Shown piece by piece: positions 1 to 64,000 of a stretch of DNA of 64,000 nucleotides (position 1 is the stretch's first letter; each line of letters starts with the position of its first letter). Under the pieces are notes generated by a model, which did no database searches, was not told the DNA's origin, and saw only the letters and a list, made by a program, of their open reading frames with translations. The DNA comes from a virus (lineage: Duplodnaviria; Caudoviricetes). The DNA lies in the IMG/VR virus record IMGVR_UViG_3300031992_000057, positions 28,207 through 92,206 of that record. One strand, 5' to 3'. The translations under genes and the position numbers were made by a program.

Positions 1-1
1 G

Positions 2-3000
2 TCCGAAGTCGCCAAGCGCCATGCACAGGCGCTCCAGGCGCTCGCGGGGTCCTGGGCGACGGTGCGGTACACCGGCGAGAACTCGTTCGTCCTCGAGGGC
101 AGCCTGCGCGGCGGAGTGACCGGCGGCGCCCCGAAGACGCAGCGCATCGCGATCTGCGTCTCCATTGGGGACGATGGACTCATGTCGGTCGAGACCGACG
201 AGCAGGTCTCCATGTTCGCGAGCTCCCGCGCGTACGCCGCGTCGTTCGCGGGGACGGACGCCGCGAAGGCGATGGGCGTCACGTCGGCGGATGCGTTCCT
301 GGCCCTCCCGGAGGACGTGAGGAAGTCGATAGTGAAGCGGTTCAGCGTGGGCGCAGCGTCGGCGAACCGGCCCGTGTTCACCGTTACCGGGAAGGGGATG
401 CGCGTCCTCACGGGCGCGATACGTATCGCCGGCTCGAAGCAGGAGACCCAGCTCTACCATGAGTATTTCCACTCGATGATGGCCATGTTCCGCGGCCTTG
501 GGCTCTTTTCCGTCGCGGACATAAGGGCTCTGCAGGACACGTTCGGGAAGCCGCCGCCCGGCAGCGGCATGCTGTTCGACGAGGAACGCGCGGCCGAACG
601 GTACAGGCAGTGGGTCGAAAAAGGCACCGAGACCCGGGAGACCAAGGCTGTCGAAGGGGTCTTCAGGAAGATATTCAACGCCATCGCCGCGCTGCTGCGG
701 TCCATCGTGGACGGGTTCAGCTACCGGAGAGGCGAGACCGCGGCGGAGGGCAAGTTCACCCGCAACGAAGAGCTCCTCTTTTCGTTCGTCACCGCCGGCG
801 TCGCCGCGAGGTCCAACGAGCGCATCGCGGAGCTGGAGCGCGTGGCGGTGATGGACGGGGAGCGTCTTGACGTCCGGGGTCAGATCGACAGAGGGGTGAA
901 GCCCGAGGGTGTCGGGCTCGCCGACGTGGAGCTCGGGACGGCCGCGGACATCGCCACCCGGCTGCGATGGGACAATCCGTCGGATCTCGTGGTCGAGAGG
1001 ACCGCCGATGGCGTGTGGGTCCCGCGCGAGCTGACCGATGACGACTACGGCGAGGACGGCGGGCTGAAAGAGGGCATCCGACCGGCGACGCACAGGGAAG
1101 CCATCGACTTCATGACAAAGAGGATCCAGCTGTCCGCGGAGGAGCTGGGCGTCGCCCCCCATCCGGACCCCGAGGTCGGTCCGCTTGTCAAGGGCAGGTA
1201 TGACAGACTGAAGGCCAAGGCCGTCGAGCTGCTGTCGGCGGAAGGGGCGCTCGACGCCGAAGCGCTGTCTTCGGTGCTCGGCGAACTGGCCAAGATGGGC
1301 GGCAGCCTGGAGGCAGGCTTCACCGATCTTGCCCGGGCGTACAATGAGGGCAGCCCGCAGCTGGACCAGGTCGCAGAGACGAACCTGGCCGTGACGGTGG
1401 GCGTTCCGCCCGTGGGGTCCGAGACATTCCCGTTCTACGGCGCCGGGCGCACGCTCGCGGAGATATGCACGGGCAAGCTCAAGGAATCGCTGCCGTACGA
1501 CACCGAGATGCTGAAATCGAAGCTGTTCGGCGGAGACGTGAAGCGTCTTGCGTCGAGGCTGACGGAAAGCGCGAAGGGCGTCATCGTCGCCGGATTCCGC
1601 GACGCCCTCTCCGTGCTCAACCCGGAGGCACTCGGAAAGTTCTCCCCGGACAGGTTCCAGGATCGCCTTGCGTTCGAGCTTCTCCTGTGCGCCGCGCAGA
1701 CGCTCGACCGCATGGTCGTCACGGACAGCGCGGGCGCGAAGGAGCGCGCGTTCCTGCGCGCCGAGGGCGAGGCCCCCGAGCGCAAGTGGCACGCGTCCGC
1801 ATACGACGTGTCGTCGTGGATCCTCGCGTCCGGCGGCGTGGACCCCGTGTCCATCGTGGCCGACACGGTGAAGAGCCTGAACGCGCTCGAACACATCAAC
1901 GACCCCGACGTGGAGCCGCTCGCCGTGACGTGCCGCGGCGTGCTCGACCGGCTCCAGGAGACGCTGTCCGACCCGTCATCATACATCGGGGAGCTGACGA
2001 AGGCCACCCAGGCCATCGACGGGCTCATCAAGGGCTTCGCCCCCGGTGTCAAGTTCTCGGGCAGGGACGTGGACGGGTCCATAATGGACTACGTCCTCGC
2101 GGACAGGGGGACGTCGGACAACCAGGCCACCGACGAGAACCTGAAGGTCTACGGGGCCATAGACGCCGCGAACGCCGGACTCCCGTCGTACCGCGCCGCG
2201 CAGGACGCGCTCAAGCTCACGTTCGGCGCCCTGTACCGGGCGATGGCGATGGTGAAGTTCCACCGTGAGCTCGGCTTCGTGCCGCCGTCGAAGGCGGACC
2301 TCGACTTCGAGCGCCGCATCCGCGAGCAGAACCGCATCGCCGCAGCACAGTCCCCGGCGGAGTGGTTCGCGACGCACGCGATCGGCGAGTCGAACCTCCT
2401 GGACAACGAGGGTCTCGTCGAGTTCTACGACCAGCCGTTCTTCGTGGCGGACAACATGGACGCGTACCTCGCGTCGACGATCCGCCCGCGCTTCGGGACA
2501 ACGGAGTTCGGGGACGCGGTCAGGGCAGACGGACACGAGTACGCAGGGCTCATGTACGAGATCAAGGACCTCGACAACTGGCAGGCGTGGGCCCTCGGGG
2601 ACGCCATGCTTCCGGGGAACGAGCTCCTGCTCCCGGTTCTCAGGGGCGGACGCTTCGCCGTCGACTCGGGCAGCGTGAAGTTCCTCGGCGGCAAGGGACG
2701 CCTCGTCGGCTTCGACGCGTACAACCGCGTGACATGCGGCATCTCGCTCACGGAGGACGAGGTGCGCGACGTCGACTGGTTCAAGAAGGCGCTCGCGTTC
2801 AAGATGGGTGGCTGGAACGATGTCATCACCGGGCTCGACCGCATTACGTTCCGCCAGAACGACGCGCTGCTCCCCGCGAAGTGGAGCGATCTGCTCGGCT
2901 CGTGCGACAGGAAGTTCTTCGGCGGCAAGGAGTACATGTCGCGGTTCGAGATGACCGTGCACCGCATGCCGCACCAGCTGCACGGAAATCTGCTCGGCGG

Positions 3001-6000
3001 ACAGATGAACTTCGGCGAGGAGTTCGCGTCGGCCGCGCACGCGGCGCTGAAGCGCGTGGCGGACGAGTACTCGGAGCTGTGCCGCAAGGCGGACGCCGCG
3101 ACGCTCTCGCACGACGAGCGCATCCGGTACGAGTCGTTCGACTTCAACGCCGAAGTGATCGAGGAGCTGGAGTCGAAGGGTCTCGTCGTCGCGCGCCGCC
3201 GCAAGGACGGGCGCGCCTATGAGTGCGTCGTCAGGCTCGGCACGGACCGCATCCTCGAGTGGTTCAAGGGGACGGAGGCGTACAGGAAGATCACATCACC
3301 CGAAAGGTGGGCCAAGACGGGCCTTTCACAGGCTGAGGTCGAGGCGATGTTCACGCCGGAGGCCCTCATCGCGCCCATGCGCGACAGGTGGAACCGGCTT
3401 TCGCGGTTCGTCCGCGAGCATCCCTGGATGACGCAGGGCGACGCGAAGCACCTGACGGCGTTCGGGACGCCACTGCCGTTCTTCCAGGGGACGGGCGTCT
3501 TCATGTACAACGCTGTCCGCGCGGCGAGGGCGGAGAACCGCAGGACGCACGTCGACTCGCTCGGCGACATGGAGTCGAGGTGGTTCGCGGCCGTCACGTC
3601 GCTCGCGAACGGACGTCGCATCGGCGACGCACCCGCGGGGACGGAGGCGCAGCTCCGCGCCGCGAAGGGCGAGGAGCACACGACGCTGTCCGTGTTCAGG
3701 GACCTCATCGGCGCAAAGGACCTCGAGCTCGTCGAGCTGAAGCGCGCCCTCATAGCCGGCGACTTCCGCCCCGGCGGGAAGTACGCGGACCGCACGGCGC
3801 GGTACGGGATCGACCTTCCGCCCAACCCGACGCTCGCCGCGATACACGACGAGACGTACCGCCTCATGGTGGAGCGCGCGGAGCTCGAGGCGACCGGGGA
3901 CACCGCGCGCGACGTCCCCATCGACCTCCAGGCGTGCATCGACAGGTTCCAGGAGCACAGGGCGGCCTCGGGTCTCACGGGAGGGCTCGGATGCTCGCCC
4001 GCCGCCATGTACCGCGCCTACGGGACGCTGCCCGCGAACCATCAGCTCGGGCACATGGTGCGCAAGGCCGCCGAGGGCGTCACGAACGCCATGGCGCACA
4101 GGGGGACGTTCATGTCGCTCATGACGACGCCCGCGCCGGACGGATCGCCGGTCTACTACATGCGCCCGGCGGACGACGCCGCTGCGACGTCGGGGATCCC
4201 CGACCAGTGCTGGGAGCAGATCGCCCGGTGGTGGGCGGCGTACCATGGGCTCAGGTACGACCCCGGGAAGTCCGGCGTCCAGAACGCCCAGGCCATCTAC
4301 GACAGGCTCGGGGAGATCGGGGACAAGGGAGGGCGGACTGGCCACTGGCGCATACCCCTTGGCGTCGGCGACCACCGGCATCACCGGTACGTGCCGCTCG
4401 ACGGCGACAGGGGCGAGCTGGCGTCCGTCACCGGCATCATGTGCATGGAGGACGAGAACCTCGGGGAGGATTCGTCCGCCATCAATGCGCTCGCGAAGGG
4501 CGAGGCCGTCGGGTACATGCGGCAGTTCGTGGACTCGGGCCGCGCGCAGAGCTTCCTCGCGGTTCGCAAAAACATCCACAGGGCGCTCAGCTGGTCGAAG
4601 TCCATGTCCGTCGCGTTCTCGCTCTTCTTCCCGCTCGCGACGCGCTTCGAGTCGCCGATAGGGGCGATAGGGGCGATCCCGACCCTGATGGGCAACGTTA
4701 AGGGAGGCCCCGACTTCGTGCGCGAGCACCCTGAGATATTCAACTTCCTCCAGGGGCACGTGTTCAAGGGCAAGGGCTGGATCACCAAGGACTTCATAGG
4801 CTTCAGGGACTACCGCGACATGATGGACAGCCGCGATCCGTTCCTCGCCGAGATGGTGTCGTGGGTGCATGCGCTGGGGCTCTCGTACTCCGACGACCTC
4901 GTGAACCCGATGGAGCACTCGAAGGCCATCGTGGCGAACGACATAAAGAGCCTCGAGAGCCTCATGCGGAAGGCGGGGTGGGCGCCCGGCGTCGTACGGA
5001 GATTCCGCAACTTCGCGGACGCCGTCCTCATCCGCCCCGGCGACAAGGCGTTCCGGTACGCGCTCAACGCGACCAAGCTCGCCGTGGTGTCCCAGCTCGC
5101 CATGAAGCTCCGCCACGAGGCGCAGGTCCGCGGCAAGGCGTTCGACCCGATAAGGGACCTCAGGAAGTACGCGTCCTACGTGAACGCCGAGGTGGGCGGC
5201 ATCGACGAGAGGCGGTACGCATGGGCGCACCCCGCGATGCGGAACATCCTCAACTGCCTGTTCTTCTCCTGGCAGTGGACCCGCGGCGCATGGGAGGCCG
5301 GCGGCGGGAACGTCATCGAGGACTTCGTGTTCGGCGGGCACTCGGCGACGCGGGAGGAGAGGAAGTACATCCTCGGGCGCTGGGCGCGCATGTACGGCGA
5401 GATAATGATAGGCGTCCCGCTCCTCATGCAGATGGCGTCCATGGCGTTCGCGAAGTGCCTCGGCGGCGGGGACGATGACGACGACCGCTGGTTCACATGG
5501 CAGAACGAGGGGAAGGCCAACCTCTCCGCGTTCGACATAACCCCGCTCATGAAGGCGGTGCACAGGCACGAGGACGTCGCGGGGATCGCCGGGCGCATCG
5601 GCGGGGCGCTCGTCGGCATGAGGCGCTTCGGGTGGCTCGGCGCGGCGGGCGGCGCCCTGCTCGGCGACAGGCTCGTCCCGGACTACAGGGGCGAGGACGC
5701 CGCCAACCAGAAGACGAAGGCGCGCAGGTACTACATGCACTTCGGCAAGCAGGGCTGGGAGTTCTTCCGCTGGTTCGACAGGCCGGGGCAGCAGTTCGCC
5801 GGAAAGCTCTCCATGCCCGCGCAGCGTCTCATCGAGGGCTTCCTCGGGCGCAACCTCACGTACATGGACCACGGGCTCGCGTGGGACGACATGGGCCCCG
5901 TGGAGCGCTGGCTCAACCCGTCGCTCGACTCGGCGTCCGTGAACCTCCTCAAGGCGTTCCTGCCGTTCTCCGCGGGGCAGATGATGTCCTTCGGCGACGC

Positions 6001-6547
6001 GGGGTTCCTGCCGATCGTGGGCCCCGTCCAGATGGGCGCCTCGCAGACCGCGGTCCAGAAGCGGCTCGAGAGAGCCGTCGAGGCGTGGGCGCGGAACGAC
6101 AGGGCGGCGTACTCGTGGGGCGTGGACCGCAACCCGTCCAGGGGCAAGAAGAAGGCGCGCATGCTCGCCGGCAGGTTCCCCGACATCCTCGAGGACGCGA
6201 GAAGGAACGGGCTCGACCCGGAGGCGCAGCTCAACACGGCGCTCGGCACGGTCGCGTCGAAGCTGTACGGGCGGCTCTTCTCGCTTCTCCCGGAGAAGGC
6301 GGACGGCGACTACGACGTGAAGGCGGTGGAGCGCGTCTGCCGCCAGCTGAATCGCGTACTCTCAAGGAAGGCGGACGTCCTGCAGTCCGTCAAGAAGAAG
6401 CTCGACGACCGCAAGGGCGCGACGTGGAAGGACCTGCCGCTGGAGATGCGCAGGCGGTACAGGGATGTCATAGCGCGCGAGATGGGCGACCCGTTCGGCG
6501 GCGAGCCGTCCATGCCTATTAAGGCGCCGGAAAGGGAGGAGTACTGA
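2..6547 (+). CDS. Giant virion/ejection-type (large polyvalent-like) protein, 5'-truncated, with zincin HExxH motif
   Basis: Frame open from window start, >2160 aa; LYHEYFH followed by DEERAAE; helical, hydrophobic C-terminal region resembling internal virion proteins. Confidence 0.65.
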   Translation, partial: SEVAKRHAQALQALAGSWATVRYTGENSFVLEGSLRGGVTGGAPKTQRIAICVSIGDDGLMSVETDEQVSMFASSRAYAASFAGTDAAKAMGVTSADAFLALPEDVRKSIVKRFSVGAASANRPVFTVTGKGMRVLTGAIRIAGSKQETQLYHEYFHSMMAMFRGLGLFSVADIRALQDTFGKPPPGSGMLFDEERAAERYRQWVEKGTETRETKAVEGVFRKIFNAIAALLRSIVDGFSYRRGETAAEGKFTRNEELLFSFVTAGVAARSNERIAELERVAVMDGERLDVRGQIDRGVKPEGVGLADVELGTAADIATRLRWDNPSDLVVERTADGVWVPRELTDDDYGEDGGLKEGIRPATHREAIDFMTKRIQLSAEELGVAPHPDPEVGPLVKGRYDRLKAKAVELLSAEGALDAEALSSVLGELAKMGGSLEAGFTDLARAYNEGSPQLDQVAETNLAVTVGVPPVGSETFPFYGAGRTLAEICTGKLKESLPYDTEMLKSKLFGGDVKRLASRLTESAKGVIVAGFRDALSVLNPEALGKFSPDRFQDRLAFELLLCAAQTLDRMVVTDSAGAKERAFLRAEGEAPERKWHASAYDVSSWILASGGVDPVSIVADTVKSLNALEHINDPDVEPLAVTCRGVLDRLQETLSDPSSYIGELTKATQAIDGLIKGFAPGVKFSGRDVDGSIMDYVLADRGTSDNQATDENLKVYGAIDAANAGLPSYRAAQDALKLTFGALYRAMAMVKFHRELGFVPPSKADLDFERRIREQNRIAAAQSPAEWFATHAIGESNLLDNEGLVEFYDQPFFVADNMDAYLASTIRPRFGTTEFGDAVRADGHEYAGLMYEIKDLDNWQAWALGDAMLPGNELLLPVLRGGRFAVDSGSVKFLGGKGRLVGFDAYNRVTCGISLTEDEVRDVDWFKKALAFKMGGWNDVITGLDRITFRQNDALLPAKWSDLLGSCDRKFFGGKEYMSRFEMTVHRMPHQLHGNLLGGQMNFGEEFASAAHAALKRVADEYSELCRKADAATLSHDERIRYESFDFNAEVIEELESKGLVVARRRKDGRAYECVVRLGTDRILEWFKGTEAYRKITSPERWAKTGLSQAEVEAMFTPEALIAPMRDRWNRLSRFVREHPWMTQGDAKHLTAFGTPLPFFQGTGVFMYNAVRAARAENRRTHVDSLGDMESRWFAAVTSLANGRRIGDAPAGTEAQLRAAKGEEHTTLSVFRDLIGAKDLELVELKRALIAGDFRPGGKYADRTARYGIDLPPNPTLAAIHDETYRLMVERAELEATGDTARDVPIDLQACIDRFQEHRAASGLTGGLGCSPAAMYRAYGTLPANHQLGHMVRKAAEGVTNAMAHRGTFMSLMTTPAPDGSPVYYMRPADDAAATSGIPDQCWEQIARWWAAYHGLRYDPGKSGVQNAQAIYDRLGEIGDKGGRTGHWRIPLGVGDHRHHRYVPLDGDRGELASVTGIMCMEDENLGEDSSAINALAKGEAVGYMRQFVDSGRAQSFLAVRKNIHRALSWSKSMSVAFSLFFPLATRFESPIGAIGAIPTLMGNVKGGPDFVREHPEIFNFLQGHVFKGKGWITKDFIGFRDYRDMMDSRDPFLAEMVSWVHALGLSYSDDLVNPMEHSKAIVANDIKSLESLMRKAGWAPGVVRRFRNFADAVLIRPGDKAFRYALNATKLAVVSQLAMKLRHEAQVRGKAFDPIRDLRKYASYVNAEVGGIDERRYAWAHPAMRNILNCLFFSWQWTRGAWEAGGGNVIEDFVFGGHSATREERKYILGRWARMYGEIMIGVPLLMQMASMAFAKCLGGGDDDDDRWFTWQNEGKANLSAFDITPLMKAVHRHEDVAGIAGRIGGALVGMRRFGWLGAAGGALLGDRLVPDYRGEDAANQKTKARRYYMHFGKQGWEFFRWFDRPGQQFAGKLSMPAQRLIEGFLGRNLTYMDHGLAWDDMGPVERWLNPSLDSASVNLLKAFLPFSAGQMMSFGDAGFLPIVGPVQMGASQTAVQKRLERAVEAWARNDRAAYSWGVDRNPSRGKKKARMLAGRFPDILEDARRNGLDPEAQLNTALGTVASKLYGRLFSLLPEKADGDYDVKAVERVCRQLNRVLSRKADVLQSVKKKLDDRKGATWKDLPLEMRRRYRDVIAREMGDPFGGEPSMPIKAPEREEY

Positions 6548-6548
6548 C

Positions 6549-7124
6549 ATGAAAAGACTGGTTTTCGCGGCCATCCTGGCCCCGTACGCGCTCATCGCGC
6601 GGGTTTCGGTGTACGACGTGTGGCTTTCCCTGCACGTCCCCGCCATCGTGGACAACTCGCAGTCGCTCGGGAAACGGGTGTACAGGACGCAGAGGCTGAG
6701 AGGCACGATGACGGTGAAGGACGGGGCGTGGGAGCCCACCGTCACGTTCACCGCCCTCGAAAACCGCTCGCACAGGGTGAGCGGGGAGTACGTCTCCTAC
6801 GACGTGGAGACGGACAATGTCGGCTGGCACGCGATAGGCGACAACAGGACCGGCAGGTTCAGGAAGGCGAGCGTGTTCCTCTCGATTGAGGCGACACCGA
6901 GCTACGCCCTCGCGGACGGCGAGGACAACACGCTCGTCCTGACGCTCGCCGGGTGCGGCGCCAGCGACGCGAGGCTGACCGGGTACGCAAGCGGACAGCT
7001 CGGGTGCGGGTGCTACGCCTACGGGCACGTGAGCCCGACGAGGATATACGGAACGGACACCGTTGTGGACACCGCCGCGGTGTGGGGGACGTGGAAGGCG
7101 ACGAGAACGGAGGTCAGGCCATGA
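6549..7124 (+). CDS. Secreted/virion hypothetical protein
   Basis: GGAGG RBS; signal-peptide-like N-terminus; beta-rich; ATGA overlap with next gene. Confidence 0.75.
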   Translation: MKRLVFAAILAPYALIARVSVYDVWLSLHVPAIVDNSQSLGKRVYRTQRLRGTMTVKDGAWEPTVTFTALENRSHRVSGEYVSYDVETDNVGWHAIGDNRTGRFRKASVFLSIEATPSYALADGEDNTLVLTLAGCGASDARLTGYASGQLGCGCYAYGHVSPTRIYGTDTVVDTAAVWGTWKATRTEVRP

Positions 7125-9124
7125 TCATGGGACCGGTCGAAAGGGCGCAGCGCGATGCGCAGCGCGCCGAAGAGAGAAGGAAGCGCAGGGAGATCATGCT
7201 CGCCGCGCAGACGGGCACACCCGTCACGGGCTACGGGCTCTGGAAGCAGCGCCGTGACGCAGGGTGGACGGAGTACACCGACGAGCTGGGGAACCGCAGA
7301 TGGAAGCCGCCTGCCGCGGAGGCGCAGGCCAAACCCGAGGAGAAGCCCGCCACCGTGCAGCGCAGCCCCGAGGAGAAGCCCGCCACCGTGCAGCGCAGCC
7401 CCGAGGAGAAGCCCGCCACCGTGCAGCGCAGCCCCGAGGAGAAGCCCGCCACCGTGCAGCGCAGCCCCGAGGAGAAGCCCGCCGCCGTGCAGCGCAGCCC
7501 CGAGGAGAAGCCCGCCGCCGTGCAGCAGGACGGCGGAGACGTCAACGCCTTCGGGTCCTTCAAGCAGAACATCGCGTCGGGGCTCGTGCGCAAGATGGAC
7601 ATCAACGGCAACTGGCGGTGGGTCGATCCCATCAGGAAGGTCCGCGCCGACACCGGCATGCCGCTCAACCCGGGCCGGACGGCCGGGGGCACCGTGTCCG
7701 TGCAGCCCGACTCCGCGGCGAAGCCCCCGGACACGTCCGCAGAGGGCGCCCAGCCCACGCTTTCGGACGACAAGGCGGCCCAGATAACCGACGTGAACGC
7801 GCCGACCGTGGAGACCGAAACATCCATGGGGACGATCGGCCGGCAGACGACGGAGACGCAGCGCGCGGCAGACCGGGCGGAGGACCCCGGAATCTCAAAG
7901 GCGGCCCACGCTGTGGCCGACGCCAACATCAAGGCCTGGACCACCGAGATGGAGAACCACGCCGCGGACGAGCGCGACGCCGCCGTCGCCAACATGATCG
8001 CAGGCGTCGGGCAGGACCACGACTACACGCCGCTCAACACGCAGATGGAACGCCAGCGCACTGAGGAGGTGTCGCTCGCGTCGCTCGATCAGTTCATGCC
8101 GGAACAGCGCCCGCCGGAACGGATGCAGCCTGACGGGAACGATGACGAAGAGAAGGACCAGGCCGCGTCCAAGGCCGGCTACGCGGGCAGGTTCGACGTG
8201 TCGAGGAACTTCCTCGCCACCGACAGGGTGCCCGACTCGATATTCGGGTACCCGGTCGTGAGCCGGGAAGAGGACTACACGGAAGAGGACATCGCGTTCT
8301 TCAAGGACCACCCGGAAGCCGGGGGCTACTATGACCTCGGGGAGAGTCAAGGTGATGAGAAGCAAGGCGCTGTAAGCGCGGGGGTGCCAATGCTTTTTGG
8401 CGTCGTACCTATAGGGCCTGCTGGAACCAGAGCGATTGACAGGGCAGTACCGGGAGGTTCACGGAACGCTGGGGAGCTTGCCAGCGGAGTAATGGCGTCT
8501 AAAGGCTTAGTAGTTCCCGACCCGCCGCTCAGGAAAGACGGGCTCGCTCGACTATGGGGAGCAAATATGACCCGATGGTTTGGCGGTGTTGACGGGGACA
8601 AGGTCACCCTAGGCGATGTTTTAGACTTCACTGATCACGGGGGAGGACGTGTTCTCGCTAAAGCGTATCCTTGGTTGCCAAGTCTACCTGTCGGATCGGA
8701 GGACTTTCTCAGAGATAGCAAGGGAAACCCACTTCGCGGGGTCTTCCATGCTTACAGAAACCCCCAACCCATCGACAGAGCACATGGGGCGATCACTATC
8801 TCCCGTGAGTCCGATTGGAGACAGGAGACAAACGGAAAGAGTGACGTTTGGACTACGATACTCCATGAGATGGTACATGCCATACAGCAGGCCGACCCTG
8901 ACATGCTCCCACTCCGATATGTGCCAGAGACGTACGCTCAAAGCCTGGATGAATGGCAGTCCAGAGTAACCGAACGGACGGCTGACTCTCGCGCAAAGAT
9001 CACCGCCGGATCCGCAGAGTCCTATGGTAAACAAGTCATGAGTTCAGCTTTCCGTGAAGGGAACCCTAACGTACCGGAAGACCCGCTTCCGTTGGTCATA
9101 AACGTGGAAAAGAAGGGAGACTGA
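7121..9124 (+). CDS. Modular virion-associated protein with 11-aa repeats and C-terminal zincin-like domain
   Basis: ATG 7121 after GGAGG; PEEKPATVQRS repeats; ILHEMVHAIQ...DEWQSR in a lower-GC 3' part. Confidence 0.75.
   Translation: MIMGPVERAQRDAQRAEERRKRREIMLAAQTGTPVTGYGLWKQRRDAGWTEYTDELGNRRWKPPAAEAQAKPEEKPATVQRSPEEKPATVQRSPEEKPATVQRSPEEKPATVQRSPEEKPAAVQRSPEEKPAAVQQDGGDVNAFGSFKQNIASGLVRKMDINGNWRWVDPIRKVRADTGMPLNPGRTAGGTVSVQPDSAAKPPDTSAEGAQPTLSDDKAAQITDVNAPTVETETSMGTIGRQTTETQRAADRAEDPGISKAAHAVADANIKAWTTEMENHAADERDAAVANMIAGVGQDHDYTPLNTQMERQRTEEVSLASLDQFMPEQRPPERMQPDGNDDEEKDQAASKAGYAGRFDVSRNFLATDRVPDSIFGYPVVSREEDYTEEDIAFFKDHPEAGGYYDLGESQGDEKQGAVSAGVPMLFGVVPIGPAGTRAIDRAVPGGSRNAGELASGVMASKGLVVPDPPLRKDGLARLWGANMTRWFGGVDGDKVTLGDVLDFTDHGGGRVLAKAYPWLPSLPVGSEDFLRDSKGNPLRGVFHAYRNPQPIDRAHGAITISRESDWRQETNGKSDVWTTILHEMVHAIQQADPDMLPLRYVPETYAQSLDEWQSRVTERTADSRAKITAGSAESYGKQVMSSAFREGNPNVPEDPLPLVINVEKKGD
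7334..7525 (+). repeat. 33-bp coding tandem repeat, about 5.8 copies
   Basis: Unit cccgaggagaagcccgcc(a/g)ccgtgcagcgcagc, no spacers. Confidence 0.95.
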
Positions 9125-10278
9125 TGATGAACAGGAGAAACAGGGTTCCTGACAGCGTCTCAATGGAGACGCCGAAGGACGCCAAGGGCGGCAAGGCGTC
9201 CAAGTGGACCTGGGAGACCTACAGGTGGCACCCGAAGAACGGGCACATCGACCCGAAGAACATCAAAGGCACTGGCATCGCGTTCGATGAAAGGGACCGC
9301 GCCATGCTGCCAAAAGAACTGCGGAAAGAGTTTGAAGCCTGGATGGACGAGCTCGCCGATCCGAAGGGCGAGTGGACCCTTGACAACGGGCGGAAAGTGA
9401 CGCCCCGGTCGGCGCTCGTGCCGAAAGACTGGCGGACCGACACGGAGTACAACCGCGACTACGATTTCGTGCGCGCGTTCCTCGCCGCCCGCGAGGACCC
9501 CGAGCTGGCCAAGGGGATTGTGGCGCCCCTCGACCACGGCGAAGAAGGCTACTGGCTCCACATGAACGATGTCGGCAAGCTCCCCACGCATCCCACGTTC
9601 TCCACGGATTCCTATTACGCGAGGGATCAGAAATACGCTCCGCTCGCGGGAAGCTGGGAAGGGGAGACGTACATCCCCGGCAAGGCGGAGAGCGAGGTGC
9701 ACGAGGACGCCAAGGGCGGCGACACCGGCCCCGCGGAAGATGAATCAATTCCCGAAACGGGCGGAGAACACGCTCCGCAGGGTGGCCCGCGCATCGTCAT
9801 CAACCCCTCGACCTTCCGGAACAAGAAGGACGCCCTGTGCGTCGCGTTCAACGAGGCGTTCCGCCTCGTCATGGAAGAGATGGGCTTCAACCCAGTCTCG
9901 GAGCCCACGGAGGCGCAGAGGAGGTTCTTCAGCGACACCGCCTACCGGGATGACGAGCTTCAGCTCAGGCGCACGATACTCGCCCGCATCTGCACGTTCG
10001 ACACGTCGGTGAAGGACCCCACGGACGAGCAGCTCCAGGAGGCCGTCGAGTTCCTCGGCTCCGTGCTGGAGGCCGGGGCCCCCCAGAACGACTGGGAGCG
10101 GCAGGCCGTCGAGAGGCTCAGGGACGTCATCGCCCAGGTGGCGGAGAAGGGTCAGCGTGCAAAATCGGATTCTACGACACCGCAGAAGGCGGCGTCTGAA
10201 AGCAGAGCGTCCCGCGCTGACGAACCGCTGACGCCGGACGACGATGTGACAATGGCCGCCGGCGGGCTGCAAATGTAG
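9124..10278 (+). CDS. Two-domain virion-associated hypothetical protein
   Basis: TGATG coupling; domain with DYDF...HPTFS..SYY motif between two DAKGG repeats, then a helical domain. Confidence 0.75.
   Translation: MMNRRNRVPDSVSMETPKDAKGGKASKWTWETYRWHPKNGHIDPKNIKGTGIAFDERDRAMLPKELRKEFEAWMDELADPKGEWTLDNGRKVTPRSALVPKDWRTDTEYNRDYDFVRAFLAAREDPELAKGIVAPLDHGEEGYWLHMNDVGKLPTHPTFSTDSYYARDQKYAPLAGSWEGETYIPGKAESEVHEDAKGGDTGPAEDESIPETGGEHAPQGGPRIVINPSTFRNKKDALCVAFNEAFRLVMEEMGFNPVSEPTEAQRRFFSDTAYRDDELQLRRTILARICTFDTSVKDPTDEQLQEAVEFLGSVLEAGAPQNDWERQAVERLRDVIAQVAEKGQRAKSDSTTPQKAASESRASRADEPLTPDDDVTMAAGGLQM
9176..9720 (+). repeat. 17-bp direct repeat AGGACGCCAAGGGCGGC (9176-9192, 9704-9720)
   Basis: Exact in-frame repeat (DAKGG) flanking about 170 codons. 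Confidence 0.9.
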
Positions 10279-10805
10279 ATCTTACGGTCTTTTGCGCGCC
10301 ATGCGGCCTGCAGGTCGATGTTAAGCCGTTCCCGGCGCCCGTGCAGAACGTCATCGAAGAAGCCCAGGGATTCCTCCGCAGCCTGGCGGGACAGCGAATA
10401 GCATGCGGTCATGTACAGGGAGCCGCGGCACCGTTCCACTTCGTGCCACAAGCCGGCGCCCCTCACGTCCCCGCGGGCCCCTCCCCAGCAAAGTCTCGCC
10501 TCATCGGCATCGTCCGGCAGGGCATCCAGCACCGCCTGAAGCCGTTCCGTGTCCAGAAGGAACCGCACGTCGTCCTCGACGACAAGCAGGCGACGACATG
10601 GAGAACCCAGGAAACTGCGGTACGCGTTGCGGTGTGCGACGAACAGGCCGCGGGGGAATCCGTCGGCGTCGTTGGGGACGTCGGGATTCGATAGCACCGT
10701 TGCGTTGCACTCGATCCTTCGGAGCTCCTCAAGGGCCCCCAACAGCCGACCAGCATATCTAGGGCACGAAAGGAGAAGCTTCATGTCAAACTTCGACCAG
10801 TCCAT
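10152..10805 (-). CDS. Glycosyltransferase, GT25-like
   Basis: GLFVAH...LLVVEDDVRF...TACYSLSR motifs; coupled to upstream stop. Confidence 0.7.
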   Translation of the reverse strand: MDWSKFDMKLLLSCPRYAGRLLGALEELRRIECNATVLSNPDVPNDADGFPRGLFVAHRNAYRSFLGSPCRRLLVVEDDVRFLLDTERLQAVLDALPDDADEARLCWGGARGDVRGAGLWHEVERCRGSLYMTACYSLSRQAAEESLGFFDDVLHGRRERLNIDLQAAWRAKDRKIYICSPPAAIVTSSSGVSGSSARDALLSDAAFCGVVESDFAR

Positions 10806-11599
10806 CAGAAGAAGTCCTCCCTCAGCCGGTTCAGCGCATCCTGCGTCCGCGACCATCCGCGCAGCCGGTTGTCGTAGCCCAACGCCGACTCCGCTATCGC
10901 CATGTTCTCCTTCGAGAAGTCTCTCGTGTACAGCATCCCGTCGCTTGTCGGGACCAGTTCGGCGCCGGTCTTGGAGCGCGACGCCATCGCGGTGACGAAC
11001 ACGTCATCGTCGTGCGGGGCCTTCTCTGCGGCTTCCGCCGGGTCTGCGTCCGGAAACCCCGGCGGGTACAGCATCCCGGCCCAGTGCTCCAGCACGGCCG
11101 TGCGCGGGTTCACGGGCTGCGGACCGCCCTGCACGTTCAAGCTCGTGAATAGCCGCGCCCTGTCCGGGCTACCCTTCGCCAGGCTGTACCTTATCTGCTC
11201 GCCTTTGCCGACAGGGGCCAGCATGCGCAGCGCACGGCACAGGATTCTCCCGGGGAACGTCCAGGACCAGCCGAGCAGGTCCGCGACCATCGAGTCCGGG
11301 TATGCCCGGTCGTCGTCGACCACGATCAGCGTGGCGTCCGGGTGGGCCTTGCGCGCCAGGGTCCACTTCGTGTTCGATCCGTGGTCCTTCGGCGCCGTCA
11401 GAAGCTCGACGTCCCCCGCCCACGCCATCTCACGGATCCCCTCGGGCATGTGTGGAACCGCATCCTCCTGGAGCGCAAGGCATACGCCGGAAAGGTTATG
11501 GCGCACGGCGAGCCTGCAATGGTGTCTCACGACGTCCAGTATGTGCGGCAGCCGGGCCGGTATCGAGGTGAACGATATGTACACTTCCCTCTGTTTCAC
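10805..11599 (-). CDS. GT-A fold glycosyltransferase
   Basis: GTG start; ISFTSIPARL, DHGSNTK, IVVDDDRAYP, HDDDVF motifs. Confidence 0.75.
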   Translation of the reverse strand: MKQREVYISFTSIPARLPHILDVVRHHCRLAVRHNLSGVCLALQEDAVPHMPEGIREMAWAGDVELLTAPKDHGSNTKWTLARKAHPDATLIVVDDDRAYPDSMVADLLGWSWTFPGRILCRALRMLAPVGKGEQIRYSLAKGSPDRARLFTSLNVQGGPQPVNPRTAVLEHWAGMLYPPGFPDADPAEAAEKAPHDDDVFVTAMASRSKTGAELVPTSDGMLYTRDFSKENMAIAESALGYDNRLRGWSRTQDALNRLREDFF

Positions 11600-12357
11600 G
11601 CCTTCTCCCATCTGCACGGCTCCGGGAACCGCGCCTCCATCCATTTCCTGAAGTTCGGCGTGCCGGACGACTCCAGCACGCTCACGAAGCCGTCGCTGTC
11701 CGCGGCCCACGCGTCGATCTCGCCCTCGCCCAGGTCCGCCATCAGCTTCCTGTCGCGTATCGGCGTCCCGCGTATGGACGGGTCCCTCATGCGCGCGGCG
11801 GCGATGAACAGCGAGGACGGCTCGTAGCCGAACGGCGTGGACGCATGGTCGCCCGCGACCTTCACCACGGTCGCGAGGTCCACCGCGTCGAGGTGCGTGT
11901 CGAAGTGCCCGCTCCAGTTGTCCGCCGGCCACCCGAGCCGGTCGAACAGCGCGCGCGTCGCGGTCATCGAACCGCGCCAGTTGGTCATGCGCCAGCCCAC
12001 CGCGCGGAACGTCCATTCCGTCGGGAGCGACGCCCACACGCCCGTCCGCGAGAACCACGGCAGGGTGTCGGCGTCGTACGGCGTCAGCACGAAATGGTCG
12101 TCCGACGCGTACAGGCACGGGCCCGTCACCGCGCCCTCCGCCATGGCGGACAGGATCGCGCGCAGGATGTTCTGCTGCTTCCTCGGGTGCGGCGAGTCGC
12201 ACGGGACGCGCACCACGTCGTCCGAAAGCCAGTCCGGGGGTTCCCCGGCGACCACGACGCGGCCTATGTTCGCCATGTTGGCCGCGTGCGACCGGAGGCT
12301 CATGCGCAGATCCCAGCCGTCGCCGCCTCCCCTGTACGCGTACAGAAGATCCGTCAT
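11596..12357 (-). CDS. Stealth-like sugar-phosphate transferase
   Basis: DLRMSLRS...PDWL...LYASDDHF resembles Stealth CR2 (ELRYSLRS...P.WL...Y.NDD.F). Confidence 0.6.
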   Translation of the reverse strand: MTDLLYAYRGGGDGWDLRMSLRSHAANMANIGRVVVAGEPPDWLSDDVVRVPCDSPHPRKQQNILRAILSAMAEGAVTGPCLYASDDHFVLTPYDADTLPWFSRTGVWASLPTEWTFRAVGWRMTNWRGSMTATRALFDRLGWPADNWSGHFDTHLDAVDLATVVKVAGDHASTPFGYEPSSLFIAAARMRDPSIRGTPIRDRKLMADLGEGEIDAWAADSDGFVSVLESSGTPNFRKWMEARFPEPCRWEKA

Positions 12358-12830
12358 GCGCACAGCTCCTCGAGAAGGTCCGCGATGTCGCCGAGGTCCG
12401 TCTCCGGGTGCAGCCTCCGCAGCGCGCGCACGATGCGCACGCCCGCCGGCGTCCCCGAGACCACGCGCCCCCTGGGGCTCGAGCGGTCCTGCCTTATCCT
12501 CACGGTGTGCTTCACGGCGGGCCCCGGGCCCGCGTCGGACAGGGCCTTGCGCAGCATGGCCTCCGGCGGGACCCTTTCCGGCCCCGTGAACCTCATGTAC
12601 CGTCCGTCCGGCGTCACCAGCCCGACCTCCTGCGCACACGCCACGTCCTCGGTCCTCGTGACCAGGTTGACGAGCCCGAGATAGTCGTCCACCTCGTACA
12701 CCGTGGTGCCCTCGTCGGGGTCCACGCCCGGGAGCGCCCTCGAGATGTACGCTATCGTCGCGCCTTTCGCGAAAGGGGACTGGCCTACCGTGACCCTGAA
12801 CCCTCCCGTCCATTCGCCGTCCATCTTCAT
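12354..12830 (-). CDS. Hypothetical protein
   Basis: ATGA-coupled on both sides. Confidence 0.7.
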   Translation of the reverse strand: MKMDGEWTGGFRVTVGQSPFAKGATIAYISRALPGVDPDEGTTVYEVDDYLGLVNLVTRTEDVACAQEVGLVTPDGRYMRFTGPERVPPEAMLRKALSDAGPGPAVKHTVRIRQDRSSPRGRVVSGTPAGVRIVRALRRLHPETDLGDIADLLEELCA

Positions 12831-13093
12831 CCCTCCACGACCGCGATTATGTCGGAGACGCGCACGAGACGGTATATGGTCCCGTCTATGCGCACGCGCC
12901 TTCCGGCGTTCGGATCGCTCAGGACGGCGCGGTCGCCCGGCCCGAAATCCACCTTCTCGTCCCGCCCCACGGCCACCACCAGGTAGTCGAGGTACGGCGA
13001 GCCGCGCGGGCGCATCACGATGACGCCGCCCTCCACGGCCTCGTCCTGCTCGTCCAGCAGGAGGACGAACCTCTTTATCGGCCTGACGATCAT
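12827..13093 (-). CDS. groES: GroES-like co-chaperonin
   Basis: 88 aa; IVRPI..FVLL...EGGVIV...VVAVG...GDRAV...YRLVRVSDIIAVVE. Confidence 0.8.
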   Translation of the reverse strand: MIVRPIKRFVLLLDEQDEAVEGGVIVMRPRGSPYLDYLVVAVGRDEKVDFGPGDRAVLSDPNAGRRVRIDGTIYRLVRVSDIIAVVEG

Positions 13094-13281
13094 TTCGCCT
13101 TCCCGAAGCTGTTCTTGGCGCGCAGGGCGAAGTTGACGCGCCTCAGGCGCTTCTGCTCCGCCGCGGTGCGCTTGTCCTTCGCCCGGAGGCGCGACTGCTC
13201 CGCGCGGAGCGAAGCCTTCGTCCTCCCGTCGAACATGCCCTTCGCCGACTCCGGCGTGTGCATCTTCTTTCCCCAGCTCAT
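13090..13281 (-). CDS. Small basic hypothetical protein
   Basis: GGAGG RBS, ATGA coupling. Confidence 0.65.
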   Translation of the reverse strand: MSWGKKMHTPESAKGMFDGRTKASLRAEQSRLRAKDKRTAAEQKRLRRVNFALRAKNSFGKAK

Positions 13282-13472
13282 GCCGGACCTCCGTGTGCGA
13301 CGATCGCACGATAGAGCGTCTGCGCAGTGACGCCGCTTCCGCGCACGTACGCCTTCCGCACCCCACTGAAGGGGCGGTGTGGTGAGAGGCCGCAGTATTT
13401 GCGGAACGTCTCGCCGCCGTCATTCCCGGCGCGCCGGACGATACGGACCTTTCCATGGTTCGGGTCGCTCAT
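13278..13472 (-). CDS. Small hypothetical protein
   Basis: RBS and ATGA coupling. Confidence 0.55.
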   Translation of the reverse strand: MSDPNHGKVRIVRRAGNDGGETFRKYCGLSPHRPFSGVRKAYVRGSGVTAQTLYRAIVAHGGPA

Positions 13473-13879
13473 GCGTCCCTCCCCTTCTTGAGCATATCCG
13501 CGGCGTCCGTGCAGTCGACGAGGACGTCCACGAGGTCGTCCGCGGCGTCGATCCACGCGTCGAGTATGCGCATCTTCACCGTCTTGCACATGACGAGGCG
13601 GCGCATCGCGGCGAGGTAGTCCTCCTGCCTGCCGGGGCCGTTGAGGCCCATCGCGACGTGCGCGACGTAGCTCGTGCGGGGCTTTCCGTCGAACTTGCCC
13701 GTCGTCTTCATGACGCGGTACACGTACATGTAGTCCCTCTCGGTCGACAGCCCCTTGACCGTCGACATGATCAGCTTCGACATCGCGGACTTCCTGGACG
13801 TCACCGCCCGGTCCACGTCGTCGAACTTGCGCACGAGGTACGATGGATCCCCGAACACGCCTATGTCCTTCTTGCTCAT
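13469..13879 (-). CDS. Hypothetical protein
   Basis: GAGG RBS; operon context. Confidence 0.7.
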   Translation of the reverse strand: MSKKDIGVFGDPSYLVRKFDDVDRAVTSRKSAMSKLIMSTVKGLSTERDYMYVYRVMKTTGKFDGKPRTSYVAHVAMGLNGPGRQEDYLAAMRRLVMCKTVKMRILDAWIDAADDLVDVLVDCTDAADMLKKGRDA

Positions 13880-13883
13880 CTCT

Positions 13884-14288
13884 TTATCCTCTCTTCTCTT
13901 TCCAGCACAGCTCCTCGAAGAGCCACTCGACGAGGAACGCGCCAAGCTCTTCATCCTGCGTGCCGATGATGCGCAGGACCGCCTGCGCCGCATGGTACGC
14001 CTCGTGCACGAACACACGCGAATCCCACTCCGGCAGGACGACGAACACGTCGCCTCCATCCTTGAGCGTGAGTCCGAGCGAGCCGCCCGACCAGACGCCG
14101 ACCTCGTCCCCCGCCCGCTCGATCTTCCGCCAGTTGGCGCGCTGGGTCTTCTCCGGCAGACCGTACTGCCTGTACATCTCCGGGTCGAGGAAAAGCCTCT
14201 TGAGCTTCTCCTTCGGCCCGCAGAGCACGACCACGGAGCCGCGGAGCACCGCCGACTCGCAGACCTTTATGAACGGCTTCGTCTTCAA
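13884..14288 (-). CDS. Small zincin-like (HExxH) protein
   Basis: VFVHEAYHA...DEELGAFL. Confidence 0.7.
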   Translation of the reverse strand: MKTKPFIKVCESAVLRGSVVVLCGPKEKLKRLFLDPEMYRQYGLPEKTQRANWRKIERAGDEVGVWSGGSLGLTLKDGGDVFVVLPEWDSRVFVHEAYHAAQAVLRIIGTQDEELGAFLVEWLFEELCWKEKRG

Positions 14289-14470
14289 AACGACACCTCC
14301 ACCCCGACCGTGACGCCGAGGCCCTTCGTCTTCCCGTGCCGCTTCCCGCGCTGCTCGACGCGCACCACGGGGACGACGGACGGGGCCTTGCGCCCCCGGG
14401 GCGCCAGGGCGCCCTCGGGGACCTCGGGCTCCGGGTACAGCGGGTTCGCCTTAGGCTTCCGCTTCAGCAT
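14285..14470 (-). CDS. Small hypothetical protein
   Basis: Fills operon gap; stop overlaps next start. Confidence 0.45.
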   Translation of the reverse strand: MLKRKPKANPLYPEPEVPEGALAPRGRKAPSVVPVVRVEQRGKRHGKTKGLGVTVGVEVSF

Positions 14471-14483
14471 GATGTCGTCCGGG

Positions 14484-14750
14484 TCAGTCACCGCGCGCCA
14501 CCTTTTCAAGTTCACGCTTGAGCGCATCGTGCGCCTTCGTCCCCGCAGAGCTGCAGAGCACCCACCAGGCGTACAGCCCCAAGACAACGAAGACAACCGG
14601 CCAGAACAGCGCGATGAAAAACGTCGCGCCCATCTCATCCTTGTCGGAACGGGGGCGCGCAATCGGCCACCCGTCGACCAATGACCAAACGAACGGAGCC
14701 ACGAGGAACCCGATGGCGTACACGATCGCGACGTATGCCCAGACCGTCAT
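14484..14750 (-). CDS. Small membrane protein
   Basis: Two hydrophobic segments; GAGG RBS. Confidence 0.7.
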   Translation of the reverse strand: MTVWAYVAIVYAIGFLVAPFVWSLVDGWPIARPRSDKDEMGATFFIALFWPVVFVVLGLYAWWVLCSSAGTKAHDALKRELEKVARGD

Positions 14751-15019
14751 GTCGCGTACCTCCTCTCCACCTTGCCGATGAGACGGTCGAGGTACCACCT
14801 CGCCTTCTTCAGGGACTCGACAGGCGTCTTGTCCGTGTAGCGCCACACGTACTTGATGACGTTCGCGACGCAGATCGCCTCGTCGGGCGGGCACCCCGTC
14901 ACCGCCGCGTCCAGCGCGTCGATGCACTCGATGCCGCCCTGCGTGTAGTGGTGCGGGTGGTTGACGCTGTCGTCCTTCGGGGCGACTTTGCGCTCCTTGG
15001 CCTCTCGGACGTCCGCCAT
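14747..15019 (-). CDS. DUF3310 (T7 gp1.7 nucleotide kinase-like) protein
   Basis: DSVNHPHHY..GGIECID...NVIKYVWR...SLKKARWYL. Confidence 0.85.
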   Translation of the reverse strand: MADVREAKERKVAPKDDSVNHPHHYTQGGIECIDALDAAVTGCPPDEAICVANVIKYVWRYTDKTPVESLKKARWYLDRLIGKVERRYAT

Positions 15020-15336
15020 CACTTCACCTCCTCCCAGTCCTCGGCCAGCAGGTCGCAGGGCGTCGGATGCCATCCCGTGAGTATCGTCGGGACGCCGTCG
15101 ACCTCGAGGTACATGCAGATCGTCCCGAGTCCGTCGATCGACCCGCCGTTACTCTCCGCCAGCTTCTTCAGCTTCGGGTCCTTGCACCAGTCGGCCTGTA
15201 TCTGGACCGGCGGCTTGAACCAGAGGAACTTGCGCTTGTCGCGCCACCCGCGGCGACGCACCTTCTGTCCAAGCTTCAGGCCGCGGATGGCCCATCCGAT
15301 GTCACAGAAGCCCATTACCGGTCTCCTCTCCTTCAT
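15019..15336 (-). CDS. DUF2829 family protein
   Basis: IGWAI..LKLGQKVRRRGW...GWHPTPCDLLAEDW. Confidence 0.85.
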   Translation of the reverse strand: MKERRPVMGFCDIGWAIRGLKLGQKVRRRGWRDKRKFLWFKPPVQIQADWCKDPKLKKLAESNGGSIDGLGTICMYLEVDGVPTILTGWHPTPCDLLAEDWEEVK

Positions 15337-15485
15337 GTGTCCGCACGCTCATCGCGTCTCCTCGACGTCGCTCACGCTCGGTTCGATCTCGTCGTTCGCC
15401 CCGAACCCCGGAAGGTCGGGCTGCTCCGTCCTGGGCTCGAAGCCCGGGAGCCACATCTGCACGTATCTCGGCATGTCGTCCTCCA

Positions 15486-15770
15486 TCACATTTCCCCCAG
15501 CACGTTGTCGAGCTGGTCTATGGTATAGTCGAGGTCCGCGAGCGTGGACTTCCGCCCCGCCCCCTTCAGCAGACGCTCGCGCATGGACACCAGGTCCGAA
15601 CGGAGCGTGAGAAGCGCCACCTCGCACGTCGGCTTCCCTTTGCGCTCGCTGGGCTTGCGCTCAAGCCCCAGGAGCTCCCTGTCCTGACTGGCGGTCCCGC
15701 CGATCAGGTCTCCGATCACTTCGCCAAGCAGCCGTCCGGCCGCCTTTGCGGTCTCTTTCGATAATGTCAT
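15486..15770 (-). CDS. Hypothetical protein
   Basis: ATGA coupling with HU-like gene. Confidence 0.6.
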   Translation of the reverse strand: MTLSKETAKAAGRLLGEVIGDLIGGTASQDRELLGLERKPSERKGKPTCEVALLTLRSDLVSMRERLLKGAGRKSTLADLDYTIDQLDNVLGEM

Positions 15771-16060
15771 CTCGTCTCTCCCTTGTATTTCGTCTTCGCG
15801 TAGCGGCTCGGCCTGAAGGCGAGCCTCCACGTCTCTATGAACTCTCCTGTCGGTATGCGGTTCCTCCAGGGCCTCCACTCGAAGACCCCGAACCCCACGA
15901 ACTTCGTGCGCGGCTTCGAGACAAGGAGCTTCCAGAGCCCGTTCAGGGCCCTGTCCGTCTGCGCCTTCGAGAGCCCACTGTATCTCGACAGCCATATGCG
16001 GTCGTCCTCTCCGGCGACCCACCGCCGCTCGATTCCACTCGTGTCTATCCTGCCCTTCAA
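15767..16060 (-). CDS. HU/IHF-like DNA-binding protein
   Basis: TTG start after AGGAG; GLSKAQT...FVGFGVFE...IPTGE...LAFRPS. Confidence 0.75.
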   Translation of the reverse strand: MKGRIDTSGIERRWVAGEDDRIWLSRYSGLSKAQTDRALNGLWKLLVSKPRTKFVGFGVFEWRPWRNRIPTGEFIETWRLAFRPSRYAKTKYKGETR

Positions 16061-16084
16061 ACCTTCTGTCTCCTGATGCCGCGT

Positions 16085-16114
16085 ATTGTACCATAACACC
16101 GACGTCGGTGTCAA
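16085..16114 (-). promoter_or_regulatory. Sigma70-type promoter with palindromic operator, copy 1
   Basis: TTGACA-N18-TACAAT with TG extension; perfect 16-bp palindrome ACACCGACGTCGGTGT at 16096-16111. Confidence 0.85.
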
Positions 16115-16131
16115 GGCGTTCTGTGGAGTTT

Positions 16132-16746
16132 TCATCCGCGCATCGCCTTGCGGATGTACGATCTGCGGTTCGCCTCCTTCGCGAGCTCCGCCCGGCACTC
16201 CGCGCAACGCTTGGCGCTGGAGTACATCAGCCGCTCATGCCCGCACCGAGGGCACGTCTTCATGACGTACCTCCCCCTTCTCCGCGAGAACCGGTCAAGC
16301 TCCGGCGGCAGGCGTCCGAGGATCCGCCCGGTGTTCGGCTCGACCTGCGTCACGCGGTCGTCGAACAGGTTGAGCATCAGGTGGTCCTTCTGGTGCGTGA
16401 TCTCCGGGACGAACCCGAGGTTGCGCCAGCACCATTCCTGGATGAACTCCCTCGCCGTCCACCGGTTCTTCGTCGCCCACGGCATGTCCGCCGGGTTGGA
16501 GATGCACCAGTGGTTCTCAAGGTACGGATTGGGTCTGTCCTCGGGCTTCGTGCGAGGCGAGACCCTTGCCGTAAGGATCTTCACCCTGAGGCCGCTCCCG
16601 ACCATCTTCTTCATGAGCTCGACGATTGAGGCAACGGGCTCGCCTATATGGTCGATGCCCTTCCACCCGTCGTACTTCGCGAGCGTGCCGTCCAGGTCGA
16701 ACCCGTACCAGCCGACGCCCACCGCTCCATGCGTGTCGTTTGCCAT
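16132..16746 (-). CDS. HAD-superfamily phosphatase-like protein fused to C-terminal Zn ribbon
   Basis: FDLDGTLA motif I, ILTAR, FDDR; C-terminal CPRC...CAEC with its own ATG (16263) and SD. Confidence 0.75.
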   Translation of the reverse strand: MANDTHGAVGVGWYGFDLDGTLAKYDGWKGIDHIGEPVASIVELMKKMVGSGLRVKILTARVSPRTKPEDRPNPYLENHWCISNPADMPWATKNRWTAREFIQEWCWRNLGFVPEITHQKDHLMLNLFDDRVTQVEPNTGRILGRLPPELDRFSRRRGRYVMKTCPRCGHERLMYSSAKRCAECRAELAKEANRRSYIRKAMRG

Positions 16747-16799
16747 GTCCGCTCCCTCGCAGGAGGCCCCGGCCTTGCGGCCGGGACCGCCTTCCTCGA

Positions 16800-17324
16800 T
16801 CAGGGCCACTCCCCGAGCGGGGCCTGGAGCTTCTCGCCTGCCGCCGTGCAGAAGAACACGTCGTCGACATTGTGCAGGAGCTCGTCCGCGATGTCCTCCA
16901 TCAGCGTCGAGCAGAATCCGTTGATGTCGCCCAGGTTGTCGTCGAAGAACTGCACGACCTCGTTCCGGAACACGCAGTACGTAAGGTTCCGGAAGAGCCC
17001 CTTGGACACCGGGCGGAGCTGCTTCACGACGGGGTTCCCCTTGAACGCCGCCGCGAGCACGTCGCCCGTGCCGCCGAACTCGGTGCGTGCGCCGGGGTTC
17101 GCCGGCTTCACCGTGACCGCCATCGTCACGTTTCCGAACGTGCAGCGGTCCGGCAGGATTATCGCGAGGGCGTCGGCCTTGGCCGCGTCCCCGACGTACA
17201 GCGTGACGGAGGGCTTGCGCTCGTCCATCTCGATGCGTATGTCCGGATCCTCGCCGAAGAGGGCCTTCAGCTTGCTCTGCGCGCGGATCCAGGGTGACTG
17301 TATCTTCAGTATTTCGTCTATCAT
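16800..17324 (-). CDS. Phage hypothetical protein
   Basis: AAGGA RBS; 174 aa; typical codon usage. Confidence 0.75.
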   Translation of the reverse strand: MIDEILKIQSPWIRAQSKLKALFGEDPDIRIEMDERKPSVTLYVGDAAKADALAIILPDRCTFGNVTMAVTVKPANPGARTEFGGTGDVLAAAFKGNPVVKQLRPVSKGLFRNLTYCVFRNEVVQFFDDNLGDINGFCSTLMEDIADELLHNVDDVFFCTAAGEKLQAPLGEWP

Positions 17325-17341
17325 CTTGGTTTCCTTGTTTT

Positions 17342-17560
17342 TCAGTTTGCGGGTCTCCCCGCCTCCGGACGAACGTCCGAAATCCTCTGCCACACGGTGC
17401 AGCTCCGTCCGGGCACCACGGTCTGCTGGTACCCGAGCCTCGCCATCTCCTCGTTGTGCCGGCATATGACCGCGACGAGTCCCAGTATGAGCGTCACGGC
17501 CAGCGCGATGGCGCACAGGACGGCGCAGTTCACCACGAGGCTATCCTTGTCCATGTCCAT
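17342..17560 (-). CDS. Small single-pass membrane protein
   Basis: TM segment then MARLGYQQTVVPG; paralog of 46184-46363. Confidence 0.7.
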   Translation of the reverse strand: MDMDKDSLVVNCAVLCAIALAVTLILGLVAVICRHNEEMARLGYQQTVVPGRSCTVWQRISDVRPEAGRPAN

Positions 17561-17795
17561 CTCTTCTCTCCTTGAGCTTTCTCGCCCTGTGGAGCACGAT
17601 GCCGTACTTGCACATCGGCCCCTTTCCGCTGTTGGGGGCTGCGCGGAGCGGGCACCACCGCTGCCTCCCCACCCACTTCTCGCACGCCGAGCACCGCGGG
17701 GTGTCCCTGCGCGCGCCCGGGAGCTGGTCGAGCCCGTTCTCCATGCCGCGCACGGGGCGGCCCCTCCCCTTGCGGGGCACAAGCTCGTCAGTCAT
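17541..17795 (-). CDS. Small Cys-containing protein
   Basis: CxxC...C...C; GGAGG RBS. Confidence 0.55.
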   Translation of the reverse strand: MTDELVPRKGRGRPVRGMENGLDQLPGARRDTPRCSACEKWVGRQRWCPLRAAPNSGKGPMCKYGIVLHRARKLKERRDGHGQG

Positions 17796-17955
17796 GCCTG
17801 ACCCTCCGCATCTCCCGCACATCCGAGCCGGGATGTTCATCGAGAAACCGCACGAGCGCGTCGTGACAGGTCTCGGCGGCGACCGCGGTGCTGCCGTAGC
17901 GCACGCCGCCGTCTCCGTCCTTGGTCTCGTAGTCTATGCTGAATGTCCATGCCAT
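17788..17955 (-). CDS. Small hypothetical protein
   Basis: GGAG RBS; overlaps next start. Confidence 0.55.
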   Translation of the reverse strand: MAWTFSIDYETKDGDGGVRYGSTAVAAETCHDALVRFLDEHPGSDVREMRRVRHD

Positions 17956-18025
17956 CTCGATTCTCCATGATGCCCCGCGCACGCCGCCAAACAATGAGGA
18001 AACACGGGTGCGCGGGGCGGTTGAT

Positions 18026-18679
18026 TCACTTGCACTTCTTGCCGCTGCACTTGCCGCCCTTGCACGCGGCCTTCGTCGCGGCCTTCGCCGGGGCCTTCTT
18101 GGCCACCGCCTTCGTCGCGGCCTTCGCCGCCGCCTTCGCAACCTTCTTCGTCATGTCCGTCTCACCTCCTTCCTCCGCATTCGTGTCGGAGGCTGCGGGG
18201 GCCTCACTGAAATCAAAGAACTCCTTGCGTATGCGCTCGATGGTCTCGACGATGTTGTTCATCGTCATCATATCCGCGTAGGCGGGGAGCTCGCGCAGAG
18301 CCTCATCAAAGTGGGCGGCGGCCCAGTCCGCATGTGTGGGCGCGGTCCTCTCCTCGATGCAGCGGAGCGCGTCGATAAGCGCCTCCTCGCCATGCTGCTC
18401 GAGCAGGAGCCTCGCCTCGCGCGCCACGCACTCGCCCAGCCCCACGGCAAAGTGCTCCTCCGCGCGCACGAGCGCGCCGACGGCGTACCACAGATGCGAA
18501 AGGTACCCCGCCCTCACCTCGACGAGGTTGATGTAGGCGGTGCACACGCACACCATGTACGGATCCGGCGCAAGCATCTCCGGCGCAAGGGTCTTCGCCC
18601 TGTGGTACAGGGCGGCGGACAGGTGCTTCACCGCGCACTGCGGGCACCCGGGCGTCATCAGTTCGTCAACAACTTCCAT
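18026..18679 (-). CDS. Hypothetical protein with histone-H1-like K/A-rich tail
   Basis: N-terminal CPQC..H; tail KKVAKAAAKAATKAVAKKAPAK...CK. Confidence 0.75.
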   Translation of the reverse strand: MEVVDELMTPGCPQCAVKHLSAALYHRAKTLAPEMLAPDPYMVCVCTAYINLVEVRAGYLSHLWYAVGALVRAEEHFAVGLGECVAREARLLLEQHGEEALIDALRCIEERTAPTHADWAAAHFDEALRELPAYADMMTMNNIVETIERIRKEFFDFSEAPAASDTNAEEGGETDMTKKVAKAAAKAATKAVAKKAPAKAATKAACKGGKCSGKKCK

Positions 18680-18815
18680 CGTCGTCTCCTTCCTTCTCAT
18701 CGTCAAACGAGATGTCGAACCCCACCGTGAGGAACGACCTCAAAGCAAACGCTATGCCGCATACGATAGCCACGATCGCGATCAGCGCGACCAGCAACAG
18801 CTGCCACCAGCTCAC
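18666..18815 (-). CDS. 49-aa membrane peptide (absent from ORF track)
   Basis: GTG start; MSWWQLLLVALIAIVAIVCGIAFAL...; fills the gap exactly. Confidence 0.55.
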   Translation of the reverse strand: MSWWQLLLVALIAIVAIVCGIAFALRSFLTVGFDISFDDEKEGDDDGSC

Positions 18816-19498
18816 TCATGCCTCCTTACGGGCGGGAGTCCGCCCTGAAACACCATGACGAGCGGCTGCTTGCCCTCGTTCTTTTTCTTCTCGGGGTCCT
18901 CCCCGTCAAGGCTGGCCACGGTGCCGGCTTCCGACAGTCCCGTGAGCGTATGCTCGACCTTCGCGGCCGCGGCCCACGCCTCCGTCGCCGACTTGACGCT
19001 GGTCTCGCCCTCCTCGAGCTTCTCCATCGCCTTGTCGCGCAGCTGCTTCGCCTGCTCGAGCTGCTCGTTCACGATCTGCGTCCGCCTCTCGGCCCGCACC
19101 TTCGCGAGCTCCATGACGCTCTGCGTCTGCCGGGCGGCGAGCTCCTGCCTGAGGAGCCGGTCCCACCCAAAGTTGTACGCCCAGATGGAGACGGTGCGCT
19201 CGGGGACACCGACGAGCGAGGCCACGTCCTGTATGGCGAGGCCCTTCGTCACGTACGCGACCATCGCGCTCTTGCGCTTCTCCGCGTCCGCGTAGGACGG
19301 GTAGAGCTCGGCGACCGCCCTGTCGCCGTCGGGATCCCCGGTCAGCTCGGCCGCCGTCGACTTGAGCAGGGCCTCCCTGTTCTCCGCCACGGACGCCTCG
19401 GTGGGCGCGGGCGGCAGGGACGAGTTGTCCGCCACGACGACCTCGCCGATCGGGGTGCCGTGCTCGGTGAGGAGTATGGACTCGTTGGGGTTATCCAT
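18812..19498 (-). CDS. HTH protein, terminase small subunit-like
   Basis: GLAIQDVASLVGVPERTVSIWA...W HTH followed by coiled coil. Confidence 0.55.
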   Translation of the reverse strand: MDNPNESILLTEHGTPIGEVVVADNSSLPPAPTEASVAENREALLKSTAAELTGDPDGDRAVAELYPSYADAEKRKSAMVAYVTKGLAIQDVASLVGVPERTVSIWAYNFGWDRLLRQELAARQTQSVMELAKVRAERRTQIVNEQLEQAKQLRDKAMEKLEEGETSVKSATEAWAAAAKVEHTLTGLSEAGTVASLDGEDPEKKKNEGKQPLVMVFQGGLPPVRRHE

Positions 19499-19985
19499 GG
19501 TGCCGCCTCCCCCACTCAGCCATCAAAAGCGCTTCGCAGATCCCGTCGTGCGGCTTGGTGCACTTCGGGGTCCTGCGGAGGTCAACGCCGGGGAACAGCC
19601 TCTGCGCCACCTCAATGGACGTGTTCTTGTCGCTCGTGCAGCTGAACTCCTTCTTCCACTTCTGCGGGCGGACGAGCTCGTACGGGATGCGGAACGCCGT
19701 CAGCAGCCCAAGGATGAAACCGAAGTTCTGCCCGAACGAGAAGCAGCTCGTCACGCCCTGGCCGGGCATGGCGCTCACATGCTCGACCACGCAGAAGACC
19801 TCGGTCTTTGGGACGTGCATGATCGCCTCGAGATCCTTCTCCGCCTCCGTCCTGCAGAAGTCGAGGCGGCGCAGCTGGTTCGCGTACTCCGTCTCGCTGA
19901 ACGGGATGAGGATCGGGGTCTCGCGATACCCGAGTATCGCAAGACAGCCATCCTTCCCAGGATCTATGCCTATGAACACTTTCAT
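19491..19985 (-). CDS. RuvC-like Holliday junction resolvase
   Basis: IGIDPG, VEHV, SFGQNFG, PQKWKK, DGICEALL. Confidence 0.85.
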   Translation of the reverse strand: MKVFIGIDPGKDGCLAILGYRETPILIPFSETEYANQLRRLDFCRTEAEKDLEAIMHVPKTEVFCVVEHVSAMPGQGVTSCFSFGQNFGFILGLLTAFRIPYELVRPQKWKKEFSCTSDKNTSIEVAQRLFPGVDLRRTPKCTKPHDGICEALLMAEWGRRHHG

Positions 19986-19999
19986 GCCTTTGGCCGCGT

Positions 20000-20029
20000 A
20001 TTGTACCACAACGCCGACGTCGGTGTCAA
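20000..20029 (-). promoter_or_regulatory. Operator-containing promoter, copy 2
   Basis: TTGACA-N18-TACAAT; palindrome with one mismatch at 20011-20026. Confidence 0.85.
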
Positions 20030-20049
20030 GCATCCTTGTGGGGATTTTT

Positions 20050-22392
20050 TCATTTTTGCCTCCTCAGCACGTACGGGATCGACCAGCGGTGCAGCCGCTC
20101 GTCGTACCCCAGGTTGTAGCCTCCGCTCTTGTAGAGCGTCAGCAGGTTCTGGTGGAGCGTCCGCGAGTCTATGACCTCCCTCGCGAGCGCGTCGTCGACC
20201 GTCTTGATCCACTTGAAGACCTTGACGGCGGGGCCCTCGATTATCCAGCCCTCCGCGTCGCCCCTCTCCGTGTCGTCCTTCGTGCCCGTCGTCTCCTCGA
20301 TGCACGCGTCGAGGACGTCGACGAGGATCTGCGTAAGCCCGTTCTCCGCCGACGCCTGCGCCATGTCGGAGTGCTGCACGGCCTTGACGCCGAAGCGCTC
20401 GTCCCTTATCTCGGCGGGTATCTTCCACCCGAGCAGGAACCGCGCGAACGCCGGGAGCTCCCCGGAGAGCCACGCCTGGTTCTCATCCGTGGTGCCGAAG
20501 GAATACTTGGCGCCGCCGAGGCGAAGCATGGTGAACTTGTCCCTCGTCGACATGTCGAGGTCGGGGAGAACCGAGAGCGACTGCGAGTCGACGTTCGACA
20601 GGATCACCACCCTGCCGGGCCACGGAAGCCCCTCGACCGCCGAGCCGAACTTCGCCTCGCACCGGACGCGTCCGTTCGCCGCGACGACCTTGAGCGCCTC
20701 GGTGAACTTGAGCCTGTCCCTGTGCGTCTTGGAGCCGAGCTTGTCGTCGATGACGTGGACGGGCTTCTTCACCGTCTCGGAGTTGAAGCGGCTACCTTCG
20801 AGGTACATCTTGTCGGCGTAGTCCCAGCCGCCCATGAGACGACCGAGGAGCTCGGTCGCGAAGAACGACTTGCCTATCCCGGTCGGCCCGGCAAGGATGA
20901 GAACCGTACCGGGGGAGGGAACCTCGGACATCTTCGCCGCGTTCCAGTAGAAGTGCGAGAGCCACGAGATGAGGTGGATGAGCTGCGGGTCCTTCAGGTA
21001 CTCGAACGGCTGGCCGTCACTCGGGCGGTGGAGCGGGAAGCCGTCGGCCGCCCACTGGTCGAACGTCCCCTGCCCGCGCATGAACATGGCCGTCATGTAG
21101 TGGTGGATGTGCGGGAACCCGGAGACGGCGAACGGGTTGTCCCACTCGCAGATCGACGGGTCCTTCTTGTAGCACTCGGGGCAGCTGACCTTCTCCATGT
21201 CCTCGGGCGTGACAAACGCGAGGCGGGGGGCAGGCTTCACGACCGTGATGAGCGACGTGTTCAAGACCGACCCCACTCCGGCGACGCGGATCTTCCCCGC
21301 CGGGCGGTAGATGACCGGTGCCACCACGTCCACGACGTTGCGCCGCGTGATCGTGTAGAGGGCCCTGTCCAGTTCGCTCATGTCCTCGCCCTTCGCGGGC
21401 TTCGTGGCGAGCTTCGCCTCCGCAATGAGGTCGCGGCGCAGCACCTTCTCGGTGCGCTTCTCAAAGTGGACGGGCGTGTCGTTCCTGAAGAAGCGCCAGA
21501 ACTCGTCCTTCGTATGGCAGTACCAGGTGTCCTCGAAGAACGGGGCCATCGACTTGGCACGGTAGGTCTCGCAGAAGGCGTTGCCCAGCAGGCGAGGCCA
21601 GCTCATGAACCCGCCGTCGTGGCCGGTGTAGACGCGCACGCCGTCCTTGGTGAACTGGGCGCCCGACGGGTTGTCGGCGCTCGCGTCCCAAAACCGGACG
21701 CACCGGGTTCCGATGTGGATGTCGCGCGGCGGCTCGTGCGCCCACTCGCGCTTCCTGATCTCCTCGGCCACGACCTCGAACGGGATGTCCACCACGTCCT
21801 CGACGTACCGCTTCGACTTCGATTCCCACAGCTTCACGTCCCACTGCACGATCTCCTCGTTCGGCACGGAGACCTTGGAGAACTCGTGCCACTCGCGGCC
21901 GATGTCCATCACCTGCGTGCATTTCTCGGACTCGGGGTCGTACCCGACGCCCCACCTCACGGCCTTCAGCTTGGTCGCGATGATGTGGATGAGGTCATTC
22001 GCGTGGACGTTGCCCGTCACGGCGACCGGACGCTCGAACATCCACACGAGATGCAACTTGCCCGACTGCGAGACACTCCACCACCTCGGCTTGTAGCGAC
22101 TCGGCGGCTTCGACTTCACGGCCTCGATGATGTCCGAAGTGAACACGCCGTCATAGTCCGCGACCCAGCCATGAAGCATGGCGCACTGGTTTCCAACCGA
22201 GACCGTGAACGCCGGGTTCTGCCCCTCGCATAGCGAGAACAGGCAATGCTTCGTCTCAGGGTTCATCCAGCGCGCCTTGTACGCGTCCTTGCCCAGGTTC
22301 AGCACGGACTCCTCGACCGGGAAGTCCTCCCAGGGCTTCTCGGAGACCGTGACGTGGTCAGTCGTGAGGTTGGGGAGACAGAAGAACTTCAT
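20050..22392 (-). CDS. AEP primase(-polymerase) fused to SF3 helicase
   Basis: ADYD and SQSGKLH primase motifs; Walker A GPTGIGKS, Walker B VIDD, ILSN. Confidence 0.8.
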   Translation of the reverse strand: MKFFCLPNLTTDHVTVSEKPWEDFPVEESVLNLGKDAYKARWMNPETKHCLFSLCEGQNPAFTVSVGNQCAMLHGWVADYDGVFTSDIIEAVKSKPPSRYKPRWWSVSQSGKLHLVWMFERPVAVTGNVHANDLIHIIATKLKAVRWGVGYDPESEKCTQVMDIGREWHEFSKVSVPNEEIVQWDVKLWESKSKRYVEDVVDIPFEVVAEEIRKREWAHEPPRDIHIGTRCVRFWDASADNPSGAQFTKDGVRVYTGHDGGFMSWPRLLGNAFCETYRAKSMAPFFEDTWYCHTKDEFWRFFRNDTPVHFEKRTEKVLRRDLIAEAKLATKPAKGEDMSELDRALYTITRRNVVDVVAPVIYRPAGKIRVAGVGSVLNTSLITVVKPAPRLAFVTPEDMEKVSCPECYKKDPSICEWDNPFAVSGFPHIHHYMTAMFMRGQGTFDQWAADGFPLHRPSDGQPFEYLKDPQLIHLISWLSHFYWNAAKMSEVPSPGTVLILAGPTGIGKSFFATELLGRLMGGWDYADKMYLEGSRFNSETVKKPVHVIDDKLGSKTHRDRLKFTEALKVVAANGRVRCEAKFGSAVEGLPWPGRVVILSNVDSQSLSVLPDLDMSTRDKFTMLRLGGAKYSFGTTDENQAWLSGELPAFARFLLGWKIPAEIRDERFGVKAVQHSDMAQASAENGLTQILVDVLDACIEETTGTKDDTERGDAEGWIIEGPAVKVFKWIKTVDDALAREVIDSRTLHQNLLTLYKSGGYNLGYDERLHRWSIPYVLRRQK

Positions 22393-22790
22393 CGCACCAG
22401 CTCCCTTCCGCCGTCGTCCAAGGACCAACCGGGGTCCTTTATCCTGGCGAGCTCGCAGGCAAGATCCCTCAAGCGCTCATCGGCGGTGGCCTCGGAGGGC
22501 GGCAAGATCAACCCGCCGGTGCGACGCGTCGCCAACTCGGCTATGGCGCACCCGACCGCGGTCCACACGGGTCCTTTCACACCGATGAAGGTCTGGGGTT
22601 CCGGAGCCTCGTGCCCCGGCTTCGAACCGTACGTCCACGCGGGGACCTTTCCGCAACCGCGTCTAAAATGGCCGGACCACCACATCCGCAGGTCATGTGT
22701 CCAGTTGTGCTCGGGGGCTACGCCGCGCTCGAACAGGCGACGGCAGACCTCACACCCGTTCCATGGGTCTACTTGTGATAGCGGTCGCAT
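22389..22790 (-). CDS. Hypothetical protein
   Basis: Between polymerase and primase; ATGA coupling. Confidence 0.55.
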   Translation of the reverse strand: MRPLSQVDPWNGCEVCRRLFERGVAPEHNWTHDLRMWWSGHFRRGCGKVPAWTYGSKPGHEAPEPQTFIGVKGPVWTAVGCAIAELATRRTGGLILPPSEATADERLRDLACELARIKDPGWSLDDGGRELVR

Positions 22791-24847
22791 ACGTCGCCCT
22801 CCACTTCCAGCGCGAGGCCCTTGGTCCAGTCTCTGATGTAGTCCCCGGACGTCATCGTCTGCGGGATGACGGTGCTCGCCTCCTCGGCCTCCTGTTCGGG
22901 GACCTCGAACACGATCTCGTCGTACACGGAGAAGACGTACCTCCACGAAGGGTGCTTCTTCTCGATTTCGACGGCGGAGTACGCCATGATGTCGCGGCAT
23001 GACGCCTGCACGATGTTCTCCATGATGTTCCCGCCCGTGAAGAACGTCGCGGGGTTCCCGCGAACCGTCGTCGCCTTGATAGCGATGCGGAAGGACGGAT
23101 GCTCGATGCCGTTCTCGTCCACCTCGACCGTCTCCTCCTTGCATAGGTGTGGGTCGAAGTAGCGCTTCACGCGCCCGCTCGGGAGGCGGAACGCGACCGT
23201 GGACTTCCCGGCGGCGATGCGCTGCTTGAACACATCCTCGTACTCGCGCCACTTGGCGACGATCTTGGAGTTCGCATTGCGCCAGTCGCTCACGATCTGA
23301 AGGGACCGAATGAGCTGTCCCACCTTGGTGCGGTTGCGCTCGGAATACAGGTCCCCCTTGATGCGGGCCACGTTCCGCAGTATGAACAGGAGTCTCCGGT
23401 CGAGCTCGGGCCACTCGTCGACGGGGACGGAGGGAAGTTCCAGTCCCTGCGACTTGCAGGAGTCGACGAACTTCGCCGCTCCCATTCCGTACCCAAGGCC
23501 GAGAACGCAGCATTTGGCCAATCTGTAGACATCAGGTTTCTCCTTCTTTATCTTCTCGCCGGGCCGGCACCAACCCATCATCACGGCGTTCGCCTGGTAG
23601 AGGTTGCCCTCGCGCTTCATCGCCTCCATCATGTGCATGTCGTCCACGAGCCACAGGGAGAAGCGGGCTTCAATTTGGCTGTAATCGTAGATGACGAACT
23701 TGTGTCCAGGGCGCGCGATGTACATCCCGCGGATGTTGACGCCCTTCCCGCCGAAGACATGCTCGTCCCCCTGGAGGATCGGCTTGCGCGGCAAATTTAG
23801 TAGATTTCCGGCGCTCTTGCCGGAGTCACTCTTGCCGGAGTCGCGGCCTGTATGCGCCCCGAAAAAGAGGAACTGCGGATGAGAGCACCCGTCAGCGTCG
23901 ACCGAGTCGATGATGCCCTCAATGCGTGCCGAGTGCATGTTGATCGCGACCGCCTTCTGCCTCGCTGCGATGAACGGGACGTCGTCGTGCTCCTTCTGCC
24001 AGTCGAGGAACCCGGGGTCGTCCTTCTTGAACGACTTCGGCGGCTCGATGCCGAGCGCGATGACGGCCTGGCGCAGGGCCGGAAGCGACCCCACGGGCTT
24101 CTCGGGGTACCACGGGACGTCCGCGACGACCTCGGCGTGGTAGCGCTTCAGCTCCTTCAACGCGGCCTTGGCATACTCGACGTCGACCATCACTCCGCGT
24201 ATGGTCGCCTCGCGCTTCTGCGAAGAAATCTGCCGCTCGATTTCGGGGAACTCGGAAGAGAACCTCTCCCACAATTCCAGGCACTCGAGCGCGTCGCTGC
24301 CGCCGTACTCAACGAGAGCCCGGTATTCTTCGGGCGACAGATCGGTGTCGTGACGCCCGTCCATTGCCGATCTCACCGCCTTGCTTATGTCGCGGCCGAA
24401 AAGCTGTTTCATCGCGTCTTTCAGCGAACGCTTGCACAGGAGATACGCCGTCATGTCCGCCGTGCAAACATACTCCACGTCGTCCAGTACGTTCGGGATG
24501 ATGCCGCGCTTCATACACTCGATCAGACAGCGTTCGTCAAATGAAGCGTTATGGATGGCGATGATGTGGTGGTTCACGCGCTCCCACCACGGGAACGACT
24601 CGGGGCGGCCGACGAACAGCTGGACGCCGCTGGCGTCCTCGGACATCATGACGCGGTCCTTATACCCGGGCGTCGGAGTGCCTTCGGGGAACAGACCTCG
24701 GCCCGCGATCGCGACGAGATACGGGTTGAACCTCGGATCGGAACAGTACTGGTCGGTAGTCATGCTAGACAGCGAGTAACCGGCCTTCGTGTCATAGTCC
24801 GTTTCAAAATCGACGGAGAAGACCTGGCTGTCGGGGAACTTACCCAT
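22769..24847 (-). CDS. Family A DNA polymerase with 3'-5' exonuclease
   Basis: Exo DFET, HNASFD, YGGSD; motif A DYSQIEAR; motif B RLAKCCVLGLGYGMG; motif C VYDEI. Confidence 0.92.
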   Translation of the reverse strand: MGKFPDSQVFSVDFETDYDTKAGYSLSSMTTDQYCSDPRFNPYLVAIAGRGLFPEGTPTPGYKDRVMMSEDASGVQLFVGRPESFPWWERVNHHIIAIHNASFDERCLIECMKRGIIPNVLDDVEYVCTADMTAYLLCKRSLKDAMKQLFGRDISKAVRSAMDGRHDTDLSPEEYRALVEYGGSDALECLELWERFSSEFPEIERQISSQKREATIRGVMVDVEYAKAALKELKRYHAEVVADVPWYPEKPVGSLPALRQAVIALGIEPPKSFKKDDPGFLDWQKEHDDVPFIAARQKAVAINMHSARIEGIIDSVDADGCSHPQFLFFGAHTGRDSGKSDSGKSAGNLLNLPRKPILQGDEHVFGGKGVNIRGMYIARPGHKFVIYDYSQIEARFSLWLVDDMHMMEAMKREGNLYQANAVMMGWCRPGEKIKKEKPDVYRLAKCCVLGLGYGMGAAKFVDSCKSQGLELPSVPVDEWPELDRRLLFILRNVARIKGDLYSERNRTKVGQLIRSLQIVSDWRNANSKIVAKWREYEDVFKQRIAAGKSTVAFRLPSGRVKRYFDPHLCKEETVEVDENGIEHPSFRIAIKATTVRGNPATFFTGGNIMENIVQASCRDIMAYSAVEIEKKHPSWRYVFSVYDEIVFEVPEQEAEEASTVIPQTMTSGDYIRDWTKGLALEVEGDVCDRYHK

Positions 24848-25427
24848 GAAGCACCTCCCACTTGTACCCGCCTGCGGTCTTCAGGAACCCGTGCAGGACC
24901 CGCGAGATGCAGCACCCGCTGGCACCGGTGACACGTGCCCCCTCCTTGAGGCTCGGGAACTCGATCCGGTGCCCGGTCCAGTCCGTTGCGACCACGGGCA
25001 CCTTGTTCAGCTTGATGGCCCGTCGCGCGTTTGCACTCACGGCCTTCCGGTGCAACTCACGGGTCAGCGGATTGTCAATAATGTTCTCGCGATGCGTCAC
25101 GTCGCGGAGATTCTCGAGCCGGTTGTCCGACGGGTCACGATTGACGTGGTCGATCTCTCCCTTCAATTCCCCGACGAACACCTCGTACACAAGCCTGTGT
25201 ACGGACATGTCCAGTTTGAGCGCTTTCGTATGGACTCCAACATGGTAGTACCCGAGGTTATTCCTCGTGCCTTTCCACGGAACCTGCCTTCTCGGTGTCG
25301 TGACGAGTCCGTTCCGGCCCACGAACACCTTTCCGTTGCTCTCGGCAACCTCGACGTACTCGACGCCATTTATCTCCTTCCGAAGTTTACCCGCGTGGAA
25401 GTGACGCGCTTTCTTATCAGACAACAT
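24840..25427 (-). CDS. HNH homing endonuclease (HNH_3 plus NUMOD1-like)
   Basis: VHRLV...IDHVNRDPSDNRLENL...EN; C-terminal FPSLKEGAR...TAGGYKW. Confidence 0.9.
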   Translation of the reverse strand: MLSDKKARHFHAGKLRKEINGVEYVEVAESNGKVFVGRNGLVTTPRRQVPWKGTRNNLGYYHVGVHTKALKLDMSVHRLVYEVFVGELKGEIDHVNRDPSDNRLENLRDVTHRENIIDNPLTRELHRKAVSANARRAIKLNKVPVVATDWTGHRIEFPSLKEGARVTGASGCCISRVLHGFLKTAGGYKWEVLHG

Positions 25428-25457
25428 GTTGTCTCCTTGTTTTTCCAAATGGCGCGA

Positions 25458-25487
25458 ATTGTACCACAGCACCGACGTCGGTGTCAA
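25458..25487 (-). promoter_or_regulatory. Operator-containing promoter, copy 3
   Basis: TTGACA-N18-TACAAT; CACCGACGTCGGTG at 25470-25483. Confidence 0.85.
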
Positions 25488-25903
25488 GATACTTTTTTCA
25501 GAAATTTTCTCGAGCTCTCGACGAGCCGCGCGACGACGCGCCGGAGCGACTCCGTCTGCCTCCTCGTGAGCCGTGCGTCGATGGGGTATGTCGAAAGGAC
25601 GTTCTGCAGCGCGCACCTCGTCTCGGCGAAGAACGCGGCGGCCTCGGCGAAGTCCGGCTTCATGCGCTTCCCGAAACGCGCCCGCCACAGCTGGTCCTCG
25701 GCGAACGCCGCCAGGGCGTACACGCCGAACACGGGGCGCTTCAGCGGCGCGCCCGACACGTACCACGCCTCGGCATGGTGTACGAGCCCCTTTCTCGGCC
25801 AGAGGAACCGCCGTCCGTCCAGAGCCTCGCGGTACCTCCGCCTGATCCCGTCGCCACACTCGTACACGATGACGACCTTTCCGTCGACCTTTTCCCTTTT
25901 CAT
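25484..25903 (-). CDS. Hypothetical protein
   Basis: GAGG RBS; ATGA coupling. Confidence 0.6.
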   Translation of the reverse strand: MKREKVDGKVVIVYECGDGIRRRYREALDGRRFLWPRKGLVHHAEAWYVSGAPLKRPVFGVYALAAFAEDQLWRARFGKRMKPDFAEAAAFFAETRCALQNVLSTYPIDARLTRRQTESLRRVVARLVESSRKFLKKVS

Positions 25904-26076
25904 TCGGTGTCCCTCGCCACAAGCATCTCGACACGCACGTGCGACACGCCCGGTGTCGAGCACACGCGCCTGAACTCGCTGTCAATGTCGACAACCACTG
26001 TGTCATCGACGCCGCGCAGGGCGGCCTTCAAGTCACCCGCCGTGCACGGCAGGTCGATTATCCTTTTGCTCTCCAT
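25900..26076 (-). CDS. Small hypothetical protein, probably leaderless
   Basis: ATG 8 nt downstream of -10 box. Confidence 0.55.
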   Translation of the reverse strand: MESKRIIDLPCTAGDLKAALRGVDDTVVVDIDSEFRRVCSTPGVSHVRVEMLVARDTE

Positions 26077-26084
26077 GGGCGCGA

Positions 26085-26114
26085 ATTGTACCACAGCACC
26101 GACGTCGGTGTCAA
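26085..26114 (-). promoter_or_regulatory. Operator-containing promoter, copy 4
   Basis: Identical to copy 3 over 38 bp (26078-26115 = 25451-25488). Confidence 0.85.
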
Positions 26115-26129
26115 GCGCAAAGAATAAAA

Positions 26130-26158
26130 TTGCTCTCGCTGGCGGATTGTGGTACAAT
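26130..26158 (+). promoter_or_regulatory. Divergent extended -10 promoter
   Basis: TTGCTC-N17-TACAAT with TGTGG; ATG 7 nt downstream. Confidence 0.7.
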
Positions 26159-26165
26159 ACGCGCC

Positions 26166-27344
26166 ATGAGCACTTCATCATACCCTCAGTTCAGCATAAT
26201 GAACCCGTCCGACTTCAAATTCAGATCGTCGAACGATGACGCTGCGCTGGACAGTTCGTCGCACGAGGCCGGCAACACGCTTCTGCTTCTGCTGTTGGCC
26301 GCCTGTCTGAGAGAGTGGGCGACCGAACTTGAGAATCTCGTCAACGCATGGTCGTCTGTCTGGAACATCAAAAGCAACATCCCGAATATAACACGGCTGG
26401 ACGGCAACTTTTCAGACTTCCTGACCGGGTGCATTCCATCATGTCGTTACAGCGATGGGTCGATAGGCTGGGCAAAGACGGTCAATCATAGCAGATGGGA
26501 CCCGGGTCCGCCAGACGACAAAACCTCGACAGCCGACGTGCGCAACAGGTTCATCGAACTCGCGCGGCCAGAACGCAACGGAGAGCCAAGCATACTGCTT
26601 TCCGTAAGCGACCTCAAGGCGGCAGTGGCGTTCCTGTGCCAGCCAGGGGAGCAGATGTACTGGGCAACCAGCAATAGCTCTATGACATACGGAACCTTCG
26701 TACGCGCAGAATCCAGCGGAACATACACATCAGAACACTATCAGTACGAATACAACAAGGAAGGCGAACGGGTCAGCGAAACAACCATACCACAAGACAC
26801 AACAAGCATCCCATCAGGTTCGACTGATGGCGCAGTTGGAACCGAAATACAGCTTTCCTCCGAACGAAGAACCAGAACAGACCATCCGGAGAAGACTATA
26901 GAGAACGATGACGGATCGTACACTGTAACGACAGCATACTACACTGAAGCCATCTCAGAGAGCACAACTACATACGATGGAATAACATTTACATTTGAAC
27001 GCCCCATTCCATCTGCATACACGTTGGCCGAAGCCGGCACGCTGTTGTCCGACTGCAGGGTTCGAATTGCCTTCTATCCGTATGTGAGCATCGGCGAGGC
27101 TCGAACGCATCCGCCAATATCAAGCTCCACCCCCACATACATTGAACAAGATGTATCACCGTCATACGACAGCCAGAACCACAAACTGACATTCACGGTC
27201 TCTAACGTTGCCAGCTTGGTGCAGCCAAGCTGTGCCACAGTCATGGCATCATTTGGTGACACGACATACAAGTACAAAGGTGGTTTGATAGGCTCCGCTG
27301 AACTCAGCTGCAAACTCAACCCCCGTCAGCGCATGCTGACCTGA
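26166..27344 (+). CDS. Lower-GC Ser/Thr-rich accessory (moron-like) protein
   Basis: Only + strand gene in the - block; own promoter; A/C-rich composition. Confidence 0.75.
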   Translation: MSTSSYPQFSIMNPSDFKFRSSNDDAALDSSSHEAGNTLLLLLLAACLREWATELENLVNAWSSVWNIKSNIPNITRLDGNFSDFLTGCIPSCRYSDGSIGWAKTVNHSRWDPGPPDDKTSTADVRNRFIELARPERNGEPSILLSVSDLKAAVAFLCQPGEQMYWATSNSSMTYGTFVRAESSGTYTSEHYQYEYNKEGERVSETTIPQDTTSIPSGSTDGAVGTEIQLSSERRTRTDHPEKTIENDDGSYTVTTAYYTEAISESTTTYDGITFTFERPIPSAYTLAEAGTLLSDCRVRIAFYPYVSIGEARTHPPISSSTPTYIEQDVSPSYDSQNHKLTFTVSNVASLVQPSCATVMASFGDTTYKYKGGLIGSAELSCKLNPRQRMLT

Positions 27345-27410
27345 CATTCCGGAAATACAGTGCCATGTCAGACATCGTCGACGCGGCAGCGATCTGTCGC
27401 ACAGACGGGT

Positions 27411-27449
27411 AAAACAAAAGCCCCTCCATCCGTCTCCGGATGAAGGGGC
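27411..27449 (-). terminator. Intrinsic terminator
   Basis: GCCCCTTCATCCG-GAGA-CGGATGGAGGGGC then TTTTGTTTT. Confidence 0.8.
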
Positions 27450-27462
27450 CTTCGGCGCACCG

Positions 27463-28446
27463 TCAGAACTCCGTGTCGCCCACGTCGTCCATCGAGGCGG
27501 TGCCCGCCTTGACTGACATGAGGAACGCGGCGAAGTCCGCCTTCTCCTCGTCCGTGAACTCCCACGGCTTCCCGTCGCGCATCGCGCGCTCGAAGGCGTG
27601 CGTCGTGTACGTGATGCCCTGCTTGTTCGTGGCTTCGCAGGAGTAGATGTGGCACACGAGGCCGTTCACCGACCAGCGGTGCCCCTCGATCGCCTTCTTG
27701 TACCCCTCGGCGTCGATCTTCCCGTCGCGCAGCAGCTTCTTCTGCTCCTGCATGAACGCGAAGTCCGCGCGGGACTTGATGTTCCCGAGCGTCTGGTCGA
27801 GCGACTTGAAGTACTGCTTGTCGAACTCCATCCGTGCCGTCGTGTAGAGACGGTCGCCGATGGGATAGACGCGCAGGTCGTCGCTCTCGAGGGACTCGGG
27901 CACGGGGACCAGCATGAGGAGGTAGCAGAACCTCCCCAGGTTCGCCCTCATCTTCGGGCGCCCCGTGTCGGCCCACGTCTCGCCGGTCGGCTTGAGCGCG
28001 AGCGAGAAGCCCTCCGCTGCCGCGGCCGTGAGGCACGCCTCCTCGGTCATGGGCTTCCCGTCGGCGTCCTGCTGGCCGACGATCCAGCGCTTGGGCGCCA
28101 CGTTGTTGCCGGGCGAGTACGGGCGGTCCTCCTTGAATCCGTCGATCTTGTCGAGGATGATCCCGTAGATGCCGCCGTCCTTTCCGGCTTCGGCGACCTT
28201 CACGTTCGCGTCCTTCGACCTCCCGACGTAGAAGGCGCCCTCCTCGGGCTTGCCGTTCCTCGTCTCGCCCGTGCGCCACTGGCTCATGCCCTGGCCGATG
28301 CGGATGAACGGGAAGTCCAGCTGGACCCCCTGCACCTGCACCTCCGTCGACACCGCCGTCGGTTCGACGGTGGCGACCTGCGTGGACTTGGCGTCCACGA
28401 CCTCTTCCTTTGTTTCCTTGTTTTCCTGTGTGTTTCCTTTGTTCAT
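27463..28446 (-). CDS. Probable ssDNA-binding/recombination protein
   Basis: Replication-module position; FPFIRIGQGMS; acidic C-terminus ending in F. Confidence 0.55.
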   Translation of the reverse strand: MNKGNTQENKETKEEVVDAKSTQVATVEPTAVSTEVQVQGVQLDFPFIRIGQGMSQWRTGETRNGKPEEGAFYVGRSKDANVKVAEAGKDGGIYGIILDKIDGFKEDRPYSPGNNVAPKRWIVGQQDADGKPMTEEACLTAAAAEGFSLALKPTGETWADTGRPKMRANLGRFCYLLMLVPVPESLESDDLRVYPIGDRLYTTARMEFDKQYFKSLDQTLGNIKSRADFAFMQEQKKLLRDGKIDAEGYKKAIEGHRWSVNGLVCHIYSCEATNKQGITYTTHAFERAMRDGKPWEFTDEEKADFAAFLMSVKAGTASMDDVGDTEF

Positions 28447-28784
28447 CTTGGGTTTCCTTGTTTACCATCCCTCGGCACCATGCCTCGGGAATCGCCTGCG
28501 CCCCGGCCTTCCGGTGCGCTGAGGGAACCCATGGTCTCCCTTTCCTTTTGTTCGATTCTCAGAACCTTGCGGGTCCGCGGCGGGACGAGGCAGCCGTTCT
28601 GCCACCTCTTCTCGATCTCGGACCTCGCACCTTTCGCAACGATGAGGGCGCAATCTATCCGGCTATGCAGCCGTTGCGTCCTGTGGGCGTTCCGGCAGAC
28701 AACCTCCGCCTTCCGCAGCAGAAGCGCCGCCTCGGCGAGGTATCTGTCGATCTTGTCGAATCTCGTCCTTGTCAGTATCTTCAC
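28443..28784 (-). CDS. Hypothetical protein
   Basis: GTG after GGAGG; true 3' extent uncertain. Confidence 0.45.
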   Translation of the reverse strand: MKILTRTRFDKIDRYLAEAALLLRKAEVVCRNAHRTQRLHSRIDCALIVAKGARSEIEKRWQNGCLVPPRTRKVLRIEQKERETMGSLSAPEGRGAGDSRGMVPRDGKQGNPR

Positions 28785-29104
28785 TTCGCCTCCATTGACA
28801 GCAGCTCCGCCCGCGCCTCGAGCGACACCCTGCGCGCGTCGTCCTCGACGGGCAGGGCCTCCCACTCCTTCTTGGTGAGGGGCCCGACCCCGTGGCCGAA
28901 CTGCTTCACGAACTCGACGACGTGCCTCATCGTCGTGCGCGACCACCCGCGCCACGTCCGGTGGAACCGGTCCATGGCGTCGTAGAAGCACACGTACGTG
29001 CTGTACGACACGAGGTACGTGACGTCGAGGGTCGACAGCCGCTTGACGTGGGCGAGATTGTTGAACGACTTGTGGCCGTCGTGTATCGGCTTCAGCTCTT
29101 CCAT
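28781..29104 (-). CDS. Hypothetical protein
   Basis: LVSYSTYV...WSRTTMRHV; RBS. Confidence 0.75.
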   Translation of the reverse strand: MEELKPIHDGHKSFNNLAHVKRLSTLDVTYLVSYSTYVCFYDAMDRFHRTWRGWSRTTMRHVVEFVKQFGHGVGPLTKKEWEALPVEDDARRVSLEARAELLSMEAK

Positions 29105-29108
29105 CGGC

Positions 29109-30401
29109 CTACAGCTCCTGCACGGCGGTGAGCTTCGGCGTCCACCTCACGCTCGGCGCGCCCTGCACCATGAACGGCTCCAGGCATTTCTTGATCTCCT
29201 CGTCGGCCTTCTTCTTGGAGAGCCCGTCGCGGACGAGCGTCTCGGCGAGAAGGTTGAGGTCGACGCTCGAGATCTCGAACACCTCCTCGATGTTCATGTG
29301 GAAGCGTGCCATGACGGCCTCGCGGATGTCCGCCGTGCGCGCCGTGTCCACGGACGAGCGCCCCTTCACCGTCGAGATGGAGAAGCCCGGGACGAGCGTC
29401 GCCTGCCTCTCCGGCGGGAACTGTGCGGCCCACGTGGCGTCGTCCTCCTTCGCGGCCTTTATGAAGGTCTCGAGGAACTTCATGCAGGCGCGGCGGAGGC
29501 CCCTCTGCCTCGGCGTCGCCGGGTTGAGGAACGTCTGGCTCGTCACGGTCTCGCCCGCGTACGGGCCTCCGGGCCCGACAAGGTTGGCGAGCGACTGGAC
29601 GATGGTGGTCTTGCCCGTCTTGGGCGCCACCGTCACCTGGTCCTCGTTCGCCGCCTCGGCCACGGCCTGGACCGCCGCCGACTGGTACTTGCACCGGTTC
29701 AGGGCGTTCCACCTGCAATACTGGCAGGCTTCGCAAGGCACGCCCACAATCGAATCGTCGTTCGCCGAACGGTCGGCGATCTCCTCGATGTGCGCAATGC
29801 GCTTGTTCCACTTGACAATCTCGTCAGGGCCGACCGTGAGTTTCTGCTGATCTTCCTCCTCGAGTCTCGGCGCGATGATCTGGCAGATGAAGTTCTCATG
29901 CGCAGGGCAGAGACGGTTCACCTCGCAGGCGTACGCGGCGATCTGGAGCGAGAAGTCATGACTCACGCGGCTCGATTTATAGTCGCAGATGTAGACGAGG
30001 CCCTCCGGCGTCACGACCATGAGGTCGATGTAGCCGTGCCTCCCGCCTCCGCGGTCGACCTCGCACTCAGGGTAGAGCCCCGGCTTGAGCGGACTCTTGC
30101 GGGGCTTCCCCCGTATAGGTCTCAGGCGGAAATTCGGGAACACGGGGAGTTCCTCGACGAGGATCGTCTTCAGCGACGAAGCTATCTCCTCGAGCATCCC
30201 CTTCATGTCGGGGCTTGCCTCCCGCGTCGCGATCCATCCGTCCCACTGGCTGCGCGGGACGGACACCATCTGCTCCGCGTATTCGTGCATGAGCGTGCCG
30301 TCCACGGCCGCCTCGTTCTCCTTGCCGTCCGGCCTGAACCGAGGGCACATTTCCGTCGCCGCAAGGGCGGACGGGCTTATTTTCTGTATTCGATATGCCA
30401 T
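29109..30401 (-). CDS. Cas4/RecB-like PD-(D/E)xK exonuclease
   Basis: SPS...CP, GTLMH, GYID, DYKS, QIAAY, CQYC......C (Fe-S-type Cys). Confidence 0.85.
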   Translation of the reverse strand: MAYRIQKISPSALAATEMCPRFRPDGKENEAAVDGTLMHEYAEQMVSVPRSQWDGWIATREASPDMKGMLEEIASSLKTILVEELPVFPNFRLRPIRGKPRKSPLKPGLYPECEVDRGGGRHGYIDLMVVTPEGLVYICDYKSSRVSHDFSLQIAAYACEVNRLCPAHENFICQIIAPRLEEEDQQKLTVGPDEIVKWNKRIAHIEEIADRSANDDSIVGVPCEACQYCRWNALNRCKYQSAAVQAVAEAANEDQVTVAPKTGKTTIVQSLANLVGPGGPYAGETVTSQTFLNPATPRQRGLRRACMKFLETFIKAAKEDDATWAAQFPPERQATLVPGFSISTVKGRSSVDTARTADIREAVMARFHMNIEEVFEISSVDLNLLAETLVRDGLSKKKADEEIKKCLEPFMVQGAPSVRWTPKLTAVQEL

Positions 30402-30584
30402 AGTCTTCTCCTGTTATGAGGCGGAGCGCGTCCCTTACGCTCTCCTTGACCTCGAAGTCGATGTCTTCGTTTATGAGGGTCACGTGCGTGACCCCCTTCC
30501 AGTAGGAGCCCACGGCGGCGATCATGTCCCTTCGCAGGAACAGCTCGCCGCCGGTCTCCCGGCTCGTGAACTTCACGAACTGGC

Positions 30585-30974
30585 TCACTTGGCCTCCTTC
30601 TTCGGCCTCAGCTCGTCGAGCCACTCGACGGCCAGGTCGTAGATCTTGTTGCCCACGGTCTGCACCTTCTCGTTGTTGACGATCCTCGGCACGACTACGA
30701 TGGCCGCCATCTGGGCCGTGGACGGAACGAGTGCCACGGCTATCTGCGTGGCCACGATCCAGAAGACCATCGGGACGCACGTCCACGACGCCTTCTTGAT
30801 CTTCTCGATCACCCTCGGCCGCGTGCTGTCAATGTCGGTGATCGCCATGAAGGCGCAGAACGATACGATAGCCACGATCGCGATCCACGCTATCGGCACC
30901 CATATGATGGAGCCGAGCACGTGTCTTATGTCGTCCAGCTTCGTCAGCCAGTACATCTGTGCTGTTGTGATCAT
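30585..30974 (-). CDS. Membrane protein
   Basis: Two TM segments; YWLTKLD...VPST. Confidence 0.75.
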   Translation of the reverse strand: MITTAQMYWLTKLDDIRHVLGSIIWVPIAWIAIVAIVSFCAFMAITDIDSTRPRVIEKIKKASWTCVPMVFWIVATQIAVALVPSTAQMAAIVVVPRIVNNEKVQTVGNKIYDLAVEWLDELRPKKEAK

Positions 30975-30978
30975 TGTT

Positions 30979-31218
30979 TCAGTCCTTTCTGGTCTTCGTC
31001 TTCGTCTTCGTCTTCGTCCTTCCGCCGACCTCGACGGTCAGCGTGAGCGGCGAACCTTCGTGGTCGATCGCCTTGACGTCCCTGTCGAGCAGCGTCCGCA
31101 TCTGCGGACTCCCGCCGGCGACGACCGCCAGGATCTTGTCCGTGCGCAGGCCAGTGTCCCTGTCGCGCGCGATGACGTACCCGCAGTCGAGCACGTCGAG
31201 CAGTTCATTCAGTTTCAT
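30979..31218 (-). CDS. Small hypothetical protein
   Basis: GGAG RBS; TK repeat tail. Confidence 0.6.
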   Translation of the reverse strand: MKLNELLDVLDCGYVIARDRDTGLRTDKILAVVAGGSPQMRTLLDRDVKAIDHEGSPLTLTVEVGGRTKTKTKTKTRKD

Positions 31219-31247
31219 CGGTTAACTCCTCCCGTATCTCGTTGTTA

Positions 31248-32609
31248 TCATGTCAGTCCTCTCGATAGGTCTGCGTCGGTCAACGCCCCAATAGCATCTA
31301 CCTTCCCTCCGACCGCCTTCGCCACGCGCTCCTCGACGGAGTCCGCGGCCAGTACGATCTTCTGGGTTGCGTGGGTGCCGCCCACGCGGCGGATCCGCCC
31401 GAGCGCCTGGATGAGCTCGGACGCCGAGTAGCTCGGGCTGATGAGCGAGACGCGCGGGCGCTCGTGGCGCTCGTCGTGCAGCGAGAGCGCGACACCGCAG
31501 GCCGAGGACATCCCGACCATGACGTGCGTTTCGTTGTTCTGGAACGAGGCGATCCCCGCCTGGCGCTCCCTCTCGCTCTGCCCGCCGTAGATGGCGGCGA
31601 ACGGTATGCCCGCCCGCTCCAGCTCCATCTGAACACGCAGCCTCGCGTCTGTAAAATTCAGACACAAAAAGCACGAGTTGCCGTCTTCCGTCTCGCCCGC
31701 GGCCATCTTGGCGAGCACGGATGCCTTGCAGAACTCGGCCTGCTGCCGGAGGCGCAGAAGCTTCACCATCGAGTCCCTCGACGGCTTCTTCATGAGCTCT
31801 GGCATCTCAGCGTACGCCTGGACGAGCGCCTCGTGGTCCTCCTTCTCGAGATCGACGAGGACCACCTCGCGCGTCTCGTCCGGGAAGTCCGGTATCTCGT
31901 CCGGGGTGATGGACATGAACCTCTCGCCCATGTCCCTCCGGATGTCCTCCATGATCGCCCTCGCCCGGAGGCGGTCGCGCGTGAACGCGAACGCCGCCTG
32001 CCGGCCCCTCGCCTGCATCGAGCACCCGTGCCGCCTGCACCAGTCGTAGAACGACGGCGCGACGAACCGGTGGAACCCCATGAGGTAGCCGAGGGCCTGC
32101 ATTTTAAGAGGGGAATCGGCCGGAGTGGCGGTCAAAGCAAGAACCTTGTGGCCGGGCGTGGACGGATTGATCCACCGGGCCACCATCAGCGCCTGCTTGC
32201 ATCCTTTGCCTTTCTGGCCGCTCTTGGCTATCTTGAATATTCCCGAACATGACCTGTGCAGCTCGTCGAAGACGAGAAGCGCGGGGCCCTCCGGGATGTT
32301 CTTCCAGCCTCCTTCGTGCGCATAGAACGGATTGCGTTTGGACGCGATCAGGTTCTCGGGGTTGATGACTCCGATCACCTTGTCCTCGACGCCCATTCCC
32401 CGTATCACGCTCTTCCACTGGGAGATCGCGATCTTGGGGCAGATCACCAGAGTCGGGATTCCCAACTTGGCTATCGTATGGCACGCAAGATACGTCTTTC
32501 CGGCGCCAGTGCTGGCGGCGCAGAGAAACATGCGTTCCTTCTGCAGGACAGCCGTCTGCCGCTCGGCGAGGGGAATCTGCCAATCACGTAATGTTAGCTC
32601 GCTTGTCAT
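31248..32609 (-). CDS. Superfamily 2 helicase
   Basis: STGAGKT, DELH, TATP, QALGRIRR. Confidence 0.9.
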   Translation of the reverse strand: MTSELTLRDWQIPLAERQTAVLQKERMFLCAASTGAGKTYLACHTIAKLGIPTLVICPKIAISQWKSVIRGMGVEDKVIGVINPENLIASKRNPFYAHEGGWKNIPEGPALLVFDELHRSCSGIFKIAKSGQKGKGCKQALMVARWINPSTPGHKVLALTATPADSPLKMQALGYLMGFHRFVAPSFYDWCRRHGCSMQARGRQAAFAFTRDRLRARAIMEDIRRDMGERFMSITPDEIPDFPDETREVVLVDLEKEDHEALVQAYAEMPELMKKPSRDSMVKLLRLRQQAEFCKASVLAKMAAGETEDGNSCFLCLNFTDARLRVQMELERAGIPFAAIYGGQSERERQAGIASFQNNETHVMVGMSSACGVALSLHDERHERPRVSLISPSYSASELIQALGRIRRVGGTHATQKIVLAADSVEERVAKAVGGKVDAIGALTDADLSRGLT

Positions 32610-33234
32610 AGTGGTCCAAAGTTTTACCTTTCCTGGTCCCAGCCTTCAGTACGTCATAATTGACGCCGAGCTCACGAGACCATTGTGCGACGGACATCTT
32701 CCGTCCTTGGTACTCGATTATCCTGACACCGCTTTTGTTGTTTGCCTGGGTGATCAGATCGACAAACCGACAGTTCGACGGCCGGTAATGGCCGTTATAG
32801 TCGATCCTGTCGATCTCCAACCCTGGCTCAAACCCGTGTGCCATCGCCCACCGGTAGAACGTCATGAAACTCTTAGCCCACGACTTGCAGACAGTGATGC
32901 CACGGCCTCCATACCTGTGGTAGCCGCGTGCCTTCGGGTCATTGCATCGTTTCATCATGTCGTGCCAGCATTGATAGATCGGGGTGCCGCTCATGTGGTG
33001 CGCGTTCGATCTCTCGGCGCGCTCCCACATCATGCGGCTCCCCTGCTCCCGTATCTTGCACCCGCAAGATACGACGCGTCCGGTCAGCAGGTCATTGTTG
33101 CGTTTCACCACAACCGCACCGCAGTCGCAGACACACTCCGACAGAGACTTGCACGTACGCGGGTCCTTTCCGGCCGGGCGTCTCACTGTCAGCCGTCCGA
33201 ACCGCGTTCCTGGTGGTATGGTTTTAGGTCTCAT
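32584..33234 (-). CDS. HNH homing endonuclease
   Basis: RFGRLTV...CVCDCG...SCGC...YGGRGI.VC...IDRIDYNGHY.PSNCR. Confidence 0.9.
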   Translation of the reverse strand: MRPKTIPPGTRFGRLTVRRPAGKDPRTCKSLSECVCDCGAVVVKRNNDLLTGRVVSCGCKIREQGSRMMWERAERSNAHHMSGTPIYQCWHDMMKRCNDPKARGYHRYGGRGITVCKSWAKSFMTFYRWAMAHGFEPGLEIDRIDYNGHYRPSNCRFVDLITQANNKSGVRIIEYQGRKMSVAQWSRELGVNYDVLKAGTRKGKTLDHYDKRANIT

Positions 33235-33261
33235 CCTGGTTTCTCCAAATAGATGAAGTGT

Positions 33262-33290
33262 ATAATACCACATCTCGTCGAAAAAGTCAA
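33262..33290 (-). promoter_or_regulatory. Promoter of second HNH gene
   Basis: TTGACT-N17-TATTAT with TG extension. Confidence 0.75.
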
Positions 33291-33291
33291 G

Positions 33292-33588
33292 CTACTCGTC
33301 GGAAACCTTTTCCGGGTCGTAGTTCTCGTCTCCGCCGTGCGGGTCGATCGACAGCACGACGTCGCACGGCTTGTGCTCCGTGACCATGATCGTGCCGTTC
33401 ACGCCGAGGTTGCCCTCGACGTCGCCGATGCGGATGACGGTGTCGAGGCCGTTGGGGAACTCGTCCGTCATGACGAGCCCCATCAGCTGCCTCACCGTCA
33501 TCTCGCCGACGTGCTGCGGGTCGTTGACCCACGGGTTCGCGCTCGGGAAATACACGAGCGCGCCTTTGCTCTTAGTCTTTCTTGCCAT
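33292..33588 (-). CDS. Hypothetical protein
   Basis: RBS; operon context. Confidence 0.7.
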   Translation of the reverse strand: MARKTKSKGALVYFPSANPWVNDPQHVGEMTVRQLMGLVMTDEFPNGLDTVIRIGDVEGNLGVNGTIMVTEHKPCDVVLSIDPHGGDENYDPEKVSDE

Positions 33589-34159
33589 CGTCTGCGATCC
33601 CTCGCCTTCTCTTGACTTCCTGCTCGGCGTCCTTGAGGACCCGGCACTCCATCAGCTTTTCGCACCGCTCGCAGTCGCCGCCGTCCTTGAGGACGGAGCA
33701 TCCGTGCGCGGCGCAGTAGTCCTTGAGCTCCTCGTTCACCCGGTCGATGTCCATCGGCCCCGGGAAGAGGAACGTCGTGACGTCCCCGCCCTTCCTGACG
33801 GCGAGGCACCGGACGACCGCGGATGTGCGTCCGGAGGTCTTGTTCGCGGGCCAGCCGATCGCGACCTGCGTGGCGGCGGACTTCTCGAGCTCGCTCTTGA
33901 GATGTTCGAGGTCGAGGGCCTCCATGTCCCTGTCGAGGATCCTCGCCATGAGGGCCGCGACCTTGTCGTCCATCTGCACCGGGCAGATGTACGCCGTGTC
34001 GCCCACGGTCTGCACCTCGTAGACGCAGTCCTGCGCGCCGTAGCTTCTCGCCACGCGCACCTTCCAGTCCCTCGTGGGCTCCCCGGGAGTCAGCGCCGCC
34101 ATCCGGCGGACGTTCCCGAGCTGGCCGACGAGGTCCTGCTTCGTAAGTCTCGAGAGCAT
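33572..34159 (-). CDS. Hypothetical protein with Cys-rich C-terminus
   Basis: GAGG RBS; C..HGC...CERC....C. Confidence 0.65.
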   Translation of the reverse strand: MLSRLTKQDLVGQLGNVRRMAALTPGEPTRDWKVRVARSYGAQDCVYEVQTVGDTAYICPVQMDDKVAALMARILDRDMEALDLEHLKSELEKSAATQVAIGWPANKTSGRTSAVVRCLAVRKGGDVTTFLFPGPMDIDRVNEELKDYCAAHGCSVLKDGGDCERCEKLMECRVLKDAEQEVKRRRGIADDGKKD

Positions 34160-34161
34160 GG

Positions 34162-34482
34162 TCAGGTCCTCGTCCTCGAGATGTCGAGGCATGCCCTCTC
34201 GAGCGCGCACTTGAGCACGTGGGCGAACGCGACGGACAGGCCGAACTCCTCGCCGCAGACGCGGCCCATGTAGTCGTACGGTTCGTTGTCGCCCTTCGCC
34301 CTGCGGAACTCGAAGTCGCCGTCGAGGCTCTTCATCTCGCTCCTGCACTCGGAGAGGACGCGCAGCAGGCAGCCGACGTCGCCGATGCCGAGCATGGCCC
34401 TGTGCCCCTCCATGAACTTGGGCGCGTCCGTGAGGACCACCGCCCCCGGCTCCACGCTCTCTATGAACAGATTCGTCTTCAT
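34162..34482 (-). CDS. Hypothetical protein
   Basis: AAGGAG RBS. Confidence 0.75.
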   Translation of the reverse strand: MKTNLFIESVEPGAVVLTDAPKFMEGHRAMLGIGDVGCLLRVLSECRSEMKSLDGDFEFRRAKGDNEPYDYMGRVCGEEFGLSVAFAHVLKCALERACLDISRTRT

Positions 34483-34500
34483 GTCAGTCTCCTTTCGTTG

Positions 34501-34535
34501 AAAATGAACGGGGCCCTCCCTTGCGGAAGGGCCCC
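34501..34535 (-). terminator. Intrinsic terminator
   Basis: GGGGCCCTTCC-GCAA-GGGAGGGCCCC then GTTCATTTT. Confidence 0.65.
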
Positions 34536-34542
34536 ATGCGCG

Positions 34543-37050
34543 TCAGAACGGTCCGATGTAGCAGTCGGCCGACTCCATGCTGGACGACGAGTACCAGCCG
34601 CGGCTTGGCACCTCGTCGGAGTCCATGTCCGCGACCAGGTTCGGGAACCAGATGACGCCGAAGCGCCCCTGCGAACCCAGCGTCGTGTTCTGCCCGCGGT
34701 CGAACCCGGGCTGCCTTGCGGCCGCCGCGAGCAGCTCGCGGTACCTCTGCAGCGGGTTCACGCTCGTGAACGCGACGACGTTGCACTGCCCGTGCGCCGC
34801 AAGCCACGCCGCGCTCGGGAGAGGCAGCGACTCGTCGTACCGGTACGCGAGCTTGGCCCGCATCGCGAGCCACGGCGCCGCCGTCCTCACGACGAGGAGC
34901 AGGCGTCCGTACCTGTCCTCGCGCCACCCGAAGTGGAACCCGTCGGGGACGTCCTTCGGGATCCTGGGCGACTCAACCTGCACCGCCCAGTCGGGGCAGC
35001 ACTTCTTCGCGAAGTCCTGGAAGCCGGACAGGCCGCCTCCCTCGCAGCCGTATGCGCTGAACTCCCGGTCGACCGCGACGAGCGGCGAGCCCGAACGCAT
35101 GAGGAATGCGACGTAGAACGCCCGCCACCCCGCTTTCAGGAACTCCTCGCAGTTCCCGTTCCTGTGGAGCGCCTCGATGAACGACTTCGCGTTCACATTC
35201 GTCTCGACGACGATCGCGTGCGGACGGTGCTCGCCTTTGGTGCGCTTGCCGAAGCGCATCTGGACGGACGGGACCTCCCGCATCAGGTCGATGAACTTCG
35301 ACGCCTCCTCGGCGGCCTCGCCGCCAGACCGCGTGTGCATGTCGAACTGGAAGGACGTGAACCACGGGAAGACGTTGGCCTCGCGGGCTTCGTCCACCGT
35401 CTTCGGGCCGAGGTCCGTCATCAGGCCCGACCACACGCCCGCCACGAACTTCTCCGGGAAGTACGGCGAACCGTCCACGAACTCGAGCTCGCCTCCGCTG
35501 AACTTGCGCACGGCGGCGCAGAGGCCGTTCACGAACGCGCCCTCCGGCGTGAACTCCGCGTTGCGGCTTCCCCCGCAGAACCTCGGGTTCTCCGGGGAGC
35601 ACAGGCTGAGGAGCTCCGCCGGGTTCGCCTTGATGCGCCCGACGTCGCTGCGGAACCTCGGGAGGTTCGCGTGCCTCAGCGAGAGCCTGCCCTCGTGGTC
35701 CTGCCACGGGTGCTCGACGCCGCGCTGCCACGTGGCGCCGCCGTGGACGATCATGAACCACTCCTCGGCTATCTCCGAGGCCCTGAGCCCGTCGTCGCCC
35801 GCGTCGTCCTCGGACGTGCCGTCGGCGATCCGGACGGGGTGCGTGACTGGCGCCCAGGAGTCCAGCTCCAGGACGATGTGGTCCGCGGTGATGATGTGCG
35901 CGCCCATGTACACGGGCGCCGACGACGGCATGGCGCTGTCCTCCATGCGGTAGCCGAACGAGTTGGTGTCGCCGTCATCGTCCTCGCCGCTGTGGTCGTT
36001 GATCTCGGGGGTCGCAATGTTGGAGACCGCGAGCCGGGTCGAGCTCGAGAGCGCGTACCGGAAGTCCGTCCCGTAGCCGCACGCAAGGATCGCGAGGACG
36101 AACCTGCGCATCGCGTCGGCGTCCAGGGCGAAGTTGAGCGCCTCGGCCGTCTGGCAGACGCACGCGTCGAACTGGGTCCACGCGGTCTTGCCGCGGTTCC
36201 CGTCGAAGCGCTTCCACTCCTCGCGCGTCCACGCGAAGTAGCCGTCGAGCGTACCGCCCGGCAGCTTCTGCTCGCTGAGCGGCATCGCGTTGAGCCGGCC
36301 CGACGGGATGCGCTCGCCGTCCGTGACGATGCGCGACGCCTGCCAGCCGGAGCATGCGGCCGTGTCCGTGTTCGTGTCCGGCCAGAATATCTGGGCTTCG
36401 GGGAATCCGGAGGCCTTCACGCCCTCCATCCGCGCGAGCGCCTCCAGCACTCCGAGCGGCGCGATGGGCATCGGCAGCTCGCGGGCCTCGTTGGTGGGGT
36501 TGAGCTGCCTGTCCGCCCACTCGCCCACGACCGTGAGCGTGTCGGCGGCGACGTTCGCGACCGCCGTCTGGCTGGCCATCGCGACCTTGATGCGGCGCGC
36601 GATCTCGAGGGTCTTCCCGAGCAGCGCCGTCCCGAACGTGATGCCGGGGTCGACCCCGGCCTGCATCTCCGCCGTCACGACGTCGGGCAGGAGGGCCGCC
36701 GGGTCCTCCTTGCTGTTCGGCACGAGGATCCGCCTCTGGATCTCGGGGAAATCCACGCGGGCGAGCTCCCTCGGCATCGCCGCCACGAGCTTCAGCCCGG
36801 ACTCCGTCCAGGTGAAGCGGTGCGCCCCCGGGTCGAGGACGCTCGTCTGCACCGTGAAGTGCGTCCCCTCCACGAAACCGAGGGTCTCGAGGAGCAGCCT
36901 GGACGCGTCGGCGTCCTCGCCGAGGGCGTGCCACGCCGTGACCGGACGGGTCGCGGAGGCGTACCTCTCGAGGAGCGCCGCCGCGGCCGTCCGTGTGCGT
37001 GGGTTCCTGTACTTCGCAAGAACCGCCGCCATTGCCTGTCTGTATTTCAT
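34543..37050 (-). CDS. Large hypothetical protein (835 aa)
   Basis: AAAGGA RBS; codon bias; no motif recognised. Confidence 0.8.
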   Translation of the reverse strand: MKYRQAMAAVLAKYRNPRTRTAAAALLERYASATRPVTAWHALGEDADASRLLLETLGFVEGTHFTVQTSVLDPGAHRFTWTESGLKLVAAMPRELARVDFPEIQRRILVPNSKEDPAALLPDVVTAEMQAGVDPGITFGTALLGKTLEIARRIKVAMASQTAVANVAADTLTVVGEWADRQLNPTNEARELPMPIAPLGVLEALARMEGVKASGFPEAQIFWPDTNTDTAACSGWQASRIVTDGERIPSGRLNAMPLSEQKLPGGTLDGYFAWTREEWKRFDGNRGKTAWTQFDACVCQTAEALNFALDADAMRRFVLAILACGYGTDFRYALSSSTRLAVSNIATPEINDHSGEDDDGDTNSFGYRMEDSAMPSSAPVYMGAHIITADHIVLELDSWAPVTHPVRIADGTSEDDAGDDGLRASEIAEEWFMIVHGGATWQRGVEHPWQDHEGRLSLRHANLPRFRSDVGRIKANPAELLSLCSPENPRFCGGSRNAEFTPEGAFVNGLCAAVRKFSGGELEFVDGSPYFPEKFVAGVWSGLMTDLGPKTVDEAREANVFPWFTSFQFDMHTRSGGEAAEEASKFIDLMREVPSVQMRFGKRTKGEHRPHAIVVETNVNAKSFIEALHRNGNCEEFLKAGWRAFYVAFLMRSGSPLVAVDREFSAYGCEGGGLSGFQDFAKKCCPDWAVQVESPRIPKDVPDGFHFGWREDRYGRLLLVVRTAAPWLAMRAKLAYRYDESLPLPSAAWLAAHGQCNVVAFTSVNPLQRYRELLAAAARQPGFDRGQNTTLGSQGRFGVIWFPNLVADMDSDEVPSRGWYSSSSMESADCYIGPF

Positions 37051-37062
37051 CTTGATCCTTTC

Positions 37063-37212
37063 TCAGTCGTCGAAATCGCCCGTCTCACCGTCAAAGCAGT
37101 CGGAGATGCAGCACTCTGACCTCGAACTGCAGTCGCATGGACATCCGGTGTACCGGCACACTTCCTCACCATACTCGTTGGTGATGGTGTTGACACACTT
37201 GAATCCGTTCAT
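37063..37212 (-). CDS. 49-aa Cys-rich peptide
   Basis: 8 Cys; ATGA coupling. Confidence 0.55.
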   Translation of the reverse strand: MNGFKCVNTITNEYGEEVCRYTGCPCDCSSRSECCISDCFDGETGDFDD

Positions 37213-37532
37213 CTGTTCCCTTTCAGTTTCGCGAACAGCCCCTTGGGCTTCGCGCCATCCTTCGTCCTGAACGCCAGGTCGAAGGCCGGTGGACGGCCCT
37301 TGGCCGCCGCCCTCGGCTTGAGGACGTAGGCGAACTCCAGGTCGGGGCGCATCCCCAGGATGCGCGCCTTCACCTGCTCCGCCCACTCGTCCTGGTTTTC
37401 GGAGAGCTCGACCTCGAACATCGCGGCGGGACGCGGGAACGGGGGCTCCAGGCCCTTCGTCGCCGACGTCTCGCACATGAGGTACCACTCGCCCTTCCGC
37501 ATCTCGCGGAGAAAGCAGTGCGCCACTATCAT
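37209..37532 (-). CDS. Hypothetical protein
   Basis: AAGGAG RBS; ATGA coupling. Confidence 0.65.
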   Translation of the reverse strand: MIVAHCFLREMRKGEWYLMCETSATKGLEPPFPRPAAMFEVELSENQDEWAEQVKARILGMRPDLEFAYVLKPRAAAKGRPPAFDLAFRTKDGAKPKGLFAKLKGNR

Positions 37533-38932
37533 CCGAGGCTCCTTTTGTCTTTGGACCCCTCCTGGATGTACTCCAGGAGCGCGCCCGTGGATGCGAACGC
37601 GGTCTCCGGGTCGAGGCACTCGTCCACGAGTATGTCCTCGGCCTTGACGCGCTTGAGCTTCCACTTGCCGCCTTCCTTCGCGGGGCTGTCCGCCATGCAG
37701 GCGAACGCGCCCGGGCTCCTGGCGGAGAAGTCCACGTCGACGCCCGCGATCCGCCTGAAGACGCGCCACTGGCGCTCGAACCTCTCGAGGCCCGCCTCGA
37801 CGTGCTCCTCCTTCGGGAAGTACGGCAGCGTCTTCGCGCCGTTGACCGCGCGGTTGCCCGACTTCACGAGCGGCTCCGCGAGCTCGTCGGCGTAGCGCGC
37901 CGCGAACTCCTCCGGGGTGATCGGGACCTGGCCCGTATACCCTCCGTCGTCCACGAGCTCCTCGAGCCCCTGGACGGCGGTGTTGTAGGTGTCGTCGCTG
38001 AAGGCGTCGGGAAGCGCGTCGCCCATGAGGAGCTGCAGGCTTTCGGCGTCGTCGTCGTCGAACCCGGCCTCCCGGTCCTCGAGCGCGCGGTACTGGATCG
38101 CGCCGTGCGCGACGATGTCGCACATGGCGAGGCGGCAGAGGCCGACGAGGCCCACCGTCTTCACCACCAGCTCCACGAGCTCCTCGTGGCGCTTCTGGTC
38201 CGCGGAGGCCGTCGCGGACGCCGCGCGGCTCCCCGTCGTCACGGGGACGTCATCGTCGTCGCAGTCGCCGTCCGCGTCGGCCGACCACGCCCCGTACGGG
38301 TAGTGGTAGCCTCCGGCCGTCCTTGCCGGCCAGGTCCTCTCGTACACCTTGTAGGAGCAGTTGCTCGCGATGAACGTGGGCTTCCCGTCCTTGTCCACCC
38401 TGTCCTTCTCCGTCACCCATTCCCCGTACGTCACCAGCCGGTTGTCCGGCATGATGAACATGAACTTGTTCGTTGAGCCGCAGAAGTGGCGGACCAGGTT
38501 GTCCAGGTCGGGGCAGAACTTCCCGTCCTCGTACGCCTTCTCACCGCATCCGCGGTAGAACGGCATGAACACGTGCCGGAAGAAGAACTCGCTGTCGGTC
38601 TTCTCCCAGTTCGCGTACTTCATCATCCCGTCCAGCTGGGACAACGTCATATTATGGGCCATGATGATGCCGTCCTCCTCCCATCCATGGACGTTGTCGA
38701 TGGACTTCTCTCCACGGGAGGGGATTCTGGCGTGCATCACCCACAGATCGTCGTCTCCGACCTTCTCGTCGAAGAACGACATGAACGCCTTGTCGTCGAG
38801 CGTGCGGATGGATTCGCGCTTGCCGTCCTTGACGGTGAAGCCGAAGAATCCGGCGTTGTTGTGCCGGATCGCCTCCAGCACCTCCTCACGCTTCATGTAC
38901 CGCTTCTTGGCGGCCACTGCTATCACACACAT
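37529..38932 (-). CDS. Class II (Ntn) glutamine amidotransferase with C-terminal extension
   Basis: N-terminal MC, HAR...G...NVH, AHN, TDSE. Confidence 0.85.
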   Translation of the reverse strand: MCVIAVAAKKRYMKREEVLEAIRHNNAGFFGFTVKDGKRESIRTLDDKAFMSFFDEKVGDDDLWVMHARIPSRGEKSIDNVHGWEEDGIIMAHNMTLSQLDGMMKYANWEKTDSEFFFRHVFMPFYRGCGEKAYEDGKFCPDLDNLVRHFCGSTNKFMFIMPDNRLVTYGEWVTEKDRVDKDGKPTFIASNCSYKVYERTWPARTAGGYHYPYGAWSADADGDCDDDDVPVTTGSRAASATASADQKRHEELVELVVKTVGLVGLCRLAMCDIVAHGAIQYRALEDREAGFDDDDAESLQLLMGDALPDAFSDDTYNTAVQGLEELVDDGGYTGQVPITPEEFAARYADELAEPLVKSGNRAVNGAKTLPYFPKEEHVEAGLERFERQWRVFRRIAGVDVDFSARSPGAFACMADSPAKEGGKWKLKRVKAEDILVDECLDPETAFASTGALLEYIQEGSKDKRSLG

Positions 38933-39443
38933 TGTGCGATTCCTTTCTATCCTTGATAGTTGGTTTGGTGTTATGGTTCCGCAGTCCGAGCCTCGGCTTC
39001 GTGCCGAGGGGCGCCGACAGCGCCAGCTCCAGGGGCCAGCCCCGCGCCAGGCGCTTCGTCAGCGTATTCTGCGATATGCCTATCCTGTCGGCGACTTCCT
39101 GCAACGTATTGTATGCGACACCGTTGAATATGCCTTTATGGCAGAATCTCCGGTTCCGCTTCTGTTCGTCCCAGGTCACCCACCGGCAGTTGTCCGGCGT
39201 GTAGTTTCCGTCGTTGTCTATCCTGTCGAGCGTGAGGCCCTCGCGGTACCCGCTTTTGCGGGCCCACTCGGCGAAGTTGTCGAAACTTCCGAGCCACATG
39301 TCGTACACACGGATCCCACGGCCGCCATAGAGCGGGTACCGTGGGCACCTTTTGTTGTAGCACCGGCCTTTCATTCCGGCCCACTTGATATACAGCTTCG
39401 TCAACTTTCCGTTGGCGTAATACCGCGCGAACTGTTCGTCCAT
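38886..39443 (-). CDS. HNH homing endonuclease
   Basis: W.GMKGRC...YGGRGIRV...LTLDRIDNDGNYTPDNCRW plus C-terminal HTH. Confidence 0.9.
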   Translation of the reverse strand: MDEQFARYYANGKLTKLYIKWAGMKGRCYNKRCPRYPLYGGRGIRVYDMWLGSFDNFAEWARKSGYREGLTLDRIDNDGNYTPDNCRWVTWDEQKRNRRFCHKGIFNGVAYNTLQEVADRIGISQNTLTKRLARGWPLELALSAPLGTKPRLGLRNHNTKPTIKDRKESHNVCDSSGRQEAVHEA

Positions 39444-39476
39444 TGCCTATCTCCTTTTTGTCATAGATGGTTGAAT

Positions 39477-39505
39477 ATTATACCATACATGACTCTCGGA
39501 TGCAA
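39477..39505 (-). promoter_or_regulatory. Promoter of third HNH gene
   Basis: TTGCAT-N17-TATAAT with TG extension. Confidence 0.75.
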
Positions 39506-39512
39506 GGCGCAA

Positions 39513-40643
39513 TCACCCCACCGTCTGTTTCGCGAGGTTCCTCAGCGCCTCGCTTGATGTAGTCTCTATGAGCCAGTCCATGAACGACTCCCTCGTCACG
39601 GTGAAGTCCGGCTCGCGGCAGCACTTTCCGGCGAACCGGACGACGCTGGTCATGAGCTCGACGATGCGGTGGATGGACAATGCGTGCATCGTCCCCTTCG
39701 CCCGCCGGAACTCTATGGTGTACTGGTGCTCCTGGTTGATCTCGGTCCCGTGGCCCGCCGCCAGGTACTGGTCGCCGATCCACGAGATCTCGCCTCCGTC
39801 CTTGGCGTGGACGAGCTGCATGACCGAGCTTACGTCCCGCGACATGTTCCCCCGGCGCACCATGAGCGCCGAGACGCAGTAGTCGACGAGCGAAGCCCCG
39901 GTCGCCTTCCCCGTCCTCACGAACGTGGCGGCGTCGGTGAACGTCGGGATGTCCGCCATGCCGCAGTACTGACCTGTCCTGCGGAGCGCGACGCGGTCGA
40001 CGAACGCCTGGTCCAGGACCGAGTAGTAGATGACGGCCGACAGGAGCTTCCCGACCGAGCGCCTGTCGTCGGGCACCTTCACCGGGATGCCGTCGAACGT
40101 CTCGAACTGGTTGAGCCCGACGTGCACGTGGAGACCCGTCTCCTCGCACTGGAAGCTCTGGAGCCACGGGTTGCAGAGGTTCTGCAGCCCCGTCCAGAGG
40201 CGCTGGTCGCGGTACGCCCGCGGCGGCAGCGGCTCCGTGATGAGCTCGTACCCGTACTCGCCCGAATGGGCCCTGTCCAGCGATCCGTCCCGCTCGAAGT
40301 GGAACCAGTTGGACTTCAGGTCCTGCATGGCCGCCCGGGCGAACTCGTAGCTGAACTCGCGCATGTGCGTCTCCAGCTCGATGCCCGCGGACGGCCATTC
40401 GCCGTCGCGCAGGTACACGTTGTACGTCGGGGTGTGGTGGTAGCCCACCTTGCCCTCGTGCAGCGTCTGCCCGAGCCTCTGCACGCCCTCCGCGGGCGCG
40501 AAGCCCGGCGGCAGGGTCGCCGATTCGACCGTCCTGTGCGACCTGCACTGCTCGACGGTCACCGGACCGTTGCCGTAGTTTGTGCTCGTGGCGCACTTGC
40601 CCCCCGACAGGAGGCGCGGGTTGCCGCATATGAACAATTCCAT
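39513..40643 (-). CDS. Putative amidoligase (COOH-NH2 ligase fold)
   Basis: GIELE, ERDGSL, YELITEP, TGLHVHVG, TIEFR. Confidence 0.85.
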   Translation of the reverse strand: MELFICGNPRLLSGGKCATSTNYGNGPVTVEQCRSHRTVESATLPPGFAPAEGVQRLGQTLHEGKVGYHHTPTYNVYLRDGEWPSAGIELETHMREFSYEFARAAMQDLKSNWFHFERDGSLDRAHSGEYGYELITEPLPPRAYRDQRLWTGLQNLCNPWLQSFQCEETGLHVHVGLNQFETFDGIPVKVPDDRRSVGKLLSAVIYYSVLDQAFVDRVALRRTGQYCGMADIPTFTDAATFVRTGKATGASLVDYCVSALMVRRGNMSRDVSSVMQLVHAKDGGEISWIGDQYLAAGHGTEINQEHQYTIEFRRAKGTMHALSIHRIVELMTSVVRFAGKCCREPDFTVTRESFMDWLIETTSSEALRNLAKQTVG

Positions 40644-40645
40644 CT

Positions 40646-41110
40646 TTAGAACTCCTCTCTCATTCCGCCCGCGGACGACACCGGACGCATCGGAGACCCG
40701 GACGAATCCGGCTCTGCATCCATGACGTCCCTCTGCGCGGACTGCTTGACGTTGGCGAAGGAGAGAACCCAGCGGACGCGACTCGAGCCGTACGCCACCA
40801 TGTTCACCCCGTCCGCCGCGGCCTCCTGGATCGCGTTGGCGAAGTAGATGAGACGTCCGGCTCCGCCGGCGGCGCCCACGTCGTCCGCCTTCCTCCAGGA
40901 CGATATCGGCATCACGTGCCGCACGCCGCCCTTCTCGAACTCGACGTACACGCAGTGCCCGCCGATCGCGTCGCACATCTCCTGCACGGTCCGCTCCTTG
41001 AGCCTTCCGTACCGGGAGTACGCCTTCCGCACCATGGGCTTCAGCCCCGGGCGCGGCCTCTCCGGCGTCATCGTCACGACGACGTCCGACTGTCCAAACG
41101 TAAATGTCAT
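40646..41110 (-). CDS. Hypothetical protein
   Basis: TAATG coupling. Confidence 0.7.
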   Translation of the reverse strand: MTFTFGQSDVVVTMTPERPRPGLKPMVRKAYSRYGRLKERTVQEMCDAIGGHCVYVEFEKGGVRHVMPISSWRKADDVGAAGGAGRLIYFANAIQEAAADGVNMVAYGSSRVRWVLSFANVKQSAQRDVMDAEPDSSGSPMRPVSSAGGMREEF

Positions 41111-42063
41111 TACAGTTCAACTCCCGTCTCCGCAAGCATCGTCCTGCGGCTCCGCGTCTCCTCGGGAGCCATCTTGCGGGCGTTGGCCCTGTAGGCCTTC
41201 AGCCGCGTGATGTCCCTCTTGACGTCGGCCATGAGGCCCTTCATGTACCGGCGGCTCGCCTGGATGCGGTCAAAGAACCGCTGCGCGAGCTTCGCGCTCG
41301 CCCATCCTGCGATCCGCCCCGTCATGTCGTCGACGAACTGCTGCGTCGGACGCAGCACCACCGCGCCGCGCTTCACAAGCTCCGCCAGGAATCCACCATT
41401 GAAGCGGATCCTCTGCTCCTTCTCGTTCCAGCCGCATCCGTCCCACGCCATGAGCGTTTCGCACGCGTAGGTGTCCATGTCGGGCTTCTCGTCCTGGCGG
41501 GTCGGGAAGTACGCGTCCGCGTCGTCCGACCCATCGGGGCGCATGGAGCACAGCCTGAAGCCATCCCACACCTGGTTGGCGTAGAGGTCGTCGGTGCTCT
41601 TGGGTCCGCGCGTATGCTCGAAATGGAGCGTCCCCGCGAGGCCCATCGTCTCCAGGAGACGCTTCTGGACGGCGCCGTCGTGCGTCTCGTTCCAGCACCC
41701 GGCCCACTCCCTCATGGTCCACAGCTTCGGACCGAAGGGCACGATGGACGCGGTGCGGACCTCGGGGTCCTCCTTGGTCCGCTTCGCGACGGCGTCCATG
41801 CCGAGCAGGAGCTCGTTCTCGGTCGGGGCGTCCCTGTGGCACACGTTGCAGACCATGAAGGCCCTCGCCACCATGTCCTTCCGGACGAGCCACTTGGCCA
41901 CGATGTTGCGGCTGTTGTCGCTCCGGGACGTGCCGCCTATCGACAGCCCCATCTTCGCGAACGTGGGCCCAGAGACGTTGAGGCGCCTCTCGCCCGCGGG
42001 GAAGAGGACGATGTCGCCGTCCTTCGCCCGCTCAGGGTCCTTGACCCTCGTGAATCTGACCAT
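41110..42063 (-). CDS. Hypothetical protein
   Basis: AAGGAG RBS; 317 aa. Confidence 0.8.
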   Translation of the reverse strand: MVRFTRVKDPERAKDGDIVLFPAGERRLNVSGPTFAKMGLSIGGTSRSDNSRNIVAKWLVRKDMVARAFMVCNVCHRDAPTENELLLGMDAVAKRTKEDPEVRTASIVPFGPKLWTMREWAGCWNETHDGAVQKRLLETMGLAGTLHFEHTRGPKSTDDLYANQVWDGFRLCSMRPDGSDDADAYFPTRQDEKPDMDTYACETLMAWDGCGWNEKEQRIRFNGGFLAELVKRGAVVLRPTQQFVDDMTGRIAGWASAKLAQRFFDRIQASRRYMKGLMADVKRDITRLKAYRANARKMAPEETRSRRTMLAETGVEL

Positions 42064-42110
42064 GTCAAACTCCTTTCGTGAATTGATTCATCTTTCTCCC
42101 CTGCCGGAAG

Positions 42111-42147
42111 AAAAATTTTAAGGGGCGCCCTTCTCCAGGAGCGCCCC
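42111..42147 (-). terminator. Intrinsic terminator
   Basis: GGGGCGCTC...GGGCGCCCC then TTAAAATTTTT. Confidence 0.65.
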
Positions 42148-42154
42148 ATCGACG

Positions 42155-42649
42155 TCAGTCGACCTTCCCGGCCGCGTTGACGTTCGCCGCGATCTTACGG
42201 AGGAAGTAGCGGATGCCAGAGGCATCTACGATCTCCCAGCGCGAATCGCACTCGGGATGGTCGGCGCACATGCGCTTCGCCGTCTCGACGATGCGGTTCA
42301 CCTGCTCGCCGTCCTCGGTGAAGAGGTCGACGCACTCCGGGTTCTCCGCGTTCTTCGCCACAAAGCCCTTGTAGAACTTGTAGCTGGCGAGGGACTTGAT
42401 GTCCCCGACGAGGCGGACGAACAGCTCGACCGTCTTGGCGTCGCCCTCGTTCTCGCCGATCGCCTGGACCGTGCGGATCGCGGTGCCGTCGCCGCCGACC
42501 ACCTGGTGCTTCCCGGCGAAGCCGGCGGCCGTCGTGATCAGGACGCGGCCCACGGGCTTGCGGTCGATCGTGCCGGTGATGGCCTCGACCGTCTTGCCCG
42601 CGATGTCGACCTCTTCATACGACGGGATCTCGGTGTACTTGCATTTCAT
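42155..42649 (-). CDS. Hypothetical early protein
   Basis: RBS; preceded by structured leader. Confidence 0.75.
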   Translation of the reverse strand: MKCKYTEIPSYEEVDIAGKTVEAITGTIDRKPVGRVLITTAAGFAGKHQVVGGDGTAIRTVQAIGENEGDAKTVELFVRLVGDIKSLASYKFYKGFVAKNAENPECVDLFTEDGEQVNRIVETAKRMCADHPECDSRWEIVDASGIRYFLRKIAANVNAAGKVD

Positions 42650-42691
42650 CTCTTTGTTTCCTTTGTTTTTGCTCACGCCCATTGGGCGCTC

Positions 42692-42760
42692 GCGGTTTGC
42701 GCAAACCTCTGCCGCACCGTGCGGCAAAGGGGTTTCCCGCACCCCACCCGGGGCGCGGAA
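42692..42760 (-). ncRNA. Structured leader RNA motif, copy B
   Basis: Two hairpins plus conserved tail; covaries with copy A. Confidence 0.6.
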
Positions 42761-42767
42761 ATCGAAA

Positions 42768-43241
42768 TTATCTTTTCGCTCTTGACCTGGATCTGGCTTT
42801 TGCTTGCAATTTCTGCAACTGTGATTTCAGGTCTCCGATGTCTTGCTGAATCTGTGCCAGGTCGGTGGCGCTTTTGCATATTTCAGGCATTCTGACACAC
42901 TGACGGCGCATCCTGGCTTCATAGGCGAACCTGAACTCGTCCATGAACTCATTCCACGTAGCGTGTACGTGGTGGTCAGCGTTATCATAGACGTCCATCA
43001 TCAGTATGTGTTGGTTCCCGTTCTGGAAATCCCGGAACACGACTGCGTATCCGGTATCTTCAATGTGCTGCGATTCATAGAACCAAGTCGCTCCGGTGCG
43101 TAGCCCCATGTCGTCAAACATTTTCTGCAACGACGTCGGCGTCGCCTTGAAGTACCCGATGACTTTGTCCAGAAAATCATCGGACACCCAATGTTCCTTG
43201 CGTCCCATGTCGTTGCATAGGCAGCAATGCTCTATTGCCAT
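42768..43241 (-). CDS. Hypothetical early protein (lower GC)
   Basis: AGGAGG RBS; coiled-coil C-terminus. Confidence 0.75.
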   Translation of the reverse strand: MAIEHCCLCNDMGRKEHWVSDDFLDKVIGYFKATPTSLQKMFDDMGLRTGATWFYESQHIEDTGYAVVFRDFQNGNQHILMMDVYDNADHHVHATWNEFMDEFRFAYEARMRRQCVRMPEICKSATDLAQIQQDIGDLKSQLQKLQAKARSRSRAKR

Positions 43242-43286
43242 AACAAACCTCCTATCGTTTTGCCTCAGCTCCGCGTCAGGGCCTCG

Positions 43287-43354
43287 GCGGTTTACGCAAA
43301 CCTTCTCGGCCACTTGGCCTCGAAGGGGTTTCCCGTCCCCACCCGGGGACGGAA
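43287..43354 (-). ncRNA. Structured leader RNA motif, copy A
   Basis: Same architecture as copy B with different stem sequences. Confidence 0.6.
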
Positions 43355-43399
43355 GAGACGGCGGAGAGCCCGTCGGCCATGGACCGGCTGCGGCATGCT

Positions 43400-43472
43400 C
43401 CCCTTCCGGGGCGCTCGGGAGTCGAACCCTTTCCCAGGGGACCCTGGGCGTCCATTGCGCTGTCCGGAAGGG
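43400..43472 (-). ncRNA. tRNA-like element with 4-nt anticodon loop
   Basis: D-like GCG-CAAUGGA-CGC; CCAGG-GUCC-CCUGG; T arm GGG-UUCGACU-CCC; closing CUUCCGG/CCGGAAG. Confidence 0.5.
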
Positions 43473-43499
43473 CGCTTGGGCCCTCCGCCTGAAATCGGG

Positions 43500-43823
43500 C
43501 TATATGGTCTCCTCCCAGCCGCATTCGACCGGAAACAGCCTGTAGTGCGTAAGCGGACGGCTCTCCTTCTGAAGGCCACTCTTCGGCTCAAGCACATAAT
43601 GGCCTGGATCGACTTTCCGGTAATTGAAGTCGTCGAGGATCCATCCCTTCAGGGCTTCCGCGTCCGTCATCTTCGCGATGGCGTCCATTGCCTCGGCCCT
43701 GCTGTCGAAAAAGGTCTTCACGGTGCCGTCGTCCGCATCCGTGCGGCGCAGGACGCCCTCCCACCGGAGGCCCTTGCCTGGAGTATGGCAGGTTTCGACT
43801 ATCGCCCATCTGACAATCTTCAT
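43500..43823 (-). CDS. Hypothetical early protein
   Basis: AAGGAG RBS. Confidence 0.75.
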   Translation of the reverse strand: MKIVRWAIVETCHTPGKGLRWEGVLRRTDADDGTVKTFFDSRAEAMDAIAKMTDAEALKGWILDDFNYRKVDPGHYVLEPKSGLQKESRPLTHYRLFPVECGWEETI

Positions 43824-45059
43824 CGTTTTATCTCCTTAGCTGTGGATAAAATTGAATTGGTCCCTCCCGGTTCGGAGCTCGTGAGGGACCGTGACCAGGC
43901 CTGCATACATCAAAGTGTCGACGGCGCCCGAAGGCGAAGCTCCACAATTTGAGGTCCAAACCGCTGTTCCTGGAATTTCTGAGGGGCGTATGGCGACGCC
44001 GCATACCCCTCGCCCGTCTGGTTCACGCCTCGCGGCATGTCGTCGCCCCAGAACCCGGGATTGTTCACGCACCGGCCGTGCGCTGGCTTTTAGGCGGATG
44101 TCTACGCCGGGGATCACCCTGTCGCCCGGATCAAACGGGCCAGCCATCCGTCCTGAAACGGAAGAATCGTCTCGGCCACCGGCCCGCCCCCTCTGCCCAG
44201 ACTGCGGGCAGGTGAACACCGCAGCCTGTTTCGCGCGTTCTGACCGTGTTTTCCGAACGAAGGAGACGCGCCGCGGGCAGTGAATCATTTGTTAGCCTGG
44301 TGGAAGATGCCGGCTCGAATGGGCCGAGACAAAGGTTGCACGGCTACTCCTGTCCCGTGGCTGACTCTGCATTGTTTCCTGTGAAGGTGTCCTTGCGCGC
44401 ATGGCTGAGGCCTCCACCGTGAGCATATGTTCATGCAGTGCTTTCCCTCGCCAGTCCATGTACGAGGATTTCGTTCCCCAGAGGCTGCTCCGGGGAATTT
44501 AAGATTTGCACGGAGACGCTATGTCCGTGGCTGACTGGATCCGTCTTTCCCGTCTTGGGGCTGTACGGGCCCTCCGGCGGTCATCATGCGTTTTTGCGCC
44601 CACGGCCGTGCTCCTCTCCCTTCCGGGCGGTCGGCCTGCCGTGCGCACCGCGGGATCCTCGCGGCTCCTGTCCCTTCCGGACGGGAAGGAAATCGAAGAT
44701 GCCATCCTGCACGCTCGCCACGATATGATCTCCTCACGGCGGCCCGGTTGCGTGCCCGGATGGCAGGTCCCTTACGGCGGACCGGCCGGAAATCAAAATA
44801 TGAAATTCAATCGAGGGGCTTCCACCCTCACCCAGGTCTTTCCCTGTCGTCCGTGTCTTTCCACAGTCAGCGGTCCCACGTCACGTTGTTGGACGTCCCT
44901 CCCGCCGTCGACCCCGTCAAGCCCAGGAAAGCCGCTCCCCGAAGGGCGCTGCAGTCCAGCATTTGCGGATTACCGCCATCCATGGAGTTTGTACGGTCTC
45001 CATCCCGTCCGCCGACCCTGAAATGGGGACTCAAACCCCGGTCGCACCGCATCATGCGG

Positions 45060-45374
45060 CTATCGGCAAATCCATTCGCCGGGGAGGCTGCTCCTCCCCA
45101 GCACTCGCGCCAGCTCCGAGGCCTTCGTCTCGATGTCGATGCACGCGCTTCCCTTCGCGAACCAGGCGGAGACGAGCTCGTCGCCGCCCGTCCCGCCCGG
45201 TTCGTCGGGGTAGAATGCGTCGCTGTGCACGGAGTACGCATACAGGAACGCGTTCACGTCCACGACAATCTCCGGTCCGCGCCTCATCGCGTGGACCGCA
45301 GGGGACCCGTTCACGGGGTTGGCGCCCCGGTACGCGCCGTGCCGCACGTACCTCGGCAGCTTCACGAGCTTCAT
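45060..45374 (-). CDS. Hypothetical early protein
   Basis: Operon context. Confidence 0.6.
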   Translation of the reverse strand: MKLVKLPRYVRHGAYRGANPVNGSPAVHAMRRGPEIVVDVNAFLYAYSVHSDAFYPDEPGGTGGDELVSAWFAKGSACIDIETKASELARVLGRSSLPGEWICR

Positions 45375-45450
45375 GACGCCGCCCACCAGAGCAGGGCGCC
45401 GAACGTCCCCAGGGCGCCCAGCGACCTCGCCAGCTCCATGAGGAAGTCCT

Positions 45451-45849
45451 TCATCTGGCCACCTCGGCCTCCACGGCCTCGACGTCGTCGAACTCCTCCG
45501 TGCAGTCGACGTCCTTCCAGGGCCAGTTTCCGGCCTCGTCCTCGGCCCGGTCCTCGATGAGGTCCAGGGCCTCCTCCTCGCTGCGCGCCTTCACGCGGAC
45601 CTTCGCGGTCTGCTGCACCGTCTTCGTGCGCGACATGGTGACGATCCAGTCCTGAAGACCGTCTTCCCCGTCATCGTCGTCTTCGCCGTCGGTCAGGTGC
45701 GGGCACTCGTCGCAGTGATGGTGCCCGTCGCACTCGTCGCACGCGTCGCATTCATGCGGGCTGTCGGGTCTGCCGGACGCATCCTCCTGCGCCGGCCTCT
45801 CCCCGCCCCGGAGGAACCAGTCCTCCATCGTCTTGTCTGCCATCGTCAT
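45451..45849 (-). CDS. Acidic protein with Cys/His cluster
   Basis: AAGGAG RBS; several CxxC motifs and HHH. Confidence 0.7.
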   Translation of the reverse strand: MTMADKTMEDWFLRGGERPAQEDASGRPDSPHECDACDECDGHHHCDECPHLTDGEDDDDGEDGLQDWIVTMSRTKTVQQTAKVRVKARSEEEALDLIEDRAEDEAGNWPWKDVDCTEEFDDVEAVEAEVAR

Positions 45850-46187
45850 TCTCCTTTCACATCATGGTCAGCGCCAGCGCCGCCAGCATCGCCAGCGTCG
45901 TCTGCGCCAGGTCCTGCAGAAGCTCCTTCCGTCCGCCCGGGCGGTAGTACTTCTTCAGGGTTTCGTTCAGCGTTCTCGCCATCTTCGTTCTCCTTGAACT
46001 GTTCGAGGGTGAAGTCTATGACCTTGCCCATCGTCTCATGTTCCATGAGGAACTTTATCTTCTCCTCCGCGTGCTTTGCGTTCCTCGCGCGCACGTGGAA
46101 GAGAAGATGTCCGTTCATCCATGCGCCGTAAAGGCCCTCGCGGTTGACCACGGGGGCCTTCTCGGGCTTCATCACTAGCTGTATCAT
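45846..46187 (-). CDS. Hypothetical protein
   Basis: ATGA coupling on both sides. Confidence 0.6.
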   Translation of the reverse strand: MIQLVMKPEKAPVVNREGLYGAWMNGHLLFHVRARNAKHAEEKIKFLMEHETMGKVIDFTLEQFKENEDGENAERNPEEVLPPGRTEGASAGPGADDAGDAGGAGADHDVKGE

Positions 46188-46363
46188 GGCTTTGGCTTCG
46201 ACCTCACCCATACCGGCCAGCTGCTTTCGGGCACCGTGCCCTGCTCGTAGCCGAGCTCGGCCATTTTCATGTCGCGCCAGCAGTCGCCGAGCGCGCAGAC
46301 CACGATCACCGCCGCGACCGTCAGCATCAGCGCCACCAGCACTATACATGCGGTCTTTGACAT
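46184..46363 (-). CDS. 59-aa membrane protein (absent from ORF track)
   Basis: MSKTACIVLVALMLTVAAVIVVCALG...MAELGYEQGTVP; GGAG RBS; paralog of 17342-17560. Confidence 0.75.
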   Translation of the reverse strand: MSKTACIVLVALMLTVAAVIVVCALGDCWRDMKMAELGYEQGTVPESSWPVWVRSKPKP

Positions 46364-46364
46364 G

Positions 46365-46829
46365 TCAGCTCCCCTTTGCGGCTTTTGCCATCTCGTACAT
46401 CTCGAGAAGCTTGCCGATGGCGCACTCCTTGACGCCGAGCGTTCCGAGCGCCGCCATGGCGCTCGTCAGCGTGTCGAAGTCGACCTTGCGGGCGAGGAGC
46501 TCTTCGCGCATCTCGGCCTTCTCGGCCTCCCTGCGCTCCTGCTCCGCCACGGTCTCCCTGGCCACCTGCCTCGCGTCGTACTGCGACTGCTTCCACAGCC
46601 GCACGAAACGCTCGTGCGCATCGTACGTCTTGGCGCCCAGGGACCTCGTCCCCGGATGCGTCTTGTTGTACGTGGCCAGGAGCTGCGCCTTCGTCGCGGC
46701 GCAGAACTGGGGGATGTTGCCGCCAAAGAGCGCGAGCAGCTCTCCGATGCGGTTCACCAGAAGAGCCGACAGCCCCGCGTCGCGGAGCTGCCCCAGAAGG
46801 GCCTTCGGCCCGAGAGTTTCGGTGGACAT
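46365..46829 (-). CDS. Hypothetical early protein
   Basis: GGAGG RBS. Confidence 0.75.
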   Translation of the reverse strand: MSTETLGPKALLGQLRDAGLSALLVNRIGELLALFGGNIPQFCAATKAQLLATYNKTHPGTRSLGAKTYDAHERFVRLWKQSQYDARQVARETVAEQERREAEKAEMREELLARKVDFDTLTSAMAALGTLGVKECAIGKLLEMYEMAKAAKGS

Positions 46830-46830
46830 T

Positions 46831-46971
46831 TCAGTCCCTCCCGAAACGGCGGCGCATCTCTGCGCACACGTTGGCGTACCGGACGCCGTCCTTGAATCCC
46901 CGCCTGCGCAGGGCTATCTTGTAGTTCTTGAGCTCGTCGAACGACGCGCTTTCCATTCTCTTCGTGCTCAT
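46831..46971 (-). CDS. 46-aa basic peptide (absent from ORF track)
   Basis: AAGGAG RBS; LRRRGFKDGVRYAN; paralog of 50017-50181. Confidence 0.7.
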   Translation of the reverse strand: MSTKRMESASFDELKNYKIALRRRGFKDGVRYANVCAEMRRRFGRD

Positions 46972-47582
46972 TGCTTCTCCTTTTTGTGGTTTACGAAAAA
47001 TCAGGGTGGCCAGGCTTCACGTACCTGCCTTGAGCCCCTCGAGGGCAACGGTTCCGCCACCTAGGAAAGATGGCCTAAAGGTTTCCGGCACCCACACTCC
47101 TGCCGGACCTGGGTGCGCCGTCCTGCCCCCTTCTTCCCTTCGTCGCCCCGGGGCCGGGCGGCCGGGCGCGGGCATCAGGCTCCCGCACCGGAAATGTCTG
47201 CGAGCGCGATGCCGTGCCGTCCGGGTTGCCATTCCATCCCATGGACGCCTTTGGGCGACTGTTGCACCGGAATCGGAAGAGCTCCGGGGACTGGCCCCGT
47301 ACTGTCCGCCTTACCGTACCGCTCACGCCGAAGCAGCGTGGCGCGGCATCGCGTTCGACTCCCCGACTTGCACGGGTATCCTTTCGGTTGGCCTTTTTCG
47401 TCCGGGCCAGGGAGGCGTTTTTGCAGGTCGTAGACCTCTACGTGCTCACCATTGTCTCACGTGCATAGAATCATCCCTATGCAGGGGACGGAAGGACGTT
47501 CAAGGTCTCCTTCACTCGGTACCTCTTCCCGGCTTGTAGCGGCGGAGTCCGAATTAAACGGACATCAAGGCGTCTGCCCGCC

Positions 47583-47783
47583 TCACCGGAAAATGCACAA
47601 TGCAGCGCTGACCGCAATCAATGCGGCCGTCAATGCGATCAGGCAGCGTCTCGCCGTCCTGATCTTCCTCTCCCGCAGCAGCCTGTACTCGAGGTCCGCC
47701 GGCGATGGCGTGCAGACTCTGCGGTGTTTCGGCCTGCGGTGTTTCGGCTTCAGCCTGCGCTGTCTTTTGGGATGTCTTGCCAT
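47583..47783 (-). CDS. Arg-rich peptide with C-terminal TM helix
   Basis: AAGGAG RBS; RHPKRQRRLKPKHRRPKHRR. Confidence 0.65.
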   Translation of the reverse strand: MARHPKRQRRLKPKHRRPKHRRVCTPSPADLEYRLLRERKIRTARRCLIALTAALIAVSAALCIFR

Positions 47784-47811
47784 GGCAATGCTCCTTTCTG
47801 GTTGATGAAAA

Positions 47812-56571: not shown

Positions 56572-57003
56572 GTGGCGGTGGACATCATGGCGGACAGCCA
56601 GACGGAGGCGATCATCGCGGCGCTCGAGCGCGGCGAGGCCGACAGCATGATGCACAACAGGGTGTCCGCCGCCATACTGCGCTCGCAGACCAAGGTCTAC
56701 GCGCAGCTCGAGCAGATCAAGGACAACCTCTGGACCGTCGAGAGGCTCGAGGGCCTCGTCGACCGCAGGCACCAGACCCTGTGCGCCCAGTGCCCCGCGA
56801 GGCAGCCGGCGCCTCCCGCACCTCCCGCGCCTCCCGCCCCGAAGCCCACCTTCTTCGAGGCGCTCCTCTCGTCGGAGTCGATACGCTATTTCATACTTGT
56901 TGTGATCCTCGCGTGGGCCGTCATCTACGTGAAGACCGGGCCCGAGGGCGCGGCGAGCGTCCGCGAGGGCCTCTCGCACACGGTCACGGGAGGTGCCAAG
57001 TGA
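56572..57003 (+). CDS. Membrane protein, possibly holin-like
   Basis: Coiled coil, Pro linker, C-terminal TM. Confidence 0.6.
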   Translation: MAVDIMADSQTEAIIAALERGEADSMMHNRVSAAILRSQTKVYAQLEQIKDNLWTVERLEGLVDRRHQTLCAQCPARQPAPPAPPAPPAPKPTFFEALLSSESIRYFILVVILAWAVIYVKTGPEGAASVREGLSHTVTGGAK

Positions 57004-57206
57004 TGCGCTTTCCGCCCGCCAGGACCGCACCGTCACCTTTCGAGGGACGACTTCTCGGCCTCAAGGGCCTTGCCCGGGGCTTCTTTGCGGGAGCGGCACA
57101 GCGGGCGTTTCTTCTGGTTTTTGCGCTCGCGGCGCTCGCGGGCTGCGCGTCGGCGCCGGAGCCGTCCGGCACCGGGTTTCCCGAGATCGAGCGCTGGTGG
57201 AAATGA
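57003..57206 (+). CDS. Small lipoprotein
   Basis: Lipobox LAGC with short mature part. Confidence 0.55.
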   Translation: MRFPPARTAPSPFEGRLLGLKGLARGFFAGAAQRAFLLVFALAALAGCASAPEPSGTGFPEIERWWK

Positions 57207-57228
57207 TTTTTGCGGAAGGAGACGTAAG

Positions 57229-57897
57229 ATGAATCAAATGCAGAGGTTCGCCAAGATGTTCGTGCCGGGAGCGCTGCTCCGGCCGAAGCGGCTCGCGAAG
57301 TCCGGCATGCTGAAGGCCCCCGCGAAGTTCCAGGGACCGAAGGAGCTCATCCTGACCGGCTACTGCACGCCGGTCGAGAACCAGGGCGCGAAGCCGTGGT
57401 GCGCCGCGTACGCCGCCTCGTCCTACGCGGAGAACATCCGCTGGCGGATCGACGGGTACCGCAGGGACATCGACCCCGCGCCGCTCTATGCGTACGCCAA
57501 GACGGTGGACGGGTCGCCGGACACCGACGGCACGTATCTCGAGTGCACGCTCAGGGCGCTTATGGCGAAGGGGCATCTTCCGGCCATGTCCGTGAAGACG
57601 TTCGACACGCTGCGCGACCTCAAGTACGCCGTGCACAGGCAGGGGGTCTGCATAGCGGGGTTCAACATAACCTCCGACTGGTTCTCGCCCAGGAAGGGCG
57701 TGGTCTTCGGGGAGGGGGAGACGCAGGGCGGGCATGCCGTCACCGTCTGCGGGTACGACGAGGGCGGCGTGGTCATCTTGAACTCGTGGGGTGCGGACTG
57801 GGGCCACGGCGGCTTCGCGTACGTCACGAACAAGGCGTTCGGGGATCAGTTCATGTACGGGGCTGCTCTGTCCGGTGCGCTTGGTCTGGTAGAGTAG
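57229..57897 (+). CDS. Papain-like (C1) cysteine peptidase
   Basis: VENQG...WCAAYA; GHAVTVCGYD; ILNSWGADWG. Confidence 0.9.
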   Translation: MNQMQRFAKMFVPGALLRPKRLAKSGMLKAPAKFQGPKELILTGYCTPVENQGAKPWCAAYAASSYAENIRWRIDGYRRDIDPAPLYAYAKTVDGSPDTDGTYLECTLRALMAKGHLPAMSVKTFDTLRDLKYAVHRQGVCIAGFNITSDWFSPRKGVVFGEGETQGGHAVTVCGYDEGGVVILNSWGADWGHGGFAYVTNKAFGDQFMYGAALSGALGLVE

Positions 57898-57912
57898 AGA
57901 GGAGACAGTGGA

Positions 57913-58248
57913 ATGAATTGGTGGAGCAAGATAGCGGCAAGGCTGGTGTTCGCGTTCGCGGGGTGGGACGGCGTCATATCGTTCGTCCTGTCCTACTTCA
58001 ACGGGTTTCTCCAGGACGGAGTCACCGCTGACCGCGTGGCCAAGGGCTACAGGATCGCGATGGACGTCCTGTACTACCTGAAGAAGTACAGGGTGTACGT
58101 CCCGAACCAGTGGCTCGACTACTTCGATCCGACCGTGGCCGCGGTCGAGACGTTCGTCGTCACCTTTGAGGACGGCAAGGTCGAGGCCGGCGAGGTCGCC
58201 AGGGCGGTCGAGGCGTTCGAGAAGGCATATGCCGCGTGGCGTTCGTAG
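57913..58248 (+). CDS. Hypothetical, possibly membrane-associated protein
   Basis: GGAG RBS; hydrophobic N-terminus. Confidence 0.7.
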   Translation: MNWWSKIAARLVFAFAGWDGVISFVLSYFNGFLQDGVTADRVAKGYRIAMDVLYYLKKYRVYVPNQWLDYFDPTVAAVETFVVTFEDGKVEAGEVARAVEAFEKAYAAWRS

Positions 58249-60721
58249 GCTGGGCGCACCGGCGGGCGGGCTCGAGTTCGTGGAGATGTCCCTGGCGGAC
58301 CCCGCGAAGCTCGCCCTGCCCCTGACGTCCAGGTCCCCGGGCGGGTCCGCGACGGACCTGCACATCGAGGACTTCATGCTCCTCGCGGACGCCGTCGCCG
58401 CGGGCCGCGTCATCCGCGGCGAAGCCGGCGCCGGGGGGTTCGTGGCCAAGGTCGATCCGCGCGCCGCGTTCTTCGACGCGGGCTCCGGCATGCCCCGTCC
58501 CGGCGGCGATGTCGCCGCCGTCGCCGCGTGGTCGGACCTGTGCACCGCCGAGAGGTGGATAGACCCCGAGAGGTTCGCCTCCCTCGCGGGCGCATGTCAG
58601 GTCGTGGCGTCCGCCGACGTGGAGCTTGACGTGCCGTTCCATCACTGCGCATGTGGCCCGGGGGGCCATGTCCAGAGGGTCGACGGGCTCGGCAGCGACT
58701 CCGATTTCGACGTCGCCACCGGCGTCACCGAGCTCGGGCTGAGGCTGCGTTCGGCGGTGGCTCCGCGCGACGCGTGGATGACCGCCGCCTGCCGGTCCGA
58801 AATATCCGAGGCGCTTCCGCGCCCCGGCTACGGCGCATCCGGCGGGACCCTTGTGCGCGGCCTTCCGTTCGCGTCCGCCATGACGGATGTCGGACGGTGG
58901 TGCCAGGGCTCCGTGAGGCGCACCGGCATCGACGCCTTCGGAAGCGCATCGGACGCCTTTCTGCATCTGGTGTCGGATCCCAACGACCCCAGCATCGGCG
59001 ACGGCGCCGCGCTCGCCCCATCGGCCGAAGAGACGCTTACGCTCCTCCCGGTGGAGGAGACTGTCGACGAGGCCCGGTACTGGGAACGTTCCGTCCACAA
59101 CTACACGACCACGGTGTCCTCGGCCACCGCCGCCTACGGGTTTGGCCCCGCCGAGCACCCCGACTTCAGCTGGGTACGCCTTCCGACCGTCGTCGGGCTG
59201 AAGGAGCTGGACGCCGCATCCGCGCCCGGGACTGACACCTTCTTCGAGGTGGACCCCGTTGCGGGGCTTTCGCTCAGCGACGCGGCAGGCGGCAGCCACA
59301 GCATGTCGGACGCCGAGTTCGCGTGCGGAGACCCGGCCGCGGCGGGCGATCTGTACGTCCATGACGCGCGGGGCGCGTCCGCCGTCGCGTCGCTGAAGGC
59401 CCGCTTGACGGACATCGTCCAGGCGCTGCTGTTCGAGGACATGTCCACGGTGGACGACCCCGGGCATGGTAGACCGTTCAGCCGCTGCGGGCGGCCCCTT
59501 GCGTTCGTGTACGACGTGCATTCCGGGTACAACGGCTCCATGGAGTGCGTCTATCTCGGGCAGTCCAGCGGCGGGGCGTACAGCTACCAGGAGGAGAACC
59601 GGACCGAGAGCCTCAGGTTCAACGGCTGCTTCTCCGAAGTATGGGTTGGCGACCCGGACTACAGCGGCTCCGGCGATGTGCCGTCCATCCACGTGCCGAT
59701 GCTTCGAAAGCAGAGCTACGAGGGGAGCGAAAAGTACAGGGCGAGCGTCACCCCCCGCGTTGTCCAGAACCCTGCGTTCGGCAGGTATTTCTTCTCCGGG
59801 CATGACGTGTTCGTCAGCGCCGAGGGCATGACCGCACAGACGGCCGAGACGACGCTGCACGCATCGTTCGATCTGCTCGTTCCGTCCGATGTCGAGATAA
59901 CCGGCGTCATAGGGTCGTTCCGCGTGTACAGGGTGAAAGGCGGGTACCGGGCCCCCGCGATACCGTATGCGTTGGGCGCGGACTGGCATTCCCCGGCGAG
60001 GAGCGGACAGATGAAAAGCGAGTATTCGTTTACGTGCGACAATCCGTGCGACCCGAGGGCGGAGGAGTCCGGGGCCTATTTTCCGAGCCCTGACGGCGGG
60101 AGTTTCTTTGATGACTTGTACAGCTGCGGCTACTATTCCGAAGGCGATGCGTATGACGGCAGACGGTCCCACAGCAGCACGACGTACACTCCGGATGTCG
60201 ACGGGTTCCTGTCCGCCAAGGCTCAGTTTGACAATGCCCTTGGGGTGGTCGGCGGGCTTTATGCCAAGCCGGGGGACACCGGGAAGCGGACCGTGCACGC
60301 AGAGCTTCACCGTCATTATCTCATTGATGTCGGCCCCGCTCCGATGAAGGTCAGCGCCGTCATAGCCGACTGCTCCGTGGAGGCGTCGTCGCTTACCGTC
60401 ACGGAGGTCGATCCGGCCTACGATGCTGGGGGCGTCAGGCATCTGAGGCGGGTCCATGTCGACGCTGAGTTCGCGCATGTCCCCCTCGTGGCCCCGGCGC
60501 GCAGGGGGTCGTTCGTGCACATGGGCGGGCGGGGCACGGTCGTCATGGCAGACGGGCTCCGGCCCGACGTGTCCATGGCCGGGCTGGGCGGGGATTTCCT
60601 CGGAGGGTCCGGTGCGCTCAGGGCGGGCGGCGGGACCGTGGAGCTGCAGGGGACGCTCAGGTGGGTCGAGGCCAACCCGTCCATGTTCTTCCGGTTCACG
60701 AGGCGCGAAAGGTCCGAGTGA
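58229..60721 (+). CDS. Large probable virion protein
   Basis: About 830 aa, Ser/Asp/Gly-rich, beta-type; start uncertain. Confidence 0.7.
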   Translation: MPRGVRRLGAPAGGLEFVEMSLADPAKLALPLTSRSPGGSATDLHIEDFMLLADAVAAGRVIRGEAGAGGFVAKVDPRAAFFDAGSGMPRPGGDVAAVAAWSDLCTAERWIDPERFASLAGACQVVASADVELDVPFHHCACGPGGHVQRVDGLGSDSDFDVATGVTELGLRLRSAVAPRDAWMTAACRSEISEALPRPGYGASGGTLVRGLPFASAMTDVGRWCQGSVRRTGIDAFGSASDAFLHLVSDPNDPSIGDGAALAPSAEETLTLLPVEETVDEARYWERSVHNYTTTVSSATAAYGFGPAEHPDFSWVRLPTVVGLKELDAASAPGTDTFFEVDPVAGLSLSDAAGGSHSMSDAEFACGDPAAAGDLYVHDARGASAVASLKARLTDIVQALLFEDMSTVDDPGHGRPFSRCGRPLAFVYDVHSGYNGSMECVYLGQSSGGAYSYQEENRTESLRFNGCFSEVWVGDPDYSGSGDVPSIHVPMLRKQSYEGSEKYRASVTPRVVQNPAFGRYFFSGHDVFVSAEGMTAQTAETTLHASFDLLVPSDVEITGVIGSFRVYRVKGGYRAPAIPYALGADWHSPARSGQMKSEYSFTCDNPCDPRAEESGAYFPSPDGGSFFDDLYSCGYYSEGDAYDGRRSHSSTTYTPDVDGFLSAKAQFDNALGVVGGLYAKPGDTGKRTVHAELHRHYLIDVGPAPMKVSAVIADCSVEASSLTVTEVDPAYDAGGVRHLRRVHVDAEFAHVPLVAPARRGSFVHMGGRGTVVMADGLRPDVSMAGLGGDFLGGSGALRAGGGTVELQGTLRWVEANPSMFFRFTRRERSE

Positions 60722-62547
60722 CGTACAAGACGAGATATGGTGCCGACTGGCCGTCCGAGATGCCCGACCCGCTGATCGGGATGACCATCGGGAAGAAGTG
60801 GCGCCAGCTCAAGTCGGAGCGCGGTGTCGAGTTCCGGGATCCCTGGGTCCCCCTGCTCGACGTCGCCAAGGCGCTCATACCGGAGCAGTACTTCAAGGTC
60901 CCGCCCTGGACGGAGGAGCATTTTCACGACTGGGTGATGGCCGAGAAGGGCTGCATCACGTGGGGTTGCGCTTCATGCGGCAAGTCGAACGACTACGGGC
61001 TCCTTATGCTTCTCGACTGGATGACCGATCCGTACGACACCGTCGTCCGGCTCGGCTCCACCGACAAGCAGTCGCTCAAGTCGCGCTCGTGGAATGCGGT
61101 CATCACGTACCTCGCGGCCCTCAAGCACAACAAGCTCGGATTCGCCATTCCCGGCAAGATTTCCAAGTCGGGCTATGCGGTCCTCAACGACGACGACACC
61201 GATTCCCCCGAGTCGGTCGGCGAAAAGGCCGGGATCGTCGGTGTCGCGGTGAACGACAGCGAGGATTCGGGCAAGCTCCAGGGCGCGCACGCGAAGTACG
61301 TGCGGCTTGTCATCGACGAGCTTGCCACCATCACGCACCACGACAACATCAGGAAGGCGATGCAGAACCTGCGTGTCGGCGCGGTGGACTTCAGGTTCTT
61401 CGCCCTCGCCAACCCGGGTTCGTGGGAGGACGAGTCATGCCAGTACTGCATACCGCCCGGGGGACCCTCGTCCGTGAACGTGGACACGGGTCTCTGGACG
61501 TCGACGCGCGGCTTTCTCGTCCGGCACCACGACGGGCTCAAGTGCGTGACGGTCGTGAAGCCCGAAACCGCGGGGGAGTACCCGTTTCTCATCACGAAGG
61601 AGGTCGTGGACCAGAACCTCGCGGACTGCGACGGCAACGCCGACGCCCCGATGTACTGGCAGATGGTGCGCGGGTTCCCCGTCCCCGTCGCGTCCAACGT
61701 CCCCACCGTCCTCGACCCGAGGACGGCCGCCCAGAACCGCGTGACGGAGCGCATCGTCCCCGACCCGTACGGCGTCGTCGACGTCGCGGCGGGCATCGAC
61801 CCGGCGTGGACGGAGGGAGGCGACGGCGCCGTGCGCGCGAAGTGCACGGTGAGGCGGGACATGTACGGGCATGCGTTCCTCGACTTCACCGACGGGCTCG
61901 CGAAGATACCCATAAAGGCGAACGACCCGAGGCCCCCGATGCAGCAGATGATGGACTTCACCATCGACGCGATGAGGCGTCCGGGCGAAGCGTCGTTCCG
62001 GAACACCGCGGTGGACTCGTCCGCGAACCAGGGGCTCGCGGACAGCCTTCTCATATTCGCCGGCGCCGACTGCCTCGGCGTGAACAACGCGGAGCGCGCC
62101 TCCGAGCAGCCGCTGCGCGCGAAGGACCCGAGGCCCGCGAAGCAGGTCGTGTACGACCGCGGCACCGAGTCGTGGTGCGTCCTCGCGGAGTTCTGCCGCG
62201 CCGGCATGGTGAGGGGGCTTCCGCCGGAGGCGCTGCGCGGGCTCGTCACGCGCAGGTTCGCGATGCACGAGGGGACGGGCACCGTGATGAGCCCGCTCCG
62301 GCTCGAGTCCAAGAAGACGTTCAAGGCGAGGTTCGGGAAGTCGCCGGACGAGACGGACGCATGTGCGCTCGCCGCGCTCGTCATCAAGGAGCGTCTCGGC
62401 ATACTTCCGTTCGGCGATGTCCCGCCCGTCGCCCCCGAGGCGCTCGTATCGACGGCCCCCGTGAAGCCCCGCGTCAACGTCGTCCGCGATGAGTCGTGGG
62501 GAAGCGATCCGCTCGACGGAGAGGCGGGCTACTCCCCGGAGGGTTGA
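60718..62547 (+). CDS. terL: Terminase large subunit
   Basis: Walker A GCASCGKS; Walker B LVIDE; ANP; nuclease GIDPA...GGD and SPDETDA. Confidence 0.88.
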   Translation: MTYKTRYGADWPSEMPDPLIGMTIGKKWRQLKSERGVEFRDPWVPLLDVAKALIPEQYFKVPPWTEEHFHDWVMAEKGCITWGCASCGKSNDYGLLMLLDWMTDPYDTVVRLGSTDKQSLKSRSWNAVITYLAALKHNKLGFAIPGKISKSGYAVLNDDDTDSPESVGEKAGIVGVAVNDSEDSGKLQGAHAKYVRLVIDELATITHHDNIRKAMQNLRVGAVDFRFFALANPGSWEDESCQYCIPPGGPSSVNVDTGLWTSTRGFLVRHHDGLKCVTVVKPETAGEYPFLITKEVVDQNLADCDGNADAPMYWQMVRGFPVPVASNVPTVLDPRTAAQNRVTERIVPDPYGVVDVAAGIDPAWTEGGDGAVRAKCTVRRDMYGHAFLDFTDGLAKIPIKANDPRPPMQQMMDFTIDAMRRPGEASFRNTAVDSSANQGLADSLLIFAGADCLGVNNAERASEQPLRAKDPRPAKQVVYDRGTESWCVLAEFCRAGMVRGLPPEALRGLVTRRFAMHEGTGTVMSPLRLESKKTFKARFGKSPDETDACALAALVIKERLGILPFGDVPPVAPEALVSTAPVKPRVNVVRDESWGSDPLDGEAGYSPEG

Positions 62548-62572
62548 ACCGTTCGGCGCATTGTGGTATAAT
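62544..62572 (+). promoter_or_regulatory. Promoter
   Basis: TTGAAC-N17-TATAAT with TGTGG; ATG 9 nt downstream. Confidence 0.75.
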
Positions 62573-62581
62573 TCGCCGCAT

Positions 62582-64000
62582 ATGGACGGAGTCTCAAGAT
62601 CAGGCTATCCGGATGACCAGGAGGTTGCGGCTGGGGCCAAGGCCTGGGTCGATTCGGTCGAGGGCAAGTGGCGGGTGCAGATATTCGCCCGGCGCTCGCG
62701 TGTGCTCCGCGACGGTTCGTCGCGAGAGATTCCATCGCGGCTTCGCCGTTTCGTCGAAGGCATCCCGTGGGCGTTCGTGCGTCCCGCGGTCGACTATCTC
62801 ATCTCGAAGGCGCCCTATTCCGGGGTGATCGCCAATGGCGTCGATTTCGGCGTGACGTACCGGCCCACCCTGACCATGTGGCAGAGGGACTCCCAGCAGG
62901 CTGCGGTCGGCGCCAAGGGCGCAAGCGTCGGGGACGCCACGTACACCCTTGTGCAGGATCTCGTCGAAGCCGACTCCGACGACGTGTACACGGTCGGCAC
63001 GTCGTCATCGTGCTCCGAGGAAGTCGTGTCGCGGTACGTGTGGGACGCCGCTTCGGTGGAGGAGCTCCCGCAGGGCGGCATGGGCGTCACGTACCAGGTG
63101 GCGCAGGTCCACAGGAACGAGGACGGATCGTTCGACTACGCCCTCGTGAAGCGTGTCGCCATCACGCAGCACGTGGGGCCCGTGACGCAGGAGGACAACG
63201 CGTACAGGCAGGTCAGCGTGGAGACGTGGGACAACGTGTACGTCAGGGACGATGGCGTGTTCTGCGACAGCTCCTGGAACCCCATCGCGGGAATCGCGGC
63301 GGGTGTCGGCGATGTCGACGGCCGCCGCGTCGAGACCAAGGTCGAGCAGGTCTCCGAGAACGACGACTGCACCGTGCGTCTCAGCGTGACGAGAACCTGG
63401 CTGAAGCCGGTCACGGCGCAGACCGAGACGCGGAACACCCAGTTCGAGTCGGACCGCAGCGTAGTGACTTCCGGCAACGACGGTTCGCTCGGCGACGCCC
63501 CTGACGCGTCCGACGGGGTCATCGTCACCCATGCGTCGGAGCTTCAGCCCGACGGGACGTATCGCAACACCGTGAAGACCGAGACGGAGCGCCCGGTCGC
63601 GGGGTCCCGCAGGGAGGTCTCGCGCACGTCCCGCGCGGTGCGCACGGTCGTGCATGATGCCAACCAGGCGGCGCCGGCGCCGACGGAGGGGCTCGCCGTC
63701 GGTCAGACCGTCGTCGTCGAGAGCACGCCGGGGCGCCTGTTCAACAACACGGTCACGAACGTGGAGGCTGCGGCGACGCCCGACTCGGCGCGCTGCGCGA
63801 AGACGGTGTTCAGCCACGAGCACGACGCCGTGACGCTCCACTCCGGCGGGTCCGCGAGCGACGTCCTGAACGGTCTCAGCTGCTCGGACGCTGGCGGCGG
63901 CGTCTACCGCACCGTCACCGCCGACATGGACGAGAACGGCGTCGTCAAGCGCGTCGAGCGCGTCACGCACGAGCTCTCGCAGCCCGACGCGGAGGTGCGC
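62582..64000 (+). CDS. Thr/Val-rich probable virion protein, 3'-truncated (absent from ORF track)
   Basis: ATG 62582 MDGVSRSGYPDD...; frame appears open to window end. Confidence 0.75.
   Translation, partial: MDGVSRSGYPDDQEVAAGAKAWVDSVEGKWRVQIFARRSRVLRDGSSREIPSRLRRFVEGIPWAFVRPAVDYLISKAPYSGVIANGVDFGVTYRPTLTMWQRDSQQAAVGAKGASVGDATYTLVQDLVEADSDDVYTVGTSSSCSEEVVSRYVWDAASVEELPQGGMGVTYQVAQVHRNEDGSFDYALVKRVAITQHVGPVTQEDNAYRQVSVETWDNVYVRDDGVFCDSSWNPIAGIAAGVGDVDGRRVETKVEQVSENDDCTVRLSVTRTWLKPVTAQTETRNTQFESDRSVVTSGNDGSLGDAPDASDGVIVTHASELQPDGTYRNTVKTETERPVAGSRREVSRTSRAVRTVVHDANQAAPAPTEGLAVGQTVVVESTPGRLFNNTVTNVEAAATPDSARCAKTVFSHEHDAVTLHSGGSASDVLNGLSCSDAGGGVYRTVTADMDENGVVKRVERVTHELSQPDAEVR

Follow-up and report, generated by a model that had tools for sequence, protein, structure and literature searches.

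A conserved, portable leader RNA of a new family in uncultivated rumen phages, with a putative role in terminator read-through or in mRNA stability and translation

What is a noncoding sequence that stands twice on one strand of a phage genome, each time just ahead of a small gene, and that folds into hairpins whose sequences differ between the two copies but still pair? The locus lies in a window of 64,000 nucleotides, which is the whole stretch of DNA analysed here (positions 28207-92206 of a 92,206-bp viral record that is 96% complete and has about 65% G+C). A first-pass annotation of the window had described a duplicated two-hairpin leader on the minus strand and supposed it to be an unrecognised cis-acting RNA, with an antiterminator, a processing site, a ribozyme and a protein-binding switch among the candidates, and this interpretation is partly supported by the results described below. 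We found the leader at both places, and copies A and B are two real examples of a multi-hairpin RNA leader of about 95 bases (Table 1).

The genome encodes a family A DNA polymerase, an HNH endonuclease, a PD-(D/E)XK nuclease and a superfamily-2 helicase on the minus strand, as well as a DUF5906 NTPase protein, also on the minus strand, which is probably a primase-helicase. Nearly all other proteins have no Pfam, PHROG or NCBIfam family. The proteins neighbouring the leader have neither a family nor a PDB sequence match; no helix-turn-helix or other DNA-binding protein was recognised near the leader, no N-like or other RNA-binding protein was recognisable, and the DxDxD motif of RNA polymerases was absent from the neighbouring proteins. 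Among the deposited phages listed, the DNA polymerase reached at most 27% identity, and all matches were below 60%. A DNA search of public phage genomes gave no match, and in IMG/VR neither the leader pattern found a match nor gene B alone a relative. The lone match in a genome collection, a Methanocorpusculum MAG, was apparently spurious and ran across an ORF on the opposite strand. The genome has good sigma-70-type promoters, and therefore a bacterial host polymerase transcribes the phage, at least in part.

In both copies of the leader, a first hairpin (P1) with a GGGU loop, an A-rich spacer of 4 nt, a second hairpin (P2), a palindromic segment of 14 nt, a further hairpin (P4) and the ribosome-binding region follow one another in this order. 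The interior of P2 differs between the copies and pairs in both, as the first-pass annotation had noticed, and the intervals that it had placed about 45 nt before a start codon end 42 and 45 nt ahead. Minimum-free-energy folding yields the three hairpins, with z-scores of -3.6 to -4.1 for copy B and, for copy A, of -3.6 (80-nt core) and -1.9 (120-nt stretch). Copy A was scored at 83.3 bits by covariance model R1 and at 73.8 bits by model R2. The 17-mer AGGTTTGCGYAAACCGC around the palindrome has three matches in the window, the other strand of the palindrome included, all of them at the two copies (0.19 matches expected; none of 100 shuffles reached three), and its sites in the whole 92-kb genome are those in copies A and B only. 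The copies are 77% identical to each other, and copy B is nearer to the leader of phage L006 (92%) than to copy A; because the identity is only 77%, the two are not the result of a recent duplication. The last bases of the U-rich lead-in TTCGATTTCC form the 5' strand of copy B P1. This lead-in has exact repeats at 44697-44688 and 44797-44788 on the minus strand, similar U-rich lead-ins stand before P1 in relatives, and the related sequences GATTTCAGG or GTTTCAGG (TTYGATTTC type) open two other structured noncoding blocks.

Table 1. Positions of the leader copies and of associated features in the window
Feature	Position	Strand	Description
Leader copy A	43354-43262	-	
Copy A P1	43354-43331	-	GGGU loop
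Copy A P2	43326-43301	-	interior unlike that of copy B, still paired
Copy A near-palindrome GGTTTGCGTAAACC	43302-43289	-	central symmetry lost (GCGT)
Copy A P4-like stretch	43288-43262	-	poorly paired
Gene A	43241-42768	-	157 aa; ATG 43241; lower G+C; strong Shine-Dalgarno sequence
U-rich lead-in TTCGATTTCC	42766-42757	-	directly 3' of the gene A stop codon
Leader copy B	42761-42671	-	
Copy B P1	42761-42734	-	12 bp; loop GGGU at 42749-42746 with C-G closing pair; pairs covary in relatives
Copy B P2	42730-42706	-	11 bp; CGG loop; begins 4 nt past P1; interior pairs
Copy B palindrome GGTTTGCGCAAACC	42707-42694	-	perfect, 14 nt; first two bases are the last two of P2
Copy B P4	42693-42671	-	6-bp inner stem, GA/GA internal loop, 2-bp outer stem
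Copy B ribosome-binding region AAAAACAAAGGAAACAAAGAG	42670-42650	-	A-rich, unstructured
Gene B	42649-42155	-	164 aa; ATG 42649; conserved phage protein, 73 homologs
Intrinsic terminator 3' of gene B	42147-42108	-	GC-rich hairpin and U-run
Weak third copy	50709-50617	-	P1 with GGGU loop, P2-like hairpin, GCAAACC
Sigma-70-type promoter	26114-26085	-	extended -10
Sigma-70-type promoter	33290-33262	-	extended -10
Sigma-70-type promoter	50901-50930	+	extended -10

We recovered DNA for 17 distinct relatives, and in most of those sampled (97-46% protein identity) the leader stands at the same place before the gene. L004 keeps the GGGU hairpin only, and the remaining recovered relatives show the full architecture right upstream of gene B. 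P1 and P2 are near-perfect helices of 9-12 bp that covary freely and together span about 57 nt in nearly all leaders, and the A-rich spacer between them measures 4 nt in all but two relatives. The P2 stem occurs in at least seven different sequences among the relatives, all of which pair, and the loops among the leaders read GGGU, GCGU, GAGU or CGG. All leaders fold alike, with z-scores of -2.2 to -6.1. In an alignment of 13 leaders, which was fitted to the structure by the model and hence favours it, and with which the independent single-sequence folds agree, standard pairs fill 92.4% of the cells compared with 72.5% in shuffles (0 of 500 reach this value), and 21 of the 28 pairs change on both sides (10.4 expected); pairing drops to 36-53% when the partners are slid by one to three columns. 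In P4, all six pairs of the inner stem show double changes among the relatives. The A-rich ribosome-binding stretch before gene B stays unpaired in almost all relatives despite the 65% G+C of the genome. Model R2, built from the same alignment, also finds leaders that had been left out of it (L009 at 52 bits, L024 at 46 and L023 at 44). The covariation that the first-pass annotation had seen thus holds up in homologs. Multiple copies were found in this genome alone; each other relative searched has a single copy.

Because G-U pairs recur and the sense fold is the stabler one, the structure was assigned to the mRNA strand, in agreement with the preference for the minus strand that had been noted earlier: the sense fold beats the antisense fold in 14 of 18 leaders, and the summed energies are -855 and -758 kcal/mol, respectively. 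An element acting on the opposite strand or as a DNA hairpin, such as an N4-like hairpin promoter, is disfavoured by these G-U pairs and fold energies. Rfam 15 gave no match in the window at the gathering score, and three permissive scans returned nothing on the leader (nothing overlapping it in 42000-45200 at E values up to 5, and no leader match at the loci of 12 relatives at E values up to 1), which bears out the view that the RNA is an unrecognised one. A known ribozyme, one of the earlier candidates, was rejected because the Rfam scans covered all ribozyme families and none matched. Two finer proposals of the first-pass annotation did not survive the comparison of relatives. A switch in which GGUUU pairs with either of two AAACC segments fails because the upstream spacer stays while the palindrome changes, so that the two do not covary in L005, L009, L021, L023 and L024. 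A pseudoknot between the GGGU loop and ACC is sterically implausible with a 4-nt loop on a 12-bp stem, and ACC is missing after the GGGU hairpin in L005, L023 and L024. The leader is very probably a conserved, portable, cis-acting RNA of a new family that forms a unit of leader, gene and terminator, and this Rfam-unmatched leader runs through a whole lineage of uncultivated, uncharacterised rumen phages.

The palindromic segment raises the possibility of recognition at the DNA level. Of the 18 leaders, 14 have a perfect palindrome of 12-16 nt at a distance of 54-65 nt upstream of the ATG, whereas just 2.75% of shuffled leaders contain one. Four variants occupy the same position (GGTTTGCGCAAACC, (T)GTGTTGCGCAACAC(A), GTTGTGCACAAC and TACTTCGCGAAGTA), each symmetric through its centre (GCGC, TGCA or CGCG); the palindrome is unchanged within the close group while the flanking stems vary, and in distant lineages both of its halves change together (GTGTT..AACAC, ACTTC..GAAGT). 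In L010 and L019, no more than a core of 8 nt is left of it. RNA folding predicts few pairs within the segment, whose left end overlaps the 3' strand of P2. As an RNA hairpin of its own (P3), it would have merely 5 pairs with little variation and would compete with the base of P2, and this candidate was rejected. Because an RNA hairpin needs no self-complementary loop, a two-fold symmetric partner is suggested, and the pattern points most simply to a dimeric protein on duplex DNA. The palindrome might then be a double-stranded DNA operator, acting as a roadblock or repressor site for such a protein, with the hairpins secondary; its frequency, its symmetric variants, its mostly unpaired state and its invariance beside changing stems all favour this reading. 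However, there is no promoter-like site next to it and no recognised DNA-binding protein nearby, it lies about 60 nt inside a region that covariation marks as transcribed, there is one site per genome, and copy A has lost the central symmetry. We regard a DNA operator as improbable; it could coexist with any of the RNA readings, and the palindrome may also be read as RNA, in the way that Aca2 reads its inverted repeat.

How the duplication arose can be read from two close relatives. In L013, a conserved noncoding block, a 103-aa ORF, the window's 'X' sequence, the leader and gene B follow in this order, and L014 has the same flanks. The window has the order of L013 plus an insert that consists of the rest of leader A, gene A and the start of leader B. 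Gene A is missing from both L013 and L014, which join the upstream sequence of the window's copy A directly to the gene B leader. The P1 of L013 is apparently a mispaired hybrid of a copy A-type 5' strand and an L014-type 3' strand, the leftover to be expected from recombination inside the shared CCCCGGGTGGGG core. Copy A and gene A would then be a cassette inserted by recombination within the leader. Gene A, for which a homolog search matched only its own record and which has no family, is the orphan gene of this cassette, and the leader seems to serve also as a recombination joint for cassettes of small genes.

It is nevertheless very improbable that the element is nothing but a mobile cassette of the T4 PeSL type, that is, a repeated recombination point that shuffles small genes and whose hairpins are a composite of terminator and promoter only. 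PeSLs are known as shuffling composite terminator/promoter motifs (PMC4122927, PMC2839356), and both the placement of copies A and B around an orphan gene missing from close relatives and the apparently hybrid P1 of L013 fit that description. However, a consensus scan found no promoter-like or terminator-like site inside copy A or copy B, neither a sigma-70-like promoter nor a U-run terminator. Shuffling cannot be what preserves the element when every other searched relative has a single copy, and from the strong covariation and the conservation of the loops it follows that the RNA itself is under selection.

The gene behind copy B offers few clues of its own. The homologs of gene B in a protein collection share 94-45% identity, and their retrievable contigs are metagenome assemblies. 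The protein has no Pfam, PHROG or NCBIfam family and no atlas match, and its AlphaFold2 model (pLDDT 94.6) matched nothing among solved and viral predicted folds, OB-folds and other nucleic-acid-binding folds included. The leader is co-conserved with gene B throughout the detectable family, and its loop sequence is kept while the stems vary. These features would suit a translational operator, in which a phage protein attaches to one or more of the GGGU hairpins, spreads over the open ribosome-binding region or blocks it, and shuts the gene off at sufficiency; this protein would be the gene B product, by analogy with gp32 on T4 gene 32 mRNA, or a repressor of the RegA kind, and the succession of a structured element and an unstructured A-rich ribosome-binding region parallels the T4 gene 32 leader. 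However, the copies in this genome also head two unrelated genes, the mildly acidic gene B protein (pI 5.5) resembles no nucleic-acid-binding fold, and P4 ends about 22 nt before the AUG, so that a bound hairpin would not in itself cover the start site. This reading is quite improbable.

The leader usually starts 5-15 nt past the stop codon of the upstream gene, in some relatives past a noncoding block, and in L009 it starts 9 nt past a match to a tRNA model. ARAGORN and Rfam found no tRNA or tmRNA-like element in the window or in the leaders. There is no conserved promoter ahead of the leader in the window or in the relatives; an internal or upstream promoter was likewise dismissed, with none in the window and with the site just before P1 in L023 being within chance and missing in L024. 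A strong terminator follows gene B directly in the window, where the first-pass annotation had placed one at 42111, and, among 15 relatives examined, in 14. About 45 nt separate it from the start of the next gene, and in these 45 nt a scan that finds good promoters elsewhere detected no sigma-70-like site. This gene opens a conserved 7.5-kb block that is closed by a strong terminator at 34537-34508, and the good promoter at 33290 comes after that terminator. Further strong terminators lie in the co-directional gene array at 50012, 49201 and 34537.

A weak and diverged third copy stands close to the beginning of the early array. The recurrence of a GGGU-loop hairpin at 50678-50713 had been noted earlier; the hairpin exists, and model R2 aligns there over its full length with 23.9 bits (E about 1e-3 in 156 kb). 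The copy adjoins an ATG (50616) with which the first early gene probably starts. Immediately behind this gene there is a strong terminator at 50012-49983, and because the next gene begins at 49981 there is no room for a promoter after this terminator. The third copy is upstream of two of the further strong terminators of the array, and the proteins downstream of the three copies are mutually unrelated. The GGGU-type 8-mer CCGGGTGG is not enriched in itself (7 found, 5.2 expected). The complete 98-kb relative G001 has one leader only; a second GGGU site in that genome was rejected as a leader since it is not a hairpin.

The leader probably controls either read-through of terminators or the stability and translation of the mRNA. 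We consider a portable antitermination leader of the nut or put kind to be the best explanation, with a probability of roughly one in three (about 35%). The put-like reading stays live because a conserved terminator follows the leader without a promoter-like site behind it, and read-through is favoured because the third copy precedes two strong terminators. The genes behind the three copies are unrelated, which argues for a portable module rather than the operator of a single protein. Free variation of the stems, combined with conservation of loop, spacer and linear segment, is what a recognition platform should show, and the likeness to put rests on two adjacent long stem-loops of about 57 nt (PMC9378689). 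In the proposed mechanism, the folded P1 and P2 would present the conserved C-GGGU-G loop, and the host RNA polymerase, while elongating, would recognise the loop, the conserved spacer and the palindromic linear segment in the nascent transcript, either by itself in the manner of HK022 put or by way of a phage protein, like lambda N acting at nut. The polymerase thus modified would pass the strong intrinsic terminator 3' of gene B and enter the conserved 7.5-kb gene block, which lacks its own promoter-like site, and the open A-rich ribosome-binding region would allow high translation of gene B.

Several observations speak against read-through. Neither the bulged stems and triplex of put nor the 5-bp boxB of nut resembles the long, regular stems of the leader, and none of the phage proteins is recognisable as an RNA-binding partner. 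The leader usually lies just past a stop codon, not just past a promoter. P4 and the A-rich ribosome-binding stretch are conserved as well, which suggests a function in translation or stability, and merely leaky terminators would suffice for downstream expression. The symmetry of the palindrome through its centre is unexplained by an RNA that binds RNA polymerase. Finally, the complete relative G001 has its single copy, and the third copy in the window is weak.

A module for mRNA processing, stability and translation, although tentative, is almost as likely as antitermination. An RNase E-type endonuclease would cut the single-stranded U-rich lead-in (UUCGA|UUUCC) and leave P1 as a paired 5' end; P1 would protect a discrete mRNA of gene B, with the terminator hairpin as its 3' end, and thanks to P2 and P4 the open A-rich ribosome-binding site would be kept free of pairing with the G+C-rich flanks. 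The outcome would be a stable, heavily translated monocistronic message, like the processed T4 gene 32 mRNA or one with the ompA 5' hairpin. The position of the leader shortly past a stop codon, or past a tRNA-like gene in L009, without a conserved promoter is in line with such processing, as are the long, perfect, G+C-rich stems, the hairpin of the 3' terminator, the conserved unpaired ribosome-binding region in a 65% G+C genome and the unrelated genes that the element precedes. RNase E is described in one study as preferring a uridine two nucleotides downstream of the cut within a single-stranded segment (PMC5222698), a preference, as given there, that GAUUU suits. The TTYGATTTC lead-in also opens other structured modules of the same noncoding region. 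However, one 5' hairpin would suffice to protect a message, and the GGGU loop, the fixed 4-nt spacer and the perfect palindrome are left unexplained. The module also presupposes a host with RNase E, and the genes past the terminators still require read-through.

If antitermination is nevertheless the role of the leader, the RNA could even represent a new class of processive antitermination RNA, factor-independent or working with a protein such as that of gene B, portable, with a palindrome that a dimeric regulator reads as both DNA and RNA, and setting the switch from early to middle expression; we hold this extended version to be unlikely. Whichever role applies, the leader is a clonable handle on regulation in a phage lineage with almost no nameable proteins and a candidate Rfam family, and modest experimental follow-up is worthwhile. 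Few structured leader RNAs of phages have a proven role, namely nut, put and the operators of genes 32 and 43, and each of them gave general lessons on the control of transcription elongation or translation by RNA.

In the T4 gene 32 leader, which is processed by RNase E and autoregulated, an A-rich ribosome-binding region without structure comes after a structured 5' element. The rumen leader shares this order, and gene B would likewise have a discrete message bounded by a terminator, with a candidate endonuclease site just upstream; it differs in having hairpins where gene 32 has a pseudoknot, in also heading unrelated genes, and in that gene B bears no sign of nucleic-acid binding. With the PeSLs of T4-type phages it has in common that a repeated intergenic motif flanks an orphan gene and marks joints between related phages (PMC4122927), as copies A and B do around gene A, a variable ORF at a recombination joint. 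In contrast, PeSLs are present in many copies and combine an early sigma-70 promoter with a terminator stem-loop, a combination absent from copies A and B, whereas the rumen leader is usually single-copy and conserved as an RNA structure.

The comparison with lambda nut rests on the arrangement of promoter, nutL, N and tL1: in both systems an RNA element, a small gene and a terminator are followed by genes without a promoter of their own, and a hairpin with a conserved loop stands beside a conserved linear element. The details differ, in that boxB is a 5-bp stem with a GNRA-like pentaloop whereas the rumen leader has 9-12-bp stems with GGGU, GCGU, GAGU or CGG loops, no boxA-like sequence was seen in it by eye, and gene B encodes a folded, mildly acidic protein of 164 aa whereas N is basic and disordered; the set of boxB, boxA and an N-like protein was thus not found, the neighbouring proteins being without a family. 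HK022 put is alike in having a pair of long, neighbouring stem-loops that add up to a similar length (about 57-70 nt; P1 and P2 account for about 57 nt where put has about 70), in occurring more than once per genome with sequence differences that preserve pairing, and in its place ahead of intrinsic terminators, within an early or middle operon of a phage served by the host RNA polymerase. No sequence similarity between the two is apparent. Functional bulges and a minor-groove triplex mark the stems of put, whose target is the zinc-binding domain of the beta-prime subunit (PMC9378689). Through this contact put suppresses terminators in cis and needs no phage protein. The irregular stems with conserved bulges and the triplex of stem I described there are absent from the rumen leader, whose stems are regular and whose conserved parts are instead the GGGU loop, the 4-nt spacer, the palindrome and one more hairpin, the fourth. 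Set beside these systems, the RNA motif is a new one of a familiar kind with some unusual features, among them a palindrome whose symmetry is kept through four sequence variants.

The conserved noncoding block that lies upstream of the leader, the multi-hairpin RNA preceding gene B, looks like a novel structured RNA. Eight loci carry the block at 71-90% identity, a gene is called in none of them, and compensatory changes were found in 22 of the 72 pairs of the consensus fold. The 3' end of the block forms a hairpin (GGUCCCU..GGGAGGGACC), and a search of Rfam gave no match for the block. Lead-ins of sequence TTYGATTTC or GATTTCAGG split the surrounding hairpin-rich stretch at positions 44797, 44697, and 44150, and the same lead-in starts both leader B (the copy nearest gene B) at 42766 and, at 43496, a block shared with a relative in which it lies directly upstream of the gene B leader.

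Coordinates of the features (window positions unless a genome or locus is named)
Feature	Location	Strand	Context
Conserved noncoding block, ~310 nt	44162-43848	-	upstream of leader region
Hairpin-rich stretch, ~1 kb, without convincing gene	44870-43825	-	
NAD salvage and synthesis gene set	L023:1-2880		directly upstream of leader
Divergent control region	50860-50960		between - strand early genes and + strand genes
HNH/NUMOD endonuclease gene	24840-26006	-	directly upstream of family A DNA polymerase gene
Single ORF, 6,447 aa	G000 (full genome) 15410-34753, reaching window 6547	+	third-position G+C 0.90

The loci with L numbers are metagenomic relatives carrying gene B homologs. At L009:198-262, 65 nt match the Rfam tRNA model at 44.3 bits, above the gathering score, and stop 9 nt short of the leader; ARAGORN calls no tRNA at this position. 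T-arm-like motifs precede the leader in other lineages (GGTGGTTCGAATCCACC in L005 and GGGTTCGACTCCC at about window position 43425). Upstream of the conserved block, L003:3100-3400 consists of approximately 300 nt of short noncoding GGCA, TTGGC, and CGGCA-type repeats; such an array may bind a protein or be iteron-like. In L023, a relative with lower G+C, the NAD genes encode NAPRTase, a CTP_transf_like plus NUDIX protein that is probably NMNAT, NAD synthase, and an isochorismatase-like protein.

Rfam Mu-gpT-DE gave a weak match at 42124-42061 (-) (19 bits, E 0.47, versus a gathering score of 49), in the interval separating the terminator of gene B from the gene that follows, and the same interval contains a second small hairpin, UUUUUCUUCC..GGGAGAAAGA, that is kept in close relatives. 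The divergent control region includes an inverted repeat, GGGTATATAGTATGATACCC, and a sigma-70 promoter at 50901-50930 (+) with an 11/12 match and an extended -10.

The HNH/NUMOD gene overlaps the family A DNA polymerase gene by 8 nt, and its product is likely a homing endonuclease. When each third of the giant ORF was searched, no Pfam family was found, and a DxDxD motif looked for in it was also absent. The virion RNA polymerase of N4 has approximately 3,500 aa, and the ORF is far bigger than this enzyme.
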